Assembly (NCBI RefSeq): GCF_963506605.1
Contig: NC_083288.1
Span: 38,068,001-38,132,000 of the forward strand
DNA length: 64,000 nucleotides
Source: Zootoca vivipara
Lineage: Eukaryota
Direction of reading: 5' to 3'
The notes under the pieces were generated by a model that was given only the letters and a program-made list of their open reading frames with translations, did no database searches and was not told the DNA's origin. Below are positions 1 through 64,000 of the stretch, one piece after another (within the stretch, counting starts at the first letter, position 1; the number at the start of each line of letters is the position of its first letter). The translations under genes and the position numbers were made by a program.

Positions 1-960
1 GCGGCGGTGGAGAGGGCGCACGCGCAGTGAGCCGTGGGAGGGAGCCGGGAGAAAGCCGCATGCGCCGCGGACTGGACACGGGCCGAACGCCTTTCCGAAG
101 CCAAGGAACGGCCGCATGCGTAGAGCGGAGTCGAGACGTATCGTACGACTTGCGCCTTGGTAAGGGCGTTCTGGAGAGAGAGTTAACCGAGCATGAGCTG
201 TGAGGGAACAAGATGTTGCTGAATGAAACAAAGCGCATGTGCACTAATAAAAGGGAGCGGGCGATCGAGCCGAGTCGCTCGCGAGGGCCCTGCGTTCATT
301 GGGTTGCTGCGGCGTTGGTGGGCGGGACTGTGGCATTCCTTGACAATACGAAAAGAGTGCGAGCGGATGTCTGAAACCGGGCTTAGGGGCGAGGAAGACG
401 CGCCGGGCTTGGAGGAGGAGGGGCTTCAGGAAGGGCGAGGGCAAACAAGGAGGTCGGCGTTCTGGTTGGCTGAGAGGGGAAAAAGCTGTTCAATGAAAGG
501 AGTCAGATTGGGACGGCACATGCCCTCCGGCCAGTTTTGATTGGGACATACGGTAGAGGCGAAATGTGATTGGTAAGTTGGCGTTGGGGGCGGAGCTTTT
601 AGCGCTCAGCTGTTACTGGGGCAGGATTCCGAAAAAACAGGCGCGCGCGCGCATAGAAAACGGGGGTAGGGACGACAGCTGTTGAAGGGGAGGAATAAAG
701 GACGCTGTGGGCGACCGTTAAAAGCGTCACTGCACGGGCACAGAACTAGCGCGCGGGCACTCGCCCGAACCTCTCTGAAAGAGGGCGGGGTCAGGCTTCC
801 CTCTCGCTCGACGGAATGTTCAGGTGCCGCGCGGTCGTCTTAGGGTGACCTTTCCCTCGCCTTATATGGGAACAGCAGCACTTTGGCACCTGCGCAGTTG
901 GGACCAAGGCGAGATATAACCGCCCTTTCTCAAGGGGTTGGCGGCGGAATAAATCGTACG
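1..960. promoter_or_regulatory. CpG-island promoter, probably of the next minus-strand gene leaving the window (TAOK2 by synteny)
   Basis: Dense CpG, NRF1-like GCGCATGCGC-type motifs (~56-65, ~113-121), three ATTGG (CCAAT) boxes at ~507-573, GC box GGGGCGGAG ~587. No coding exon is in the window, so the gene identity is inferred from the human order TMEM219-TAOK2. Confidence 0.7.
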
Positions 961-1974
961 CCCTTTTGGCCGTTAATATAAAACTCCCCTAATTAAGCAA
1001 AAATGAAAAGGCGGCAAAATAGAAACACTCCAGAAAATCTTCACAAAATCGATAGGCTCTACCTACTTTGGAACAACCCCCTCCCCACAATGTCACGTGA
1101 TTTGGCCTCGCTTGTTGACTCCGCGGATGCTAATGCAGCACAGCCAGTACATTGTTAAGCCTGGTGACGTCTCGGACACTGATTGGCTGGGCTGGTGCAT
1201 TGGCTGGGCCAGTTCAGGCAGATCGTGGTCCACTTTCTGTGAGGAAAAGAGGGTTGGTTGGTTGGGAGGGATTAAAACATCGCAGGGGAATGATTGAGGA
1301 TTGTGATGGCCCTGAGAGGAGGTAGAGAAGCTACCGGTAATAGACAGGCAGCCCCAAGGCAAGGAAGCTGAATGAAGGGGCAGAGTGGAGAATCTGGCTT
1401 CTTTTTTCAATGCAGATTTTTTATTAAAAAAATGCAGATTTTAATATATTGTTACAAAAGCAGTGGCCAGAGCATTTGGTGCCAAAGGCACACACACAGG
1501 GTCTGTGTCCCTCTGGAGAACAGAAGACTTGGTGGAGAATGTCGTGCTTTCAGAAATAGGGTTTATTCGCCTATTTACATCTTTCAGTCTGCATGAAGGG
1601 AGTCCAGATCTTATAGCATGGTCCACAGCAGTGCAGCAGACCCTTTGGTCTCCCTCTTCCAAGATGGATCTCAACCTTGCTTCCTCCTCCTTCCTGCCAC
1701 CCCCCCCAAAAGTTCAGTAACACCATGTACGGTATTCGTTTTTTGATTAAAATATTGTAAGTCGCTTTGTGTTCCCATAGCAAAAACAACAACTAGTTGA
1801 TTTAATAAATAAGAAAAAGGAGAAGGGGGAACCTGGAGGTAGGGTAGAAAGACATGAAAGGGCAACAAGGCTAAAATACATCTCAAAAGGAATTTCAAAG
1901 CATTTAAGATGTGTAGAATTTTATGTGGCAGATGGAAGGAGAAATAGGGAGAGTGGTATCTAACCCCGGTGTGA

Positions 1975-2905
1975 TTGGCTAAGATTTATAAGGGAAACAA
2001 CAACACCTGCTGGAGGTGCAAGGAAGAGATCGGAACATTTATACACATTTGGTGGAGGTGTAAAAAAATAAGAAATTTTTGGGATGAAGTATATAAGGAG
2101 TTAAAAAAGATAGTTAAAATTTCATTTAAAAAAGAACCAGAGATTTTTCTCCTGAGCATGTTAAATGAAGAAATCAAGGCAAAGGATAGGTGTATGGTAA
2201 TGTACAGTACTATAGCCACCAGAGTTCTAATCGCACAAAATTGGAAAAGTGATAAAATTCCAAATATAAAAGATTGGCAGATGAAATTAGTGGGATATAA
2301 GAATTTGGCTATAAAAAATGGGATTTCAAAAGGATTGGGTAGGGAAAAAGCGGGAAAAGATTGGGAATCTTTTGAATCGTATTTTAAAAGTAGGGTAGGA
2401 TAAGCGAATCTTGTGGCAAGAGATATGAAGGACAAGGAAAGCAAAGAAAAGGAAAAAATTGAATTAAGTATGCATCAGACGAAAGAATTATAATCAATAT
2501 ATAAGAATGACTGGAAGTCAACAGGGATGGGGGGTAGGGGTAGGGAAATCTAGCTTCTCTTTTAATAGTATAAATGGTAAAAGTGGTTAAGATCAGAACT
2601 TGGAAAGAATAGTTGGTAAAGCATGAATGATGGTTTGAATGAAGATTTGATTTTTACTATTATTTGTCTTCATTATGAGTTTTCTCCTGATGATTAGGAA
2701 TTCTTTATGATAGTTTTGTTACAAGTATTATTTGGATACATGATTATTATTGTTTTATTTATGTTTTTGCCTTTGGTAATCTGTTTTTTTCCCTTCAGTT
2801 TTATATTATTTATATTTCGGTTTGGTTTTGTATGCCTATATTTTCTTTTCAGTATGTTTGTGTGTGTACTGTCAAAATAATTCTAAATAAAGTTTGTTTG
2901 TTTTT
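1975..2905 (+). mobile_element. 5'-truncated L1/Tx1-clade LINE 3' end (ORF2 C-terminus plus 3' UTR)
   Basis: ORF 1975-2403 contains the zf-RVT-like motif CWRCKEEIGTFIHIWWRC and ends ...KDWESFESYF. It is followed by an AT-rich UTR with AATAAA near 2886. Confidence 0.8.
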
Positions 2906-2945
2906 TTAAAAAGAGAGAGAGAAAAATAGGGAGAGTGATCTAGAA

Positions 2946-3277
2946 CAGTGGTTTCCAAACTTCACATCCGTGGTCCACTTGAAAACTGCTTAGCATCTTG
3001 GGGGACCACTTAATGGTTTTTCTGCCTGTTTAGCAACTGTAATACACTGTGCATTACAATTTTATAGAATTCAAACGGTAATACAATACAATACACAACA
3101 AACAGAAGAAATACAATTAAAATCATTTTGAGTATTTAATGCAATGGATATACCACCTCTTGTCTTCAGTAGCCACAGATCATGTCATGGATCACCTGAA
3201 TGAAATGTGTGTGTCCTGTGAAGTGCAGGACTGAATGAAATGTGTGTGTCCTGTGAAGTGCAGTTTGGGAACCCCTG
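2946..3277. mobile_element. Non-autonomous hAT element (MITE)
   Basis: Imperfect TIRs CAGTGGTTTCCAAAC / GTTTGGGAACCCCTG. Exact 8-bp TSD ATCTAGAA (2938-2945, 3278-3285). Internal ~35-bp tandem duplication at ~3197-3263. Confidence 0.8.
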
Positions 3278-3419
3278 ATCTAGAAACATGGTGGAGAAAG
3301 GAAGGGGAACAAAGTAGGCAGTGACCTGACAAACAGTGGCCTGAGGAAGCAATGAGTGGTAGGGTCATGGAGTTGGAAAAGGAGGGTTAGAGACAGGAGG
3401 GTCTGGGTACTTTACACAG

Positions 3420-3740
3420 GAAGAAGAAGAAGAAGAAGAAGAAGAAGAAGAAGAAGAAGAAGAAGAAGAAGAAGAAGAAGAAGAAGAAGAAGAAGAAGAA
3501 GAGTTGGAATTCGATATCCCGCTTTATCACTACCTGAAGGAGTCTCAAAGTGGCTAACATTCTCCTTTCCCTTCCTCCCCCACTACCAACACTCTGTGAG
3601 GTGAGTGGGGCTGAGAGACTTCAGAGAAGTGTGACTAGCTCAATGTCACCCAGCAGCTGCATGTGGAGGAGTAGAGACACGAACCCAGTTCCCCAGATTA
3701 CGAGTCTACCGCTCTTAACCACTACACCACACTGGCTCTC
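3420..3740 (-). mobile_element. tRNA-derived squamate SINE (Squam3-like) with an expanded (CTT)n tail
   Basis: Reverse complement of the element at 60200-60440, with tRNA-like head GAGAGCCAGTGTGGTGTAGTGGTTAAGAG. The tail appears as a (GAA)n microsatellite at 3420-3502. Confidence 0.8.
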
Positions 3741-4699
3741 AACCCAAGGAGGAATTGTGCTATGTGAGGCCAGAGACATTCTACCAGTTATGGTTTCTGC
3801 CGTCACTGCAGCACTGTGAGCCCGGCAAGCAGGGGGATAGGACACAAAGACTCAGAAGCAGCAGAGGTGGTGTGACTGAATTTCACACCTTAATTTTAAA
3901 TGGCTGGCCAAATTTTGGTTCAGGCACCTGTTAACTGATTGTCCTATTTGGTAGTGCAGTTTGGCTGAAACCTGGGTTGAGTTACCTATCAGTAACCCAT
4001 AAGTTGGAAACAATGGCATGAAAATTGTGGTTTTATGTAGAAAAGGATGGCATCTCGTGATCCCTTTAACATTAATGAGAGATTACTGTCCTGATAGAAA
4101 GGAATGCCCTGGAAGATCCCTTCCTTTCCAATGGGTGACTCATGTAAAGAGTTAAGGCGTACCCAGCACTCCGCTAGCATCGCTGTGCCATGATCACTTC
4201 TCTGCCAAAGGCGGGGAGTTAAAGTTGAATGCTTCAGGCTCAAAGGAATGAGGCCTGTAAGCCACCTCCAGTTAGGAAGTAGGATGCAAAATTGCACACA
4301 TTTTAGACCCTCCTCCACCTTACATTAGGGAGGTAGTTATGAACAAGGATCTTCTCCCTCTAACCCTGACTCACCAAAGTCCTTGCCTGTGAATCTTCTG
4401 AACTTTTGATGTAAGATGTATTTATTAAAACTGTCTTCATGAGACAGAGATAAGGTAAGTCTTTGGGATTGGGTAGGCTATATGTCAGCTTCAGATGCTC
4501 TGCTCTTGAACCTTGGGTGGGTATTTGAGATAAAACCTCAGTGATCTGCTGGGCTGCTTTCCTTTTCACCTTCAAGCAGTCGTAGAAGACTAGTGAGTTT
4601 TTAATATTTCTATTCTATTTACTGCTCTCTGCTTTTAATCTGACAGTTGGTTTTAAACCGTCTGCTTTTATTGTGATTCTGGTAAGTTTTGTTGTAGAG

Positions 4700-4837
4700 C
4701 AGACATCCCCAAACTGCGACCCTCCAGATGTTTTGGCCTACAACTCCCATGATCCCTAGCTAACAGGACCAGTGGTCAGGGATGATGGGAATTGTAGTCC
4801 AAAACATCTGGGGGGGGGCGAAGTTTGCGGGTGCCTG
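4700..4837. mobile_element. Palindromic ~135-bp hAT MITE (CAGGCATCCCCAAACT family)
   Basis: Long TIRs and exact 8-bp TSD TTGTAGAG. Further copies at 20529, 25296, 47097, 54613 and 60560. Confidence 0.85.
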
Positions 4838-5174
4838 TTGTAGAGTCTTGTCTAACTTTATCATTTAAAAAAAGTAAGGTGTTTTGTGCATCTTTTGATT
4901 AAAAAGTGGGAAATAAATGCATAAAACACAAGCAATAAACAAGCAAACCATGACACAACTCACACCAGCAGGAAATAACATTGTTTCTTATGATCACATT
5001 CCCTGACCCCATTGATCAATGAGACTTTGTTATATACTGGTTTTTTATTTTAATTCATTTATTTTAAAAAAATGAAATTATGTTAACCTGTAGCCAAAGC
5101 TCCTAATTCTAACAATATTTACTGGCAAAGGCATGGTAATCCCATTTAGGATAATGCTACGGTAGTCTCTAACC

Positions 5175-5816
5175 CAGTGATGGCGAACCTATGACACGCG
5201 TGTCAGACGTGACACACAGAGCCCTCACTGCTGGCACACGCCCCATCGGGCCATTCACACAGTTGTTGTTTTCCCCCCATTTGTTCTCCCGCTCCTCCTC
5301 ACGCTACAGCTTGTCACCGCTGTTAAAACCCTTTGGCAGACGATGATTGGGTGTAACAGCGTTCATTTTTTAACCCGTTCTGTGCTGGTTTTTTTTGGCG
5401 CTTTGGCAGACTATGTTGGTGCTGTGTGTTAGTTGCAGTGAAGGTATTATTCATCATTTATTGCTGTTCTCTCTCCCCCCCCCCAAAAGGCACAGCAGCT
5501 TTGGGGCATCTCCCCCAAAAGAAAACAACCTTTGCATCCCCCCCAAAAACCTCCAAAACTTTGGTCAGCAGCTCCCCCCAAAAAGCTCAACAACTCTGGG
5601 CACTTTGAGATAAATAAGGGGTTTTTTTTGTTTGGTTTGGTTTGGTTAAATAATTAGTTTTTGGTTTATTAAATACAGTTATATATTACAATTATACATT
5701 TTTGTTATTTAAACTATAAATATCGCGAAATTATGGTTTTTTTCTCGGAAGTGACACACCACACCATTTTTTTGGTGAATTTTGACACACCAAGCTCAAA
5801 AGGTTGTCCATCACTG
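5175..5816. mobile_element. Non-autonomous hAT element
   Basis: TIRs CAGTGATGGCGAACCT / AGGTTGTCCATCACTG. Exact 8-bp TSD CTCTAACC (5167-5174, 5817-5824). Confidence 0.88.
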
Positions 5817-6161
5817 CTCTAACCTAATAAACCACATGTGAACCTCCTCCAGTAACTACCTGAGAAATACTTCATGATTCAATTTGTGCCACTGGTAGAG
5901 CCACTTACAGTACAAAAAACAAATAGGCCTATCATTTGTATGTTATTTATTGCACCATCTGCTCTCATAGGGTCACCCCACAGTGAACCAAGATAGCAGT
6001 TAAACTCTTATTCACAGCTCAGCCGTCACAACAGCACATGGGCTAACTTCAGATCTGAAATATGGTGAGCGTTGCATGATCCAGGTGCTTGGAGAAAGCA
6101 GAGCAAATGGGCAGGCTACGTGGCTTCGCTGCAATATAGATCTGGCATTTGCTGGACCTGC

Positions 6162-8003
6162 TTAGATTTGCCCCCACTTGTCTCTGGGGTTAGGATAGCA
6201 CAGGCCAGCTGCACAACATAGCATGGCACAGAGGCAGAGAAGGAAAGCACTGGTCATCAGGAGCCGCTGGCTGCAGAGGGCACGATCCGCCTGAGAGTGA
6301 AAGGAGTGCAACAATGAATGCTCCTCCCCTTATAATCCAACTTGCATCCTGAAGAAACCCAGAATCCCCAGGTCCAGATACTGTCACTGCCCACATTCAT
6401 CTTACCTGATCCAGCATGCTGGACAGGGCAGGATTAGCCTGGTAATGTGGCTGGTAACAAATTCCTGTCTCTTCTTGATGCATGTCCCATTCCTCTATCA
6501 CACATTTAGGTGGCTGTCTGGGGACAAGATGGGTGTATTGCATTAATGGGTTAAGAACTCCTTGAAACTAAATCTCTTGGCTCACCTGGTCTTGGGGAGA
6601 AGGGATGAAGGTGCAGTGATGCTAAGGCAGTTCTCATGGGAGACTGAGTTCGTGATGATAGTCAGGAAGTGGATTGATTCCTGGGCATCTGGACCTGTGG
6701 TCGGAGTTGATGGGAGGAAAGGTCAAGGGGAGATGGACACGGAACTAGAGTTCCAGAAATCTTTGGGAGGATGTTGCAATTGGTCACGAGTGAGAAATCA
6801 CTCACCTTTCAGACCCAGTTTTTCCCCAGTGACTGTCAGACCTAGGCGTGTACCATTGGGAGGATCTGTGCCGTTGTGGAGGTCAAAGGTCAAGCCAACC
6901 ATGACAGAGACTGCTGTAGGGGTCTCAGCAGTGGTTGTGGAGGGAGTTGGTGTCAAGGCACTTTCCTGCGTCTTATTTGGGATACAGAACATTAAGTGTG
7001 CCAGAGACTTTAGCAGAGAATTCCAGTCCTTAGAGATGAGGGAGGGAAAAGGAATGAGAATTGACTCTTAGTTGATTCTATTCTCTTAATTGCAATTTTT
7101 TACATTTCCTTCTGCCTTTAAAGTACCTTTCTAATTTCACCCAGTCTTGCCACTAAAAATTCCCTTTTGCTCTTAACAGCTAGAAAATTGAAAGATGGCA
7201 ACTTTATTTAAAAAGTACCATAAAACCTCTCAGAACACCTGGATATTTGAATATTTCAGATATAGCTGCACCTACTAATTTAAAATTTTGCATTGTTGAA
7301 GATCCTTTTCTTTTGCTCCCCACTTCTTCTGATAGTAACCATTTGGGACTGTCTTTTCAAGGGCAGTTTCTTATAGCGTATTTGTAAAAGCCAACAACAC
7401 CCAACCCTTCTGTAATTCCTGAATGTTTAGCTTGGGTCATTAAGGTAGGATAACAGCAGCCAACACAGGCAACACTATTTTTGAGAGCAAATCAATGCAG
7501 CTGTTCAAATTCAGGTAAATCTCTCAAGTCTATTAGAAAATGGAAATAAATAAAAACAATTGCCAAAAGATAAATCACACAAGTCTGCCTCTGCAATGAA
7601 CACCCGACATACCCAAGTCAGCCAAGAATTGTTAGGGAAATTCTTTGCATTCCATCTGAGAAGATACCCAACCATCCTGAAAGTTCAGTTGCCGAGCCTA
7701 AACAGTTAGTAAGAGACCAAGGAGAAGGTAGAGCACCCACCACTGCCTCCTAAAGTCTCTCATGCGTCCTTTACAACCACAACCCAATTCCATCCCCAGC
7801 ATTTTGGTCTGATTTTCTACTTAAGGTGATCATCTCTAGCTCACCTCTTTGACATCAGGATTCTGAACATCATGTGACTGGATGTAGGCAGCAAAACCAA
7901 CAAAGGCAACAGCCAACGAAAGGAGGCAAAAGAAGAAGGTGACCAGAGGTGGGTGTCGCTCCAGGCAGACACGCAGGGAGCCCAGCAGGGAGCAGATGAC
8001 CAT
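6162..8003 (-). CDS. TMEM219: Transmembrane protein 219 (IGFBP-3 receptor; TMEM219/TMEM248 family), 243 aa
   Basis: Coding exons 8003-7845, 7028-6806, 6694-6586, 6517-6406 and 6290-6162, all GT-AG with consistent phases (732 nt). Translation MVICSLLGSLRVCLERHPPLVTFFFCLLSLAVAF...NPDVKEDWNSLLKSL...GEKLGLKG...QPPKC...DRALCSQRLLMTSAFLLCLCAMLCC...YPNPRDKWGQI matches the TMEM219 pattern (HPPLV TM1, DW, GLKG, QPP, C-terminal TM). AATAAA at 5951-5946. Neighbours fit 16p11.2 synteny. Confidence 0.9.
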
Positions 8004-10694
8004 GGTCAACCCTAAGAATGAGGGTAAGAAGGTGTCATCCCAGCACTAGAAGAACCTGAAACTTCTGCTGGAACAGCCAGAATCAAAGGGAAACGAAAAG
8101 GCTGGCAATGTGCTACCTATTACCCTTTGCACTTTGTGTGGTATAACCATAAGCTTTACTTTATTAAATAAATTTTAAAAAGTCAAATCGTGTCCCAGAA
8201 ATGTGAATGGAAATAACACCAAAATATATTCATTCAATCTCATAATTGCTCAGTGATTATTTAAATATTTAGCGTGCATGCGGTCTGGTTGTCTAAAGGG
8301 ACTAAACTTGCTGAAAAGAAAGTGGGAATTGGTGTGCCTAAGATTGCCCCTGCCTCAAGATCGCCATGTAAATGGAAAGATGATGTACTGCAACTTCGTA
8401 TTCATTTTTTATGTGCTTTCCAAAAATACCTGAAGACATTTTGTTTCAACAAACATTTCCATTTGGATGAAAAGCTCTCCATCTTGTATTGCTTTTAAAA
8501 GTATGTTATTGTAATTCAGATTGAGACATGTGAAAGGCAATTCAAAAATTAATAAAATGAATATATTCAGACTGTGGGGTGTTTTTAGACAAGTAACCAC
8601 TTGACGAAGTTAGCAGTCACTAGATTCTTGATCATCGCAACTGGCTGGATGACTCTGCTTGTATGAAAGAACGTCACATTCAAGGAGATACAGGTAAGGT
8701 TTTCCTACTTGACAGGTTTCCCTACTTCTCTATATTTCTGATGAAGGTGGCAAATTTCAACACAATTAAGTTGGAAAGAAAGAGCTGGAATTATAGGTGA
8801 AAGTTGGATATTTGCAACCCAGAGTTGCTTCATTTGCTCCACCCAACATGGGAATCTCATCATTGCCAAGTCTTCTCGCAGTGTGATGTTATTTGTTGGG
8901 GATGAGGAAGGGGGAAAACTTTATAAGGAGCTTATTTTTTAACAATCTCTGTCAAATCTTAAAGTATAATGTGCCACGTGATGTACTGTTGTTGATCACA
9001 TTGTTTTTCCTTTGTTTAAAGTTTTTTTTTTAAAAAAAGTATATGGGGGTGCTGATCTTCGTGTGTGCCCTCAAAATTCACCAAAAGAGAGAACCCCTCA
9101 CAAAATGAATAAGCAACATAAACTGTGGGAAACGGAAGACTACATTTGATTTCTTAAGTTTTGTTCCATTCCTTTGTTACATAAGGCTTCACTCCTTTTG
9201 AGTCTTCTGGTCTTGTGAGACAGTTTCTCCCCATATTTCTTAAGAATTGCATGTGAATGTGTAGTTTCATGGTAGACTTGTTTTGTGCTGTATATCCCAC
9301 AAATGTTGGTGTGTTTACATCACACAAGCAACTTGCTAGCAGTTACTGCAGCGAACTGCTAGCAAGATCATTGTGCAGCACGTGATCTCCTGGTCCCTTC
9401 GCTGCTGGGAATGTCAGTTGCAAGGAATTGTATGTGAGGACAGGGCTGTTGTGCTCAGACCCTGCTTGTAGACTTCCAATAGGCATTTTGGCTGACCACT
9501 ATGAGAACTGGATGGGCCATTGGCCTGATCTAGCAGACCCTTCAAACATTCCTAACAAACAGTTTAGCCCTTGGCTCTGCCCACGCGATCATCATGAGCT
9601 CTTTTTAAGTCCACTAATGGCTTCCTGCCACTGCAAGATGTGGTGATGGGCACAAGCATAGATGGAATAAACACACACTTTCATGGAGAATGAACGTGTT
9701 CTGCTATTAATCATGACAAATGGAACCTGCAACAAAAAGTTGTAGTATAGAGGCCCCTATTTGGAATTCCTGCCAGCCAGCCATGCCCTTTCCCTGCATA
9801 TTCCATTTTCCCTCCTCCCGCTTGTCCATTCCTCCCTCAATTCAACAGAGAGTCAATATTCTATAGCCATTGAGTATGTTTAGTTCTTCCTGAATAACTC
9901 TTCCATGTGCACTCATCATGCACTTTTAGCTACACAAGGATCCACACTTGGGAGAATGAATTTGCTATTAGTGTAAGGGAAGGCTACATACAACCTCCAA
10001 ACTTAAGAGGTAGCATGCCTGCTAATACTGTCACTAGGGAGTAATAACAGGTGACAGCTATTGCTTCTATGCCTGTTTATGAGCTTCCCAGAAGCATAGA
10101 GTTTACCACTGTGGGAAAGGGGATACTAAACTAGATGGACCTTTGGCCTGGTTCAGCAAAGCTGTTGTTATGATCTCCAACACTGAAAGTTCTGCTAATG
10201 CCATTTTGCCTGGTTATCCTCACAACCAACTTCTCCAACACCCTCCTAAGTGTCCCAACGTAACTGCTAAATACAGAACAATCGACTTACACACTTTCAA
10301 AAGTAGAGTGCTGGACAACTGAGGGACACTTGGTACTTTTTGATTTCCCACATCCCACTATGATCCACATAGCAGCCACCATGTCCTCAAAGAGCTAAGA
10401 CAATCTGTATGTTGCATCCTTCCCCCCACCCCACTGTTTCATATCCATCCCCCATCATCTTTCTTCTAAATTGCAGATTAAATAAAGAGGCAATGGTTTG
10501 AGGAGAGTTTAAGGCTGCCTAGAAGCCCTGGTCTTAGATATGTATTCCTTGATTGAGTGTTTGTGGTGGTGCTGGGGGGGAGGGATAGTTGTGGTTTTTC
10601 TGGATTGCTTCCTACATTACACAACACACCACACAGGCAAGTCCTCTGTAAGAAACAACACAGTAAGCACATAAAGATTATCATATGTGGCAAG

Positions 10695-11086
10695 TGTGGG
10701 TAAATGCCAGGATCTGTCCAGGTCTTCTTAGGCCCCTATGCCTGGGCAGGACGTCTGGAACACCTTCAGCATACACCCGGGAATCATGGACTCATAACTG
10801 GGCTTTATGAGCACCAAATCAGCAGTGAACAGCAGAAGCATTTGTAGAGGTTTCAAAACATTCCTCATTTATTTCTATTAACTACTGCATATTTACAGAT
10901 CTGGCTTTGTGAGTGTTACAGCCTCTCACTTAGCCATCTTGTCTACAGAAGATATTAAACTGCACACAGCACACAGCAGAGAGCAGAGTCAGGAATGAAA
11001 AACAACAAAGTAACAATTCCTAACTGTTCCCTCCCAACAGCAGATATCACCAGATTTTCAGAATGGGAGGGGTGAAAATGCTCACA
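10695..11086 (-). repeat. 3' LTR of the Copia element
   Basis: 392 bp, TG...CA ends, near-identical to 15437-15828. AATAAA on the minus strand at 10873-10868. Confidence 0.97.
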
Positions 11087-11120
11087 ACCTCCCCCTTTTC
11101 ATTCTGACCATTATGAAAAT

Positions 11121-14100
11121 CTAGCACAAAAGCAATTTCTTTACATATATACCAAGTTGTTCCTTATTAACAGCTTTAGTCAAAGCATCAGCAGGTATTT
11201 CTTTCCCTGGCATATATGAGACTTTTACAACTCCTTTCTGAATGCATTCTCTGGCACGGTGCAATTTGATTAGCAAATGTTTTGTTCTTTGCTTGCACCC
11301 TTCTGAATGGATTAGTTCTATGCAGGCTTTGTTGTCCTGATAAACTTGAACTGGACAACAAATTTTTACTCTCATATCCTCACATAGTTGCAACAACCAC
11401 TCTACATTCATGAGGGAAAAATTTAAAGCGTTGAGTTCTGCTTCACATGAACTCATGCTTATTGTTGCCTGTTTCTTACAAGACCAATCAAATAGGCACT
11501 GATTGTACAAATAACACACACCTGAGGTGCTCTTGCCATCAGTTGTATCACTACCAAAACTGGCATCGGCATAGATCTCAAGACCTCCAGATTTTTGGCT
11601 AGTAAGCTTCAACCTGTAATGCATAGTGCCTTTTAAATACCTAACTATGCGTTTCAGTGCCTTCCAGTCTTGCACTGTAGGTTGATTTACATATCTGCTG
11701 AGCAAATTTACGCTAACAGCAATGTCTGGTCTTGTGCACCTTGCTATAAAACTAAGTTTACCCAAAACACTTCTGAACAATGTAGTGTCAGGAAAAACAT
11801 TAGCATTAGTATCATGTTGGTACCCTGTGACCATGGGGGTGTCTACAGAATTGGCATCTGTCAGATTTAATTTTTCAATCACATCATTGATCTTACGTGA
11901 TTGATGCAGCAAAACATCACCTTGCTTATTTCTCTCTACTTCCAGTGAGAGATAATTGCTGACTTCCCCTAGGTCTTTCATATCAAAATGCTTTTGCAGT
12001 TTTGCAAGAGTGGTTTTGTAAATATTTGCATCCTTCCAGAAAAACAAAATATCATCCACAAAACAAATGCAGTACAATTTGTGCTGGTTAGATTCTTTAA
12101 CAAAAACACAAGAATCAGCCTTTCCTTGCTGGAAACCTAAGGAAAACAGCACTTCTGTCAGCTTAGTGTGCCAGCATCGAGCACTTTGTTTTAGACCATA
12201 CAGGGATTTTTTTAATTTACACACCATTCCCTTTTTTATCTGCACTCCGTCTGGCGGTGACATGTAAATACTCTCATTGAGAATTCCGTACAAAAACGCA
12301 GTATTTACGTCGTGATGAGATATGGTCATGCCCTCTTCTGCAGCAATTTTCATCAACAGCCTAACTGTCTCAAATTTGACTGTCGGTGAATATGTCTCAT
12401 GATAGTCCTGATCAGGAACTTGAGAAAAACCACGTGCAACTAATCTGGCTTTATATCTGACCACTTTACCAGTCTGATCAGTCTTGGTTTTGTAAATCCA
12501 CCTGCTGTCTACAAGTTTCATGCCTGGTTCTACTGGAACCAATTCCCACGTGTCATTTTGCTTTAGGGAATTCAATTCAGCTTTCATGGCATTAAGCCAA
12601 GGTTCGGCATCTTTTTCAGGTAAATTTTGAACCTCTTTGTAGTTAGTTGGTTCAAAAACTGAGTTTGGATTGCTAGTGGCAGCCATATCTGAAATAGCAG
12701 CTTTAGCAAATTCTTTAGAAAATCGTTTAGGTGCTTGTCCCTTGGTAGTTCTCTCAGATCTACGCAATACTCTGGGATCCTCTGGGTCTGGTTCCTCCTC
12801 CTTGGGAGAATGGTGACCTGTATCTGGCAAAGATTCTACCTCTAGATCAGTGTCAGACCCATCTGATTTCTTAAAAGAGGTCTTTTCATTCTGATCATCT
12901 GTATCAGTGTCAGAATCTGTGCTACCATCAGCATCAATTACAGGTTTTGCCTCTTTGTTAATTGGTTTCACCACCTCATCATCTGAAATGGGATGACATT
13001 GAAAAATGCCAACTTTGTCCCATTTTGGATTACAATCCATGCTTCTGGTCAGCCTAATTGTGTTTGTGTCTGTCATCAGCACACGATAAGAACCTTTTTC
13101 ATAACCTAGAAAAATGCCATGTTGACCAGATTTGCTCAGTTTGTCACCTTGCAGAGTGTGCACCCAAACTTCAGAACCGAAAATTTTTAAATGTTTTACA
13201 AACGGTTTCCTTTTGAACAGCATTTCGTATGGGGTGCAATCAATGGCTGATTGATACCTGCGGTTGTAAATATAGGTGAAACACGATAGAGCTTCAGCCC
13301 AGAAGGGGTTGGGTAGGCCTGAATCATGCAACAGAGTTTTAATTCCTTGTTGCAAGGTCTGGTTTACTCTTTCACATAAACCATTCTGCCATGGAGATCT
13401 GGGCGTGGCAGTCATGTGCTCTATGCTCTGTTCTGCAGTAAAGTTTTCAAACTGTTCTGAACAAAATTCTCCACCCCTGTCAGTGAAGAGACAACGTACA
13501 TGCTCATCGTGAACATTCCTGAGCCATGCACAAAATTTTTGAAACTTAGAGAAGGCTTCAGACTTCTTTTGTAACATATAGACCCAAACATATCTAGAAT
13601 AGGCATCTATCAGAACCAAAAAATAACATGAGTTTCCTCTAGAGAGCGCTAGAGGTCCAACCAAGTCTGCATGCACAATCTCATAAGGTTTCTTAACCTC
13701 CCTCCCAGATTTTGTACCTTTGGGAGCTTGCTTAATTTTGTTCTCTGCACATGAGACACATTTCATATGATAAGGACACTTTTGAACTTTCATGCCCTCA
13801 ACCATATTTTGCATTTTACCTACTGCCTGGAAATGCAAATGACCAAACAAACGATGATAATCATGAATACAATGGTTATGCAATTTCTCATTCTTATCTA
13901 CTGATATATTACAGCACGCCTTTTCAGTTTCTTTAGTTGCTCCAGCAGCTGTACCTGTAACAAAAGGCAATACATATAAACCATCAACACACTTAGCATA
14001 AAGAATGAGTTTGTTGTCTCGAAGAATTTCACACCGAGAGTTTGCAAACACCACTTTAAATCCTTGAGCGTCTAGCTGAGAAACACTCAAGAGATTATCC

Positions 14101-15125
14101 TGCAAATGAGGAGCATACATAACATTTTTAACTGTTGCATTAAGGCTCTGCAAAGAAACCGTTCCCTGAGCCAAACTTTTAATAGTCGTTCCATCCGCTT
14201 GATGAATTGCTCCTCCCTGTTTCTCAAGATGAAGAAAGAGATTTTTATCATTGGCCACGTGCCTTGTGGCTCCTGAGTCGACAACAAAAACAGAACGTGT
14301 GAGTTGATTAGAACTGCGTGAAATCAAAGCCTTTGATGCAGCTGGCCCTTGGGGTTTTCGGCCTCCTCCCCCTTTGCCTTTGAAGTTGCCCTTCTTCTTT
14401 GAAGAGTTTTTACACTGATTTTTAAAATGGCCGACCTCTCCGCAAGAAAAACAGCGGCGCATTTTAAGAGCTTTTGCAACACTTTCACTTTCCCCTGTTG
14501 AAGGCTTGTAGGCATTTCCAACAGCCTTGTCCCTGCTTTCTCTAGCAGTCTGTCTGCGATCCCACTCATTCAAGAGCACGCTAGACACATAATCTTCTGT
14601 TAGACGGTCATTGGGCAAAGACGACAATTGAGCAGCTACAGCATCATAAGATTCATCCAAACTGTTTATGATAAGCATTGCAAAAACAGCTTCTGAAATA
14701 TTTAAGTCTCGCTGGACAAGATCCTGTCTGAGACGTTTTAATTGGGCTAGATGGCTGGGCAAATCACCATCTTTCTGCAATTCCAGCCTACACAGCTTTT
14801 TAAAGAAAAGCACACTGGATCCTGCATTTTGTCTTAGATGCATATCTCGAAGTTTATTCCAAACAGCCCGTGCAGTCTGCTGGTTCTCCAAGTTGACCAA
14901 CAACTGGTCCTGGACACTCAGAATAATTGTCCCCCTGGCTCTCATGTCTGCCTCATGCCACGCTGGCCATCCATCATCATCCTCATTAGGGGGGTCATCT
15001 TCTATAATATGGTAAAGCTTTTCCCTTTGTAAAAGTGCTTTCATTTTGACCTGCCATGTAGGATAGGTCTCTGGTGTAAGGAGAGGAAAAGATAGAGACA
15101 TCTGGCCAGAATGTGCAGAAGCCAT
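11121..15125 (-). CDS. Copia Gag-Pol polyprotein (gag, CCHC knuckle, protease, integrase, RT, RNase H), 1334 aa
   Basis: CFSCGEVGHFKNQC zinc knuckle; VVDSGAT protease; HRLFGH...CVSC; integrase HADLVGP / FTDRGGEF / QNGLCER; RT YKARLVARGFSQ and FVDD; RNase H YADASF / CEAEL / YQDN / ADALTK. No stops or frameshifts. Confidence 0.97.
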   Translation of the reverse strand: MASAHSGQMSLSFPLLTPETYPTWQVKMKALLQREKLYHIIEDDPPNEDDDGWPAWHEADMRARGTIILSVQDQLLVNLENQQTARAVWNKLRDMHLRQNAGSSVLFFKKLCRLELQKDGDLPSHLAQLKRLRQDLVQRDLNISEAVFAMLIINSLDESYDAVAAQLSSLPNDRLTEDYVSSVLLNEWDRRQTARESRDKAVGNAYKPSTGESESVAKALKMRRCFSCGEVGHFKNQCKNSSKKKGNFKGKGGGGRKPQGPAASKALISRSSNQLTRSVFVVDSGATRHVANDKNLFLHLEKQGGAIHQADGTTIKSLAQGTVSLQSLNATVKNVMYAPHLQDNLLSVSQLDAQGFKVVFANSRCEILRDNKLILYAKCVDGLYVLPFVTGTAAGATKETEKACCNISVDKNEKLHNHCIHDYHRLFGHLHFQAVGKMQNMVEGMKVQKCPYHMKCVSCAENKIKQAPKGTKSGREVKKPYEIVHADLVGPLALSRGNSCYFLVLIDAYSRYVWVYMLQKKSEAFSKFQKFCAWLRNVHDEHVRCLFTDRGGEFCSEQFENFTAEQSIEHMTATPRSPWQNGLCERVNQTLQQGIKTLLHDSGLPNPFWAEALSCFTYIYNRRYQSAIDCTPYEMLFKRKPFVKHLKIFGSEVWVHTLQGDKLSKSGQHGIFLGYEKGSYRVLMTDTNTIRLTRSMDCNPKWDKVGIFQCHPISDDEVVKPINKEAKPVIDADGSTDSDTDTDDQNEKTSFKKSDGSDTDLEVESLPDTGHHSPKEEEPDPEDPRVLRRSERTTKGQAPKRFSKEFAKAAISDMAATSNPNSVFEPTNYKEVQNLPEKDAEPWLNAMKAELNSLKQNDTWELVPVEPGMKLVDSRWIYKTKTDQTGKVVRYKARLVARGFSQVPDQDYHETYSPTVKFETVRLLMKIAAEEGMTISHHDVNTAFLYGILNESIYMSPPDGVQIKKGMVCKLKKSLYGLKQSARCWHTKLTEVLFSLGFQQGKADSCVFVKESNQHKLYCICFVDDILFFWKDANIYKTTLAKLQKHFDMKDLGEVSNYLSLEVERNKQGDVLLHQSRKINDVIEKLNLTDANSVDTPMVTGYQHDTNANVFPDTTLFRSVLGKLSFIARCTRPDIAVSVNLLSRYVNQPTVQDWKALKRIVRYLKGTMHYRLKLTSQKSGGLEIYADASFGSDTTDGKSTSGVCYLYNQCLFDWSCKKQATISMSSCEAELNALNFSLMNVEWLLQLCEDMRVKICCPVQVYQDNKACIELIHSEGCKQRTKHLLIKLHRARECIQKGVVKVSYMPGKEIPADALTKAVNKEQLGIYVKKLLLC

Positions 15126-15436
15126 GCCTGTGTTTAGTTAACAGCAAGACACTTCCCTTCATGCACCCCAAATACTCTTGACTCTCTCAGCAACTTCTCT
15201 CCCCACTCAGCACAATTAACAGGCAAACTGGAAAAGCGTCTCTGCTGTCTTCCTGGCAGCCAGCAACATACCTTTTCTGTAAATCAAACAGCAGCTTGAA
15301 AAACAGCTTCAGCTCACAGCTCAACTCCGATGTGCAGCATCAGATGGAAATGGATCAGAAACATCCAATTATCCAACCATCAATAGCCATCTGCAACCAT
15401 CAGCCTGCTACCAGCAACCATCCGCCTGCTACCATA

Positions 15437-15828
15437 TGTGGGTAAATGCCAGGATCTGTCCAGGTCTTCTTAGGCCCCTATGCCTGGGCAGGACGTCTGG
15501 AACACCTTCAGCATACACCCGGGAATCATGGACTCATAACTGGGCTTTATGAGCACCAAATCAGCAGTGAACAGCAGAAGCATTTGTAGAGGTTTCAAAA
15601 CATTCCTCATTTATTTCTATTAACTACTGCATATTTACAGATCTGGCTTTGTGAGTGTTACAGCCTCTCACTTAGCCATCTTGTCTACAGAAGATATTAA
15701 ACTGCACACAGCAGAGAGCAGAGAGCAGAGTCAGGAATGAAAAACAACAAAGTAACAATTCCTAACTGTTCCCTCCCAACAGCAGATATCACCAGATTTT
15801 CAGAATGGGAGGGGTGAAAATGCTCACA
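15437..15828 (-). repeat. 5' LTR of the Copia element
   Basis: 392 bp. By eye it differs from the other LTR at only 2 positions, within a CACAG/CAGAG repeat. Confidence 0.97.
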
Positions 15829-17599
15829 GCAAGTACACTCTTGGTGGTCTTCAAAGCCTGTTTATGCAGCAACAATTCTACACATTTGATTGTTGCCCAC
15901 CATTTTCTAATGTGGGTTGTACATTTCCAGCACTTGTAACAGGGGAAGTGGCCTTCAGTGGTGAGGGAGAGGATTGTCTCCAGTGGTAGCTGTACTCAGA
16001 ACAGACCCAATGAACTGAATGGACAATCTTAGGTTCAATAAGTTCAGGTCTCCTTTAGAGTAGAACTTAGCTGGATACAACCCAGAGACTCTCTTGAGCA
16101 ACCTCTGTGCTCTAGTGCTAAGCTTAGGTGAGTTCTGCTACAAATTCAATCCTGGCGACACTAAGAAAGACTGCTGCCTACAGAAGCAAAGGAAATGCAA
16201 CAAATCCGCTTTTTACTTTGAAGTGGAGGAACATGCTACAGTTTTTGTTTAAAGACATTTTGTTAAAATGATCCCACTAACTGTTCAATGTTGTAGTTGT
16301 GGCAAATGGTACGTAATAGTCAAAAGCTGCTTTCCGCACATTCTGTGTGTCTGCACAATATTGCATTGTGAAAGAAAGGATCTGCAGAACATGTTTGCAA
16401 CCAAAGTACACTGGTTACTGCTTTGCACTATCGCTTCAGAAGTCTCCCCTTGAAGACCATCCCTAGCAATTAGCAAGCAGGGCATTAAGCACAATGACCA
16501 TCATCATGAATGCATTTATTCTGTGTTTGGCTTCCCTCTCAATTGAAAAAATATACTTTCCTAGAAAAATCTTATACAGTATATGGAAGGACAAGTGTTT
16601 TTGTTGTTTCCTCAGTGATTTACAGTATTTATTTTTAAGAGCAGGAGCGAACCATGAGTACGGGTGCTTCCTCTCTCTTCTCATGTGCCCCAATAGGAGA
16701 GGAAGATTCCCAGTTTCTTAAATCAGCTTCACTTGACATCTGAACTGAGATACAGTGGTTTCAATGTTACTGACATTTCTGGTTTGCAAGCCAAGATAAA
16801 ACCATATCTGCCCAGATATGGAAAGTGGGAGTTATCAGATGCATTCAGTCAGTCATATCTTATTAGTAATATCTTATTAGACTTATTAGGCTGAAAAAAT
16901 GCACAAGCCCCTTCACTTTCCCCTGAAAGCTGCAATTAAACCAGTTAAGCCTAACCATAGGTTTTGGCCAAACCTAAGGTTATAATACATCCAGAATTTC
17001 CCAGACATACCGGAATACTGCAGTCAGAAGCCGGACATATGGCAATCCATGTCAGCAGTGTTGATTTCCCTTAAAAATAGCCAATTTTGCCAAAAAAAGC
17101 TCAACAACTTTAGTGTTTTCACTTTTTGAAAAATGGCAACCCTACCAAAGCAGGAAATTATGATTAGAAGATTCCTGGTTTTAGTGAGTACAAAAGTCTT
17201 GTTCGTATCTTAGCTTAATAAGACTGTCTAAACTGTTTCATTATGTGGATCCATGGTTACTGGTTCATATAAATCTCATGTCAGCCTTGAAATCCATGTG
17301 TCTCATCTTAAAAATTCCTGGGTGTCCAGGTATATAAATCCCCTTTAAGAAAAACTGTTCACTCTTCTATTTTACACCATCATTGGTTCAAGTCCCACCC
17401 TATGCTTTTACCATAGCAATTACCATCTATTAGAAAATATAGCAGCAGACCACTCAAAATCATAGCCTTTTTATTTGACATGTAGAAAGCTACCATATAG
17501 TAGGCTTCAGCAATACAGGGTCTGCATACTACAACCAGGTCATACACACCCGTGAAATTACATGGACAAATGAGCCTGTTTTGTCCCCCCCCCCCATTT

Positions 17600-18955
17600 T
17601 TACACAGGGTTCTTTTCAAAATAGGAGCAATAAGCAGCCCTGATCTGGCAAGCTCTCTTGGTCAGTCCAGCCTCCGACAAGGGCACCCTTGGCCTGGCTG
17701 AAGCATTCTGGCTTTCAGCCACTGTGGGGCTTTCCAACGGCTCCAGCAACTCATCCCCTTTGATCTCGCAGATATTGTGCAGGATACAGCAAGTGGCTAT
17801 GACCACAGGAATAAGCTTCTCCCTCACATCCAGCCTCATCTGCAGGCACCTCCAGCGAGCTCTCAGGACCCCGAAAGCTCTCTCCACGCATGCTCGGCAC
17901 TTGGCAAGCCTCTCGTTGAATTTTTCCTGGGCCCCGGTTTTTGGCGCTGGGTACGGCTTCATGAGCCAGGGGCGAAGCGGATAGGCAGGATCCCCAATTA
18001 TGATAGGGGTCATCAAAACGCCTTCCAGCACCGTTGGAGTCTGTGGCCCAAAAGTGCCTTCATCCATGCTGTTGAAGAACGGAGAGTTGTGCAAGATGCG
18101 GGAGTCGTGGGACCTCTCCGGAAAGCCGACATAGATATCGGTGAACCGGGATTTGCTATCCACCAGGGCCTGCAGCACCATAGAATAGAAACCCTTGCAA
18201 TTAATGTAGGAGTCAGCAGAGAACGGGGGGCAGAGGATGGAGATGTGGATTGCATCGATTGCGCCGAGGCAATTGGGGAAACCCATCTCCTTGAAGCCCT
18301 CAATGATCTCCTGCGGGTCTCCCAGCTTAATGATTTGGGCCAGCAGCCTGCTGTTTATTTCCTCGCACACCTCTTCAAATATCGAGCAGGCTGACGAAAT
18401 CCCCACCCCGAAGAGCTCCGAGACGGTCTTGTAGCTGTCGTGGTGCGCCAGCTTCCAGATAGTCATGGCGACTCTCTTCTCCACGGGGATGTGAGACCGC
18501 ATGCCCGTGTCCCGGCGCTGCAGGGCGGGGCGCAGCTCCTCGGCGATGTACATCAGCGTGGACCGCGACATCCTGAACAAGGAAATCCAGCACTTGTCGT
18601 CCTGCTCGGAGCTGATCATCCGCTCCCACCATTCGCTGCACCTGGGAAGCATCCAGTGGGAGCGCTCAGACAAGGCCATCAGCTCGTGCTCGTAGTGCAG
18701 CGCGGGAGAAGACGAGTACACCATGGTGACCACGGAGACGATGGCGTTCCGGTGAAGCCGCAGCAGGGCTCTCTTGCGGCGGACGCTGGCCGAGAGGATG
18801 CGCCTCAGCACCGCGGCTGACCTGCGGAAGCGCCTCCTCTGCAGAATCCTCGCTATGGCGAATATCACCGTGCGCCTGTTGAGCATCCATTGCTGCACTA
18901 GCAACTGGGAGGTTTGGACGCAGGCAGCAACCAGAGCCACGCACTCCTGCTCCAT
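17600..18955 (-). CDS. PIF/Harbinger transposase-derived nuclease (HARBI1/ALP1-like, DDE_Tnp_4 family), 451 aa, single coding exon
   Basis: Family motifs FRMSR, PVEKRVA, LFGVGISS (HTH), GAID(234)AIH, SMVLQALVD, HDSRI, GD(322)PAYPL, FNERL, VE(358)RAFGVLRARWRCL, CCILHNICE. Candidate acceptors open exons at 19015 or 19129. AATAAA at 17475-17470. Confidence 0.92.
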   Translation of the reverse strand: MEQECVALVAACVQTSQLLVQQWMLNRRTVIFAIARILQRRRFRRSAAVLRRILSASVRRKRALLRLHRNAIVSVVTMVYSSSPALHYEHELMALSERSHWMLPRCSEWWERMISSEQDDKCWISLFRMSRSTLMYIAEELRPALQRRDTGMRSHIPVEKRVAMTIWKLAHHDSYKTVSELFGVGISSACSIFEEVCEEINSRLLAQIIKLGDPQEIIEGFKEMGFPNCLGAIDAIHISILCPPFSADSYINCKGFYSMVLQALVDSKSRFTDIYVGFPERSHDSRILHNSPFFNSMDEGTFGPQTPTVLEGVLMTPIIIGDPAYPLRPWLMKPYPAPKTGAQEKFNERLAKCRACVERAFGVLRARWRCLQMRLDVREKLIPVVIATCCILHNICEIKGDELLEPLESPTVAESQNASARPRVPLSEAGLTKRACQIRAAYCSYFEKNPV

Positions 18956-20528
18956 TTATCCAGCCACTCTTGAATGAAGCTTGCAGAAGGCTCAGGAGGA
19001 AGTGGCGTGAAGGTGCTACGAGGAAAAACCTTCCCCTTGCTACACCCTTAGCCAAGGCAGGGATGATGTCGCCGGGCAGGAACGAGACATCACCAGTCCT
19101 TGTGCTTCAGCCGGAAAGGTGCTGTTGAGCTGGAGGGCAATATATTGTAACTGAATCATATTTGCATTTCAACCGTGAAGGCCTTTTTTTAAACAGCAAA
19201 ACAGACTGAGCATAAGAAAATTATTCCACCACACTTGGGAAAGGTCCAATCTCTGCCCATTCTACATTTCAAAATTCTTAAAGGTTTCAGAGTTGCCTAT
19301 GGCTCGGTTCTGTCTTCCCCATCCCAGCTTCCCTCCAGCACCTATAAACAGTCTTCCAGCTGACCACCCCTCAATCACACTGCTATATTACTCCCATAGT
19401 GTTCGTCTTACATCAACCCACACCCACCTCCAGTAACTGCCTGCTCTCTGAAGCTAGGACTTTATCTCAAAACTGGTCAACCACCTGATATCTGATTTGT
19501 AACGTAATTGGCTTCAGAGGTTCAGCATCCCTGCTTGTTTCAGGTGTGATCAGCCCAACAGGAGTTACTCAGCAGTGATGGGAAAGCGCTCTATGCATGC
19601 TCAGAGGCAATTAGGTTGAGTCTTGAAAATCAGGTTCTGAGGTAAATCCTGTGAGATTTAAAATCGTGCCACTTTTCCAGAGCTCCACCTCTGCTCAAGT
19701 TAGTGAGACAGCTATACTTTATTTCCCCCCAAAATTCCATTTGAACCATGACTACAGCAAAATGAACAGTTTTAAATCCTCTTTTCTGTGAAACGAGCAG
19801 AATGCTAATGTGTTCTCAATGGTTAAAGCTCAGGGAATCAGAGCAGTTCTGTTGGCCTACTGACCCAAATAATTCAGTTCGGTTGCTCTTCCACCATCCC
19901 TAGCAAAACACCCAGAAGTCATTTAATGCCCAGCTTTGACTTGCTACAAAAACAAGGAAGAACATTGGGAACTGATCTACATGTTCTCTGCTACAATAAC
20001 TCCCCCACTCCCCCTTCCACACAGAATATTGATTTTTCTCATGCAACACAGTTTTCTGTGTGTCCTCAGTACATTAGGGCTGCAACCCTGCGCATCCTTG
20101 TTTGGAAGCAAATCACACTGAACTCAGTGGTACTTACTTTTAAATAATAACATGGTTAGGGCCCTTCATTTAATCTGATCATCATCTCATACTCAGTTGC
20201 CAAAGACAATGAAGAGAAGAGAGAACAGTGACTGGGCATAGGGAAGAGGCGAAGGGTGGCCAAGATAGTGGCATGGAAAAACAGATAGTCTGGAGACAGA
20301 AAGTGGTTTGGTTTAAACTCTAACGAAGGATCTACTGGGAAGTTCCTTATCCATCCCATCTGTCCCTATTTTCCAGGCGTGGCCCTGCCTTTGGGGATTT
20401 GTTACCAAAATCATGTTAGCAATCACATACTAGAGCTCTCATTCTCCAGCATTCATCTCTCTCTCACACACACGCTAGAAGTTGAATCTATCTATAAGTG
20501 TGCTTCACTTCAAGTGCACCTACGTGTG

Positions 20529-20664
20529 CAGGCACCCCCAAACTCGGCCCTCCAGATGTTTTGGGACTACAATTCCCACCATCCCTGACCACTGGTCCTG
20601 TTAGCTAGGGAAGATGGGAGTTGTAGTCCCAAAACGGCTGGAGGGCCGAGTTTCGGGGTGCCTC
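20529..20664. mobile_element. Palindromic hAT MITE copy
   Basis: Same family as 4700-4837. TSD TACGTGTG/CACGTGTG (1 mismatch). Confidence 0.8.
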
Positions 20665-22503
20665 CACGTGTGATTGCACAGACACTAATGTGCAATGGGA
20701 GCACACAGCCTGCTCAGATTACAACTGTAGAGGCGTCTTTTGTCCTACTAATAACAATACCTCATATTCCTAGACTGCTTTCAAGTGCTCACAGTAGTTC
20801 ACATGCACCATCCAGTTGCAAGCCTGTAAGTCGGTATTATCCCCCAATACAGCAACAGGGCTGAGGTTGAGGGAGAATTGCTTCCCCAAAGCACCTTGTG
20901 AGCTCAGGGCAGAGGTAAGATCCAAACCAGTCCTGACTTCTGACTCATAGCTCAGTCTCTCAGGCACTACGCTACACCAGCTTTCTCTTAATAAATTACT
21001 GAGGGAACAACTGTAATTTTAAAAGCAACAACTATGGGTGGAATTCCGGCTAGCGCTAAGAAGATTGTTCTGTCTGCTGCTTGCTTGATGGAACAATTTC
21101 CCCTCTCCTCCCTGTGCACTGTTCTGGGGGTTCTCATGACCCTTCAGAGCAGATTTGGGAGAGGCGTAAGGTGGGTGAAGCCCCATTAGGCTAGTAGGAG
21201 TCTTTGTGCTGGCTTCTGCTAGTGAAATCCTGCCATATCTTTACGAATACTGCCTGCTCAGCTACTGAGTCTGTGGAGGGAAGGCCAAAAGGCAGCATGC
21301 CATGTGCAAACCAGAGCCCCCTCGCCAGATGAGAACTAGTCAGCAAGGCTTACTGTTATTTCATGGTTCAGTGGTAGCATTCAAAATAGGTTCCCGGCAG
21401 GTTAAGCTCCCAGCTCAAAATAAGCTTTTGGGTTAGAGAGAAAGATGAGTAAGCACATGTGAAGATGGTTAGTACAGCAGTGTGTTATTTGTTTAATACA
21501 CAATATCCCACCTTTCCTCCAAGGAGCTCAAAGAGGCATACATAGTTGTCACTGCACTTTATCTTTACAACAACCCTGTGGGTGAGGTTACGCTGAAAGA
21601 TAGTGACTGACCACCATGTGAGCTTCCTAGTTGAATGGGGATTTGGATCTTGGTCTCCCCGGTCCTAGTCAGGCACATCAGCCGCAGCACCACAGGAAAT
21701 TAGGTTAGGAGATCCAGGTACAAACTTTCTCAATTGCAAAAGTCCATCAAGCATGGTGAGAAACAATGATCTGGCTGACTGAATTCCATAGTGACAAGAA
21801 GAAGAGCACTGAAAACCAGGATTGCTTGCTAAGAAGTGCTTCAGGAATAATTAATGATAATGGGGAAATGCAGTATTTCACATGGATGGTAGACATATCC
21901 CTTCTTTTTCAGCTGTGCACTGAGAAAAAAAATTGCATTCACTTGTAAATAGTCTAATCTCCAGAAATATGCGAGTGTATTAATCTCTCTCAACATATGC
22001 ACACAAGGTTGCAATTCTATGCATACTTACTAAGAAATAAGCTCCACTGTGGGACTCACTTCTGGGCATATATATATGCAAAGGATTGTGGTGTGTATAG
22101 GATAGAAAATTGTGATTTTCCCTGACTGAGAGGTGCCATCGTTCAGAGGCAAAGTCAATATTTTGCATTCAGAAAATGCAAGTTCAACCTCTGGCCATGC
22201 AGCTAAAAGCGTTCAGCTTGAGAAAGACCCTGGAGAGCAGCTGCCAGTCCAGAGTAAACAATACGAGATGGACCAATGGGCTGACTCGGTGTGAGGCAGT
22301 AAATGAGGGCAAAAAACCCCCGTTTTACCCCCCCCCCCAAGGGCTACATTCTTCGAAACCCAAATCCTTGAGTATTTTGTTCCAAAAACCAACCTAATAG
22401 CTGAACAAAAAGATTTAGGTGGGAGTAACCAGATGGAGAACAGACCCAGGGGGGAGAAATGCAAGAATGGTACACAGTTAAGAAAGGTGCAACCTTATCT
22501 TAC

Positions 22504-22930
22504 CTCCGTCCTGTTCTCTACTTCCCTCCAGGTTGGCGCTCAGGCGACTTCCCCTTTTACTCGAGGATTCTGTCCCTTTAAGAGGCAGCTGTGCACACCC
22601 ATTTCCTAACTCCTGCAAAAGAATCCTATAGGTATTACTCTCGCGCGCAGGCGCAGGCGAGACTCCTCCGCGTCACTCTCAATCCTCGGGCGAATGGGCG
22701 CTTTGGTGTGACGTGCAGGCGCGCGCGCGCTCCGCGCTGCCCTCCCGCCATAGAAACAGTGCCGCTCCCTATACTGGTAGTACTGTAAATCACGTCATCG
22801 ACTTAGGCCTCGGAAGGGAGGAAGCCGCGCGCCTTCCCGTATAACGGCTGCTCGTGACCATAGAGGAGAGTCTTCCGAAGAGCATAGAGCTACCACAACT
22901 ACTGGATGCTTTGAGAGCCATTTTGGTCGA
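22504..22930 (-). promoter_or_regulatory. CpG-island promoter and non-coding first exon, inferred for TMEM219 and/or the Harbinger-derived gene
   Basis: CpG cluster with NRF1-like GCGCAGGCGC, CRE-like TGACGT/ACGTCA and YY1-like GCCATTTT. Strong minus-strand donor GAG|GTAAGA at 22504/22503. No other CpG island lies between here and the TMEM219 ATG exon (acceptor at 8011). Confidence 0.65.
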
Positions 22931-24707
22931 GGGCAAAGAGTACTTATTTATAGATAATTAATATATTGTATCGTCAAAAACAGTTTTAGCTACATTTAGG
23001 TCAACTTATGAAATATTCACCTTTTAAAGGAGGCAAACCAACAAAGAGCGCATTTTCTCCTCCCCCTCCCCCAGTGCAGGTCAGGAACAGTAAGTTATAT
23101 GGCTCATTTTTTGTTACGAGTCTACTTGTGTTTTTTAAGCCCAGAAAAGAGTAACTGCAAACCAACCCAGGCTCAGATTATATTAAAGGAGGCTCAGATT
23201 CAAATAAGCAAGCAATTCAGACCATGCAATGTTTACTTGGACCTATCCCATTGATTTTAATACTATTTCGGTGGGGGCGGGGGCGGAGATCGGGCTCATA
23301 GCTTTCTGTATATTTCTACGAAGTAGCTGGGCTAAGAAAATGTTTTGCCCCTATGAAGGCGATCAACATTGCACTCTTACCCAACAGGACACAGATGGCT
23401 CCTTCCTTTGGCTTTCGTGATAAATTGTGGTGGGGATTTATTTCACACACTTCCTCATTACCACTGCAACTAAGCATCTTTACTGAGAAGCCCCATTGTG
23501 CTCTGTAGGCTTTAAAAAGGTAAAGAACCCCTGACAGTTCAGTTCAGTCACGAACGACTCTGGAGTTGCAGTGCTCATCTCGCTTTACAGGCTGTATGCT
23601 TTACTCACTGTATGCTTTAATCTTCAGTAGATGTGCTTATGACATACCCCTTACCCAAAGACGCAGTCTCAGGAATCTGCTGCTGTTGTGGTAACTGATT
23701 GGCCGCATCAGTTCATTAGTTTTTAAGATGGCAATCTTGTTTTTAAAAGGGGGGGGGGCGGCTTTTTTACAGTGACAACCAGCTTAGAAGCTCAGCAAAT
23801 GAGAATAAAAATAAGAGTATCAAACCATTAATTACCATTTAGGTAAACCAGCACTGTACCTCTAAAAGATGTCTAGAAGTAAAGTTATGCTTAGCATAAT
23901 CTCATCACTATGCTGGCACTGAGCAAGTATTTTATTTCTATTAAATCAAGTTGATCAAGTCACATAATTTCAGTAGAAATCACCGCTGCCTTCTTTAAGA
24001 CATCTTCTGAAAACTGTTTAAACACGCCTTCACATTTTTTTTCTTTGTGACCAACCAGTATTTATTGATGTTTTTAATTATGCCTTTAGTGGTTTTATCT
24101 TGTATGTTGCATACCACCTTGTCAATACTTACAAGAATGCAGCTTATAAATTCTTCAGTGGATAAACAAATAAAACTCTATTAGCCATTTATTAATAGTT
24201 CTTTGTGGTAAACCTCCCAAAGCTTTGTGCTTTCAAAAATTCATTCATGTTTTCCATCGCTACCCCTTAAAAATAATTTCCCTCCCAAACCATTTTCAGT
24301 GCCTTGAGCCACATCACTACCTACCCCATGCTGGTAACACACCTGTGTAGCGATGAATAATGAGACACTGACAAGGCGAGAGAAGTGAATTTAAATAAAT
24401 TCTTTTTTTGCCTTTATTTTCAGGGGAATCCAGAGAAATTAAAAACCATGTGAAGAAATTAAAAACCAGAGCATTAAATCAGAGAGAAAGAGAGAGAGCA
24501 AGAGAGAAAAAGAGAGGTGAGGCGTTAGCCCCACCGAGACAATTTGAGCTATAACAGCAAAGGGAGGGAGGTAGGCAGGTGGCAGAGCTTCCCCTTTCAA
24601 GATGCTTGGGCTTCTCCAGTCTTCAAGGGGGGTGGGGTGGGCATCTTGCCTCTCCCCATGTGCCCCCCCTCATGTCTTAGCGGTGCTTCCCCTGGGAATT
24701 ATTGAAG

Positions 24708-26575
24708 TTAACCCTTCCCATCGAAGGTGTCTGTGTAGACCGTCACTCTGCTAGGATCTAGATGGAAAAAGAAAAAGTGATGGCAACAGGAACAATGCCT
24801 TGAAGGGAGATGTGCCATAAATAATGTGTATACATATACATACATACATACATACATACATACATACATACATACATACATACATACACCTCTGCCCGAA
24901 GCCTCAATGGTTGGCCACAGAACAGGCCCTTCATTAATCTGCTCCCACATATGCAGCTCTTTTGTGGTTTGGTTGAATTGTTTAAGGCAGCCCCCCACAT
25001 CCAACATCCGATAGTTGTTTATTTCACCAGCTCTACTTCTCTTTCCCATCTCCCATCACACAACTTCATAAGGCCCAGTTTATTCACCTCCCCGTACTGC
25101 ACAGAACCAATCACCCCAGTTTTTCAGATAGCATCAACCTGCTCCTGCCTGCTACTACATGAATAGAAAACCTGCCTGGCTCATGGGTCAAGGCTGGCAG
25201 TGGCACTTGTCTTCAGTGTCACTGTCTCGAGTTCTCCAGGCAATGATGTGGGGTCAGAAGCATTTTCAAAGTGTAATTTGAAACTTGTGTTAGATCAGGC
25301 ATCCCTGACCACTGGTCCTCTTAGCTAGGGATCATGGGAGTTGTAGGCCAAAACATCTGGAGGGCCGCAGTTTGGGGATGCCTGAGTTAGGGCTTCAAAG
25401 CTATGGAGCACATGCACTCGACACAACATTAAAAAGCAAACCACGAAAAGACACAGTATTAAAATCAGTGCCCCTCAGCTTCTGAAAGCAATCCTTACAA
25501 AAGGCTGGTTTTTTCCCCAAAATACGAGTGGTCAGATTAAATTTGTGTGTGGGGGGGTGTTTGTTTTTTTTGCATGTGTGATACAGTAGAGGGAGATGCA
25601 ACTGAATATATGGCAAGGGTTTGAAAGTATGAATTACACACCCACAATTCTTAGCCACATCCCCTCCACTTCACATTGTTGTACATTACTGCAAATCTTA
25701 ATACCCCCTTTAACATGAAGCTGTTGAGCCCCAAAGGTCATATTTATGAAGCCACTGATTTAGGCCCAGACACCTCCATTTGCTTACCTTGACTGTGTAG
25801 CTCCCATATATGTCTCCACTCTGTATTAGAAGGGGGGGAAAGGGAAAAGGGAAATTAGAAGAAGCCAAGCACTGTTTGTAAATAAGCCCCAGTGCCCCAA
25901 GACCCTCCAACACAGCTGAAGCTGCTCACTTCTCAAGACAATGCCCTGAAAGTTCAGCCACACTGAGAAAAGTTGGTGTCTCAGTGCACTGAAGGTCACA
26001 TGCCCATCCAAACTTTTGCCCAAGCTACATAAAACTGGATGTGGGAATCTGTGCTATCTGAAGCAATGCTTAAATTATGAGGGAGCTAAATGGTATCTTT
26101 AACTACCTCTTTAGCCCAACCAGGGCCTCTCTTAGCCTTCTAAAAACAATAGCTAACAAAGTAATCAGAAAAGGTGGGGATAGGCTGTTTGATCATCATC
26201 TACCCAAAGAAATTGTTGCCCTAGTCTGTGGAGGAAATGTAAACTGTAGTAGAATTCAACCTCAGAGGAGTGAAAAGATTGTTCTTTATACTATCCAATA
26301 CCTCTCCACTTTCATGAACTGCAAACGTTCTTTGTGCTGTGTGACTGCCCATCCACTCACCATCTCCACAAACATCCCTAGCTTTCCAAATGAAGCATTT
26401 CCTTGTGTCCTCCATCCCTTCTCCCATCAGATGTCAAAGAGATAAATAACTACCTGACATTTAGAAGACATCTGAAGGCAGCCCTGTTCAGGGAAGTTTT
26501 TAATGTGTGACATTTTAATATATTTTAAATTTCTGTAGGAAGCCGCCCAAATTTCTGTTGGGAGGGGTATAAATA

Positions 26576-26623
<48 letters not shown>

Positions 26624-29600
26624 CATTATCATCATCTCTTGACTATGTTCAACTACCCATGGGACAGCTCCCAAGCCTCAACACACATGCATTGGTTCTC
26701 CTCCCTTTCCCTCACGCCCAGTGACGCAGTGGGATCCTTCCAGCACCTTACCATCCAGGTGGTAATTTTTTGCAGCCTGCCAGTCGCTAACTTCCATTTT
26801 CTCCCAGGATGCTCCAGCATCTGCATCTCGTTCATCCACGTCTGGTGCCGTCCCGCCACCCCCTCCATGCCCAGCCCCCGGCTCATTGATAAAGGAGAGG
26901 CCCCACTCATTCTGAAAGATGGCTCCCAGGTGCTGTCGCCGACTGCTGTCAGATGGCGGGGGGCTACTTGGGGGTGGCGCCAAGACACAGTTGGGGAGGC
27001 TATTGGTGGTGCGGACGGCTGAGGCAGGAACATGGCAGGCTTTCCCCGGTTGATCCAGGTTCTCTTTCAGCTTGCTGGCATAAGAGATCTTGGGGATGAT
27101 CCGGGCACTGCTGCTATCAACCGGGAAAGCGGGAAGTGGCCGGAAGAGCGACCATGTTTCCTTCCCAGAATCCTCGGTGGCTGTGTTGGCGGCATTAGAT
27201 GTGGCGGCAGGCTTCTCACTGGCTTTGATGGTACTGCCTCGTTCGGATTCGGGAGATGACGACGGGGAGGGTGGGTCGGAATAGCCGCGGCGCCGGTGCT
27301 GCCACCGCCCGTTGGAGATGCTCTCAGGAGCACAGTGATGGCCGTTTGTGCTAGGTCCCCATTCCTTGCGGTCTGAGGGGCTGCCTCGGTAGGTCTTGCG
27401 GTATGCTGTAGCATGGAAGGGGCGGGCATGGTAAAAGCGATGAGGGTAGCGGTGGGGATGGTGGGCAACAGGAGGGTCCCGCTCAGACAACTGGAGATTG
27501 CGGATGTTGAGGCTGTTGGAAGGGCTCAGGGGAACACTGGGTTCGTCAGCTATCTCAGAGGGAGCAGTATACCCATTGGACTCCCATGCACCTGAAGAGA
27601 AAGAAGAGAAAGGGTGAAGACCATGTCTGACTCACGTCCCTTTGTCACCCTCTCACACCAAGAATGCAAGCACCTCAGACCAGCAACCCCATTTTTTATT
27701 TGGGAGGGTGGGAAGCTTATGTTACCAAAGATTGCTTGAAACAAAATAAAAAAATTCCTTCAGTAGCACCTTAAAGACCAACTAAGTTTTTATTTTGGTA
27801 TGAGCTTTTGTGTGCATGCACACTTAAGGAATTTTTTTATTTTGTTTCGACTCAGACCAACACGGCTACCTACCTGTAACTAGAAAGATTGCTTGGTTAG
27901 TGTTTGGAGATTTGGTAAGAAAGTTGGGGGATTAAAAGGTGCTTAAATAGGACACCTAAATATTTGAACATATTTCTGGCTTTCGTTTATCTGGAATGCA
28001 GACACATTCACCTCTCTCAGTTTGGGGTCAACAGGTCACAGATGAGGCAGAAGATGCCCATGGGGTTAAAATATCCTTGAGGTTTATCTGGGGTGCGCAG
28101 GTGGCTAAAATCTTCACATCAATTAAGTGATTTCAAAACCTCTCTCCATGCTGCTAACTCAGTCAATTCCAAAACAGTGATCTTCAGTCAATAAAAGAGG
28201 GGGGGAATTCCTCTTCTGTCTTCTGATATTTATTAATTATAAACTCTAAGACAATTACAAGGAACCTTTTGCCCCCCCAGAAGCTGCTGAACCACATTTT
28301 GCATCTTGATGGCCATACTGACAGGGGCTGATGGAAGCTGTAGTTCAGCAACATTAGGAAATCATATGAAAATACCACTTCTGAGGTTGGTGTAGCCCAC
28401 TCCCCGCTTTTCTGGTTATTTAGCATTCAAAACATTCTGTCTTCAGGTTTCCAAGCTTCTTTACATTGTGATGAGCAAAGGGGGGGAACAGAACCAGAGG
28501 TGTTAATGCTGAAGAACTCAAACCTATGAGATCCCTTCTCTTAAACCCTAACCAATTTCAGGTTCCTCAAACCCTTTCCCAATAATTCTAGAATCCCTTC
28601 CCTTAAGCCACTGAGCTACCCAGAGAATTAAAGAGTCATTGTTTTCCCATCTGTAGGGCTTCATTCCTCTCCTAAATATACCCCAGGAGTGTGAAAGGGA
28701 TATGAAGAACATGCTACTTTTTCCAAATGGGTATCTAGTAAAGCAGCACGGTGGCAGATAATCACTTCTTCTCCACAACTTTTTAACAGGGAAGAGAAAA
28801 CGGGGAGTATAGAGGATGGGCATTCAGGGCTCTAGGTTCTCAGGATGAATGTGCCTCACCCAGCACTGAGGTGCAACCACCTCTGGAACAGAAAAACATG
28901 CAGAAAAAGCATGATAGAAAGGAAAAGGGCAAAGCCCAACCTCAGTTCAGTACAACACACCTTCTCTGGAGACCTGGCTTGGCCTGTAGCCCAGCTCTGC
29001 TCCACCCCCTGCGTGACAGAAAGAATGTTTTATTTTCAACATTTAGATGCATTAAGGATAGCTAGAACTTAGATGCATGTTACAAAAGGCAGTTAATCAA
29101 ACCAGAGCCACTGAATTAACCAAATAGGACCCGCCCTAGTAAGGAAAAGGAAACTGAAACTCTGGAAAGGGAGTGTGATTCAGTAAATTGAGATTTACCA
29201 GGTAAGGGGCAGGTTTGCATGATTCTGTGGAGATACAGCAGCTTATGGTTTACGGTAGGATTTTCCAGCATGGGTTGTCCGATTCTTTTTGGGGGGGAGC
29301 AGGAAACTTAGCTTGGGGGGTGGGGGTTCACAGCTCCACATATGAGGTAGACACTATAGGGCTGAGGTAAAGGAAATTGAAATAAGGATGCGCTCTAGTG
29401 GTGAAAAAAGCTTGCTTGTCCCAAGAGTTCAGTTTAGTTTTGGACTAAATGAACAACAGATGCATACAAGGAGTTTGGGGTGTGTGAATGGATTGATAAG
29501 GGCAAGGATCAGCTGAGTTCATTGGGAACTAAAGGAAACATTTCAAAATGCTAAGCACCAACACCAAAATTCTGGGTGATCAAGAAGCTGGGTTTTTAGT

Positions 29601-29916
29601 AGCCAGTCTTGAGTAGGTGATGGTGAAGGGTTGGGGAACTTGTGGCTCTCTAGATGTGGCTGGGCTACAACTTCCATCATCCCTGACCAATGGTCATGCT
29701 GACTTAGTGCTTTTGGGAGTTGCAGTCTAACATCTTCTGGAGGACCAGAGGTGACTTTGTAGAAGTGACTTAGAAGATAAAATACTGGCTGCAGTTTAAG
29801 TTACCTGTCCGGATGCGGTTGCTGAGGTTGTGGCATTTTTCCTTCTTTCCACCGAGGAGACGCAGCTCCTCCTCTGGGTTGCGATTTTCATCCATTCCCA
29901 GCTCCTCCTTCTGCAT
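24708..29916 (-). CDS. NUFIP2-like paralog (FMRP-interacting / stress-granule protein family), 344 aa
   Basis: Coding exons 29916-29805, 27591-26752, 25820-25788 (33-nt microexon) and 24757-24708, all phase-1 GT-AG junctions (1035 nt). Contains the NUFIP2 signature blocks TWSLFRPLPAFPVDSSSARIIPKISYASKLKENL, LGAIFQNEWGLSFINEP and DWQAAKNYHLDEWRHIWELHSQDPSRVTVY. AATAAA at 24418-24413. Confidence 0.88.
24838..24887. repeat. (TACA)n microsatellite
   Basis: Tandem TACA units. Confidence 0.95.
25296..25384. mobile_element. Internally deleted copy of the palindromic hAT MITE
   Basis: CAGGCATCCC...GGGGATGCCTG ends with most of the left arm missing. Confidence 0.7.
26445..26635 (+). mobile_element. 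L2-like LINE 3' tail ending in a (TAT)n microsatellite
   Basis: Similar to 49960-50140 and 39780-39890 and to the reverse copy at 49010-49350 (GGCAGCCCTGTTCAGGGAAGTTTTTAATG...GGGGTATAAAT(ATT)n). Confidence 0.6.
27741..27880. mobile_element. Short dispersed repeat (Penelope-like fragment)
   Basis: AAAAAATTCCTTCAGTAGCACCTTAAAGACCAACTAAG is shared with 54425-54512 (inverted) and 58810-58930. The family assignment is from recall. Confidence 0.5.
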
Positions 29917-30349
29917 GGCCTCTTGACTGTGTGTGATGCAGATCCCAACAGCAATAGAGCTTCGAGGATGTGGAAGGTATTCCTAAACCCCAGAGTCCTG
30001 ACTACAGTCTTGCTCTCAGCCTCCTTTTCAAGCACAACACCACAGCGTGCCCAGTGACTCTACTCTTCCTCTATTTCGCTGCACTGCAAATTAGTAGCCT
30101 GTTCCTGAAAGCTATTCACTCTCTCGCAGCGGCAAAAGTCACCTCAATGGCAGAGAAAGCTGCCAGGTACCCTGCAGAGCCCCCCAACTTCTGAAATGCT
30201 ACAGCAGCTTAAAGGACCAAAGGAAGCTTCTTCTGTTTGCACCTACACCTACGCTGTATACAAACACCTGTATAAAACTTCGGGAGGAAGTTGCCCCCTC
30301 GTTTTCCGTTTTAGCTGTCTGTATGCCCTACGGTACCCCACCCACCCCA

Positions 30350-31135
30350 GTTAGCGCTTCTCGGCTGAAAAACCAACCAACCCAAGGATCCAGCCCCAAA
30401 CGCGGCACCTCCCTACAACCGTAACAGCAGCTTTCTTCCTTACGCGCCGCAAAAAAAGCTTCTTGCCACCCCGCACCGCCCTTGCTTACACCCCCGCACT
30501 CGAGGCGACTCCCACCCACCCCGCAACCTTTGCTAACAGCTTTGCTGCCCGGTAGTATTTGCTTAAAAAAAAACACCCCACCAACCCAGATCTACCGCCC
30601 CCGCTTTTGGGGGTCTCAAACTTCCTCCGCAGCCTTTTCCAACCTTTTCGGCCTCCCTTTCCCGGTTCCGTCAATTGGGGCCCTTGTTTCGTCAGAGCTC
30701 AGATAACTCTAGGCCCAGCCTGACGCTCTCAAAATCACAGCCAGGAACCCTCCGCCTGAAGGGTAATCCTTTTTTCTTTTTTTAAATTAAAAAAAGAAAG
30801 AACCTCCCCAGGAAGGCCCTGACTCAAGGAGCCCCGTCGCTTCCGCCCCAAGCCCCAGCTGCCCGCTTTGCCTCTGGCCGGCTGCCCCCCAACTACAAGG
30901 CGGCCCCCCTGCGCTCCAGCCTCGCTCTGCTCCCTTCACCTTCCTCAGGCCCAGGCGATTCAGCCAAGCCCGCCCGGCACATTCACCCAGCCAGCCCCCG
31001 CCACGTGACCGGTTTCCCCCTTTGGCCTCCTCTGGTCACCTGATCCTCAAAGCGCCGTAGCTTCCGGGGAGGTAACCGTGCCGCGTGACCCGCCCTGTGT
31101 CATGTGACCACTTCGTCTATCACGTGACCAGAAAG
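30350..31135 (-). promoter_or_regulatory. CpG-island promoter of the NUFIP2-like gene with an E-box/CLEAR cluster
   Basis: CpG-rich region upstream of the exon acceptor at 30171. CACGTGAC at 31002, GTCATGTGAC at 31099, ATCACGTGAC at 31119. Confidence 0.7.
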
Positions 31136-34100
31136 AGTTGCTTCCCCCCTCCCCCTCTTCTTTGCTTCTCCATTTCTTGACCCACCCGCTTTCTTTCATA
31201 CAATTGGGTTGGTTGCGTTTTTCTTGCGGAGCTTAAAAGCAGTGTGCTTTCCCACCCACCCCGCCATATAATTTTATATATTTTCTCATAGAACATTATG
31301 GAAAGGGTGAGACCGACTTGGCCCCATCCATAAACCAAAGGAGTAGCAGCCACAGGACTCTTGCTTCGGCCCCGCTCAGTCCTTGGAATAACAGCTGTAA
31401 GGATTTCGCAACTAAAGCTGCAAACCCTGCCACATCTGCTCAGAAGTAAGCGCCATTAAATTCAGTGGGGCTTACTCCCAGGTCAGGATCGCAGCCCTAA
31501 TGCTCCCCACCTTCCAATCTTGTTTCCTTTTGTGTCAGGTGTTTTAGATTGTAAAGGAGGGGACCATTTTACTCATTACTGTAAACCGCTTTGGGTGACT
31601 TGGCCTGCTGAAAGGTAGGGTAAAAATAATTTAAATACAATTGTGGATAATATACAGTACTTGGTGGTGACTCACATAGAGCTCAGTGGGGCTTGCTTTT
31701 ATATAAAAAAATTTGTAGAGATTGTTTGCAGATTAATTGCAAACATGCAAACTACAGTGTACATATAAGAGTTAAAGCTTATCATCACTTAACTGCAACA
31801 CTAGGTATTTCATGTTTAAATAATAATCAAAAAAAAAACCTGCAGATACACTGTGCAGCACTACCTAGGGTAGGCATTGGGTCATTTTGTAAACTTTCAT
31901 TTCAGTTTTTTATACTTTTGGGCAATTGCTATTAACAAACCTAAGCACAGCCTAATTGCAGCTGAGAGAAGACTAATTTTCAGCATAGTAATCCAGGGTT
32001 TCTTGACTTCATTCCCTCAAAGCCAATATGGTTTTGCTCGTTTAACCCTTGACAACTTGAAAGGTGTAGATCATTGTTGAGGATTAAATTAAGTGTTTGG
32101 ATCATAGCTGCTTATATTTGGAATAATCAGCCACACAGGGAAGGAAGCTACATAAGCTGCACAGGAGGATGCAGAGTTAAAATGCAGAAACTACTGTAAG
32201 GCTCAGCTACCTATTAGATTGAGAAACACTGTAAACAATGGGTTCTGCTCTGAATGGGCAAAAGCCTTTGTTTAATCCTTCTATGAGAATCTATACTAGC
32301 AACGTACCTCTGCCTGACTTCTTCCCTGGGTACGAGACGAGATAGGAAACTACCAAGATATGGAAGCAGAAATACCAGGTTACCAAAATATGGTTTCTTA
32401 AAATTGAAACACTCATCCAGCCACTGCATTGTAGCCCCTCAAGCCTAGCCAGCCCTTCTGCTTCTTCTCAAAAGACCCCAGTTACAGCAGCAGCTGCCAT
32501 CAATATGAATCAAGGCATACTATTATAGAAAGGCAGGCATACTATAATGTTCTCCAATTAAATACCAGCAGTCTGGGTAATGTCAGTAGATCTTCCATTT
32601 CCTCTGGCCTGAGGCACTCAACATACAGATCCCCTTCTCCATAAGCATCTCTCTTCATAAAATCCAAGGCATCCACCAGACTGCTGAAGCGCTTTCCATT
32701 GTTACAATCCAGAAGGGGAGAATTGGAGAAAACTTGCACCCACCTTCAAATTTAGGTTCTTAGAAATCCAGAAGGAAGCTCACCTTATTTCCTTCCACTA
32801 CTGGAGTAAGCCACAGGCAGCAGATGAACAGAGAAGCTGCCCAAGTGTTAACAAGGTAAGATTTCAAACATGTGCTGCCAACAACTCCTTCCTCTTTAGC
32901 AATTGTAATTGTCCAATAAACACAACCCTCTGGGTTAGACAAAAAGATGATCCAGCTCACTAAAGTCACTAATATTCTTTGGGAAATGTGCCTGTCTAGG
33001 CATGGAAAAGCCCAGGAGATACAGATCCTTATCCAGTTAAAACACACACACACACACACCAGGAAACTTCCCCATTTTTAAGCAGGTACCTTTATTACAA
33101 TAATTTAATAGAAAAAAAACATTTTTAAAATAAATTATGCAAATACAAAAAATTACAATAATTAATTCAAGAAAGTTACCTCCTCCAGGGAGGGGAGGAT
33201 ATACAGAGGGGTAAAGAAGAATGGAGGAAAATGATACCTTCTCTCCAGTAAAGTTACCTGCACCAGTCTGCATTTACAGAATGCAATTTCACCCTCCCTC
33301 TCCATCCACCACCATTAAGAATATCCAAACCCTGTTCCATCAGACAATTGACTGAAAGGGTTGCTGAAATGTCCCATATTACACTTTGCTGAAGTTGGTA
33401 TAAAGCACCATACCATTCCCTGTGGCAGGATGAGGAAATGGTGGCCCTCCAGTTATGGATGGACTACAACTCCCATCAAACCTGATCACTGGCTATGCTG
33501 GCTGGGGCTGATGGGAGGACCCCAGATTCCCCCTCTGCCCGACCTTATGGAAAACAAGGGGGTGAAGCCATTCCAGGGGCAGAGTACAAGTGCTCAAACT
33601 CTGCAGGAAGAAGTATGACTTCTGTACCTACACAGATCTATGTCTGAAGGGAGTCATTTGACCATGTTCCGCTGTTTTGTAATGGTGTGGGATTGCCTAT
33701 GAAGTGTGGGATTGAAGCATCTAACATATTTTGATATAAGTCGTACCTGTAAGTGGGACAGAAGTGTTTGGATGGAATCAAGGTCCAGGTCACACAACAC
33801 TTAAGGAGATGGTCAAACTGTGTTTTTGACCCAGACATTTTTTTTTAAAAAAAATAGCAGCTGTTATCTGTCTGACATCTTTCCCAGATGGACAATAATA
33901 GAACCAATTTCACAACTGTTACCTCCTGCTCTAATGCAAAGGTTAAAGGTGCCAAGTTTTATACATGAATTTTTTTAATGGTTGATTAACACTGGATTTA
34001 ATCTTCTTTGCTCACAGGAGGCTATATCTAGTTGAAATTAATCCAGAAAAAAGACACTAATAAATATGTTGTATAATCCCAGTTATGCCAATGCCATTAT

Positions 34101-34920
34101 AAAAAAAAATTAATGGAGTGTAACCAGGTTTTTTCTTGAACAATTTATGTCTTCTCTTAAATCCAGGCAGTTTCTTCAACAGAGAAGTTAAAACTAGGTG
34201 AACAGAAACCAAGGGTGGGTTGGGGGTTGACCAATAAAACAACAACTATGTACCATAAAGCGAAGGGCAGAAGACTCCAGAATGGAGAGATCAAAGTTGA
34301 TAAATATATAAGAACTGACACATCCCTGTCTAGGTAGCACCTTGTCTGTGGCCTTTGAAAGAGGCCAATAAGAGTGTTACAAAATGGAAGTCACCAAAGG
34401 CCCAGTATTAAGCTGAGATGGAATGTAGGGTCCCCCAAATCATATGCTTTGCTCACATATAGCTCTGTAAGTTATAATGTTGTCATTCCATGGATCCTAA
34501 GTTTAGAGGACAGTTAAGAATCATTCGGTTGGAAAGGTTCAGGATCAGGAGGTTTTGAATAAAGGACCACAATCCAGGTTTCAGTGGTGTCTTGCAGATT
34601 ATGAGACAGGTGGGGTGGTGAGGGAAAGTGGGAGGTCAGGTGTTTAAGACTGAAGCATTTGGGGAAATTAACAGCTGGAAAGAGCATGCCAGTAAAATGA
34701 AGGGGCAGACCAAGAGGTCAATTGTCAAAAGAAAAAGGAGGGCTTAATAAAGTCAAGGGATAGCAAGAGGGCAGAAAAGCAGCCCAGAGGGAGAGAGAGG
34801 TTAGAAAAGGATACAAACACAAATGAGAAGACCTTGAGGTGAAAGATCAAAAGGAGAAAACAGGTCCTCCTTTGGCACTAAATGGATGGAGTAATTAAGG
34901 ACATTGCGAGCGAGGCGGGA

Positions 34921-37900
34921 TCAGTCTTTGAAAACAGCTTGGTGGCCGTGAGGACGTTCATCATGCATGATGTGCCTACGGACATGTATGCGCCGGACAC
35001 GGTGCTCCCGCCCATCTTCGTCGTCACCTGCACGGAGGGGGCCTCCACCCCCACCTGCCACCCCACCTGTTGCCTCCAGGAGGGCCTTGTCTGGCACTCG
35101 TGGCGTCTCGTAGATCAGGATGTTCAGGGTTTCCTCAAAGATCCGTGCCTCTGGGAACTCCACCTGTGTACATGGGGGCAGCAAGGCAAGAGCATACTGA
35201 GCAACACCAGTTCTGTCCAGAGTGTGGTGCAAGTGTTTGGTTTCAATATGGAATCCTGGGTTCAAATCCTTGCTTGGTGAATTTGAGCTTTACAGTTTTT
35301 TTTCAGTTTAACAACTCACATAGTGCAAGAGTAAAACTCAACAGCTGCTCTGAACTCCTTGATGCATAAAAATGTAAGCAGAGCTGCTGTTTCGCTAGAT
35401 GGGAAGAAATGGAACTGGGAAAGTTGACCTGAAGTAGCACTTTATCCAGAGAGTCATTTGAGTGGCCTAGGGGAAAACCTCTTCTTCCCCTCAGGTTCTG
35501 TTCTCCCATGTATGGGACCACTCCCTCCCCCAAATGCCACCAGAGGGCTACCTAAGGACCACCATGCCCTGAAGGAAGGAGAGGTCTCGCTTTCAAAAAG
35601 CTTTCTTCCCTGTGGCTCTCTCTTTATTGCTTTATAATATAGTTTTAATTTACCGTATTTTTCCCTGCATAAGATGCCCCCTAATTTTGGGTACTCCAAA
35701 TTAAGAAAACACCCCCCAGCACTACCTGTGTATAAGACGAGCCCCATTTCTAAACAGATTTTTTTGGGGGGGAACCCTAGTCTTATATATGGTAAAATAT
35801 GGTATATTGGTTTTTTCAAAGAAAATATGTGATGTTTGCCCAAAAAGCAGTACACACAGGTTCTGCTATCCACACGCTCACTATGCAAAAATTCACTTAT
35901 CAGCACATAAAGGACATTCACTTATCCAAACAGCCAACTTCCTTACTTCCTTGTTTGTTTCTGCCTTGCTGGTTGGCAGTAGCCATTTTCGGGCAGACAC
36001 CACGGAGAGAGGGAGGGAAGGAGCAAGATCAGACAAACTGGAGAGCAGGTACAATTTATCCAGAAGGGGAAAGCTCATATCTGAAGCTCAGGGGTCTGCA
36101 CATTACCTTGGTCTGCTTCTTCTCAGTGGCATATACAATGGAGGTGCAGCAGACTTCGGCAATCTTGCGGCCCTGCCCATAAAACGACCAGCAGCAGATT
36201 TCATCCCCAAGAACATCTTTGATGAAGAGTACTCGGCCATTGAACCGCAGAGCCAGCTTGTCAAACAGTTCGATATTCTTCAGCAAGTTGTCATCGGAGT
36301 TACTGGAAGGGAGGGAAAGAGAGAAATGGTGGCGTGATCTCTCTTGAGACACCTCTATTAGCCAGGAGGTGGGAGTCAAGAATGGGCGACATGGGAGTCA
36401 AGAAACAATACCAAGCTATGCCCAATTCCAGCAGTTGGGTGTGTGTGTTGCATCTTACCTTGTATATGAATACTTGTTATTACTTCGGTTGTGCAGCAAT
36501 TTCACCACAGGCTAAGAAAGGAGGAAAAGAAGGATAAATATGGTGGAAACTGTCTTTTTAACCTGCATAAGAGAAACGGTCACCTGTGCCATTGGCCAAG
36601 CGACAGTGATTTCATGAAATGTTCATATATGTTCTAACATCTGGTATGTGTGTGTTCACATCAGACCCATTTTATGCTGTGTCAACAATGTGGAAGGTGC
36701 TAAAATATTTCCATGTGATCAACTCTGTCACATGGCAAGTCTTCATGACTTGAATGGGTCACGAGACTGGAGTTCCAACTTATGTCTTTTAGTAGGCAGT
36801 GCTTGATTTTAGCTAGAAGGCTAAGAAGCTTTGCAATTTAGGACTTCACTAATGGTGGCAGACGCCATCTGCACTCATGAGTATCACCTCACTGGCCCTA
36901 AACAAGCAAGAAGACATCTAAGTCAAGCAGTCTAAAATGGCGCAGATCTACATGATCTTGGACTTGATTGAGCCTTATGTGACTTCACAGCCTCTTTACC
37001 TTGGAACAGCTTGAGATGATCTGCTGCTCCTCCTTGGAAGAGGTCACCATGGGGATATGGCAGAGGGGGTCATAGGCCTCACTCTTTTGCTAGGCAGAAA
37101 AAGATACATACAAATATATTACAACTTTATTAGAAGCCCTAAAACATGCCACATATTATTAACATTCCACACTTATGTACTGCCTTTTACCAGTGCACTC
37201 ATGGGAGTTTATAAATTAAAACAAATGACATACAGTTTATTTAACACATGTAACAAGGGTGGAAGGATGGGGAGGAAGAAGAAAAATATGCAAATTGGGG
37301 AATCAGTTTTTAGATAATGTTGCATGATGGTTACAACCACCAGATGGAACAATCACTGCGGGAGACAGTTCTGAGAGGGAGAGGCCAAGTAGCAGGTCGT
37401 CCAAATCAGGCTAAAGAAAGTGGGCCTTGCTAACTCACCTCTTTGTCTCCCCAGTTCCTTCAAACTGCTTGAGGCTCAGAGGAGTCTGCCTGCCTCCTAA
37501 CTGCTCAGCAGGTGACCAGCTCACCTGCAGGGCAAGCTGACAGTCCTCAACCAAGCCTTGGATCAAGTAGTACCGGGCCTCGGATAGCACTTCCTCCAGC
37601 TCCCGCTGGGATTCAGGGAGGGACACAGAGCCATCGCGCAAGTAGTTCAGAATAGTTCCAAAATGGCGCCCACTTCGGTCAATCAAGATCCAACCTGGAA
37701 AGGAAGAACAGAATTTTAGTCTCTGAACAAAAGGTATTGGGGAGGCAGAAGCAGAGACCAGGAAAGAAGAATCTCTTGCACATAAAATTAAAAGTAGCTC
37801 TGTTCTGGAGAACACTTTAAAACATTTAGAGGGAAATCCAAATGTTGCTGTCTTTGTAAATAATTTTCCTAACAAAGCTACAATATTTTGTTTTATTTTC

Positions 37901-39319
37901 TATTTCATTTGTATACCGTTATATACCCGCCAGTCTCAGGACGGTTCACAGGATAAAATCATGATATAGAAACACAGAATACATAATCAAAATTAAAGCA
38001 GTAACAACCCAATAACCCCACCAACACCCTTTAAAAGGGCACTGAATGTCAGTCAACCAAAGGCATGGTTAAAAAGCAACGTTTCTGCCTGGCACCTAAA
38101 GGCGTATAACGAAGGCGACTGGCGAACCTCTCTGGGGAGAGCATTTCACAAATGGGGAGCCACTGCAGGAAAAGGCCTGCTCTTGTGTTGCCACTCTGCA
38201 GACCTCTCATGGAGGAGGCACACGAAGAAGGGCCTCAGAGGATGATCTCAGGGTCTGGGTAGGTTCATATGGAAGGAGGTGGTTCTTGAGGTATTTAGGA
38301 TAGGTCCTTGAGGAAATTTAGGATATTTTATCTCACAAACAAAATGTAACAGATCCTTGATACCAAGTTATTCAACATTGACTAGAAAGCTTTTAAAAAT
38401 ATGAACCTGAATTTCCCCCCTGGGGTTCACTGTTCATCCTATCAGAAGCAGGTGTGAGGTAGTTCTGACATTTTCTTTGCTTCTGAAAAGAAGCCATATA
38501 GAATGGCAGATTTCTGTTACCTCCAAAGTGCCACACTTATTGATAACTACAGTGGTACCTCTACTTACGAATTTAATGCGTTCCGAACACACATTTGTAA
38601 GTTGAAAAAAAAAGTAAGTCGAATCCCATAGGAATGCATTGGGAGAAAAAATTCGTAAGTCAAAGCAACCCTATCTAAAAATTCGTAAGTAGAAAAAATC
38701 CTATCTAAACCGCATCCAAGATGGCGAACGGAGCTCCATTTGTAAGTAGAAAAATTTGTAAGTAGAGTTATTTGTAAGTAGAGGTACCACTGTAGTTGCT
38801 ATTACATAATTTATATTCTTGACTGAATTTTCATGCTATTTTTTAATATCACTTGGATTGATCTATTACATGCACTGCACTTTTCCTCTATATTTCTTTT
38901 GTAATATGCAGTAGTGCTGTTCATGGCTTTGGGGGCTTTTGGTCCAAAAAGTATTAGTGTTTATTTATCTTACTATACCATATAATCTCAGTTGAGCAGG
39001 AAACCTGGATTGGGAGAAGGGTTGGGAGACAAGACTGTATGATGCCTGGACACTTACCTTCACTATCTGTGAGCACCTCCATCCTGCCACTGAACATAGC
39101 CTTGAGCATGGTGTCTTGCTTGGTGAGGGTTTGCACTGTGGTGTAATGCAGTGACCCTCCCACGTTCAGCTTGACATACTTGCTGCTGGGGTTAAGGGGT
39201 TTGAGATCAAAGGTCACACCGGCTACCCCTCCGCTGCCATCCCGTCGCTGCTGGATTGGGACTAGCGGGGCACAATTCTCCAGGGGTGGGACCTGGTCTG
39301 CCGTGGCCTCAGCTGACAT
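34921..39319 (-). CDS. KCTD13: BTB/POZ CUL3 adaptor for RhoA degradation (BACURD1), 337 aa
   Basis: Coding exons 39319-39058, 37694-37525, 37089-37000, 36511-36459, 36302-36107 and 35163-34921, with consistent phases (1014 nt). [50 protein letters not shown], and the KCTD13-type C-terminus [24 protein letters not shown]. Confidence 0.96.
35653..35802. mobile_element. Tc1/pogo-type MITE
   Basis: TA-flanked imperfect TIRs CCGTATTTT...AAAATATGG. Confidence 0.6.
38550..38792. mobile_element. Tc1/mariner (Tigger-like) MITE
   Basis: TIRs CAGTGGTACCTCTACTTAC / GTAAGTAGAGGTACCACTG with TA TSD. Confidence 0.85.
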
Positions 39320-40307
39320 AACCACCTGCAGAAACAGAAATTGAGCAGGGAGGCCTTCCCAAACCACGTTACCTGCAAAGGGGCTTGGATTAGATGGAGT
39401 AGGGCAGAGCTTTCCAAACTGTGTGTCGCGACTCGTTAGTGTGTCAGCTGCAGTGTGTAGGCATGTCGCACAAATGCTCCCCTGCACTCCTCTTGGGGCT
39501 GGAATGGGTTGGTTTAACCTCCAATTTGCTAGTAAAACTGAATTACTGTATCATGAAATTATACATGTCCAAAAAGTGTGCCACCAACTTGAAAAGTTTG
39601 GAAAGCTCTGGAGCAGGGCCTGGGGAGCCTTTTGTCTCAACCCCCCCACCCCTTGCACACACTTCTAACTTTCATAGCAGAGCAGAGCCTCCATCAATCA
39701 GATACTCACCAGATGTTTTGGACTACAACTTACATCACGGGCATCCACTCCTTGGACTAATGGGACTAGCCTAGTTTACGTTTACTATGCTTTTATATAT
39801 GCTGCAAGCTACCCAGAGTGGCTGGGGAAACCCAGCCAGATGAGCAGGGTTTAAATAATAAAATTATTATTATTATTATTATCATTATTAGTGCAACAAC
39901 CCTGTAAGGCAGACCAGTATTGTTATCCCCGCACTACTGGTTGCAAGGTATGTGCAGGGACTCATAGAACTTAGAACCATAGAGTTGGGAAAGGGTCACA
40001 AGGGTCATCTAGTCCAACCCCCTGCATTGCAGAAATCTAACTGTTCCCTATGAAAAATGTCACTGCAGGCCACTGACTCACATCAATGGCCCCATTGGCT
40101 GGGGCTAATGGGAGTGCTAGCCCAGAACATATGGAGGGTGCCAGGTTTGCGAAGGGTGCTCTGCATAATACTGTAAAACATTTAGGACAGTTTCAGACCC
40201 ACCTGTCTTACTGCTGTTTGACACATACCTCTCCCCACACCACCACCACACACAATCTTCCCATCCCACTGTTGCCCGTTTCTTGTCAACTCTCTGGGAA
40301 GAAACTA

Positions 40308-40507
40308 CTGTGTTTCTCCGAAAATAAGTCGTACCCCGAAAATAAGCCATACCCCCAAAATAAGCCATAGTATAGGCAGTTTAACCTTGTAGGTTAAACT
40401 GTACCATACTTGATAAAAAAATAAGATATCCCCTGAAAATAAGCCACCGTGTGTTTTTTTGAAGAAAAATAAATATAAGATGGTGTCTTATTTTTGGAGA
40501 AACACGG
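40308..40507. mobile_element. Tc1/pogo-type MITE
   Basis: TIRs CTGTGTTTCTCCGAAAATAAG / CTTATTTTTGGAGAAACACGG, TA flanks, internal CCGAAAATAAG repeats. Confidence 0.75.
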
Positions 40508-40999
40508 TAGATCATTTGCGGCTTCATGCTTCTTTGTCCGTACCTCTCTCTTACAGCATTTCACCACAGAGCAAAAACCTTCCTGTTTAGGCAGGCACTT
40601 GCTTTATCAGATGAATAAGTTTTCATCTAATGCTTGTTTTATTATTTTTTGGGGAGATGGGGAAATTTACTGTACTGTATTGTATTTAGTGGTGGTTCTA
40701 GTGGTAAGCCACCCTAAACGGTGCATGGTCATTAGAACGAAAAGGTGCTGGTTTGTAAACCAAACGAGTCACGTCAGCAGGAAACAACAGGAGTGTGTCT
40801 CGGTGTTTGCACTCCTCTTTTTGCCCCTCGGGCTCTTATTTCCTCCTTCTGCCCGCCCTAGCCACCCTCACTCAGCTCTTTCCTTGCTCCTCAGCACTGA
40901 TTTGCTGGCGATCTTTCTGCCAGCCCACCCGCAACCTGTCTTCCCATTTATTGCTCTGCGGGGCCTTCAGGGCCTGAGCAGACGAAGCCAATGAAGAGG

Positions 41000-41700
41000 T
41001 GCTGGACGGGCCTCTTCCCAACCCTGGCTCGTCTCCGTTCGGGCCTTTTCCCCTCCGCCCCCCTCCGTCCCGGGAGGCCTGCGACCCCCGGCCCTTCCGC
41101 CGCCCCCAGCCACTCACCTCCCGAGGGAGAGCGGGTGGGCTCAGCACAGGCGCCTCCCCTTCAGCCCCGCCCGGACTCAGGGCACAACGGCCGGCCAAGA
41201 CGCCTAAGCCCGGGAGCAAGGAGGCGCAGGGACAGCGACTGCGCATGCACTTCAGAGCCCTCGCTCGCACTCTGGTCGCTTCGCCTGGCAGTTAGCCTCT
41301 ACATCCGGGTACCCGCCCGCATTTAGCAAGACACAGAGACCTGGACGGCGCTTCCCTCCCAGGGGCGGAGGAGCAGAAGTGCGCCTGCGCCAGAAGGCGA
41401 GCCTGTTGAGGCTGAGAGGAAACAAATGCTCCAGGAAGCAAGGAGGGAGGACACTGCTCGTGCGCATGCGCCTACAAGCAACCGTGAGCCGCACTGAGCA
41501 TTTGGTTTACGCAGAAAGGGAAGACGCGCCATGCTGTCGTTTGCGCACGCTACTGGGTGGGGAAAAATCCGTTAGCTAGCGCGCGCTGCAACTGGAGCAT
41601 GCGCCGTTCTTCCAGCTGGGGCAGCTAAAGCGCCTTATATCGGCTTGTTTGTGCCGATAGCGTCGCAGGGGTTGAAGGCAGGGACGGCGATCGCCGGTTC
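41000..41700 (-). promoter_or_regulatory. KCTD13 CpG-island promoter and non-coding exon 1
   Basis: CpG island with several NRF1 motifs (TGCGCATGC at ~41241, GCGCATGCGC at ~41462). Minus-strand donor GAG|GTGAGT at 41118. The coding exon acceptor is at 39325. Confidence 0.8.
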
Positions 41701-42727
41701 CACCTCTAACAGCACAGGCAATACTGACGTACTTTCCCCCTCTTCTTGATCCTCTCCTGTCTGATCCCCTGAGTGGTTCCTCCACCCCCCCCCCAATTAT
41801 TAGGAATGGATGCTTTAGCTGAGATTCCTGTATTGCAGGGGTTGGACTAGATGACCCTCGGATTCCTTCCAGCTCCATGTTTCTACACGCCCCTCCAGCA
41901 GTTCCCATGGCTTTGTCCAGCTTCACATCCTTCCCTCTTGAAGGGGTATGTTCCTTAAAATGTCCATAAACTGCACTTTCGGAACGTGAGTGTGTGTAAC
42001 GTGAAGACAGAGGCTTCAGCAATGCAAATAGAAAAGCTTCAATAGCATATCCATAAAACTTGACTGGTAAAACAAAATGGAAGTTCCGAAGACCCATCCG
42101 AACAGCTCCCACCAGACTTCTGTTGGCAAGGAGTTCCACAGGGCAGTGTTGGCTCACACTAAAGGCTCAGTGCCCTGGTGAAGGCCAACCCCAGGGGCAT
42201 GGGCAACTGTCACATGGTATGCTGCCATCTTTGGCAATCACTTGTAGCCGGGTAAGATTGTCTTCCATGAACACGGTCTTAACAGTGAGTCCGTAAGTGA
42301 CCATGGAGCATAGCTGTCAAGTTTTCCCTTTTCTTGTGAGGAAGCCTATTCAGCATAAGGGAATTTCCCTTTTAAAAAAGGAGAACTTGACAGCTATGCC
42401 ATGGAGGCCGATTCTGGATCCACGCATCCTTCCACAGTGGGGACATGTTTCTGGGCAGGAGTTGATCACGATGAGGGTTGGCCAAACATGCTGCCATATG
42501 CAGGACAATAAACAGCATCCTGCCCCACAACTCTTAAATGAGGTTATGTCCTATTTTGTTTGCAGTTGTTGCCCTGTTCTTGGCAGGGGCGCCATTGAAA
42601 CTCCCAGTGTGTGTTTATCTGTGGAGGGGGTGCCAGAAAGGGTCTTTTGACTCCTGCGAAATAAAGCTTAGTTTTGCCCCTTTCCTTGGGCATTTTGGGC
42701 TTTTCTAGGCTTCAGCAGTCAGGTAAG

Positions 42728-43101
42728 GGACCCAGGTGGCGCTGTGGGGACCCAGGTGGCGCTGTGGTTAAACCACTGAGCCTAGGGCTTGCTGATCAGA
42801 AGGTTGGCGGTTTGAATCCCTGTGACGGGGTGAGCTCCCGTTGCTTGGTCCCAGCTCCTGCCAACCTAGCAGTTCGAAAGCACGTCAAAATGCAAGTAGA
42901 TAAATAGGAACCGCTACAGCGGGAAGGTAAACAGCGTTTCCATGTGCTGCTCTGGTTTGCCAGAAGCGGCTATGTCATGCTGGCCACATGACCTGGAAGC
43001 TGTACGCCGGCTCCCCCGGCCAATAATGCAAGATGAGCGTACAACCCCAGAGTCGGTCACGACTGACCTAATGGTCAGGGGTCCCTTTACGTTTACCTTT
43101 A
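42728..43101 (+). mobile_element. Sauria SINE, full length
   Basis: tRNA-like head GGGACCCAGGTGGCGCTGTGGTTAAACC (first ~19 nt tandemly duplicated) and (ACCTTT)-type tail. Reverse copy at 49519-49815 and fragment at ~23514-23595. Confidence 0.85.
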
Positions 43102-43269
43102 AGGTTTTATAAGTGCGTTGTGCTTGCTTGCTTGCTTGCTTTCTCTCTCTCTCTTAGGACTTCAATTGCCTCCTTTTTCAAAGTCAAGTAATACCTCCCT
43201 ATCACTGCTGCTGCTCTTTTCTGATTTTTTAAAAAACAAAATTTTATTGTTTTTAAACAAATACAATTA

Positions 43270-43425
43270 CAGTGGTACCTCGGTTTATGAACACAATTGG
43301 TTCCGGAAGTCTGTTCATAAACTGAAGCGTTCATAAACTGAAGCGAACTTTCCCATTGAAAGTAATGGAAAGTGAATTAATCCGTTCCAGATGGGCCGCG
43401 GCATTCGTAAACCGAGGTTCCACTG
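43270..43425. mobile_element. Tc1/mariner (Tigger-like) MITE
   Basis: TIRs CAGTGGTACCTCGGTTTA / TAAACCGAGGTTCCACTG with TA TSD. Confidence 0.8.
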
Positions 43426-43789
43426 TACCCAGCAGTAGCTTATCCAGCAGTACAGCTAATGGTGTGTGTTTTATCCAATGTCTCCAGACATACACTTACA
43501 CATTCAACATTCAAACATTAATGTAACCTCTCCACTGAGACTATTGAGCAGTTGGTATAAGGAGATCTTGATTTTGGTCATTAACATGATCTTTTCTGAT
43601 CTTTTGTCACTCATCATTTAAAACACTTTTGTTCTCATCAACTTTGGGTCACGTTTTTTGATCTGAAATGAACTCAGGAGGAAGCACCTTTGGGGTCAAA
43701 GCCATAATTGTGTTAAGAGCATTCTGCATGAAACTGAGTGGCCAAATAGATTTATTGAGAAACTAAGGAAATTGCTCAAGGCTCTTGTA

Positions 43790-44263
43790 CAGCGTTTCTC
43801 AACCGCTGTTCTGCGGCACACTAGTGTGCCGCGAGACGCTGGCTGGTGTGCCGCGACGTGCGGCGACGAGAAGGGCGATTTGCATTGTCACGTGCCTGGC
43901 GGCCGCCAATAAACAACACTGACCCGCCAGAAAGGAAGCCGCCGGGTCACGCTGCGGGGCGAGCGCAGCTCTCAACAGCCACGGGAGGGTGGTTTTAGAC
44001 AAACTTAAAGAAGCTGGCTGGATGAGCTCAGCCTGAAACTTGCTGAGCAAAGGATTGTTCTGGCAGAGAAATCAGCGGCTTGTGAAGCCTTATTACAAGA
44101 GATTGCAACCAACACAGCAATTGGCAAGTGTTTCTTACAGTCATAATTATATAGTCAATATAGGGCGGCACAGAGTTAATTTTTTAAACTTTTTTAATGG
44201 TGGTGTGCCTCGTGATTTTTTTCATGGAACAAGTGTGCCTTGGCCCAAAAAAGGTTGAGACTG
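43790..44263 (+). mobile_element. Non-autonomous hAT element carrying a captured dynein heavy-chain exon fragment
   Basis: TIR CAGCGTTTCTCAACC / GGTTGAGACTG and exact 8-bp TSD CTCTTGTA. Internal 43985-44129 translates to a dynein stalk-like peptide. Confidence 0.85.
43985..44123 (+). pseudogene. Captured, frameshifted fragment of an axonemal dynein heavy chain (DNAH10-like) exon
   Basis: EGG/LDKLKEA/LDELSLKLAEQRIVLAEKSAACEALLQEIATNTAI followed by a donor-like G|GCAAGT. It matches the recalled DNAH10 stalk coiled-coil (LDELNQKLAEQKIVLAEKSAACEALLEEIA). Confidence 0.75.
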
Positions 44264-44939
44264 CTCTTGTAAACCCAGATGCCCATAGGGGAAGAGTGCC
44301 AGGGAAGCAAGTCCTGCAGTGAGCCTCTGCAGGAGGAAGGCTTTCTCCTTTCACTTGGTGTGAGGATCAATTAAGGCACTCCTGGCAAAGACAAAGCAGA
44401 AATGCAGAGTCACAGTTGCTTATTGCATCTCTGATAGTGCTCTGCATTTGCCTCCCAGTGAGATAGGATGTTGCAAACAGTACCTCACGCAAAAACATGA
44501 TGGGCTGGGCTGAGCATCCCACCCCCCTAGAAGTAAACTGTTAGGGCTGGGTCTGTCCCCTTAATTCAGCTTCGGGAAGATAAACCCCCATCCAACAGAT
44601 GTTTGAGAATCACTGGCTTTAAAAAAAAGTTGAAAGTCATCACACAAGTTTTAAGACCAGAACTTCTGACCACTTACAGTGGAACAAGAATCTTAATCTG
44701 TGTCAACCACCATGCTGTGGAATTCCCACCTGACTGGTGTGTCTAGCTAGCACCTTTCCTATACAGCTTTCAGCAGATGCTAACGACAAACTTCTCCCCT
44801 GGCCCTTGGCACCTTAGATGTGTTTTAGGGACCCCACCCTTGCCAGATTTGAAGTTATATTATGAAGTGTCCTGCCTCTGCTGGTTGGAGGAATAGATCT
44901 TGTTAAAAAACACAGATTTATTAGATCTGGAGGGTCACG

Positions 44940-46150
44940 ATACTGGTAATAGATTTGGGTGGCACGCATATTTGTGGTATGATAAAACGAAAGTTCATAA
45001 AGGATTCCTGAACCATTTGATAAGAAAATCTATGATGTATGGGACAGGTACAAGAATCTATTAGAACAAAGAACACCATGGTGGCTCTCTCCATTGGAAG
45101 CAATTTCAGTTAAAAAAGTAAATAGGTGAGTGGGTCACCTATTAAGATTTGTTAAAAGAGACATGAGACCAATTAAAATTGGAAAAAATTGAGGATATTA
45201 GAGAACGGTTAACGGATTGGTTACAGTATCACCAATTAAATGTTTTTAAGGGTGACAAAAAGAAATTTTTTGATACAATGAGATCAAGGTTTAAAACAGA
45301 TCTGTTCGAAAATAATGTGAAAGTGCTATCAAAAATGTACAAATTACTTTTAGAATGGCATACAAAAGACAAAGCAGTTAAGGCAGTGATACATTGGGCT
45401 AGACTTTGGATAGAATATCCAACTTTCATCCTGGGAAAAGTTATGGAAAGAGGAAATAAAATTTACTGCATGCTGTTCGTTGAAAGAAAATTATATGAAA
45501 ATGATGTATCATTGGTATCTAACACAGAGTAAAATTGCTAAAATGTACAAAACAAGTTCTAAACTGTGCTGGAAATGTAAAGAAAAAGAGGGCCCTTGTT
45601 ACCATATGTGGTGGACATGTACATTGGGAAATGCTTTCTGGGAAATGATATATAATGAGTTAAAGAAAATGTTTAAGAATACATTTGTTAAAAAACCAGA
45701 AGCCTTCTTATTAGGCATTGTATGTGAAGTTTCCAAGATAGGATAAAAGGCTTTTTATATATGCAACAGGAACGCTACTAGCCCAGAAATGGAAGGAAGG
45801 AGAAGTACCAACAAAAGAAGAATGGCAGATGAAATTGATGGAGTATGCGGAAATGGCGGAACTGACGGGGAAGATCTGAAACCAGGAAGATTAAGTATTT
45901 TCTAAAGACTGGAGTAAATTTGTAATTTACTTAAAAGACCAGTGTAAACAATTAAATCTTTGGCAGGGATGTGAAGACATTTGTAATGTGGATTTGTTTT
46001 GATGGTAATTATGGTTATATAATAGATAGATAATTGTAAAATATGTACTGTAGTAAATTTAATCTTAAAGATGGAACCCATAGAGGGAGGTCTAAGGGTT
46101 TGAAAGAACTCTGCATTTTAATGTTTGAAAATTATTTTGAAAATAAAATA
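44940..46150 (+). mobile_element. Degenerate L1/Tx1-clade LINE 3' fragment
   Basis: Frameshifted ORF2 pieces LTDWLQYHQL..., KENYMKMMYHWY...CWKCKEKEGPCYHMWWTC, followed by a 3' UTR ending AAATAAAATAAA. Confidence 0.8.
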
Positions 46151-46794
46151 AACTGCTTTTAATACAGACATTTAATTGTTGGGAGCCTGATGGCGAATTG
46201 TTGGGAGCCTGATTTAAATAGCAGTCCTAAGTAACTCCAACACTATTTCTTTTTTTATCCATCCTAATCTATTTCCCCTCACGTGAGGTTTTTCCCTCAC
46301 TTTGATTTTGGCATCTTTTATGCAGTTTTCATACAAAAGAAGGCACTTTTTCATATAAGGAGTTTCCCTAGGAATTTGTTCCCAGATAGTGAAAGCAGTC
46401 AACTTGGATGGTTTTTAATGGAATTTGACAAATTCATGGAGGATAAGGCTCTCAGTGACTACTAGCCACGAGGGCTATCTACTACTTCCAGTGTCAAAAG
46501 GAAGCATGCCTCTGACTGTTATTTGCTGGGAAACAAGGTACAGACAGTTGCTGTTGCAGGCATCTCACAGGCCTCTGAATGCCCACTGCAAGAGGAGGAT
46601 ACTGCACTTGATGGGCTTTTATCACAATCCAGCTGGGCTCTTCTTTCTTTCTTTTTGTAACGAAAAGTAGGAAGTTGGTGGCGGCAATATAAAATAACCT
46701 TTTGAGATGTACAAGTTTTCTGTACTACTTTTAGATGCTTAATATATTTAAATGCACCAAAGCTAAAATAGAATTTAAAAAAACCCAATTCACC

Positions 46795-47353
46795 TTTATG
46801 TATAAAAATGTAGGTCCATGTTTGTTAGGCCGTGACGTTCTCCAAAACCATTTGCCCGATCGCGTTCAAATTTGGCCACAGCGTCACATGGGGATATCCG
46901 AGTGTTTAGATTACCCACGTCACACCTGTGCCACAAAAACCAGGTAAAACCCACTGGTTTGGAACCCTGAAATCAGAGGGCCGGGGAAGCTGGGAAATAG
47001 AAGGCAGAAGAGGTTGCAACACAGCGCCCTCTAGCGGCGGCTATACTGGTACTGCAGCTACTAGGCCGAATGGAGGCTCGCATTTACAGACTAGGCCAGG
47101 CATCCCCAAACTTCGGCCCTCCAGATGTTTTGGACTACAATTCCCATCTTCCCCGACCACTAGTCCTGTTAGGGATCATGGTAGTTGTACGCCAAAACAT
47201 CTGGAGGGCCGCAGTTTGGGGGTGCCTGGACTAGGCCGAACGGAGCTGAGGACTTGCCTGGGTGTGGGTTGGGGGCAGGATAGGTCATGGATCGGGACAG
47301 GGTGGGGGGAATCACAGGGATGAGCCACAGCAAGGCGTGGCTTGGCCAGCTAG
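46795..47353 (+). mobile_element. Non-autonomous Helitron-like element with a nested hAT MITE (47097-47228, TSD GACTAGGC)
   Basis: 3' end has the hairpin AGCCAC-AGCAAGGC-GTGGCT followed by CTAG|T (47350-47354). The 5' end is a degenerate TATGTATAAAA head, so that boundary is approximate. Confidence 0.6.
47022..47038 (-). promoter_or_regulatory. CTCF-binding motif
   Basis: Minus strand reads GCCGCTAGAGGGCGCTG, a close match to the CTCF core consensus. Confidence 0.55.
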
Positions 47354-48413
47354 TTTTCAATAAAAGTCAATGTAATAATAATGAGAATAATAATAATAAA
47401 TAAGAATAAATTTTTATTTATACCCCAGCCTCCCCAGTGAGAGCTGGGCTCATGGCGGCTGACATCAATAAAATTACCATTACAATAAAACATAAAAGAA
47501 AAAACAATTGATTAAAATACAATTTAGATTAAAAAAATAATAATGTAGGGAGAAGATGCTTTCCAGAACCAATCCAGTTACTCAAGATTTCCAATGTTGG
47601 TCAGGATATTTACCTAGGAAAGGAGGTAGGGGAGAGAGAAGAGCAAGAATTTTAATTCCTCTGTTATTTGTTACATTAGCACCTTTTAAATCCAGTGCAT
47701 ACTAGATTACAATGCATACATTTAAGCTTTACAAAGAATTATCACAACCTGTATCTCAGCCTTGCGTTTTAAAAACTCACTTGGACACCACAGGCCAGCT
47801 TTCACCGGCCTGGTGCCTATTTTGCACAGCTGGAGGGCATGAGGTTGGCAAAAAGCTGCCACAGGCAATAAGAAATTCCATTCAGGCTAGCAAGCTGGCT
47901 GGTGGAGAAGGTAGGGACCCACTAATCTGCATTCTATGTTGGCTGCAGAGTAATGAGCTTTCTTTTTTGTGTGACCAAGATGATAATAATGTATTTAGGC
48001 TGATATGAGGGATGTAGTGATATGAGGGGGGGGGTGATGCAAATCATCCCCCACCAGCCTACTTGATTTCTATGCTGGCTCTGAGAGGGCAGGCCTTTTC
48101 TTTTGTGCCCAGGAGGGAAATGAAGCAGGGAGACAGAGATACTGATCCCACACCTGCCAGTCTGCCAAGCTCAACAGAGGCAGGACATTTTTCTACTTGT
48201 TTCCCAAGGGACAGGTAGAAAAAGTTCTGGATAGTAACTTCTGCTGCTGTACACAAGGCTGCTGTGCCCCTTGCATTTCATGAAAAACTTAAACTTCTGT
48301 TTACAGTTTCTCCCTCTCTACCTATTCATCTGCCGTCCAAGGATAAAACTCCATTCATCTAATGTGATGGACTCTACTCCAGATAAGCTTATAGCCACAG
48401 TGACTGAACTGAA

Positions 48414-51400
48414 TTAAATACACACCTTCAGAAAAGAAGCTACTTGTTTGGCAGAGATGCCGTCGACTTTCCCAAGGTCCTCCACCTGAGAAAAGGAGGA
48501 AGGAGAAATGTGTAGGTAACACAAAGCTGCAAAATCATGGAGATACTTAATTATTAAATTTGTGTACCACCCCTCATCCATAGATCTCAGGTCCACAACA
48601 ACAACAAAAATATTCTGAGGGAATAGCAATACTGCAGTAGTAGAGCATTTTGCTTTGCTCAGCACCTGGCATTTCTAGTCTCTCTCAACAATTGGCCACA
48701 GTAGCCAAATGAAACCTCCACATTCAAAGGTAATATTTATTTTTTATTTCATAAAATTTATACACCACTTGATTTTTTAAAAAAATTACAACCTCAAAGT
48801 GGTTTACAAAAAGATAAAACAAGAAAAAGGAGAAATATTCACAACCCTACTGTAAAGCATACAAAAGTTAAAATACTAAAACAGATTAACATTACCTCAA
48901 CTTCCTAAGTATCTGGGTAGGCTTGCCTGAACAAGAATGTTTTAGCAAGCGCCAAAGAATACAGTGAAGGCACTTCTTGATCTCAAAAGGCAGGGAGTTC
49001 CAAAGTGCAGATAATAATAATAATAATAATTTATTATTTATACCCCGCCCATCTGGCTGGGTTTCCCCAGCCACTCTGGGCGGCTTCCAACAGAAAAATA
49101 AAACACAGTAATCTTTTAAACATTAAAAGCCTCCCTGAACAGGGCTGCCTTCAGATGCCTTCTAAAAGTCTGGTAGTTGTTTTCCTCTTTGACATCTGTT
49201 GGGAGGGCGTTCCACAGGGCAGGCGCCACCACCGAGAAGGCCCTCTGCCTAGTTCCCTGCAACTTGGCTTCTCACAACGAGGGAACCGCCAGAAGGCCCT
49301 CGGTGCTGGACCTCAGTGTCCTGGCAGAATGATGGGAGGTGGAGACACTCCTTCAGGTATACTGGACATTAAACAATCGGGTTCTTACAAATGCAGAACG
49401 GGTATTATGTGGCAGCTTGCCAATTCTGCCAATTGAACCGGTTGAGTGGAAATATGTGGGGCAAGACGATCTTGTAGGTAAACTGGTCCCAAGTTGTAAA
49501 GGGCCTTTATATACTAATAGTAAAGGTAAAGGGTCCCCTGACCATTAGGTCCAGTTGCGGATGACTCTGGGGATGTGGCGCTCATCTTGCTTTACTGGCT
49601 GAGGTGGCCAGCATGACAAAGCTGCTTCTGGCGAACCAGAGCAGCGCACAGAAACACTGTTTACCTTCTCTTTATCTACTTGCACTTTGACGTGCTTTCG
49701 GACTGCTAGGTTGGCAGGAGCTGGGACCGAGCAACAGGAGCTCACCCTGTCGTAGGGATTCGAACCGCTGACCTTCTGATCAGCAAGCTCTAGGCTCTGT
49801 GGTTTAACCCACAGCCCGGTAGGAAATTGGCAACCAGTGCAGATCTCCAAGCACAGGTTTTATCCACTGACAAGGCATCACACTGCAGCATTCTGCATTC
49901 TGCAGAGGGCCTTCTCGATAGTGGCGCCCGCCCTGTAGAACGCCCTCCCATCAGATGTCAAGGAAATAAACAACTACCTGACTTTTACAGAACATATGAA
50001 GGCAGCCCTGTTTAGGGAAGTTTTTAATGTTTTATGTCTTATCATGTTTTTAATATTCCATTGTGAACCGCCCAGAGTGGCTGGGGAAACCCAGCCAGAT
50101 GGGCGGGGTACAAATAATAATAAATTGTTGTTGTTGTTGTTAGCCTCCCAATTCTAACTGCCGGGGTGGGGGGTATTGCTTCCGTGCCATGCTGGTGGGC
50201 TTCCCAGAAGCTTCTGGCTTGCTACAAAAACGTTGGACTAGATGGACCTTTATTCTGACCCAGCTCTTACGAGAATAGGGAGCTACTCCCTTCCCCTCCC
50301 AGATTTAAGAATGAGCAGGAGTCCTCCAAGACTTAATGCTCTGAACTTGAGCAAGGTCTGAACGTGTTAAAGCCTTGCATGGCCTACCTCCTACCTGAAG
50401 ATGAATTTCCTCTGCACAGTAGCTGCACCTGCACACACCTCAAACGATGGAAGAGCAGCTCTGTCCTCAGAGCCCACTTACCTTTTCAAAGGACCCATGC
50501 TCTCCTCTCCAGGCCATAATGCGATGAGCCTTCTTCTTGCCAATCTGGTGCAGGGCCATGAGATCCTTCACAGAGCCTGTGTTCAGGACAGCCAGGATGT
50601 TCTCCTTGGTGCGGGCCATCAGATCAGGCCGAACCACCATCTCCCACTTAGAGGGAACCTTGTTTTCAGAGCCAGGGGCCGAATCCTGGATATAGCATGC
50701 ATCATAAAAAGAAGTGGTGTGGTGTCGCACCCGTCTGTTTCCTGACTGGCCCTCATCTCATATTCTTTCACTGAATCACAAACATACCCTGGCTTCTCAG
50801 ATCTTATAAATCTCCTGCCTTTTACTTATCAGGGGTTCGTCAATGAGATACCAGGCATGCAGAATAAAGTTCTCCAGAAGATAAGACAGACAACTGTCAC
50901 TGCTGAGTTTACCTTCTCTTGTTTCACAGGCCTGTGTCAGGGTTTTTGGAATCTGCTGAGAGCCATGTCCCTGAAGCAGGCCCACTGGAAACTGCCGGAG
51001 CCACCTTATTAATAGTATTTATAACTCTGCCTTACAGCTGAACGCACTCTCAGAGAGGCTTACAAAAAACACTTCTCTCAGGCTGATGGTCTAGACCAGA
51101 GGTCGGCAACCTAAGGCCCATGGGCCGGTTCTGGCCCATCGGCCTCCCGGAACCAGCCCATGGCCAGTTCTGTGGATTGGCGTGGGGATTCCAAGGTGGA
51201 ACCTCCTCCCTCCTTGTGCAGCAAATTGCCAGCCAATCGCCTGCTAAGGTTTGAGGCCCTGGCCAATGGGCGAGCGGTGGCTGCGCATGGTTGAGAGGAG
51301 GAAGGGGGCTGGGCTTAGCTGGCCAAGCACATTTCCAGCAGCCCCTCGTCGGAGCAAGCTGTTTGCCGCCGCCACTGCCTTTGCCATCACTCTGCCAAGT

Positions 51401-51828
51401 GCAGCTCCTGTGCCTGCCCTTGCGAGTGGTAGAGGCTATCGGTGCTGGCGGAGGAGGAACGAGCAGCTCGAAAGCAGCCCTTTCGGGCTGCTCTTTCCTC
51501 CTCTGTTGCTGCTGCCACCAGCCTCTGCCTCTCGGCAGCACCCTAGGTAGGCAGGGGGCGGGGGGGGAGAGAAGCCCCCTCTGCCGTGTGCGCATGCGTG
51601 CACACACACAAACGCACTCTGGCCCACCGGGAGGTTTGTGGTGTGGTGAACTGGCCCACCCCCCAAAGAAGCTTGCCGACCCCTGGTCTAGACCATCCTC
51701 CAGGATCCTCTGTAACGTGTCCTGCTGCATGCTTGGCAACATGGAAAGTCTGAAAAGCACCAATACAGCCCATGCCCCAAGTTCAGTCTCCAGTGAGGCA
51801 GCTGGACAGGGTGAGCTCTGGCCTAACA

Positions 51829-51880
<52 letters not shown>

Positions 51881-54800
51881 CTGCTCTGAGGCAGTGAGTC
51901 CAGAACTTTGATCTGGCTTCCTCAAGACACTTGCAAAGCTACTTTCTTTCTGTTCCTGGAATGAACCATTTCAGGCTGCTTCCCACCAACCTTACCCATA
52001 AGAATTTAAATTTGCTTAAAACAGGGAAAAGGGGGGGGGAAGCATGTGGTCAGCAGGAACAGCCCTGATTTTTCTGATCTGGCTAATGCTACCTGTTCCA
52101 CTCCCAGATTTGATCCAGAAACACGGTGCGTGGGTGAGGGCGGATGTGAATTCTTCTGGGTAAGGCTTGATATTTGCCCCACAGCTAAGAATAAGGCTGT
52201 CTGAACATGAACCAACAACAGGCAATAGGTAAGGGAATCTGTTCTTTGTTCTAGGGCAGAAGATCTACAGGAGGAAGCCTGCTCTGGCAGAATCCATATA
52301 TAACTTTATTAAACCATGTTTGTAAACTGCCTCAAAAACCTAAGGGGTATATACACCTGTTAAGCAACTCTGCTTCCCACCATCACCAGCCCCAAGTTCA
52401 ACAAAGCCCCCACCCCACCCCCTTACGCACCTTCTTCTTTCGACCTCCCTTCTTTTGCTTTACAATGATGATGCTATCTTCGTTCGCAGAGTTCTCCGGG
52501 TGCTGCACTGGAGAGGTAAAGAAGGAGAGCTGTGATCTCATAGGAGGGAGGAGCATGAGAAGGGAGTCCTGCTTTCAGACCCAGCACCCTTTTACCTTGC
52601 TTGAAGGGCAATACCACTGGTCCTTGGTGTTTGAAAGGCACCCATGGCCCATGTCCATGCTTTTTGTCCTGCAGAACCTTGGTTTCCATTTCCAGCTGCT
52701 GCTTCTTAAGCCTCTGTAGGGAGAGGAAGAACAGAATGAGCACAAATTCAGATGGAGGGAACGGGGTATGCGTTCGGTGGCCTCCAGGAATGCGTGGGGC
52801 TGCCATCAGGTTCCCAGCCCAAAAAGAATCTTATTGTATAAGTTGCCAGGGGCATAATGAAGCTGGTTCTCAGTGCAAGATGGACACAGTTCAATTTATA
52901 TTAGAATCTCCTCCTACAGGACGTACTTAGTGCTACATCTCTTTCTTCCTTCAAAGCCGGCCTTTACATTGGAGCCATTGGCTTAACCAGAGTTGCCCTG
53001 GCAGGGCCTCCTGAGTTTAAAACAACAGCAGCAGCAACAAATAGCCCTCCTAGAAAAAAGCTAAGAAGCAAAATGTGTAGGTAACATTCTAAAAAGCTTC
53101 TGTGACTTGAACCAGCTTGGCTGTTCTCGCCCATCATTGTTTGTAGCCAATGAGTGAAGTTGAAGCTGTGATTGATAAGTGAGTTGTTTGGACACCAGGC
53201 AAAAGGAATCTCTGGAGTCCTGAAGAGCTGCTGTTCCCTCACTTTCCCTTTAATTGCACTTTTCCTGCCCCTTTAACTGCTCTATTTACCGCCTGCCACT
53301 CACTTCAGAAGCTTTTTTTTTTATAAAAATAAAAAAGTGTGTTGCTGTAAGGGAAGAAACATATTAACCACACATAGAAATTTAAAAATTTGATCAACAA
53401 ATGAAACACCGCAGACCTCACAATAAACAAGGCATTGCGTTTGTTTACGGGAGTTAGCCCATTGCAGTCTTTGACAGATCACGATGGGACATAGAGAAAG
53501 AGCAAACCCTTCACCTCCAGCTCACGCCGAGTCTCATCCAGCAGCCTCCGCAATTCCAGCCGCTCCCTGCGTGGGGTGTTGAGGAGGGGCAACGCACAAC
53601 TCTTTGCCCCTGCCTGCTGTGTTTCCAAGGCCTCCAAGTGCAGCAGCTTTTCAGCCAAGGCCGGCTCAAGATTCTCCATTGGCAGGAGGGAACTGGTGGG
53701 GAAAGAGACCAGAAAGTAGGGCCTACCTTTTCTAACAAGCCAGAGAGAGCTGCTCAATGCTTTAAGGGGGGGGAGTGACCATCCTCATGAAGTGGCAGGA
53801 AAGAATTTGACCGCACCACAGAAGCACTGCTTGCCTCTTCACCAAAACCTATAAAATGTTTGGTGTCTCACCTGAATGGCTTCTCTTCAACCAAGCTGGG
53901 CTGTTCCTCCTCTGGACAAGGTCTCTTGGCTTCAGGGCCTGCATCACTAGAAGCTGGGCATGGTCTTTTCGATGCTGCTGTGTGGGGAGGATGTTTTTAA
54001 TTTATTTGATGTGTTTATTGGACCTTGGAGCCTGCTCCACCTGGACTGCCCTCCTTCACCACCACTGGGCCTCCTACCACCAACTGGGCTCCAGAAAGGA
54101 TCCTGTTTTGTTTGGATATTCTTCGCTGTAATTTTCCTACAAAGTTACTAGTAAAATGCCTTGGAATAATTTGTATTCCCAATGGTGGGATATCAACAAA
54201 GAACAAATCGTGAAAATTATCCTGGCCTTATCAGAAACATTTCGAGTCACCTTACAAATCACCAGCTTGCAAACTACGTATCAGAATAACTTAATTGATA
54301 TTAAAATATTTTTTTTAAAAAAATACCCTAGGGGGGGAAAAGCCACAATCACAAAATATAACTAAAAACACAACGAAGTTTTTTAGTTCTTAGTTTTTAG
54401 TTCTTAGTTTAGTTTTTAGTCCTATCTGACGAAGTGTGCATGCACACGAAAGCTCATACCAAAATAAAAACTTAGTTGGTCTTTAAGGTGCTACTGAAGG
54501 AATTTTTTTATTTAAAAACACAACGTAAGTGTAAACATATCCACCCTATGGGCAACCAAGGGCACCAAGGGCAAAAATGCTTTTACTTGATACCTAAAAC
54601 ATGGACCTAAACCAGGCATCCCCAAACTTCGGCCCTCCAGATGTTTCAGACTACAATTCCCATCTTCCCCGACCACTGGTCCTGTTAGCTAGGGATCATG
54701 GGAGTTGTAGGCCAAAACATCTGGAGGGCCACAGTTTGGGGGTGCCTGACCTAAACCCTTGACACCACTCACATAATCTCAGTAGGCACAGGAATCCAAA

Positions 54801-57800
54801 GCAGACCCTCCTCCCCAGACGACTGCAAGGCACAGACTGGTTCTGACAGGAGTCAGCTGGTCATTGATGAAAAGGACAGACCATGAATGGTTCTAGTGTA
54901 TATGTATCTGAACCATGATAAAGAAATATGGGGCAGTGAATCTGTATACTACACCCCACTCTGTTCTGGGGTAGCCCAAGAATCCTGCCCTTCCTTTCTC
55001 AAAAAACAAACAAACAAAACAAAACCCCTTGTTTTGCCCCCCTTCTGCTGAATTTTGTTGTTTTCAGGCCAGCTCCCTTCCTCACCGACATCCAGCAGAG
55101 TTTCTTGCGTGAAGGGTTTGTTCACCACTTGCTTGGATTTGGCAGCAAAGTTGAGGCTTGTGAGCGTGTCATAGTAGTACTTCCTCTCAGGGGCGATATT
55201 TGCAATGATCAGGCTGTGAGCACTTCCACCCAAAGAATCCTTTAAGGAAAGAGAAATATGCTCAGTAAAATAAAATGCAGCTCTTCCCAAATCCACAGCC
55301 CCACCAATGAACCCAGGCACCCCAACTACCTGCAGCAGGCGAGTGAGTTTGCTGTCTCTGTAGGGTACACGAGGCAGCCCCTTGTTGAGGGCATCGACCA
55401 CCTTGCTAAGCACAAAGAGTGACGTGTTGATGGCCCCGCTCTCCTTCAGGCGCACCCCTCTGTTGCCTGTCCGCCGGTTGTCCTCCGAGCCGGCTAAGTC
55501 GATAAGGCAAAGCTTGGCAGCCCGCTGGGCATATGGTGGCCAGCCCTGGGTCTGGCTCACGTACACCAGCAGGACAGTGTGACTGCGGCTCGAGCGATGA
55601 TTCAGCTGTGTGGATGCCACTGTACGGTTGCTGCTGGCAGGCAAGAAATGTTTCTCAAAGTCTGAGAAGTTGGTTATTTCTCTCTCCGTCAGACCAGGCA
55701 CCAGAATGTGGTGGTTTTGATCCTCCCGGATTGGCAAGTCACGGAGGGAGGGCTCTAGGAGGTCCAAGACCTGGGGAACAAGCAGACTAGTGTTTTTTTT
55801 TATTAATAAACATTTTTATTAGATTTTCCAATTTAAATATCTAATCCATTTTCAAATTATACAAATTATACAAATATCAATTAAACAATTAATCCAAATC
55901 TTCTGCCAAATTATACAAATTTAAATTTGACTTCCATGCTTCAGACTCAGAAAGCCTAGTCCTCTTATAGTCACTGCTTTCTATCCAAGAGTCTATTAAA
56001 ATCCTTCTATCTTCTTTCAAGCCCCCGAGTTTTTCGAGCAAGCAGGCTCCCACGGGGGCTTTCCACCCAGTGCCCCCAGCCTCTCCTTCCTTCCGAAGTC
56101 GAAGCTGGTGGTGGGCATCTGCGGATGAGACTGCATCTTCCTGTACCCCGGAAAGACTTCGGGAGGCTGCATACTCCCCTTTACAGCCTCATAAATTACC
56201 CCGTGGGAACCGGAGAGATGGTATTTTCAGCCATCTTCTACGGCGATCCAAGCGGAAGTCCCAAGCAGACTAGTGTTGGTCCAGGTGACACCTCAAAGCC
56301 TACCTCACTTACTGGTAAATCCCATGGTTTCTCAAAAGCACATGGAGAACAACATAAATTTACTTGAACAGATTGTGTGGTTTAATCAAGTAGGGTACAA
56401 ATCCAGCCTTCTGCAAACACCGAATAAGTTCTCTAGTTTACCTCTTGCCCTCCTCTGTAAGAGACCTGCTTTCTCCTGGGCACTTCTGGCTCATCACCTT
56501 TAGTCTCCATGCCATGCTCTGTTCACTCCTCCAAATTTCCCCCTCCTCCCCTGTCCTTTCTACACTTGTATTCAATCATTCTCCTCCTTCCCAGGCTCCA
56601 TTCTGTCTGCTTCCCCCAAGCATCAATAACCTAAGGCTCCCCAGAGCTTGTAGGACTCCAACTCCCCTCAGCATGCCCAATGGTCAGGGAAGATGGAAGC
56701 TACAGTCTGGCAATATCTGGAGGGCCAAAGGTTCCCCACCCCTGCCTTACTCCATCTGTCTTCCCTGCCCTTCTACTGCTCTTTCCTTTCTTCTCTCCCC
56801 CTTTGCAGCCATTTCGGCTTGCTTTTGACCCAGCTGCCCAGTCTCTTTTCCCATTCCCATCAGCCACGCCTCAGTTCTTCACCAATCTTCAAGCAGGCCC
56901 AGAGCACACATATGACAGCGTCAGCAGGCACTGAGACGGGACCCTCTCTAGATCAGACTAGTAGCAGATGACTCACGGATCTTCTAAATACCAACCGGGA
57001 ACAGAATGGAGTTTTGGTCACATTAACGAACTTCCCAGGGGTCAAAACACTGCCAGTCTTCAATACAACAAAAAAGGAGGCCAGAGTGTGTGCAAATCTG
57101 TTGCCAGTATCACTTGCTGTAGTCTAATTAGGTCATGCCCTCCCCAATACATCTGGCTCCTCAGCCCCATCTTGTTCTAAGCTGCTTTCTTCCCCAAAGA
57201 TCCCACCATTCTTATATACTAGGCTCAGTTTTCCCCTCTTATGCATTTTGTCCAGCACCCGTTACCTTCTCTTGGTAGATTTCCAGGTATGACATAGAGA
57301 CTGAGTACTTTCGCTCATCCCCCGAAGCATCCCTTGTCATCTGCAAGAGATTCTGAACTGCTCTTGGAATCACCCCCGGCTGCTCCGGACTCCCCAACAT
57401 GGTGTGCGTCTTTCCTGCCATTTTAGGGAGGGGGAACAAAAGAGATGTGAAGAGAGAGGGGAAACCATCACGTCCACCCTTGGCGCAATTCCAAGCCCCA
57501 GCCCACCCGCTGACCCCCAGCAACTCTAGGTTGGGTTCATCCCTTTGTGCACTGTTTTATAGTCACCTGCTCCGGTAGGCCCATATGCCAAGATGCTGGC
57601 ATTCTGCCCTTCCAGCAGATGGTGCAAGATAGGCTGAACTGACCCCATGTAGACATCATACTGCGTGGCCGTTGCACTGTAATAAGCGTCAAATCTGGTG
57701 GGAATAGAGAAGTGGGATTGAGGCCTGCTGGCTTCTCTGAAAGTTCAGCAATTTCTACAGCAGAGATAGGTAACAGGGGGCTTTGCAGAAGGAGTGGCAG

Positions 57801-60800
57801 GTGTCCCTTAGGAGCTTTCCCCCTAGCATACCCCCATTCGTCATGTTGTACAGACTATTATCAACATAAGAAGGCCCCTGCTGGATCAGGTCAATGAGAC
57901 ACCATCCTGTTCTCACAGTGGCCAACCAGATGCCTGTTGGAAACCAGAGTGCTATTTAGGGCTGTGCAATAAATTGCTATACAGTCCAAAGCCGATTTTG
58001 AAATGACATCAACTGTTTCAACCAACCAATATATCAAGAGAGAAATGTGAACGAAAGGTAGGGACTGACAGCTTCTCAGGGTGGGGTGGGGGATTCAACT
58101 GAACCAATACTTTTCTCAGCAGGAAGACATCCACCATCTCTCCCTCCTTTGTTCACTCTCTCCCTTGCCTCCCTCCCCTCACGCTGAGAGGGCAGCCAAT
58201 TTCACCGATAAGCCCTCGCCTGCAAGCAAACAAGCCTCTTTAAGCGTAACTTCCTGCTCTCACCCCAAAAACTTTCAGAGCTCAGCCAAATATGCAGAGC
58301 CCGCTAACAATCCGGCAGCAACCCATCATGCCTAGATAATCAAAGAACAGCAGTGGCAAAACAGGCAGAAGCAGTCACTTTAAGCCAGTGGTTTCCCTTA
58401 CCTATCCTGTCAGTTGCAAGGAGAAACAAATGGCAGCGAGGGGCCTAGAGGAAGGCTTCTGTTGCTTCTCATACTGGAAGAGAAGGGCTGCTATTCCTCC
58501 AGACACTGCTCAGTTCCAACTAATATCCCTGTTAAAAACCATTGTTGTAAACAAAATCTGCCCTTATTCCCTTATGGGGTACACAAGAGCCCTTTGTAGG
58601 TTCTCCATCGGAAGGAGAATATAACAGAGGCCAACCAGAGAAAATTGAGAAGCAAAATCTTTATTATAGCTGTTGCAACAGGGTGACTCCCCTCACATAC
58701 AGGAGAGGGACCCAGAGCCATGTGTGCAAGCCCTTATATAGACATTTCAAAAATCCCTCCTGGAGTCCAGGCACACCCCCAGAAACCTCACACACACATC
58801 ACAGAAGGGTTACAGGTAGTAGCCGTGTTGGTCTGACGTAGTCGAAACAAAATAAAAAAATTCCTTCCAGCAGCACCAACTAAGTTGGTCTCTAGGGTGC
58901 TGCTGGAAGGAATTTTTTTATTTTGTTTCGATCACAGAAGGGGTGTAGCCCAGATACATCATTGAACTTCACACTATAACATTTTGTTGCAGGTCCAATT
59001 TGTACTTATTAGTATGTTCCAACCCCTTGTCTCAAGGGTTGGGTTTCTTCAACAAATATACAGTACTGTACATCATGAAAGGGGAGGTCTAGTGGCAGTA
59101 ATCTGAGCATCCTGGACCCTGCCCCATGCCTCCTCTTGCCCTCTACCAAAAACCCATCAAGTGAAACGAGATATTTACATTTCCCTGTTTCCGAGCCAAG
59201 TTAATCACACCCTTTTGTCTTCATCTGGGTTCTGGCCACTCTTGTCATTATAACTACTTAATTCCTGAATATAGGTCACAGGCTCACACCCTGTTCATAT
59301 CTTGAATGTGCCCTTAAGACAGGATTAGTGAGGACAGCAGAGAAATATTTGGTCCCTTTGCTGCCTTAGACATGTGGCCTATACATTCATGTACAGTGGT
59401 GCCTCGCAAAACGAATTTAATTCGTTCCGTGAGTCAATTCATTTTGCGAAAAATTCGTCTTGCGAATCGCGGTTTCCCATAGGAATGCATTGAAATTTCT
59501 TTTTTTGCCCATAGGAATGCATTAATTAAATTTCAATGCATTCCTATGGGAAATCACGATTCGCAAGACGAATTTTTCGCAAAACGAATTCGTATTGCAA
59601 GTCACCATCAGATCGCAAAACGCATTCGTCTTGCAAAAAAATCGTCTTGCAGGGCATTCGTCTTGCGAGGTACCACTGTACTGTACATGTTTGCTTGGTA
59701 CACTTATGAACATTTATTATATATCCAAGACCTCAAAATTCCTATTACACCATCAACAGGGGTACCATAGGGCCACAACCTACATGAAGCCTGCTTCTTC
59801 CCAACCCTCTCTGCCCAACTCACTTGTATTTCATTGTCTCCATATTATTTCTCACGTTCAGGATCTCCAGGGAGCAGGAGTCCACGCCACGTACACAAGG
59901 GGCTTCCTTTCCCTCTCCTGTTCCCACGCTTGGCCGCAATCGCACACAAACCCTAACTCGAGCCGGTGCATTGCTGGGGGTTCGCTGGGCTTCATAACGG
60001 CTTAATCGTTTATAAGATGTCATTGATATCTAAGAAGAGAAAAAGTGCAGGGTGAGATACAAGTACCAGAAGAAGCACTGAACTCCGCACCAGCTCATCT
60101 GTGAACTGAGATCATTATTGAAGGTCCCCTTATAAAATTTATAGGTTATAAAATTTTAGGATGCACACACACTCCACAGAAAGCCAATCCTTTGTCCTGG
60201 AGAGCCAGTGTGGTGTAGTGGTTAAGAGCTGTAATCTGGGGAACCGGGTTCGCATCTCCGCTCCTCCACATGCAGCTGCTGGGTGACCTTGGGCTAGTCA
60301 CACTTCTTTGAAGTCTCTCAGCCCCACTCACCTCACAGAGTGTTTGTTGTGGGGGAGGAAGGGAAAGGAGAATGTTAGCCGCTTTGAGACTCCCTCGGGT
60401 AGTGATAAAGCGGGATATCAAATCCAAACTCTTCTTCTTCTTTGTCCTTCAAATTTTAAGAATTATTCCCTTGAGAAAATCACACATTATTTTAGCACAC
60501 AAAACAATCCCAAAAAACCATCTTGGCTCCCCTAATGTCTCTAAATATTTCCTCTATTTCAGGCATCCCCAAACTACGGCCCTCCAGATGTTTTGGCCTA
60601 CAACTCCCATAATCCCTAGCTAAGCGGACCAGTGGTAGGGATGATGGGAATTGTAGTCCAAAACATCTGGAGGGCTGAAGTTTGGGGATGCCTGTCTTAA
60701 GGGCATTTTTGTGCAGGAAAGGGTGGCCTGTGACCTGGATTCTAGAACAAAAGCATTTACCATCTCAAAAGAATGGACAGACTGCCCAGGTAATGCAATC

Positions 60801-61380
60801 AGTAAAACATTATCAGGTATCCTGGCCACTCTCTCAAATTTCTGTGGTAGAAGTATGCTGAGTATGGGAAAGAGGAAGACTGAGAGGAGATAGGATAGCC
60901 ACCTTCAAATATCTCAAGGGCTGTCCCATGGAAGAGGGAACAAGCTCGTTCTCTCCTGCTCTGGAGGGCAGGACTCGAACTAGTGGCTTAAAGTTACAAT
61001 AAAGGAGGTTCCGACTAAACCTCAGGAAGAACTTTCCGACAGTAAGAGCTCTTCGACAGTGGAAAGGTCTCCCTTGGGAGCTGGTGGATTCTCCTTCCCT
61101 TGGAGATTTTTAAGCTATCTGCCATGGATGCTTTAGCTGAGATCCCTGCATTGCAGGGGGTTGTACTAGATGACCGCCGGGGTCCCCACTTCCAACTCTT
61201 AAGATTCTATGAACAAAGGCTCTCGCGGTGACCAGCCGCGAGACCACAACGGGAAGCCCCAAAGCAGGCCGCGGGCACAGCGGCGACCCCGCTTCGCTCG
61301 CTACAACCGGTAACTAGCGCCCAGAGACGCGCAGGCGGGGGGACACTTACCTTCCCAGGCGGGTCCTTCACCAAACGCAT
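48414..61380 (-). CDS. KIF22: Kinesin-like protein KIF22 (Kid, kinesin-10 chromokinesin), ~620 aa
   Basis: Exons 61380-61351, 60029-59824, 57694-57567, 57414-57266, 55770-55330, 55239-55086, 53977-53872, 53692-53515, 52713-52596, 52507-52431, 50685-50482 and 48485-48414 (or spliced at 48426), all with consistent phases. Motifs [11 protein letters not shown]-loop [28 protein letters not shown], and HhH DNA-binding LHQIGKKKA. The last few residues are uncertain. Confidence 0.95.
49519..49815 (-). mobile_element. Sauria SINE, internally deleted
   Basis: Reverse complement similarity to 42728-43101. Confidence 0.8.
51097..51685. mobile_element. Non-autonomous hAT element with a GC-rich internal insert
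   Basis: TIRs CAGAGGTCGGCAAC / CTTGCCGACCCCTG and exact 8-bp TSD GTCTAGAC (51089-51096, 51686-51693). Confidence 0.88.
51832..51877. repeat. (GA)n microsatellite
   Basis: Perfect GA run. Confidence 0.95.
54613..54748. mobile_element. Palindromic hAT MITE copy
   Basis: Exact 8-bp TSD ACCTAAAC. Confidence 0.85.
58543..59749 (-). mobile_element. Possible solo LTR interrupted by a Penelope-like fragment and a mariner MITE
   Basis: TG...CA ends with a possible 4-bp TSD CCAT. Minus-strand TATATAA (~58740) followed by AATAAA (~58658). Boundaries are ambiguous. Confidence 0.35.
59394..59678. mobile_element. Tc1/mariner (Tigger-like) MITE
   Basis: TIRs CAGTGGTGCCTCGCAA / TTGCGAGGTACCACTG with TA TSD. 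Confidence 0.85.
60200..60440 (+). mobile_element. tRNA-derived squamate SINE (Squam3-like)
   Basis: A box TGGTGTAGTGG, B box GGTTCGCATC and (CTT)n tail. Confidence 0.8.
60560..60694. mobile_element. Palindromic hAT MITE copy
   Basis: Same family as 4700-4837. No clear TSD. Confidence 0.75.
60880..61211 (+). mobile_element. CR1 LINE 3' end
   Basis: ORF2 C-terminal remnant (FKYLKGC..., RKNF.TVR) and tail ...CTAGATGACC...TTCCAACTCT..GATTCTATGA. Shorter tails at ~41804-41885 and ~39965-40035. Confidence 0.75.
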
Positions 61381-61810
61381 CTCCGAGCAGCTCCCGGACT
61401 TCGTTTGAATTTGACTCTAAGCCCGCCCCAGGAGGGAGAAAGCGGCCAATCGGAGAGAGGGAAGGACCCAGCCGTTGATCACTGCGCCTGCGCAGAGATC
61501 AAGTTCCGCCGGAGAAAAAGCGGCCGCTTCCTCCCCCCTTCCCTTTTAAGCCGCGCGTGCGCAGTTGAGAAAGTGACCGGTACTTTTGAGTACCGCCTCT
61601 CAAGGCAGCAGCCCCAGCAGCGTTCGATAGTTCTTAGACTCGACTTTTGCGGGCTAGTTTTGGGTGATCGGTTGTGCGCCGCTCAGCTTTTGATCCTTGG
61701 TTGGTCCGGGGCGAAGGAAACAGACACGGAAGGGAAGCGCGCGAGCTTCGAGGTCCGGATAAGACCCGCCGCGGGTGGGTGAACGAGCCCTTCCTCCCTT
61801 CCCTCGCAGG
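61220..61810 (-). promoter_or_regulatory. KIF22 CpG-island promoter with G2/M-type elements
   Basis: CHR-like TTTGAA at 61404-61409, CCAAT at 61446-61450, NRF1 TGCGCCTGCGCA at 61483-61494. Exon 1 donor AAG|GTAAGT at 61351. Confidence 0.75.
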
Positions 61811-63119
61811 CCACCTGCTGTGATGAAGACTTAATCAGCGATCGTGGTTCGTGTTTAGTGCCCAGCCGTAGAAGAAATGATCCGATGAAGTGTATTTGAG
61901 CGTGTGCAGAGTGACTTTGAAAAAAAATTAAAAAGAGGGGCGGGCAGGATCCTAAGACAATAGAATAGATCTTCTTTTAGTTGACTTTGAGCATGATCCA
62001 GCCGAAGTTAAGCATTTTAGGAGTGCCGCGGATTTATTTATTTATTTATTTCAGTGGCAAAAGTATAGAACCTCGTGCAATGTCCTCTTTTACTTATTAA
62101 TACAAGGGAGCAAGATGGAGTGACTTACGGGTAGCTGTTCGGGCTTAACTCTGCCATTGAACTCAATGGGCCGTAAGAAATGCATAACTTTGGATCATGA
62201 TCATACTTAACTAAAAGAAGGATGTAGCTTTGGAGTTAGCTGCACAGCTCTTCTCCAGAGTGGATAGTCAAGACACTTCTCTTTTAAAAAAATTAGCATA
62301 GGCCGGATGCCAAGCCCTGATTACTCTTGACTGGAGTAAAAAAATAAAAGCAACGGAAGAAAGGAATGTTAGTTTAATATTATAGCTGCTATCAGGTATG
62401 TTGAGGGTCCAGAATGACCAGTAGAAGCTCTTAGGAGTGCTTTTCTCCCAACCATTAACTTTCTGTAAGAAAATTTTAAGAGGCTGTGGAAAGTGGCATG
62501 CTTGGCAAATTCTAGTTCTGGGTTGGGGTGGGGTTCCTGCTTGAAACTGTGATGAAATAACATCTTTATGAAAAACTGTGGGAGAACTGGTGTAGAAGCT
62601 TCCTCTCGCTGGACTACTGATTTAAGGTCCTTGCCTGGCAGCAGTGGTTATATTGTTTGCCTCCATCTTCTATCCTCTACCCGAATATTTGGGAATAAAC
62701 CAAATATTACAAAAATGGCACTGTTCTCCAGCAATGTCTTCTCCGAAAGAAAGCTAAAGCCATGGATCATTGCCCATGAAACTTCTATCTGCTTTTCTTG
62801 GAATGTCCAAGCTGATGTGTGTGTAACTTTATTCGCTTGCTGCATTTTCAACAATATTGTACTGTGTTCGGTTTATGCAACAACCCTGTGAGGTAGGTTA
62901 AGAGGCTGTGACTGGCCCTAGGTCACCCAGTGACCTTCATGACTAGGTTGGGATTTGAACCCTGGTCTCCCAGGTCCTAGTCCGACACTCAAACCACTAC
63001 ACTGCACTGGCTTCCTGGAGTACGTATGCCATTGGGCAGCTATATAACATAAATTAAATAGGTAAATAAATATGGGGAAAGCAAAATGTCACTTGGAGGA
63101 GGATCTGAAATATTTTCCT

Positions 63120-63579
63120 TGAAGCTTGAATTTGTTTTATTCTTTATTGCTTTATTTGACATTTCAATGTGTTGTAAACAGCTTTGAGACTTTTTCTTTA
63201 AAATATAAAGTGATACAGGAATGAAATGAAGAATAACAACAAATTTCATTGGGGGGATGGCACCTAGACATTCCATTGTGGCGACTGTAACTCATGTTTA
63301 AGGCGCCGTTTGGCGCTTAGCTTATTTGTCTGAGTTTCTTAAGGGGCTTTTGTGAAAAGTAATATTTTGCCTTCTAAATCACTGCAGGGTTGGGCTGAGA
63401 CCATCCTCTTTAGGAAGCCGCAGTTGTGAAGACATTGCTTCTCTGCATATCAATTTTGATCTCCAGTGGAAGGGACTTTCCGCAGGGTCTTCCTGCTGAC
63501 CTTTGCCCCTGCTTGGGCTCCTAAAAAAAGGTATTTTTTGTCGTTGTTGCCAGTGTGATGTTTGGGTCTGCTGGGCCAT
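63120..63579 (-). other. Possible terminal exon and 3' UTR of an unidentified upstream minus-strand gene
   Basis: Strong acceptor TTTTTGTTTTTAG|ATGG at 63579 and three tandem AATAAA signals on the minus strand at ~63136-63157. No protein family recognised. Confidence 0.35.
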
Positions 63580-64000
63580 CTAAAAACAAAAACCCACAAT
63601 GGAGGTCCTTATGAGCAGCTGTGAAGAACGAGCCCAAGGTCTAAATGTTTGCGGAATAGAGCTTGACTGCAGTGGTAGAACTTCCTGGGTCATATTGATT
63701 GCCTAAGTGCAGTGAGAGCGAGGAAGAGGGAAAACTCAGTTTCCTGGCAAGAGAACTGTTCTTTGGCTGCTGTCCTATTCTCAGTCTTCTGGGCTTGGCA
63801 GTGGAGCTGTCTAGCGAGGTCTGTGGCTTGACAGCCAATGTACTGAACAGCAAGGAAGCTGTCTAATGATGCCAGCCAGGGTTATCAAAAGCCTGAAGAA
63901 TGATGCTGAAGAGCAAGTGAGCTGCTTATCAGGTTGCTGGGACAAAAGGATCTGTTAAATCTGGGGGCAATAGATGTATATTTGGGGGCCCTTTATAAAA

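What the first reader, a model, noticed from the sequence alone, without database searches (positions are those of the whole stretch)
17470..19129. Candidate independently domesticated Harbinger transposase gene nested in TMEM219
Seen: an intact 451-aa PIF/Harbinger transposase ORF with the D234/D322/E358 triad retained but altered neighbouring motifs (IDAIH for IDGTH, NCK for NRK, GFPE for GWPG) and an Arg-rich N-terminal extension (NLS-like). It has splice acceptors just upstream (19015, 19129) and AATAAA ~125 nt after the stop. I could find no TIRs, no TWA TSD and no Myb/SANT ORF in the flanks. Established: autonomous Harbingers carry TIRs plus a second Myb-like gene; HARBI1-NAIF1 (vertebrates) and ALP1, HDP1-HDP2 (plants) are domesticated versions acting with Myb partners, in plants in chromatin complexes; true HARBI1 is shorter and lies in a different syntenic block. 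Inference: a squamate-lineage host gene derived from a separate Harbinger family, whose Myb partner would be encoded elsewhere.
Basis: partly seen in the sequence, partly recalled or inferred. Interest (0 to 1): 0.85.

Follow-up and report, generated by a model that had tools for sequence, protein, structure and literature searches.

The report
Lizard gene tamed from Harbinger transposon
A jumping-gene enzyme (Harbinger transposase) was captured as an ordinary host gene before lizards and snakes diversified, has stayed 94-98% identical since, and here is transcribed from the promoter exon of the gene TMEM219; what it does is unknown.

Summary
An intact 451-aa PIF/Harbinger (DDE_Tnp_4) ORF lies at 17600-18955 (-), with D234/D322/E358 and the altered motifs as described. 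There are no TIRs, no second ORF and no other copy in the window.

It is a host gene, not a transposon copy. Orthologues of exactly 451 aa, 94-98% identical and without indels, occur in geckos, snakes, lacertids, iguanians, a cordylid and an amphisbaenian. Many are annotated as 'IGFBP-3 receptor (TMEM219) isoform X1'. The next relative is only 52% identical.

An assembled transcript contig joins an exon at 22504-22616, inside a CpG island, to the predicted acceptor at 19129 (GT..AG). Stranded RNA reads lie on the ORF. TMEM219's own coding exons start at 8011, so the ORF is an alternative terminal exon in TMEM219's 5' intron.

Its closest relative is a young multi-copy Harbinger family in the leopard gecko. 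Two other squamate Harbinger-derived gene clades are further away and have lost catalytic residues. This supports a separate domestication.

Novick et al. (2011) reported five such ORFs (442-466 aa) in Anolis, probably including this one, so it is a new, better-described member of a known kind. Function, Myb partner and dN/dS are untested. The scan holds notes on this same stretch only (s1-853068, s1-853122), none on other DNA.

The parts
22504..22616 (-). Non-coding 5' exon in the CpG-island promoter region (22251-23000). Its donor is GGAG|GTAAGA at 22504|22503. The 5' end is not mapped; 22616 is only the end of the contig piece.
   Evidence: 113-nt contig piece 22504-22616; stranded reads in X19, X20 and X21; joint 19129|22504. 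CpG o/e 0.78-1.05; donor sequence.
19130..22503 (-). Intron removed in the transcript of the Harbinger-derived gene (3374 nt, GT..AG on the minus strand).
   Evidence: table 5: skips 3374, ends CT..AC on the + strand, in a 1551-nt contig of run X1.
17470..19129 (-). Single terminal exon of the Harbinger-derived gene. It holds a 174-nt 5'UTR with one short upstream ORF, the 451-codon ORF, and a 3'UTR of about 125 nt ending at the AATAAA.
   Evidence: contig covers 19129..17609; stranded raw reads fall to almost nothing below 17500..
17600..18955 (-). ORF of 451 aa plus stop: domesticated PIF/Harbinger transposase.
18713..18949 (-). Residues 3-81: one long predicted helix. It has 15 Arg and no acidic residue between E4 and E89. 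Residues 50-113 are invariant in 15 squamates. It cannot be aligned to turtle Harbinger proteins.
18332..18634 (-). Residues 108-208: helical DNA-binding-type region (HTH_Tnp_4-like).
   Evidence: E=0.0012, below the Pfam cut-off; helices, pLDDT 82-97.
17756..18271 (-). Residues 229-400: RNase-H-like DDE catalytic domain with D234, D322 and E358 invariant in the orthologues.
17470..17475 (-). Polyadenylation signal AATAAA.
   Evidence: Read depth drops from 1.22 (17500-17699) to 0.16 (17300-17499) in X19.
7845..8011 (-). First coding exon of TMEM219 as predicted from the sequence (acceptor TTCTTAG|G, ATG at 8003-8001, donor GAG|GTGAGC). It lies downstream of the Harbinger exon on the same strand.
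   Evidence: PF14940, profile positions 1-44, E=6.6e-13. Its splicing to exon 22504-22616 was not observed here.
6801..7067 (-). Open stretch containing the next TMEM219 coding exon.
   Evidence: PF14940, profile positions 42-130, E=1.8e-9.

Best explanation
This is a single-copy host gene derived from a PIF/Harbinger transposase. It was fixed before the crown squamates diversified and has been under very strong purifying selection since. It sits as one intronless coding exon inside the 5' intron of TMEM219, on the same strand. Shown: transcription runs from a non-coding exon in the CpG island at about 22.5 kb, which is spliced to the acceptor at 19129, and the transcript ends at the AATAAA at 17475. 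Inferred: the same first exon can instead be spliced to TMEM219's coding exons from 8011 on, so one promoter would yield two unrelated proteins by choice of terminal exon. The protein has an Arg-rich, acid-free N-terminal helix, a helix-turn-helix region, and an RNase-H-like domain with an intact DDE triad. Inferred mechanism: a nuclear DNA-binding protein that still coordinates metal and probably still nicks or cleaves DNA, as is proposed for HARBI1. It would be recruited through its invariant N-terminal helix by a Myb/SANT-type partner encoded elsewhere. It no longer moves any element. The confidence of 0.85 is for 'domesticated, expressed host gene'; the inferred mechanism alone would rate about 0.4.
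For: Orthology and constraint. The 90%-identity cluster has 44 members; the 15 listed are all 451 aa and come from Gekkota, Serpentes, Lacertidae, Iguania, Cordylidae and Amphisbaenia. Fifteen aligned orthologues are 94-98% identical, have no indel, and mean column identity is 97%; D234, D322 and E358 are invariant. No protein between 52% and 94% identity was found among 5.8 billion clusters. Within the species, 6 synonymous and 2 non-synonymous differences were seen, and both non-synonymous alternatives restore the squamate consensus residue.

Not a transposon. No TIRs, no second ORF nearby, one copy in the window.

Expression. A 1551-nt contig joins 22504 to 19129 with GT..AG. Stranded raw reads in X19 and X21 lie on the ORF with the orientation expected for a minus-strand RNA. 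In X20 the 5' exon is expressed but no reads fall on the ORF.

Location. TMEM219 Pfam hits lie on downstream exons, and KCTD-type BTB_2, NUFIP2-like and kinesin ORFs are neighbours. Eight species' annotations call the 451-aa protein 'IGFBP-3 receptor isoform X1', which implies exons shared with TMEM219.

Origin. The gene is sister to a multi-copy, near-identical leopard-gecko Harbinger family that keeps the canonical DGTH/NRK/GFPG motifs (support 100/99). The AU test rejects grouping it with the two other squamate Harbinger-derived clades to the exclusion of that family (p=0.0014).

Fold. AF2 mean pLDDT is 82, and the DDE domain is mostly above 90. Only DDE transposases and integrases appear among the weak PDB matches. 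The Myb-like protein of Harbingers binds the N-terminal end of the transposase (Sinzelle 2008, as cited in PMC9392472).
Against: Orthologous position rests on annotation names. Tuatara, turtle, crocodilian and bird genomes could not be searched at DNA level, so 'squamate-specific' means only 'absent from annotated proteomes'. Several residues that are near-invariant in the family are replaced in every orthologue, for example G280E (Gly in 51 of 51 other sequences), R363V, T171H, P239S and R253C. Catalysis may therefore be altered or lost despite the triad. No partner was identified. Raw reads are few (only 6% of each run was sampled), and none lie on 18500-18900. Splicing of the shared exon to TMEM219 coding exons was not observed here. 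The AU group was defined after the tree had been seen.
Confidence: 0.85

Rival explanations
1. It is a domesticated gene, but a catalytically dead scaffold or adaptor, as with Arabidopsis ALP1/ALP2 in PRC2. The transposase fold would serve only for protein or chromatin binding, and the DDE residues would be kept for structural or metal-binding reasons.
For: Lineage-fixed replacements occur at otherwise near-invariant positions around the active-site motifs: G280E, R253C, G235A/T236I, R363V. Two sister squamate clades have lost E358, or D322 and E358, yet remain conserved, so non-catalytic use of this fold is common in this group.
Against: All three catalytic residues are invariant in 15 orthologues spanning the deepest squamate split, whereas the paralogous clades lost them. 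The gene is also markedly more conserved (94-98%) than those clades (80-93%).
Confidence: 0.35
2. The conservation reflects an RNA-level or regulatory role: the exon would act as a decoy terminal exon and polyadenylation site that tunes TMEM219 output. The ORF would then be incidental.
For: Shared 5' exon and alternative terminal-exon architecture. In X20 the 5' exon is expressed without any ORF reads. A CpG island overlaps the 5' half of the ORF.
Against: A 451-codon frame kept with no indel or stop in 15 lineages, 97% amino-acid column identity, and mostly synonymous polymorphism (6 of 8 differences) are signatures of protein-level constraint.
Confidence: 0.03
3. It is a transposon copy (autonomous or recently dead) whose ORF happens still to be open.
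For: An intact DDE ORF with an HTH region. A 52%-identical family is currently multi-copy in a gecko.
Against: No TIRs, no Myb ORF and a single copy. Orthologues of identical length occur in all major squamate lineages. The transcript is spliced from a host exon.
Confidence: 0.01

Closest known systems
HARBI1 (jawed-vertebrate domesticated Harbinger transposase; Kapitonov & Jurka 2004; Sinzelle et al. 2008)
   Same: Single-copy, TIR-less host gene with a DDE_Tnp_4 domain and a retained catalytic triad. It is presumed to be a nuclease that works with a Myb-like partner (NAIF1), which binds the transposase N-terminus and imports it (PMC9392472).
   Different: HARBI1 occurs in all jawed vertebrates. 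This gene was found only in squamates. From my own knowledge, HARBI1 is about 350 aa and lies in another syntenic block. This protein is 451 aa with a specific Arg-rich N-terminal helix. Its nearest relatives are reptile Harbingers. HARBI1 itself was not available for a direct comparison.
The five Harbinger-derived ORFs of Anolis carolinensis (Novick et al. 2011, PMC3014272)
   Same: ORFs of 442-466 aa, without TIRs or TSDs, 53-68% divergent from one another, and interpreted as domestications. The 451-aa size and the 53-57% divergence from the 442-aa Anolis protein P0004 and from the ALP1-like clade fit. This gene is very probably one of the five.
   Different: In the text I could read, that paper gives no locus, orthology, expression, phylogeny or catalytic-residue analysis, and no supplement was held.
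Squamate 'ALP1-like' clade (P0003, P0005, P0006, P0009, P0010, ...) and the 442-aa Anolis clade (P0004, P0002, P0034)
   Same: Squamate-only, conserved Harbinger-derived proteins that share a common stem with this gene.
   Different: They are 43-47% identical to this protein and less conserved (80-93% and 68-80%). They have lost E358 (to G), or D322 and E358. They are separated from this gene by an active gecko TE lineage.
Eublepharis macularius multi-copy Harbinger family (P0016, P0135-P0142)
   Same: Closest relative at 52% identity. It shares GFP.., PYPAP.T.AQE and the C-terminal RP.[IV]P.SEA.LT.RA..IRAA tail.
   Different: It has many near-identical loci on many chromosomes. It keeps the canonical DGTH, NRK and GFPG motifs, so it is a transposon, not an orthologue.
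ALP1/ALP2 and HDP1 (Arabidopsis domesticated Harbinger transposases)
   Same: Harbinger transposase fold recruited to host chromatin complexes, with Myb-like partners for HDP1-HDP2 (PMC4671723, PMC7282668 and PMC5339849, listed).
   Different: These are independent events in plants. From my own knowledge, ALP1 lacks an intact catalytic triad, whereas this protein keeps it.
Domesticated Harbinger at the squamate harbiTRIM locus (preprint PMC12262214)
   Same: A squamate-wide, roughly 200-Myr-old, transcribed Harbinger-derived gene.
   Different: That one is linked to a PRY-SPRY/TRIM cluster. This window carries TMEM219, KCTD-type BTB, NUFIP2-like and kinesin ORFs, and none of the ten ORFs tested had a SPRY domain. 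It is probably a different member; this was not resolved.

Membership tests
PIF/Harbinger transposase superfamily (protein) | DDE_Tnp_4 / Plant_tran catalytic domain above the Pfam threshold | tested here: met
   PF13359 at 102.2 bits (cut-off 24.8); PF04827 at 60.6 bits.
PIF/Harbinger transposase superfamily (protein) | DDE catalytic triad at the conserved positions | tested here: met
   D234, D322 and E358 align with D (53 of 53), D (49 of 53) and E (44 of 53) of relatives. All three are invariant in the orthologues.
PIF/Harbinger transposase superfamily (protein) | N-terminal helix-turn-helix DNA-binding domain | tested here: inconclusive
   HTH_Tnp_4 at 18.9 bits, below the 27-bit cut-off. 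The AF2 model shows a confident helical bundle at 108-208.
Autonomous Harbinger transposon (element) | Terminal inverted repeats flanking the ORF | tested here: not met
   The best flanking pair is 18 nt at 83% (17351/19756), which is chance level.
Autonomous Harbinger transposon (element) | Second, Myb/SANT-like ORF inside the element | tested here: not met
   No other ORF of 75 aa or more lies in 15.9-24.5 kb outside the transposase ORF itself. A Myb gene split by introns would have been missed.
Autonomous Harbinger transposon (element) | TWA target-site duplication | not tested
   No element termini could be defined, so no TSD could be sought.
Autonomous Harbinger transposon (element) | Multiple dispersed copies | tested here: inconclusive
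   One copy in the 64-kb window, and each species' protein was seen on one contig. A whole-genome copy count was not possible.
Domesticated transposase host gene | Intact orthologues in distantly related species | tested here: met
   451 aa in 15 squamates including Gekkota, at 94-98% identity.
Domesticated transposase host gene | Orthologous (syntenic) position | tested here: inconclusive
   Only indirect: eight species' annotations name it an isoform of the IGFBP-3 receptor, which is TMEM219. The DNA context of orthologues could not be fetched.
Domesticated transposase host gene | Purifying selection (dN/dS well below 1) | tested here: inconclusive
   Protein-level conservation is extreme, and polymorphism is 6 synonymous to 2 non-synonymous, pN/pS about 0.1. 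No orthologous CDS was available for dN/dS.
Domesticated transposase host gene | Transcription as a host mRNA | tested here: met
   Spliced contig 22504|19129 with GT..AG, and stranded reads on the ORF.
HARBI1 orthologue | Present throughout jawed vertebrates, about 350 aa, own conserved locus | tested here: not met
   Relatives above 52% identity occur only in squamates. The protein is 451 aa and lies in the TMEM219/KCTD13 block. HARBI1's sequence was not compared directly.
ALP1-type inactive Harbinger derivative | Loss of catalytic residues | tested here: not met
   The triad is intact and invariant, unlike the two sister squamate clades.

The most novel reading that the evidence does not exclude
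The protein is still an active, site-directed DNA nuclease or recombinase that squamates have kept almost unchanged since their deepest split. It would be produced by mutually exclusive terminal-exon choice from the promoter of TMEM219 (the IGFBP-3 receptor), so that one regulatory unit switches between a membrane receptor and a DNA-cutting enzyme. That would be a new vertebrate case of a transposase retained for its catalytic activity, outside RAG and PGBD5.
Probability: 0.12. Interest if true: 0.8.

Novelty: new member of a known kind. Interest (0 to 1): 0.5.

Why it matters
The literature I found treats HARBI1 as the only characterised Harbinger-transposase-derived gene in vertebrates (PMC9392472), and its function is still unknown. 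This squamate gene is a second, independent and even more tightly conserved case that keeps the catalytic triad. Two sister squamate clades that lost the triad sit beside it as natural controls. A living transposon relative in a gecko preserves the ancestral motif states. That combination makes it possible to ask what a host wants from a Harbinger transposase. The shared-promoter, alternative-terminal-exon arrangement with TMEM219 is also a clean example of how an intronic insertion gains expression. It explains why annotation pipelines label a transposase as 'IGFBP-3 receptor isoform X1', a name that could mislead users.

Tried and rejected
No orthologous DNA could be fetched, so there is no direct synteny check and no dN/dS.
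- True HARBI1 could not be retrieved. It is absent from the 120 listed hits, and no tool returns it by name. It is therefore not in the tree.
- The PDB sequence search found nothing meaningful.
- Foldseek against the PDB gave only weak matches, E of 2e-3 or worse, to DDE transposases and integrases.
- An ESM Atlas search with the N-terminal 100 residues gave only unnamed short helical proteins and no lead.
- The supplement of Novick et al. was not held, so I could not prove that this is one of their five ORFs.
- Papers containing both 'Harbinger' and 'TMEM219' are 16p11.2 disease papers by title, and I did not open them; I assume 'harbinger' is the ordinary word there.
- The inverted-repeat pair 17351/19756 (18 nt, 83%) was considered as TIRs and rejected as chance.
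- Complex prediction was not used, because no candidate partner sequence was in hand.
Full report

Yes. The minus strand carries an ATG-initiated ORF at 17600-18955, 451 codons plus stop. A stop codon lies immediately upstream of the ATG, so the protein cannot be extended into an upstream exon.

Pfam assigns residues 233-394 to DDE_Tnp_4 (E=2.8e-29) and to Plant_tran (E=2.1e-16). There is a sub-threshold HTH_Tnp_4 match at 157-204.

In a 65-sequence family alignment the corresponding consensus motifs are IDGTH, NRK and GWPG.

AATAAA lies at 17475-17470. No convincing terminal inverted repeats flank the ORF; the best pair is 18 nt at 83%. No other ORF of 75 aa or more lies between 15.9 and 24.5 kb. 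tblastn finds no second copy in the 64-kb window.

**2. Where it sits**

Two stop-free pieces downstream on the same strand match Pfam TMEM219 (PF14940). Piece 8045-7839 covers profile positions 1-44 (E=6.6e-13) and piece 7067-6801 covers positions 42-130 (E=1.8e-9). From the sequence, the first coding exon of TMEM219 is predicted at 8011-7845, with its ATG at 8003.

Upstream neighbours are a NUFIP2-like ORF, KCTD-type BTB_2 ORFs and a kinesin motor ORF. From my own knowledge, this fits the vertebrate block syntenic to human 16p11.2.

CpG islands lie at 22251-23000 and over the 5' half of the Harbinger ORF. The Harbinger exon therefore lies in the 5' intron of TMEM219.

**3. Is it expressed, and how?**

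Reads and contigs of four runs of the window's species were laid on 17300-23299.

- In run X1, a 1551-nt contig covers 19129 down to 17609. Its first 30 letters lie at 22504 and upward. The skipped 3374 nt have CT..AC ends on the plus strand, which is GT..AG on the minus strand.
The one at 19015 was not seen.
- A separate contig piece covers 22504-22616.
- In three stranded raw RNA-seq runs, all reads on 22500-22699 and on the ORF have the first mate on the plus strand, as expected for a minus-strand RNA.
- X19 and X21 cover the ORF at depth 1-17. X20 covers the 5' exon at depth 3.8 but has no ORF read. This suggests the 5' exon is also used by another isoform, presumably TMEM219.
- Caveats: only about 6% of each run was read. 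No raw read fell on 18500-18900, the most GC-rich part. The join of the 5' exon to TMEM219's coding exon lay outside the 6-kb stretch and was not observed.

**4. Is it a host gene?**

The protein search returned one 90%-identity cluster at 94% identity. The next hit fell to 49-52% identity. The cluster has 44 members. The 15 listed are all 451 aa and come from these species:

- Snakes: Ophiophagus, Notechis, Vipera, Crotalus, Candoia.
- Lacertids: Podarcis, Lacerta.
- Iguanians: Anolis sagrei, Pogona.
- A cordylid: Hemicordylus.
- An amphisbaenian: Rhineura.
- Geckos: Gekko, Eublepharis, Heteronotia.

Aligned, the 15 proteins are 94-98% identical to the window's protein, with no indel and 97% mean column identity. 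The catalytic triad is invariant, and so is a block spanning residues 50-113. The window is closest to Podarcis and Lacerta (98%), so it comes from a lacertid.

From my own knowledge, geckos split from other squamates roughly 200 Myr ago. An untouched 451-codon frame with about 5% amino-acid change over that span means strong purifying selection.

Eight species' annotations call this protein 'insulin-like growth factor-binding protein 3 receptor isoform X1', that is, an isoform of TMEM219. This is indirect evidence that the nesting and the shared 5' exon are conserved from geckos to snakes.

Polymorphism within the species points the same way. Of eight differences inside the ORF, six are synonymous. 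The two non-synonymous ones, S115N and L314S, restore the squamate consensus. That gives pN/pS of about 0.1, though the counts are small.

**5. Where did it come from?**

A maximum-likelihood tree (LG+C20+F+G4, 45 rows) gives these relationships:

- The TMEM219-nested clade has a long stem (0.30) and very short crown branches (0.004-0.03).
- Its sister, with support 100/99, is a leopard-gecko family (P0016, P0135-P0142). That family has many near-identical loci on many chromosomes, so it is a young or active transposon.
- The gecko family is 52% identical to this protein. It shares the protein's C-terminal tail and its GFP/PYPAP motifs, but keeps the canonical DGTH, NRK and GFPG states. Because it retains ancestral states that every orthologue has changed, it cannot be derived from the host gene.
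- Next out (99/97) is a clade containing the 442-aa Anolis carolinensis protein P0004, which has lost D322 and E358.
- Then (93/95) comes a squamate-wide 'ALP1-like' clade of about 483 aa. It is 80-93% conserved and has lost E358.
- Turtle multi-copy Harbingers, an alligator sequence and a kiwi KRAB fusion lie outside.

Forcing the three squamate gene clades together without the gecko transposon costs 42.6 log-likelihood units (AU p=0.0014). The group was named after the tree had been seen.

The TMEM219-nested gene is therefore a domestication of its own, drawn from a reptile Harbinger lineage. True HARBI1 could not be obtained for the tree. Independence from it rests on distribution: HARBI1 occurs in all jawed vertebrates (PMC9392472), whereas this gene was found only in squamates. 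It also rests on the nearest relatives being reptile transposons.

**6. What the protein looks like**

The AlphaFold2 model built on the family alignment has mean pLDDT 82 and pTM 0.72. It shows four parts:

- One long helix over residues 3-81.
- A helical bundle at 108-208, the HTH region.
- An alpha/beta RNase-H-like domain at 229-400, mostly above pLDDT 90.
- A C-terminal helix at 426-448, after a disordered linker.

Foldseek against the PDB gives only weak matches, all DDE transposases or integrases: ISCth4, Tn5, Mos1, TnsB and retroviral integrases. No solved structure matches by sequence.

The N-terminal helix has 15 Arg and no acidic residue between E4 and E89, with RRR and RRKR clusters. 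It cannot be aligned to turtle Harbinger proteins.

Lineage-fixed changes at positions that are at least 85% conserved elsewhere include N126L, T171H, R176K, A199E, P239S, G280E (Gly in 51 of 51 others), R363V and W407L.

**7. How it most likely works**

Shown:
- It is a spliced, polyadenylated host mRNA that starts in a CpG-island exon and ends in a single coding exon.
- The encoded protein is under strong constraint and has an intact DDE triad.

Inferred:
- The same first exon is alternatively spliced to TMEM219's coding exons. One promoter would then give two unrelated proteins through terminal-exon choice. The support is the annotation names, and the X20 run showing the 5' exon without ORF reads.
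- The protein is nuclear, binds DNA through its HTH region, and retains metal-dependent nicking or cleavage. This triad has been preserved while two sister domesticated clades lost theirs.
- The invariant Arg-rich N-terminal helix is the docking surface for a Myb/SANT partner. In Harbingers and in HARBI1-NAIF1 the Myb-like protein binds the transposase N-terminus and imports it (Sinzelle 2008).

The main rival is a non-catalytic scaffold role of the ALP1 type. The fixed changes next to the active site favour that reading.

**8. What is known already**

Novick et al. (2011, PMC3014272) reported five Harbinger-related ORFs of 442-466 aa in Anolis carolinensis. They lacked TIRs and TSDs, were 53-68% divergent from each other, and were interpreted as domestications of extinct Harbingers. 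The sizes fit: 442 aa matches P0004 and 451 aa matches this gene. The divergences fit too, so this gene is very probably one of the five.

A 2025 preprint (PMC12262214) describes another roughly 200-Myr-old, transcribed, apparently domesticated Harbinger next to a squamate TRIM cluster. None of the ten ORFs tested in this window had a SPRY domain, so that is probably a different member.

The MSANTD2 paper treats HARBI1 and NAIF1 as the previously identified Harbinger-derived vertebrate genes, and in the passages I searched it does not mention squamates. I found no paper linking a Harbinger gene to TMEM219.

First-stage notes on other windows of the same genome mention further Harbinger-derived genes and Myb/SANT genes. 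I did not test them and use them only as leads for partner searches.

**9. Verdict**

It is a new, now better-described member of a known kind, a domesticated Harbinger transposase. It is already annotated, under misleading names, and was foreshadowed in 2011.

Its extreme conservation, its intact triad and its promoter sharing with TMEM219 make it a good experimental entry point. Function and partner remain unknown.

Noticed in passing
window 10695-15828, minus strand (ORF 11121-15125): A 1334-aa uninterrupted gag-pol-like ORF lies inside the same TMEM219 intron. The stretches at each end translate identically (for example 15610-15473 and 10868-10731), as expected for very young LTRs. This agrees with the first-stage note on an intact Ty1/Copia element.
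   Followed up: partly
window 20514-20679: A palindromic repeat with 73-nt arms, 84% complementary, 20 nt apart. RNA-seq depth is very high on both strands (100-180x in raw reads, and thousands in contig depth), with many loose ends. It looks like a high-copy MITE- or SINE-like element expressed genome-wide.
   Followed up: no
Proteins P0003, P0005, P0006, P0009, P0010, P0012-P0014, P0146-P0158 (not in the window): A second squamate-wide Harbinger-derived gene, annotated 'ALP1-like'. It is about 483 aa and 80-93% identical from geckos to snakes. The third catalytic residue has changed (E to G in Thamnophis).
   Followed up: partly
Proteins P0004 (Anolis carolinensis, 442 aa), P0002, P0034, P0143: A third squamate Harbinger-derived clade that lacks D322 and E358. 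One member of the 90% cluster is an 1116-aa Elgaria protein, which may be a fusion.
   Followed up: no
Proteins P0016, P0135-P0142 (Eublepharis macularius): A 320-aa Harbinger transposase present as many near-identical loci on many chromosomes; one identical sequence was seen on 9 contigs. It is an apparently recent or active Harbinger family in the leopard gecko, and the closest relative of the domesticated gene.
   Followed up: partly
Protein P0050 (Apteryx mantelli, 639 aa): A Harbinger transposase domain combined with a KRAB domain (PF01352) in a kiwi protein. This may be a host-transposase fusion.
   Followed up: no
window 18000-19250: CpG o/e is 0.63-0.86 over the 5' UTR and the 5' half of the ORF, making a second CpG island 3.3 kb downstream of the promoter island. 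Raw RNA reads were absent from 18500-18900 although the assembled contig covers that stretch. Possible causes are an internal promoter, GC bias or sampling.
   Followed up: no
window 26681-27490 (-), 37438-39487 (-), 54952-55767 (-): Neighbouring ORFs match NUFIP2 (5e-27), BTB_2 of the KCTD type (1.5e-12) and a kinesin motor (6.5e-53). This places the window in the block syntenic to human 16p11.2, with an extra NUFIP2-like gene.
   Followed up: partly

Follow-up and report, generated by a model that had tools for sequence, protein, structure and literature searches.

A compact paralog of NUFIP2, conserved from sharks to squamates, in the genome of Zootoca vivipara

Results

Gene structure and expression

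We found that the window (the whole 64,000-nucleotide stretch of Zootoca vivipara DNA that was analysed) contains a gene that is, with good confidence, a functional protein-coding paralog of NUFIP2, arising from an old duplication and probably acting through short adaptor motifs. We refer to it as NUFIP2L for convenience. Sequence reading placed a gene of four exons and 344 aa on the minus strand at 24708-29916; its exons are listed below, together with an alternative cassette exon.

29805..29916, minus strand: exon 1 coding sequence (37 codons + 1 nt); ATG at 29916-29914, donor GT at 29804
28961..29008, minus strand: alternative 48-nt cassette exon, phase 1, encoding GGAELGYRPSQVSREG; acceptor ending in cag, donor beginning with gtgtgt
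26752..27591, minus strand: exon 2, the main coding exon, 840 nt; Pfam NUFIP2 match, block 1, block 2 and start of the C-terminal block
25788..25820, minus strand: microexon, 33 nt, EWRHIWELHSQ with split codons; acceptor ending in acag, donor beginning with gtaagc
24708..24757, minus strand: last coding exon, DPSRVTVYTDTFDGKG plus stop (TAA at 24710-24708), end of the C-terminal block

The coding exons total 1035 nt, equal to 344 aa plus the stop. All three introns are of the GT..AG type, in phase 1, with polypyrimidine tracts. An in-frame stop lies upstream of the ATG, and the 5'UTR of exon 1 reaches upstream past 30100 (the RNA contig is unbroken beyond this point). Translations of exon 1 (residues 1-37), the microexon and exon 4 were identical to a 344-aa database protein (P0001), and exon 2 showed 2 mismatches to it in 279 residues.

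We observed all three splice joints, including both sides of the microexon, in RNA (Logan contigs of two runs and raw RNA-Seq reads). The joint between exons 1 and 2 (27589->29803, cut +2) was present in 4 runs. The microexon joints (24757->25788 and 25821->26754) were present in contig runs X1 and X2 and in raw RNA-Seq run X22, and the first of them also in one read of run X21. Exon 2 was covered in 4/4 runs with the first mate mostly on the plus strand, which indicates minus-strand RNA if the libraries are of the usual stranded type. Splice sites, frame and RNA joints thus agree with the first-pass annotation, which had described a 344-aa four-exon gene with a 33-nt microexon and had proposed RNA-seq junctions as a check on the microexon.

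The four-exon model holds for both sequence and RNA joints, but it had overlooked the conserved cassette exon. Inclusion of this exon gives a 360-aa isoform X1 that is annotated in other squamates, and the X1 insert of Rhineura and Sceloporus matches the window exactly at 29042-28959 (tblastn). Depth was near 0 in the bins covering the cassette exon, which points to little or no use in the RNA runs examined.

Membership of the NUFIP2 family

Exon 2 matched Pfam PF15293 (NUFIP2) at 95.4 bits, above the curated cutoff of 27 (E 5.1e-27). When the compact alignment was compared with the canonical one, profile against profile, hhalign gave a probability of 100 (E 4.8e-55). BLASTP to the canonical NUFIP2 of Podarcis was collinear, with E-values of 8e-21 over blocks 1-2 and 2e-6 over the C-terminal block. 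The compact protein contains family motif 1 (W.LFKPPP.FPVD.SSA...PKISYASKVKENL), family motif 2 (LG.IFQN.WGLSFINEP) and the family C-terminal motif (D...A..YH..E......L..QDP.R...Y). These three motifs occur in the same order in compact and canonical proteins, and their core residues are invariant. The three NUFIP2 signature blocks recognised from the sequence at the outset are therefore real, as is the estimate of about half the length of NUFIP2 (344 versus about 690 aa).

We took conservation columns from an alignment of 16 compact-clade proteins. Two of the blocks lie within exon 2:

27056..27154, minus strand: block 1, WSLFRPLPAFPVDSSSARIIPKISYASKLKENL, residues 184-216; 15 invariant columns across the 16 compact-clade proteins
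26870..26929, minus strand: block 2, LGAIFQNEWGLSFINEPGAG, residues 259-278; almost the entire block invariant

Exon 1 carries a clade-specific N-terminal motif, M..DENRNPEE, in which M1 and D9 are invariant and E10, N11 and P14 nearly so. In the C-terminal block P330, V333 and Y336 are nearly invariant, and the DGKG end is common to the tetrapod members. The last exon pairs with DPKRIITYDEAMD of canonical NUFIP2 (BLASTP). The AF2 model is disordered except for a helix at 305-328 (pLDDT 85-93), the only one predicted with confidence, and the microexon encodes its middle. Two short strands (262-264 and 270-272) are predicted in the block 2 region.

The compact protein has in common with NUFIP2 (82-FIP, FMR1-interacting protein NUFIP2) block 1, a VPxSAxxT stretch, block 2 with its G3BP-contact Phe and the C-terminal helix block. 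The genes also have in common a large central exon, a 33-nt microexon, a short last coding exon and phase-1 boundaries; for canonical NUFIP2 this structure comes from faulty gene models rather than from canonical genomic DNA. One such model (P0059) omits exactly the 11 residues matching the microexon, and four others (P0058, P0070, P0079 and P0085) continue past YHTK+G at the microexon boundary.

In contrast to these shared parts, the compact protein lacks most of the NUFIP2 linkers and the canonical motifs LFIYPSNMQ and FPKAYELDKRTSP. The features that define canonical NUFIP2, namely a His/Gln-rich low-complexity head, the invariant DNDGSGSESGYTTPKKRK and a length of about 640-720 aa, are likewise absent from the 344-aa protein. 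The compact clade has conserved N-terminal motifs of its own (DENRNP and PLSPSNSLNIRNL). Because the canonical parts are absent and the protein falls outside the canonical clade, we regard it as a member of the family and not as NUFIP2 itself.

A second gene in addition to canonical NUFIP2

If the gene were the lizard's only NUFIP2, it would be an ortholog that had been shortened and translocated. A separate canonical NUFIP2 is present in Podarcis muralis (687 aa), P. raffonei and P. lilfordi (687-691 aa in the three species). The Podarcis contig that carries it measures about 45 Mb, and the compact gene is on another one, of 59.6 Mb. The Podarcis canonical proteins group with other squamate NUFIP2 proteins. 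Both genes also occur in Tiliqua, Rhineura, Candoia, Naja, Salvator, Carettochelys, Pelusios, Xenopus, Pleurodeles and Latimeria. The separate Podarcis NUFIP2 and the tree placement refute a translocated sole ortholog, to which we give next to no credence, and they uphold the original reading of the gene as a paralog.

The phylogeny that had been suggested as a check separated canonical and compact clades, with an SH-aLRT value of 100 in the quick tree and support of 100/99 in the careful one. Both clades contain sharks and bony vertebrates. The tree is unrooted, and to call the compact proteins a clade is to assume a root on the branch that leads to the canonical clade. In the careful tree, compact proteins of sharks show a long branch (1.63) and unusual composition, and one partial hagfish protein (P0080) has a long branch in the quick tree. 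We found no invertebrate homolog among 45 protein-search matches. With the root as assumed, the presence of sharks and bony vertebrates in both clades dates the duplication to before these two lineages split, and before the jawed-vertebrate ancestor.

Distribution of the compact gene

In Podarcis muralis the gene is annotated as LOC114581571, an "uncharacterized protein" to which the exons in the window were 99% identical. Orthologs with automatic annotation are present in squamates, turtles, amphibians, lungfish, coelacanth, paddlefish, cod and sharks. We observed the compact type in six shark species, and the canonical type in sharks and one chimaera. On the basis of clade and motifs, "FMR1-interacting protein NUFIP2-like" entries of frogs, salamanders, lungfish and Anolis sagrei are the same gene, as is Xenopus laevis XB5854344.S. 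The zebrafish gene name "si:ch211-214j24.10", carried by cod and shark proteins, likewise denotes an ortholog. Other orthologs are misnamed, for example as formin-like protein 7, translation initiation factor IF-2 or GPI-anchored protein 58.

Large searches of predicted-protein collections returned no compact-clade member from birds, crocodilians or mammals. The proposed absence from mammals is in line with this result. The proposed retention in reptiles applies to squamates and turtles; retention is wider, extending to sharks, ray-finned fish, coelacanth, lungfish and amphibians, and among reptiles it does not take in the crocodilians and birds searched. A wombat protein labelled "NUFIP2-like" (P0086, 535 aa) was considered as a mammalian survivor and rejected. 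It has only this database label in common with the compact clade and sits on a long branch inside the mammalian canonical NUFIP2 group, which indicates a lineage-specific offshoot of NUFIP2.

Our literature search, which included the ortholog database names, found no paper on the compact gene or on a second NUFIP2 family member. Automatic annotations exist in dozens of genomes, in entries that give no function. The gene is thus uncharacterised rather than undiscovered.

Purifying selection

The compact gene has been kept under purifying selection from sharks to squamates. All exon-2 variants in the reads were synonymous (7/7). In the same squamate species pairs, identity was 87-94% for the compact protein and 63-77% for canonical NUFIP2, so that the compact paralog is the more conserved of the two within squamates. 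These data bear on whether the gene could be a decaying or non-coding copy (a pseudogene or retrocopy) whose open frame survives by chance or is an artefact of annotation. Such a copy would fit a protein that is predicted to be almost wholly disordered, and several ortholog database names are nonsense, driven by low-complexity sequence. We consider it highly improbable, given the synonymous variants and squamate identity, the three introns at ancestral positions of the family, the spliced transcripts and the motif columns that are invariant from shark to lizard.

Genomic neighbours and mode of duplication

The compact gene is flanked by a TMEM219-family gene and a KCTD13-family gene, and KIF22 lies close by:

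6801..8045, minus strand: TMEM219-family gene, downstream neighbour, two coding exons (ORF limits 7839-8045 and 6801-7067)
36059..39550, minus strand: exons of a KCTD13/TNFAIP1/KCTD10-family (BACURD) gene, upstream neighbour (ORFs, BTB_2)
50470..57744, minus strand: KIF22, kinesin motor exons and C-terminal helix-hairpin-helix exon (PDB match, HHH_3, ORFs)

The TMEM219-family exons matched PF14940 (E 6.6e-13 for profile positions 1-44 and E 1.8e-9 for 42-130). KIF22 was identified by its match to 6nje (KIF22, 283 bits versus 114 bits for the next kinesin) and by HHH_3 on 50470-50757. For the BACURD gene, the best PDB matches were KCTD13 4uij (104.8 and 81.3 bits) and KCTD10 5fta (99.1 and 76.9 bits), a difference that is not decisive, and we call it KCTD13 by position only.

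In human, TMEM219, KCTD13 and KIF22 lie at 16p11.2. The 17q11.2 and 16p11.2 regions have the paralog families TAOK1/TAOK2, TNFAIP1/KCTD13 and SEZ6/SEZ6L2 in common. We know of no counterpart of TMEM219 or KIF22 at 17q11.2. The compact paralog lies in a different chromosomal block from NUFIP2, which in human falls together with TAOK1, SEZ6 and GIT1 inside one 17q11.2 deletion (PMC4886423).

The most likely origin of the compact gene is the vertebrate whole-genome duplications, which would make it an ohnolog of NUFIP2. This reading is well supported by the separate Podarcis NUFIP2, the 100/99 split and the 16p11.2-type neighbours. The first-pass annotation had proposed such a sister gene; the timing before jawed vertebrates and the neighbours favour it, and the mode of duplication is what we infer from them, short of proof. 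With only one gene pair, whole-genome and local duplication are indistinguishable. A local or segmental duplication (or duplication and move) before the jawed-vertebrate radiation, with the 16p11.2-type location a coincidence, would suit the timing, as would any duplication older than the split of sharks and bony vertebrates. It would also suit a BACURD neighbour that is not securely KCTD13, and adjoining TMEM219 and KIF22 genes for which we know of no partner beside NUFIP2. We nevertheless consider it unlikely, because of the three paralog families common to the two regions, the presence of NUFIP2, TAOK1 and SEZ6 together at 17q11.2 and the same exon structure in both copies. This exon structure excludes retroposition and is compatible with a local copy made at the DNA level.

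Discussion

Proposed function

Canonical NUFIP2 binds FMRP/FXR, Roquin-1/2, G3BP1, ATXN2L and DDX6, and is found in stress granules. The compact protein is probably an RNA-granule adaptor as well, since it retains the Phe motif for which binding to G3BP1 has been reported. F271, encoded by TTT at 26893-26891 in block 2, corresponds to F511 of NUFIP2 (in each of the two 695-aa mammalian NUFIP2 orthologs, GLSF has its Phe at position 511). One preprint reports that F511 is critical for binding the NTF2L domain of G3BP1 (bioRxiv 10.1101/2025.11.30.691455), and the motif of the compact protein is identical to the NUFIP2 motif. By transfer from human NUFIP2, WGLSF(271)INEP would bind the NTF2-like domain of G3BP1/2, and this binding would recruit the compact protein to stress granules or to RNA-protein granules of a related kind. 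The compact protein probably works like other short-motif ligands of the G3BP NTF2-like domain (USP10, Caprin1, UBAP2L and alphavirus nsP3 FGDF), by means of a short motif that is centred on a Phe and lies within a disordered chain. These ligands are not homologous to the compact protein, and WGLSFINEP differs from FGDF.

Block 1 may contact Roquin-type partners, again by transfer from human NUFIP2. It aligns to residues 336-370 of a 697-aa mustelid NUFIP2. The human NUFIP2 fragment 255-411 is required for Roquin binding (PMC5775257). The counterpart of block 1 falls within this fragment, although the mapping concerns the 157-residue fragment and not block 1 itself. The C-terminal helix may bind a further partner in common with NUFIP2.

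Without the His/Gln-rich head and most of the long linkers of NUFIP2, the compact protein would be a stripped-down adaptor and possibly a competitor of NUFIP2 for their common partners. A more speculative version, which we think improbable, makes it a natural NUFIP2 antagonist. Since it has kept the docking motifs but not the low-complexity regions behind condensation, it could cap G3BP, Roquin-type and helix-partner sites and so limit the assembly of stress granules or Roquin granules. If so, its apparent loss in mammals, birds and crocodilians would have altered RNA-granule regulation in these lineages.

Significance

This finding is of value as a useful annotation and a comparative lead rather than as a system of a new kind; the gene was already annotated, and its proposed mechanism is taken over from NUFIP2. 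It adds one more lost gene, between the TMEM219 and KCTD13 positions, to the history of the 16p11.2 block. In the literature, NUFIP2 is treated as a single-copy gene whose protein partners FMRP, Roquin, G3BP1, ATXN2L and DDX6. Work in zebrafish and Xenopus should consider the compact gene, because the paralog may buffer the loss of nufip2. A half-length second member that is older than the split of sharks and bony vertebrates amounts to a natural deletion series. The parts that it dropped are likely modulatory, and the parts that it retains (block 1, the G3BP-contact motif and the microexon-containing C-terminal helix) are the likely functional core of the family.

Gene structure and transcription of the compact NUFIP2 paralog

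The compact gene is an uninterrupted four-exon open frame on the minus strand at 24708-29916, as read from the sequence. All three are phase-1 introns running from GT to an AG preceded by a pyrimidine tract, and the exons total 1035 nt, or 344 codons plus a stop.

Features of the compact gene
29916..29805, minus strand: exon 1 CDS; ATG at 29916-29914, with an upstream in-frame stop
28961-29008, minus strand: 48-nt cassette exon, phase 1, encoding GGAELGYRPSQVSREG; splice sites cag/ and /gtgtgt
27591..26752, minus strand: exon 2, carrying the Pfam NUFIP2 match
27154-27056, minus strand: block 1 (residues 184-216)
26929-26870, minus strand: block 2 (residues 259-278)
25820..25788, minus strand: microexon, 33 nt
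24757..24708, minus strand: last coding exon; TAA at 24710-24708
End of exon 2, microexon and last exon: C-terminal block (residues 306-344)

Exons were used singly in searches, and whole-protein analyses were performed with P0001, the 344-aa Podarcis muralis protein LOC114581571 isoform X2. Exon 1, the microexon and the last exon of P0001 are identical to the window, and exon 2 differs at 2 of 279 residues (I121V, T138N). In Rhineura and Sceloporus, isoform X1 (360 aa) differs from isoform X2 (344 aa) by an insert identical to the peptide that the cassette exon encodes; depth over the cassette exon was near zero in four public runs.

Mapping of reads and contigs from the four runs over 24400-30100 recovered all three joints, including those of the microexon. 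The joint 27589->29803 (27591/29805 once the cut is shifted by +2) had contig depths of 249 and 118 and 17 and 9 raw RNA-Seq reads. The joint 25821->26754, with one letter between, corresponds to the junction 25820/26752 plus a synonymous GAT>GAC change at 26753 (contig depths 262 and 118; 3 raw reads in run X22, 0 in run X21). The joint 24757->25788 had contig depths of 245 and 170 and 1 and 3 raw reads. In two libraries recorded as RNA, first mates over the exons mapped almost exclusively to the plus strand, which under the usual stranded protocol indicates minus-strand RNA. A single 1425-nt contig spans from the microexon through exon 2 to exon 1 and continues unbroken beyond 30100, so the 5'UTR is long. 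All exon-2 variants in the reads were synonymous (7/7). Splice sites, frame and RNA junctions thus bear out the first-pass annotation's model of a four-exon, 344-aa gene with a 33-nt microexon.

Three intron stretches (25164-25545, 26310-26500 and 27647-28028) showed huge depth on both strands (up to about 100,000 in the contig runs), and many "opposite strands" joints lay in introns near 25300-25334 and 27738-27849. We take the high-depth stretches to be high-copy interspersed repeats transcribed genome-wide, outside the product of the compact gene. Rfam and repeat-finder scans of the locus gave no matches. Mapping skipped two stretches as repeats: a (TATG/CATA)n microsatellite in the last intron (24824-24894) and an (ATT)n run directly behind the exon-2 donor (26566-26640).

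Family membership and conserved blocks

Exon 2 matched the Pfam NUFIP2 family (PF15293) with 95.4 bits (E = 5.1e-27). We aligned 16 compact-type proteins (A1) and 17 canonical NUFIP2 proteins (A2), and hhalign matched the two alignments over 308 columns (probability 100, E = 4.8e-55). BLASTP within Podarcis recovered blocks 1 and 2 (E = 8e-21) and the C-terminal block (E = 2e-6) in the same order in compact and canonical proteins. The three NUFIP2 signature blocks proposed from the sequence are therefore real, on the strength of the profile comparison and the collinear Podarcis matches. Core motif residues were invariant from shark to lizard across the 16 proteins of A1. In the alignments, the His/Gln-rich head of canonical NUFIP2 is missing from the compact protein, as are its invariant DNDGSGSESGYTTPKKRK motif and three further canonical motifs. 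The N-terminal motifs DENRNP and PLSPSNSLNIRNL are conserved and particular to the compact protein.

Faulty database models of canonical NUFIP2 were informative on exon structure. One (P0059) skips exactly 11 residues after YHTK, and four others (P0058, P0070, P0079 and P0085) read through past YHTK+G. These models suggest that the phase-1 boundaries and the microexon of the compact gene also occur in canonical NUFIP2. An exon structure common to both genes speaks for a copy made at the DNA level, from a gene that already had this structure, and against retroposition.

Paralogy and age of the duplication

Podarcis muralis, P. raffonei and P. lilfordi each have a canonical NUFIP2 of 687-691 aa, encoded on a contig of about 45 Mb; the compact gene in Podarcis lies apart from it, on a 59.6-Mb contig. 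Protein searches showed that many other species hold both genes. We therefore rejected the reading of the compact gene as a translocated ortholog and the only NUFIP2 in the genome, and its initial description as a paralog stands.

A quick tree of 50 proteins separated the canonical and compact sets with an SH-aLRT of 100, and a careful tree of 42 proteins (LG+C20+F+G4) gave this split 100/99 support (ultrafast bootstrap/SH-aLRT). The canonical side of the careful tree contained chimaera, sharks, bichir, sturgeon, teleosts, coelacanth and all tetrapod classes; the compact side contained five sharks, paddlefish, coelacanth, lungfish, amphibians, turtles and squamates. The tree is unrooted and was built without an outgroup. 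If the root lies between the two sets, both halves would agree with the species phylogeny, and a single duplication predating the jawed-vertebrate ancestor would suffice. Shark compact proteins had a long branch and odd composition, and the bony-vertebrate compact group had 88/78 support, so the finer order inside the compact clade is weak.

Annotation status and species distribution

A word-index protein search found 99% identity to [quoted passage not shown] and returned compact orthologs from squamates, turtles, frogs and caecilians. An exhaustive representative search with cluster look-ups added salamander and lungfish proteins ("NUFIP2-like"), coelacanth, paddlefish and basking shark, as well as a cod ortholog under the zebrafish gene name si:ch211-214j24.10. 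A profile search contributed an axolotl protein and sharks of five further species, one of them bearing the zebrafish name. None of these three protein searches found a compact-type member in birds, crocodilians or mammals. The gene had been described as retained in reptiles and missing in mammals. Retention holds for squamates and turtles and is far wider, reaching sharks, fish and amphibians, with no bird or crocodilian member found; absence from mammals held across the protein collections searched.

One mammalian match alone was labelled "NUFIP2-like", a wombat protein (P0086, Vombatus ursinus, 535 aa), and we rejected it as a mammalian survivor of the compact type. It is very divergent (branch 2.09) and groups inside mammalian canonical NUFIP2; it may be a lineage-specific duplicate or a retrocopy.

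The compact gene is present in annotation sets under placeholder names and is uncharacterised. A literature search for "NUFIP2-like", "NUFIP2L" and ch211-214j24.10 found no paper. It adds an unstudied new member to a known family. In two database models, P0098 (Latimeria, 4254 aa) and P0076 (2087 aa), a long upstream protein has been joined to the compact gene product. Several orthologs (P0049, P0237, P0047 and P0048) bear misleading automatic names: formin-like protein 7, translation initiation factor IF-2, GPI-anchored protein 58, and splicing factor proline- and glutamine-rich-like.

Map position and the ohnolog question

Genes around the compact paralog
Minus strand: KIF22; PDB 6nje at 283 bits versus 114 for the next kinesin, HHH exon
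Minus strand: KCTD13/TNFAIP1/KCTD10-family gene (BACURD neighbour); ORFs, BTB exons
24708-29916, minus strand: compact NUFIP2 gene
Coding exons 7839-8045 and 6801-7067, minus strand: TMEM219-family gene; Pfam PF14940 on two exons

Among PDB matches to the BTB exons of the BACURD neighbour, KCTD13 scored slightly more bits and KCTD10 was more identical over the common stretch. We call this gene KCTD13 by position only, because the BTB exons alone do not separate the two.

Human 16p11.2 holds KIF22, KCTD13 and TMEM219, and TAOK1/TAOK2, TNFAIP1/KCTD13 and SEZ6/SEZ6L2 are established paralog pairs across the 16p11.2 and 17q11.2 regions. Human NUFIP2 lies in one 17q11.2 deletion interval with TAOK1, SEZ6 and GIT1 (PMC4886423). 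Map position, the paralog pairs and the duplication timing make a whole-genome-duplication (ohnolog) origin the best reading; the earlier ohnolog proposal is thus supported by timing and map position and is not proven. An old local duplication is a less likely source of the compact paralog. Literature searches turned up no paper that links the KCTD and TAOK genes to whole-genome duplication, and the papers listed for 16p11.2, 17q11.2 and ohnologs dealt, by title, only with human copy-number variants and gene dosage.

All four lizard genes lie on the minus strand within 55 kb (KCTD13-type/KIF22 side, 36059-61800). In human, a much greater distance separates KIF22 and KCTD13, and KCTD13 and TMEM219 lie on opposite strands. 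The two orders suggest that the block was rearranged between lizard and human.

Sequence constraint

Protein identity to Podarcis (compact: P0001, P0003, P0225, P0007; canonical: P0215, P0142, P0154, P0172)
Rhineura: compact 93.6%, canonical NUFIP2 77.4%
Tiliqua: compact 89.5%, canonical NUFIP2 71.8%
Candoia: compact 87.4%, canonical NUFIP2 63.2%

Canonical NUFIP2 was unusually divergent within squamates (63-77%) compared to the compact protein in the same species pairs (87-94%). This is the reverse of the pattern at turtle, frog and coelacanth distances, where the compact protein was somewhat less conserved than the canonical one. A pseudogene or retrocopy was rejected, given the spliced RNA joints, the synonymous exon-2 variants and the squamate conservation.

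Predicted structure and proposed action

AlphaFold2 modelling of the compact protein from a 16-sequence alignment gave a mean pLDDT of 49.6. The sole confident structure was a helix at 305-328 (pLDDT 85-93), the middle of which is encoded by the microexon, with a short helix at 296-301 just before it; two short strands were predicted inside block 2. Low pLDDT outside one helix suggests a disordered chain with short motifs and a single C-terminal helix. Neither mustelid NUFIP2 nor a compact-clade profile matched a solved structure in PDB sequence searches.

The NUFIP2 stretch LGDIFQNQWGLSFINEP recurs almost unchanged in block 2. Both 695-aa mammalian NUFIP2 orthologs have the GLSF Phe at position 511, and binding of human NUFIP2 to G3BP1 NTF2L has been mapped to F511 (preprint 10.1101/2025.11.30.691455). 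The lizard equivalent is F271 (codon TTT, 26893-26891). Block 1 aligns with residues 336-370 of the 697-aa mustelid NUFIP2, which places it inside the human fragment 255-411 essential for Roquin binding (PMC5775257).

We propose that the compact protein would dock on G3BP1/2 via block 2 and so enter stress granules or related granules, that block 1 would contact Roquin-type partners, and that the C-terminal helix would bind a further shared partner. The compact protein may act like NUFIP2 or compete with it, either being compatible with its sequence. The compact paralog offers a minimal NUFIP2 made by nature, and it may contribute genetic buffering in fish and frog models.

Follow-up and report, generated by a model that had tools for sequence, protein, structure and literature searches.

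A hAT element with captured BRI3BP and DNAH10 pieces, amplified in the genome of Zootoca vivipara, and a motif-dependent hotspot of G loss in its copies

The window is a stretch of 64,000 nucleotides of Zootoca vivipara, taken from GCF_963506605.1, the single assembly on which the analysis is based (contig NC_083288.1, positions 38,068,001 to 38,132,000). At positions 43790-44263 it contains a 474-bp element between perfect 8-bp target site duplications (TSDs), CTCTTGTA, which are identical at 43782-43789 and 44264-44271 and had been recognised from the sequence alone. The left arm, with its subterminal repeats, spans 43790-43899 on the plus strand; its terminal inverted repeat (TIR) lies at 43790-43804, and its first 64 bp are common to an empty 197-bp sister MITE that has 167 matches in the genome. 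The right arm (44149-44263, plus strand) is 92% identical to the right arm of the empty MITE. Its TIR, at 44253-44263, is short by 4 nt, so that the earlier description of hAT TIRs is correct as to the type of both ends and incomplete as to the right one. With these 4 nt gone, the window copy is likely immobile. Contigs span its right junction in all three DNA runs.

The window copy likely lies between genes. It lies upstream of an expressed exon (41115-41247), at a distance of about 2.5 kb, and the end of a kinesin gene is 6 kb away. That gene, which we take to be KIF22-like, is represented by kinesin motor and HhH exons at 50470-55815 on the minus strand. The minus strand of the window also carries a copia-type LTR retrotransposon with an open frame of 1338 aa at 11124-15137 (Pfam RVT_2, rve and gag), a 451-aa DDE_Tnp_4 (Harbinger-like) transposase frame at 17603-18955, and a NUFIP2-like exon at 26681-27631. 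A 160-bp MITE with 24-bp inverted repeats, presumably Tc1/mariner-like, is found at 43268-43427 and has many related reads in RNA.

Between the two arms are pieces of two host genes, whose names (DNAH10 and BRI3BP) are based on PDB and Pfam matches. A 5′-truncated, frame-broken DNAH10 exon occupies 43981-44123 on the plus strand, as located by genome alignment and PDB match, and is followed at 44124-44148 (plus strand) by 25 nt of DNAH10 intron, GC donor included, that are identical to the start of the host intron. Both the 35 uninterrupted codons (44018-44122) and the donor G|GCAAGT at 44123/44124 noted in the sequence-only reading are present. The EGG-LDKLKEA part that it placed before them is separated from them by a +1 insertion and a net 7-nt deletion, lesions of the amplified form that bring a stop into the DNAH10 frame. 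Among 177,635 PDB sequences, the 35-codon peptide matched three (E 1e-10 to 1e-9), with DNAH10 as the sole match, in agreement with the identity first proposed; two of the three are named DNAH10, and the third is a 4583-aa chain under another label. A Pfam search with a 36-aa peptide gave no match.

The parent is a 162-nt DNAH10 exon at G000:C17:3508770-3508931, on the minus strand, one of 14 dynein-region stretches examined; a dynein locus on C16 was rejected as the source of the exon. A near-consensus copy aligns to the parent with 93% identity over 178 nt, reaching 25 nt into the intron, and the window copy with 92% over 175 nt, the intron piece included. Because identity runs on into the host intron, the alignments confirm the earlier proposal that DNAH10 was captured at the DNA level and not as an RNA copy. 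The host intron begins with a GC donor and ends in AG about 1.75 kb on, after which the next exon carries the frame forward. The window copy has neither the splice acceptor nor approximately the first 20 nt of the exon. Within 20 kb around the parent there is no match to the element arms, and the parent is thus not flanked by the element.

Upstream of the exon, positions 43900-43982 (plus strand) hold a captured piece of the BRI3BP promoter/5′ region. Its parent is G000:C17:1866918-1867008, which is assigned to BRI3BP by the Pfam BRI3BP exons found 7-11 kb downstream on the same strand. Longer relatives of the element hold the first exon with its donor, and this exon together with element consensus 111-202 matches contig C17 from 1866918 onward. 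The family consensus is 86% identical to the BRI3BP 5′ region over 92 nt, and the window copy 80% over 84 nt. The E-box, CCAAT and GGAAG words listed in the sequence-only reading are all there, and the stretch that it called promoter-like is indeed promoter DNA; what it missed is that this DNA was captured from host BRI3BP. The BRI3BP parent site is on the same contig as the DNAH10 exon, 1.64 Mb from it, and the 31.6 kb around it contain no element-arm match. With a BRI3BP piece and a DNAH10 piece in one element, the window element is a two-gene chimera. The founder of the DNAH10-bearing forms had three bases changed in the parental BRI3BP site at G000:C17:1866918-1866940, which presumably resembles a CTCF motif.

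The element belongs to a large family. All 40 scored candidates (of 2561 in its own genome) are full-length copies with 94-100% identity. The chimeric DNAH10 junction has 586 exact matches in the genome and its control none, and the parent-type junction occurs at two places only, the gene itself and the locus L222. An intact unit measures 485 bp, and the 15-bp TIRs start with CAGYG in the aligned copies, which fits the YARNG beginning described for short hAT TIRs (PMC3014272). Of 93 copies sampled in order along the genome, both ends were present in 81, and the TSD was perfect in 73 and had one mismatch in three; the TSDs of these 76 copies are all distinct, with TA at places 4-5 in 74 of them. 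We take such a central TA to be the target-site preference of the Buster/Charlie hAT group, with which the family agrees. The junction count and the distinct TSDs bear out the amplified family that had been suggested. The window element is one copy of this amplified, non-autonomous, non-coding hAT with two host-gene pieces. No autonomous hAT partner with the same ends was present in 30 loci read of 74 PF05699 matches, and the transposase would have been supplied by another, autonomous hAT. A 138-bp MITE with similar TIRs at L340:2272-2409 lies near a 667-aa hAT frame, which is not the partner on present evidence.

The relatives of the window copy differ mainly in what they carry. The element at L222:1167-2284 (G000:C18) is 1.1 kb long, is bounded by hAT ends, and contains a BRI3BP piece, a 319-nt DNAH10 piece with the acceptor and about 140 nt of intron, and an open junction; it additionally holds approximately 400 bp of DNA of no assigned identity. 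It is likely an early form of the family. Subfamily B retains the whole DNAH10 exon with its acceptor, while in subfamily D (374 bp) one unit is duplicated and, of the exon, only the two ends remain; units of the B/D type number 1490 in the genome. In five D copies (L182, L261, L289, L296 and L301) there are three 82-bp units, which suggests unequal exchange between tandem units. A form with a third cargo, typified by L158:1519-1800 and found in at least 39 other places (40 scored copies), has another GC-rich first exon, with an ATG and a donor, in place of most of the DNAH10 exon. The parent of this second cargo in L158 was not among the 40 scored of 56 candidates. Further cargo forms with GC-rich inserts are seen at L279, L288, L280 and L287 (approximately 720, 1075 and 834 bp), one of which runs on into a C2H2 zinc-finger coding piece. 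A D-like copy in one contig of run X19 places the family under a second species label too. Judging from these mosaics, the captures may have occurred in serial steps by template switching or gap repair, BRI3BP first and DNAH10 next, with internal deletions last; serial template switching would fit the FoSTeST model as presented in PMC8277862.

The element is a new and far more amplified variant of animal Pack-TIRs. Those described, such as Pack-hAT-N8_XT with a piece of the CAPSL 5′ UTR (Tan et al., 2021; PMC8277862), similarly have non-autonomous hAT ends around host DNA, element-free parent loci, distinct TSDs and GC-rich 5′ cargo. That survey of 100 genomes, however, reports four multicopy Pack-TIRs, those described having three and five copies, and none for its one lizard, whereas in the present family the exon is found in at least 586 copies, the cargo comes from two genes, and there are several further cargo subfamilies. 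Plant Pack-MULEs, as characterised in the same source, likewise exist in many copies and have captured pieces of promoters and exons serially, from several genes (PMC8277862); the present family differs in being a hAT, in a vertebrate, with many more copies for each cargo. Composite non-autonomous hobo/hAT elements of Anolis (Novick et al., PMC3014272) show that lizard hATs incorporate DNA from elsewhere and give rise to new families by recombination, although their filler, as far as described in that source, is mostly other transposons and not host exons and promoters. None of the papers listed names this hAT family, and in one of the searches DNAH10 has zero occurrences among the 12 listed of 64 matches, with subscription journals and repeat databases lying outside the search.

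Copies differ from the family sequence by only 0.5% at non-CpG positions and 5% at CpG, yet at a small number of positions about half of the copies vary. The variable positions with founder G's lie in the hypermutated zone at 43911-43926 (plus strand), where the founder had G at 43912, 43913, 43916, 43918, 43921 and 43926; in the window copy the first four are gone, all replaced by A. The host BRI3BP parent has G at the corresponding consensus positions 123, 124, 127 and 129. A sister family without consensus 95-110 has the G-type 9-mer in 50 of 51 matches (the pattern having been left free there) and is similar in age, with CpG decay of 5.1% in 11 copies. As both the parent and the sister family have G, this is the ancestral base, and the A's seen in the majority consensus and the window copy arose later. 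The opposite polarity, with the A-rich consensus as ancestral, is reversed by the same comparison, and 83 exact A-rich matches once taken for intact sites are fully mutated units.

Losses were counted in 53 of the 68 fully aligned subfamily-A copies, namely those with consensus 105-113 intact. G is lost in 51 of 53 copies at position 123, in 50 at 124, in 38 at 127, in 46 at 129, in 17 at 132 and in 14 at 137, and the loss falls with distance to 6 at G140 and 3 at G141, against a background of 57 changes in 7193 non-CpG G's (0.8%). Consensus 117-121 is changed in none of the 53, and the non-G bases between the hot G's in 0-9%. At both CpGs in the hot zone, the G side is changed far more often than the C side (57 vs 10 and 20 vs 1). 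At 123 and 124 the spectrum of changes is that of background G's, and at 127, 129, 132 and 137 G to A predominates; by a reading of sequence contexts, no one deaminase preference accounts for every hot site. G170 (about window 43958) is also hot, changed in 22 of 78 copies and nearly always to A, with no dependence on the motif at 106-116 described below.

There are 65 haplotypes in 79 copies, 113 of the 127 non-CpG variants outside the zone are singletons, and the sharing of hot alleles is uncorrelated with the sharing of outside variants (rho −0.002 over 2415 pairs). Given this star-like genealogy, with only about three background changes per copy, we infer that the hot G's mutated independently in nearly every copy, after insertion. 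The allele at 123 is associated with that at 124 (p 0.004), which simple repeated single events do not explain, and 123C was inherited from the founder of the second unit of subfamily D. Tests of under-dispersion and of correlation with age were negative.

Loss of the G's depends on an 11-bp motif just upstream, at consensus 106-116 (window 43895-43905, plus strand), which straddles the join of arm and BRI3BP piece and is intact in the window copy. The parent promoter is without the first five bases of the motif, which is therefore a product of the join. Relatives of the BRI3BP type keep the parental G-run in 11 of 12 read, some of these having been found by their likeness to the G-run and one being unmatched. 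Of 108 unselected units, 23 have a change at 105-113, and 9 of these keep three or four of the four G's; of the 85 with this stretch intact, none does. All nine are changed at 107, 111 or 112. Genome-wide, 57 units keep GG, or 52 after removal of four sister-family units and one that is unrelated, and 49 of the 52 are changed at 106-116 by hand count, with changes spread over the motif. A scripted count found a damaged motif in 25 of 27 GG-keeping units vs 38 of 116 unselected ones (p 8e-9). For second units of subfamily D that keep both G127 and G129, the script gave 22 of 30 damaged vs 2 of 33, and the hand count 50 of 70. Changes in the E-box at 98-104 (0 of 12) or at 138-145 give no protection. 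The protective CpG at 111/112 has decayed in 17 of 111 units, and four neighbouring CpGs in 18, 12, 14 and 16 of 111. The loss of G's, its dependence on the motif, its confinement to one strand and its grading with distance are direct observations.

The motif is spared, the loss begins sharply at 6 nt from it, one strand is affected and the effect falls with distance; together these features point to mutation directed in cis. Probably, a putative germ-line factor bound to the motif directs the mutation of G's 7-21 bases downstream, copy by copy. The bound factor would determine where a short nick, gap or stalled bubble forms, starting about 6 nt 3′ of the motif; exposed C's of the bottom strand could be deaminated there, or the patch refilled by an error-prone polymerase that miscopies template G's. 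The cycle would recur for as long as the motif stays intact, the mutated bases being outside the recognised sequence. Polymerase nu is reported to have a G-to-A bias and to be expressed in testis. As a candidate for the G-to-A errors it was looked for by a family search, which can miss short exons and gave only theta and gamma. Raised substitution beside tightly bound transcription factors is known from the Okazaki-junction model, and bubble or gap mutagenesis from AID/APOBEC; such processes are likewise polar, one-stranded, adjacent to bound protein and fading with distance. Known germ-line effects beside bound factors are few-fold, whereas the present hotspot is approximately 120-fold in raw frequency and G-specific. 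Loss of a poly(A) signal, a CCAAT box or a forkhead site as the cause was rejected, since 117-121 and C125 are spared, and a drive by transposase-mediated excision was rejected because the TIRs are uneroded.

The main rival to a bound factor is DNA structure without protein. There is a 12-bp palindrome that overlaps the motif, and a hairpin is predicted in which 104-111 pair with 116-126 (104-107 with 123-126 and 108-111 with 116-119), so that an imperfect hairpin at 104-126 could be extruded and its downstream arm damaged or mis-repaired. The founder changes G125C and G126A improve this pairing, the protective changes lie within the palindrome, and the palindrome of the control family is shorter. 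Mutation is nevertheless seen on one arm only, and pair partners do not behave alike: position 111 is changed in 8 of 27 protected units vs 9 of 116, and 116 in 4 of 27 vs 10 of 116. Moreover, the motif-dependent loss of G127 and G129 persists in units derived from a founder in which G123 was already gone, and changes at 98-104 protect in 0 of 12. An origin in the hairpin alone is accordingly judged unlikely.

A different proposal, compatible with any of the other readings, came with the sequence-only reading: that the element acts as a mobile cassette of promoter, exon and donor, from which chimeric transcripts or small RNAs directed at DNAH10 could arise. Genuine promoter DNA and a genuine donor are carried, subfamily B holds the whole exon and its acceptor, and Pack-TIRs are described as often yielding chimeric RNAs (PMC8277862). 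The RNA data comprised three raw runs (6% of each) and one contig set, partly assumed to be RNA and with tissues unspecified. Family-derived reads are present in them, the depth over the element being at the level of the family, but in the four RNA runs the flanks of the window copy have no reads or near-zero depth, and no joint from its donor is among the 15 of 139 joints listed. The only GC..AG joint was rejected as splicing, being a DNA deletion variant. The GC donor is weak, and an in-frame stop is present in six of six acceptor-bearing copies translated. With a broken frame in addition, a working cassette is so far unsupported for the window copy, and such a role for the family is rather improbable; the exon cargo is likely a passenger.

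Hotspot drive by PRDM9, in which alleles that weaken binding are fixed at each locus by biased gene conversion, has a precedent in gorilla Alus (bioRxiv 10.1101/241356). The genome has a PRDM9-like gene at G000:C6:21732892-21758400 (L166-L169; 21.73-21.76 Mb), with KRAB, SSXRD, PR/SET and a repetitive array of 11-12 fingers in order; none of the papers listed in a literature search deals with this gene by its title. Star-like independent changes would be expected under such drive, and gaps at 120-135 are found in 8 of 83 copies, compared with 0-7 for other 16-bp windows. Drive would, however, fix first the changes at CpG 111/112, a site with a high mutation rate, that turn the hotspot off completely, and these, at 17 of 111, are not enriched. 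The required motif decays at the background rate only, which argues against PRDM9 self-erosion, and the unenriched loss of the protective CpG already refutes this reading for the most part. Changes from A/T to G/C near the site are no more frequent than elsewhere (8/2491 vs 35/14404, p 0.52), a test weakened by the GC bias reported as small in some non-mammals (PMC11703093). When the finger array was compared with the site by the zinc-finger code, 126 of 300 finger shuffles scored as well, which is not specific. Motif loss linked to PRDM9, as described for gorilla Alus (10.1101/241356), corn snake (10.1101/2023.07.11.548536) and salmonids (PMC11703093), is alike in being a lineage-specific, motif-linked excess of change in many repeat copies. 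In the gorilla (about 10%) and salmon (3%) cases as reported, however, it is the recognised motif itself that is lost (10.1101/241356; PMC11703093), whereas here the motif is spared and its neighbours are lost in about 95% of copies. PRDM9 drive is therefore quite improbable as the cause. No W-sized contig was found among C15 and C18-C22.

Selection among donors, by which elements that lost G's escaped a repressor, transposed more and passed the changes on, could draw on the inherited 123C of the D second unit and on the three neighbouring changes fixed in the founder, but is very improbable, as shared hot alleles are unlinked to shared outside variants, alleles differ inside each structurally defined subfamily, protection arises through several different changes in several subfamilies, and such selection gives no reason for a damaged upstream motif to accompany kept G's.

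Returning to the bound factor, a search by title or abstract start gave, among the papers listed, no close report of a motif-adjacent G hotspot in repeat copies, subscription journals being outside that search. We lean slightly towards the wider view that a vertebrate germ line has a form of one-strand hypermutation that is set by an 11-bp motif, is several-hundred-fold in strength and leaves the motif unconsumed, and of which this family offers approximately two thousand transposon replicates with built-in knock-out controls.

Multicopy gene-capturing TIR elements have been thought rare and tiny in vertebrates, and the present family shows plant-like serial capture with hundreds of copies per cargo. 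Its copies amount to a natural mutagenesis screen, which reveals a hotspot that depends on a motif, is precise to the base and greatly exceeds CpG decay in strength. The four A's of the consensus being derived, a majority consensus can misstate the ancestor of a repeat, which affects repeat dating. If the hotspot is mutational, it would be a testable cis cause of cryptic variation in mutation rate, for which the motif and its null alleles are already mapped.
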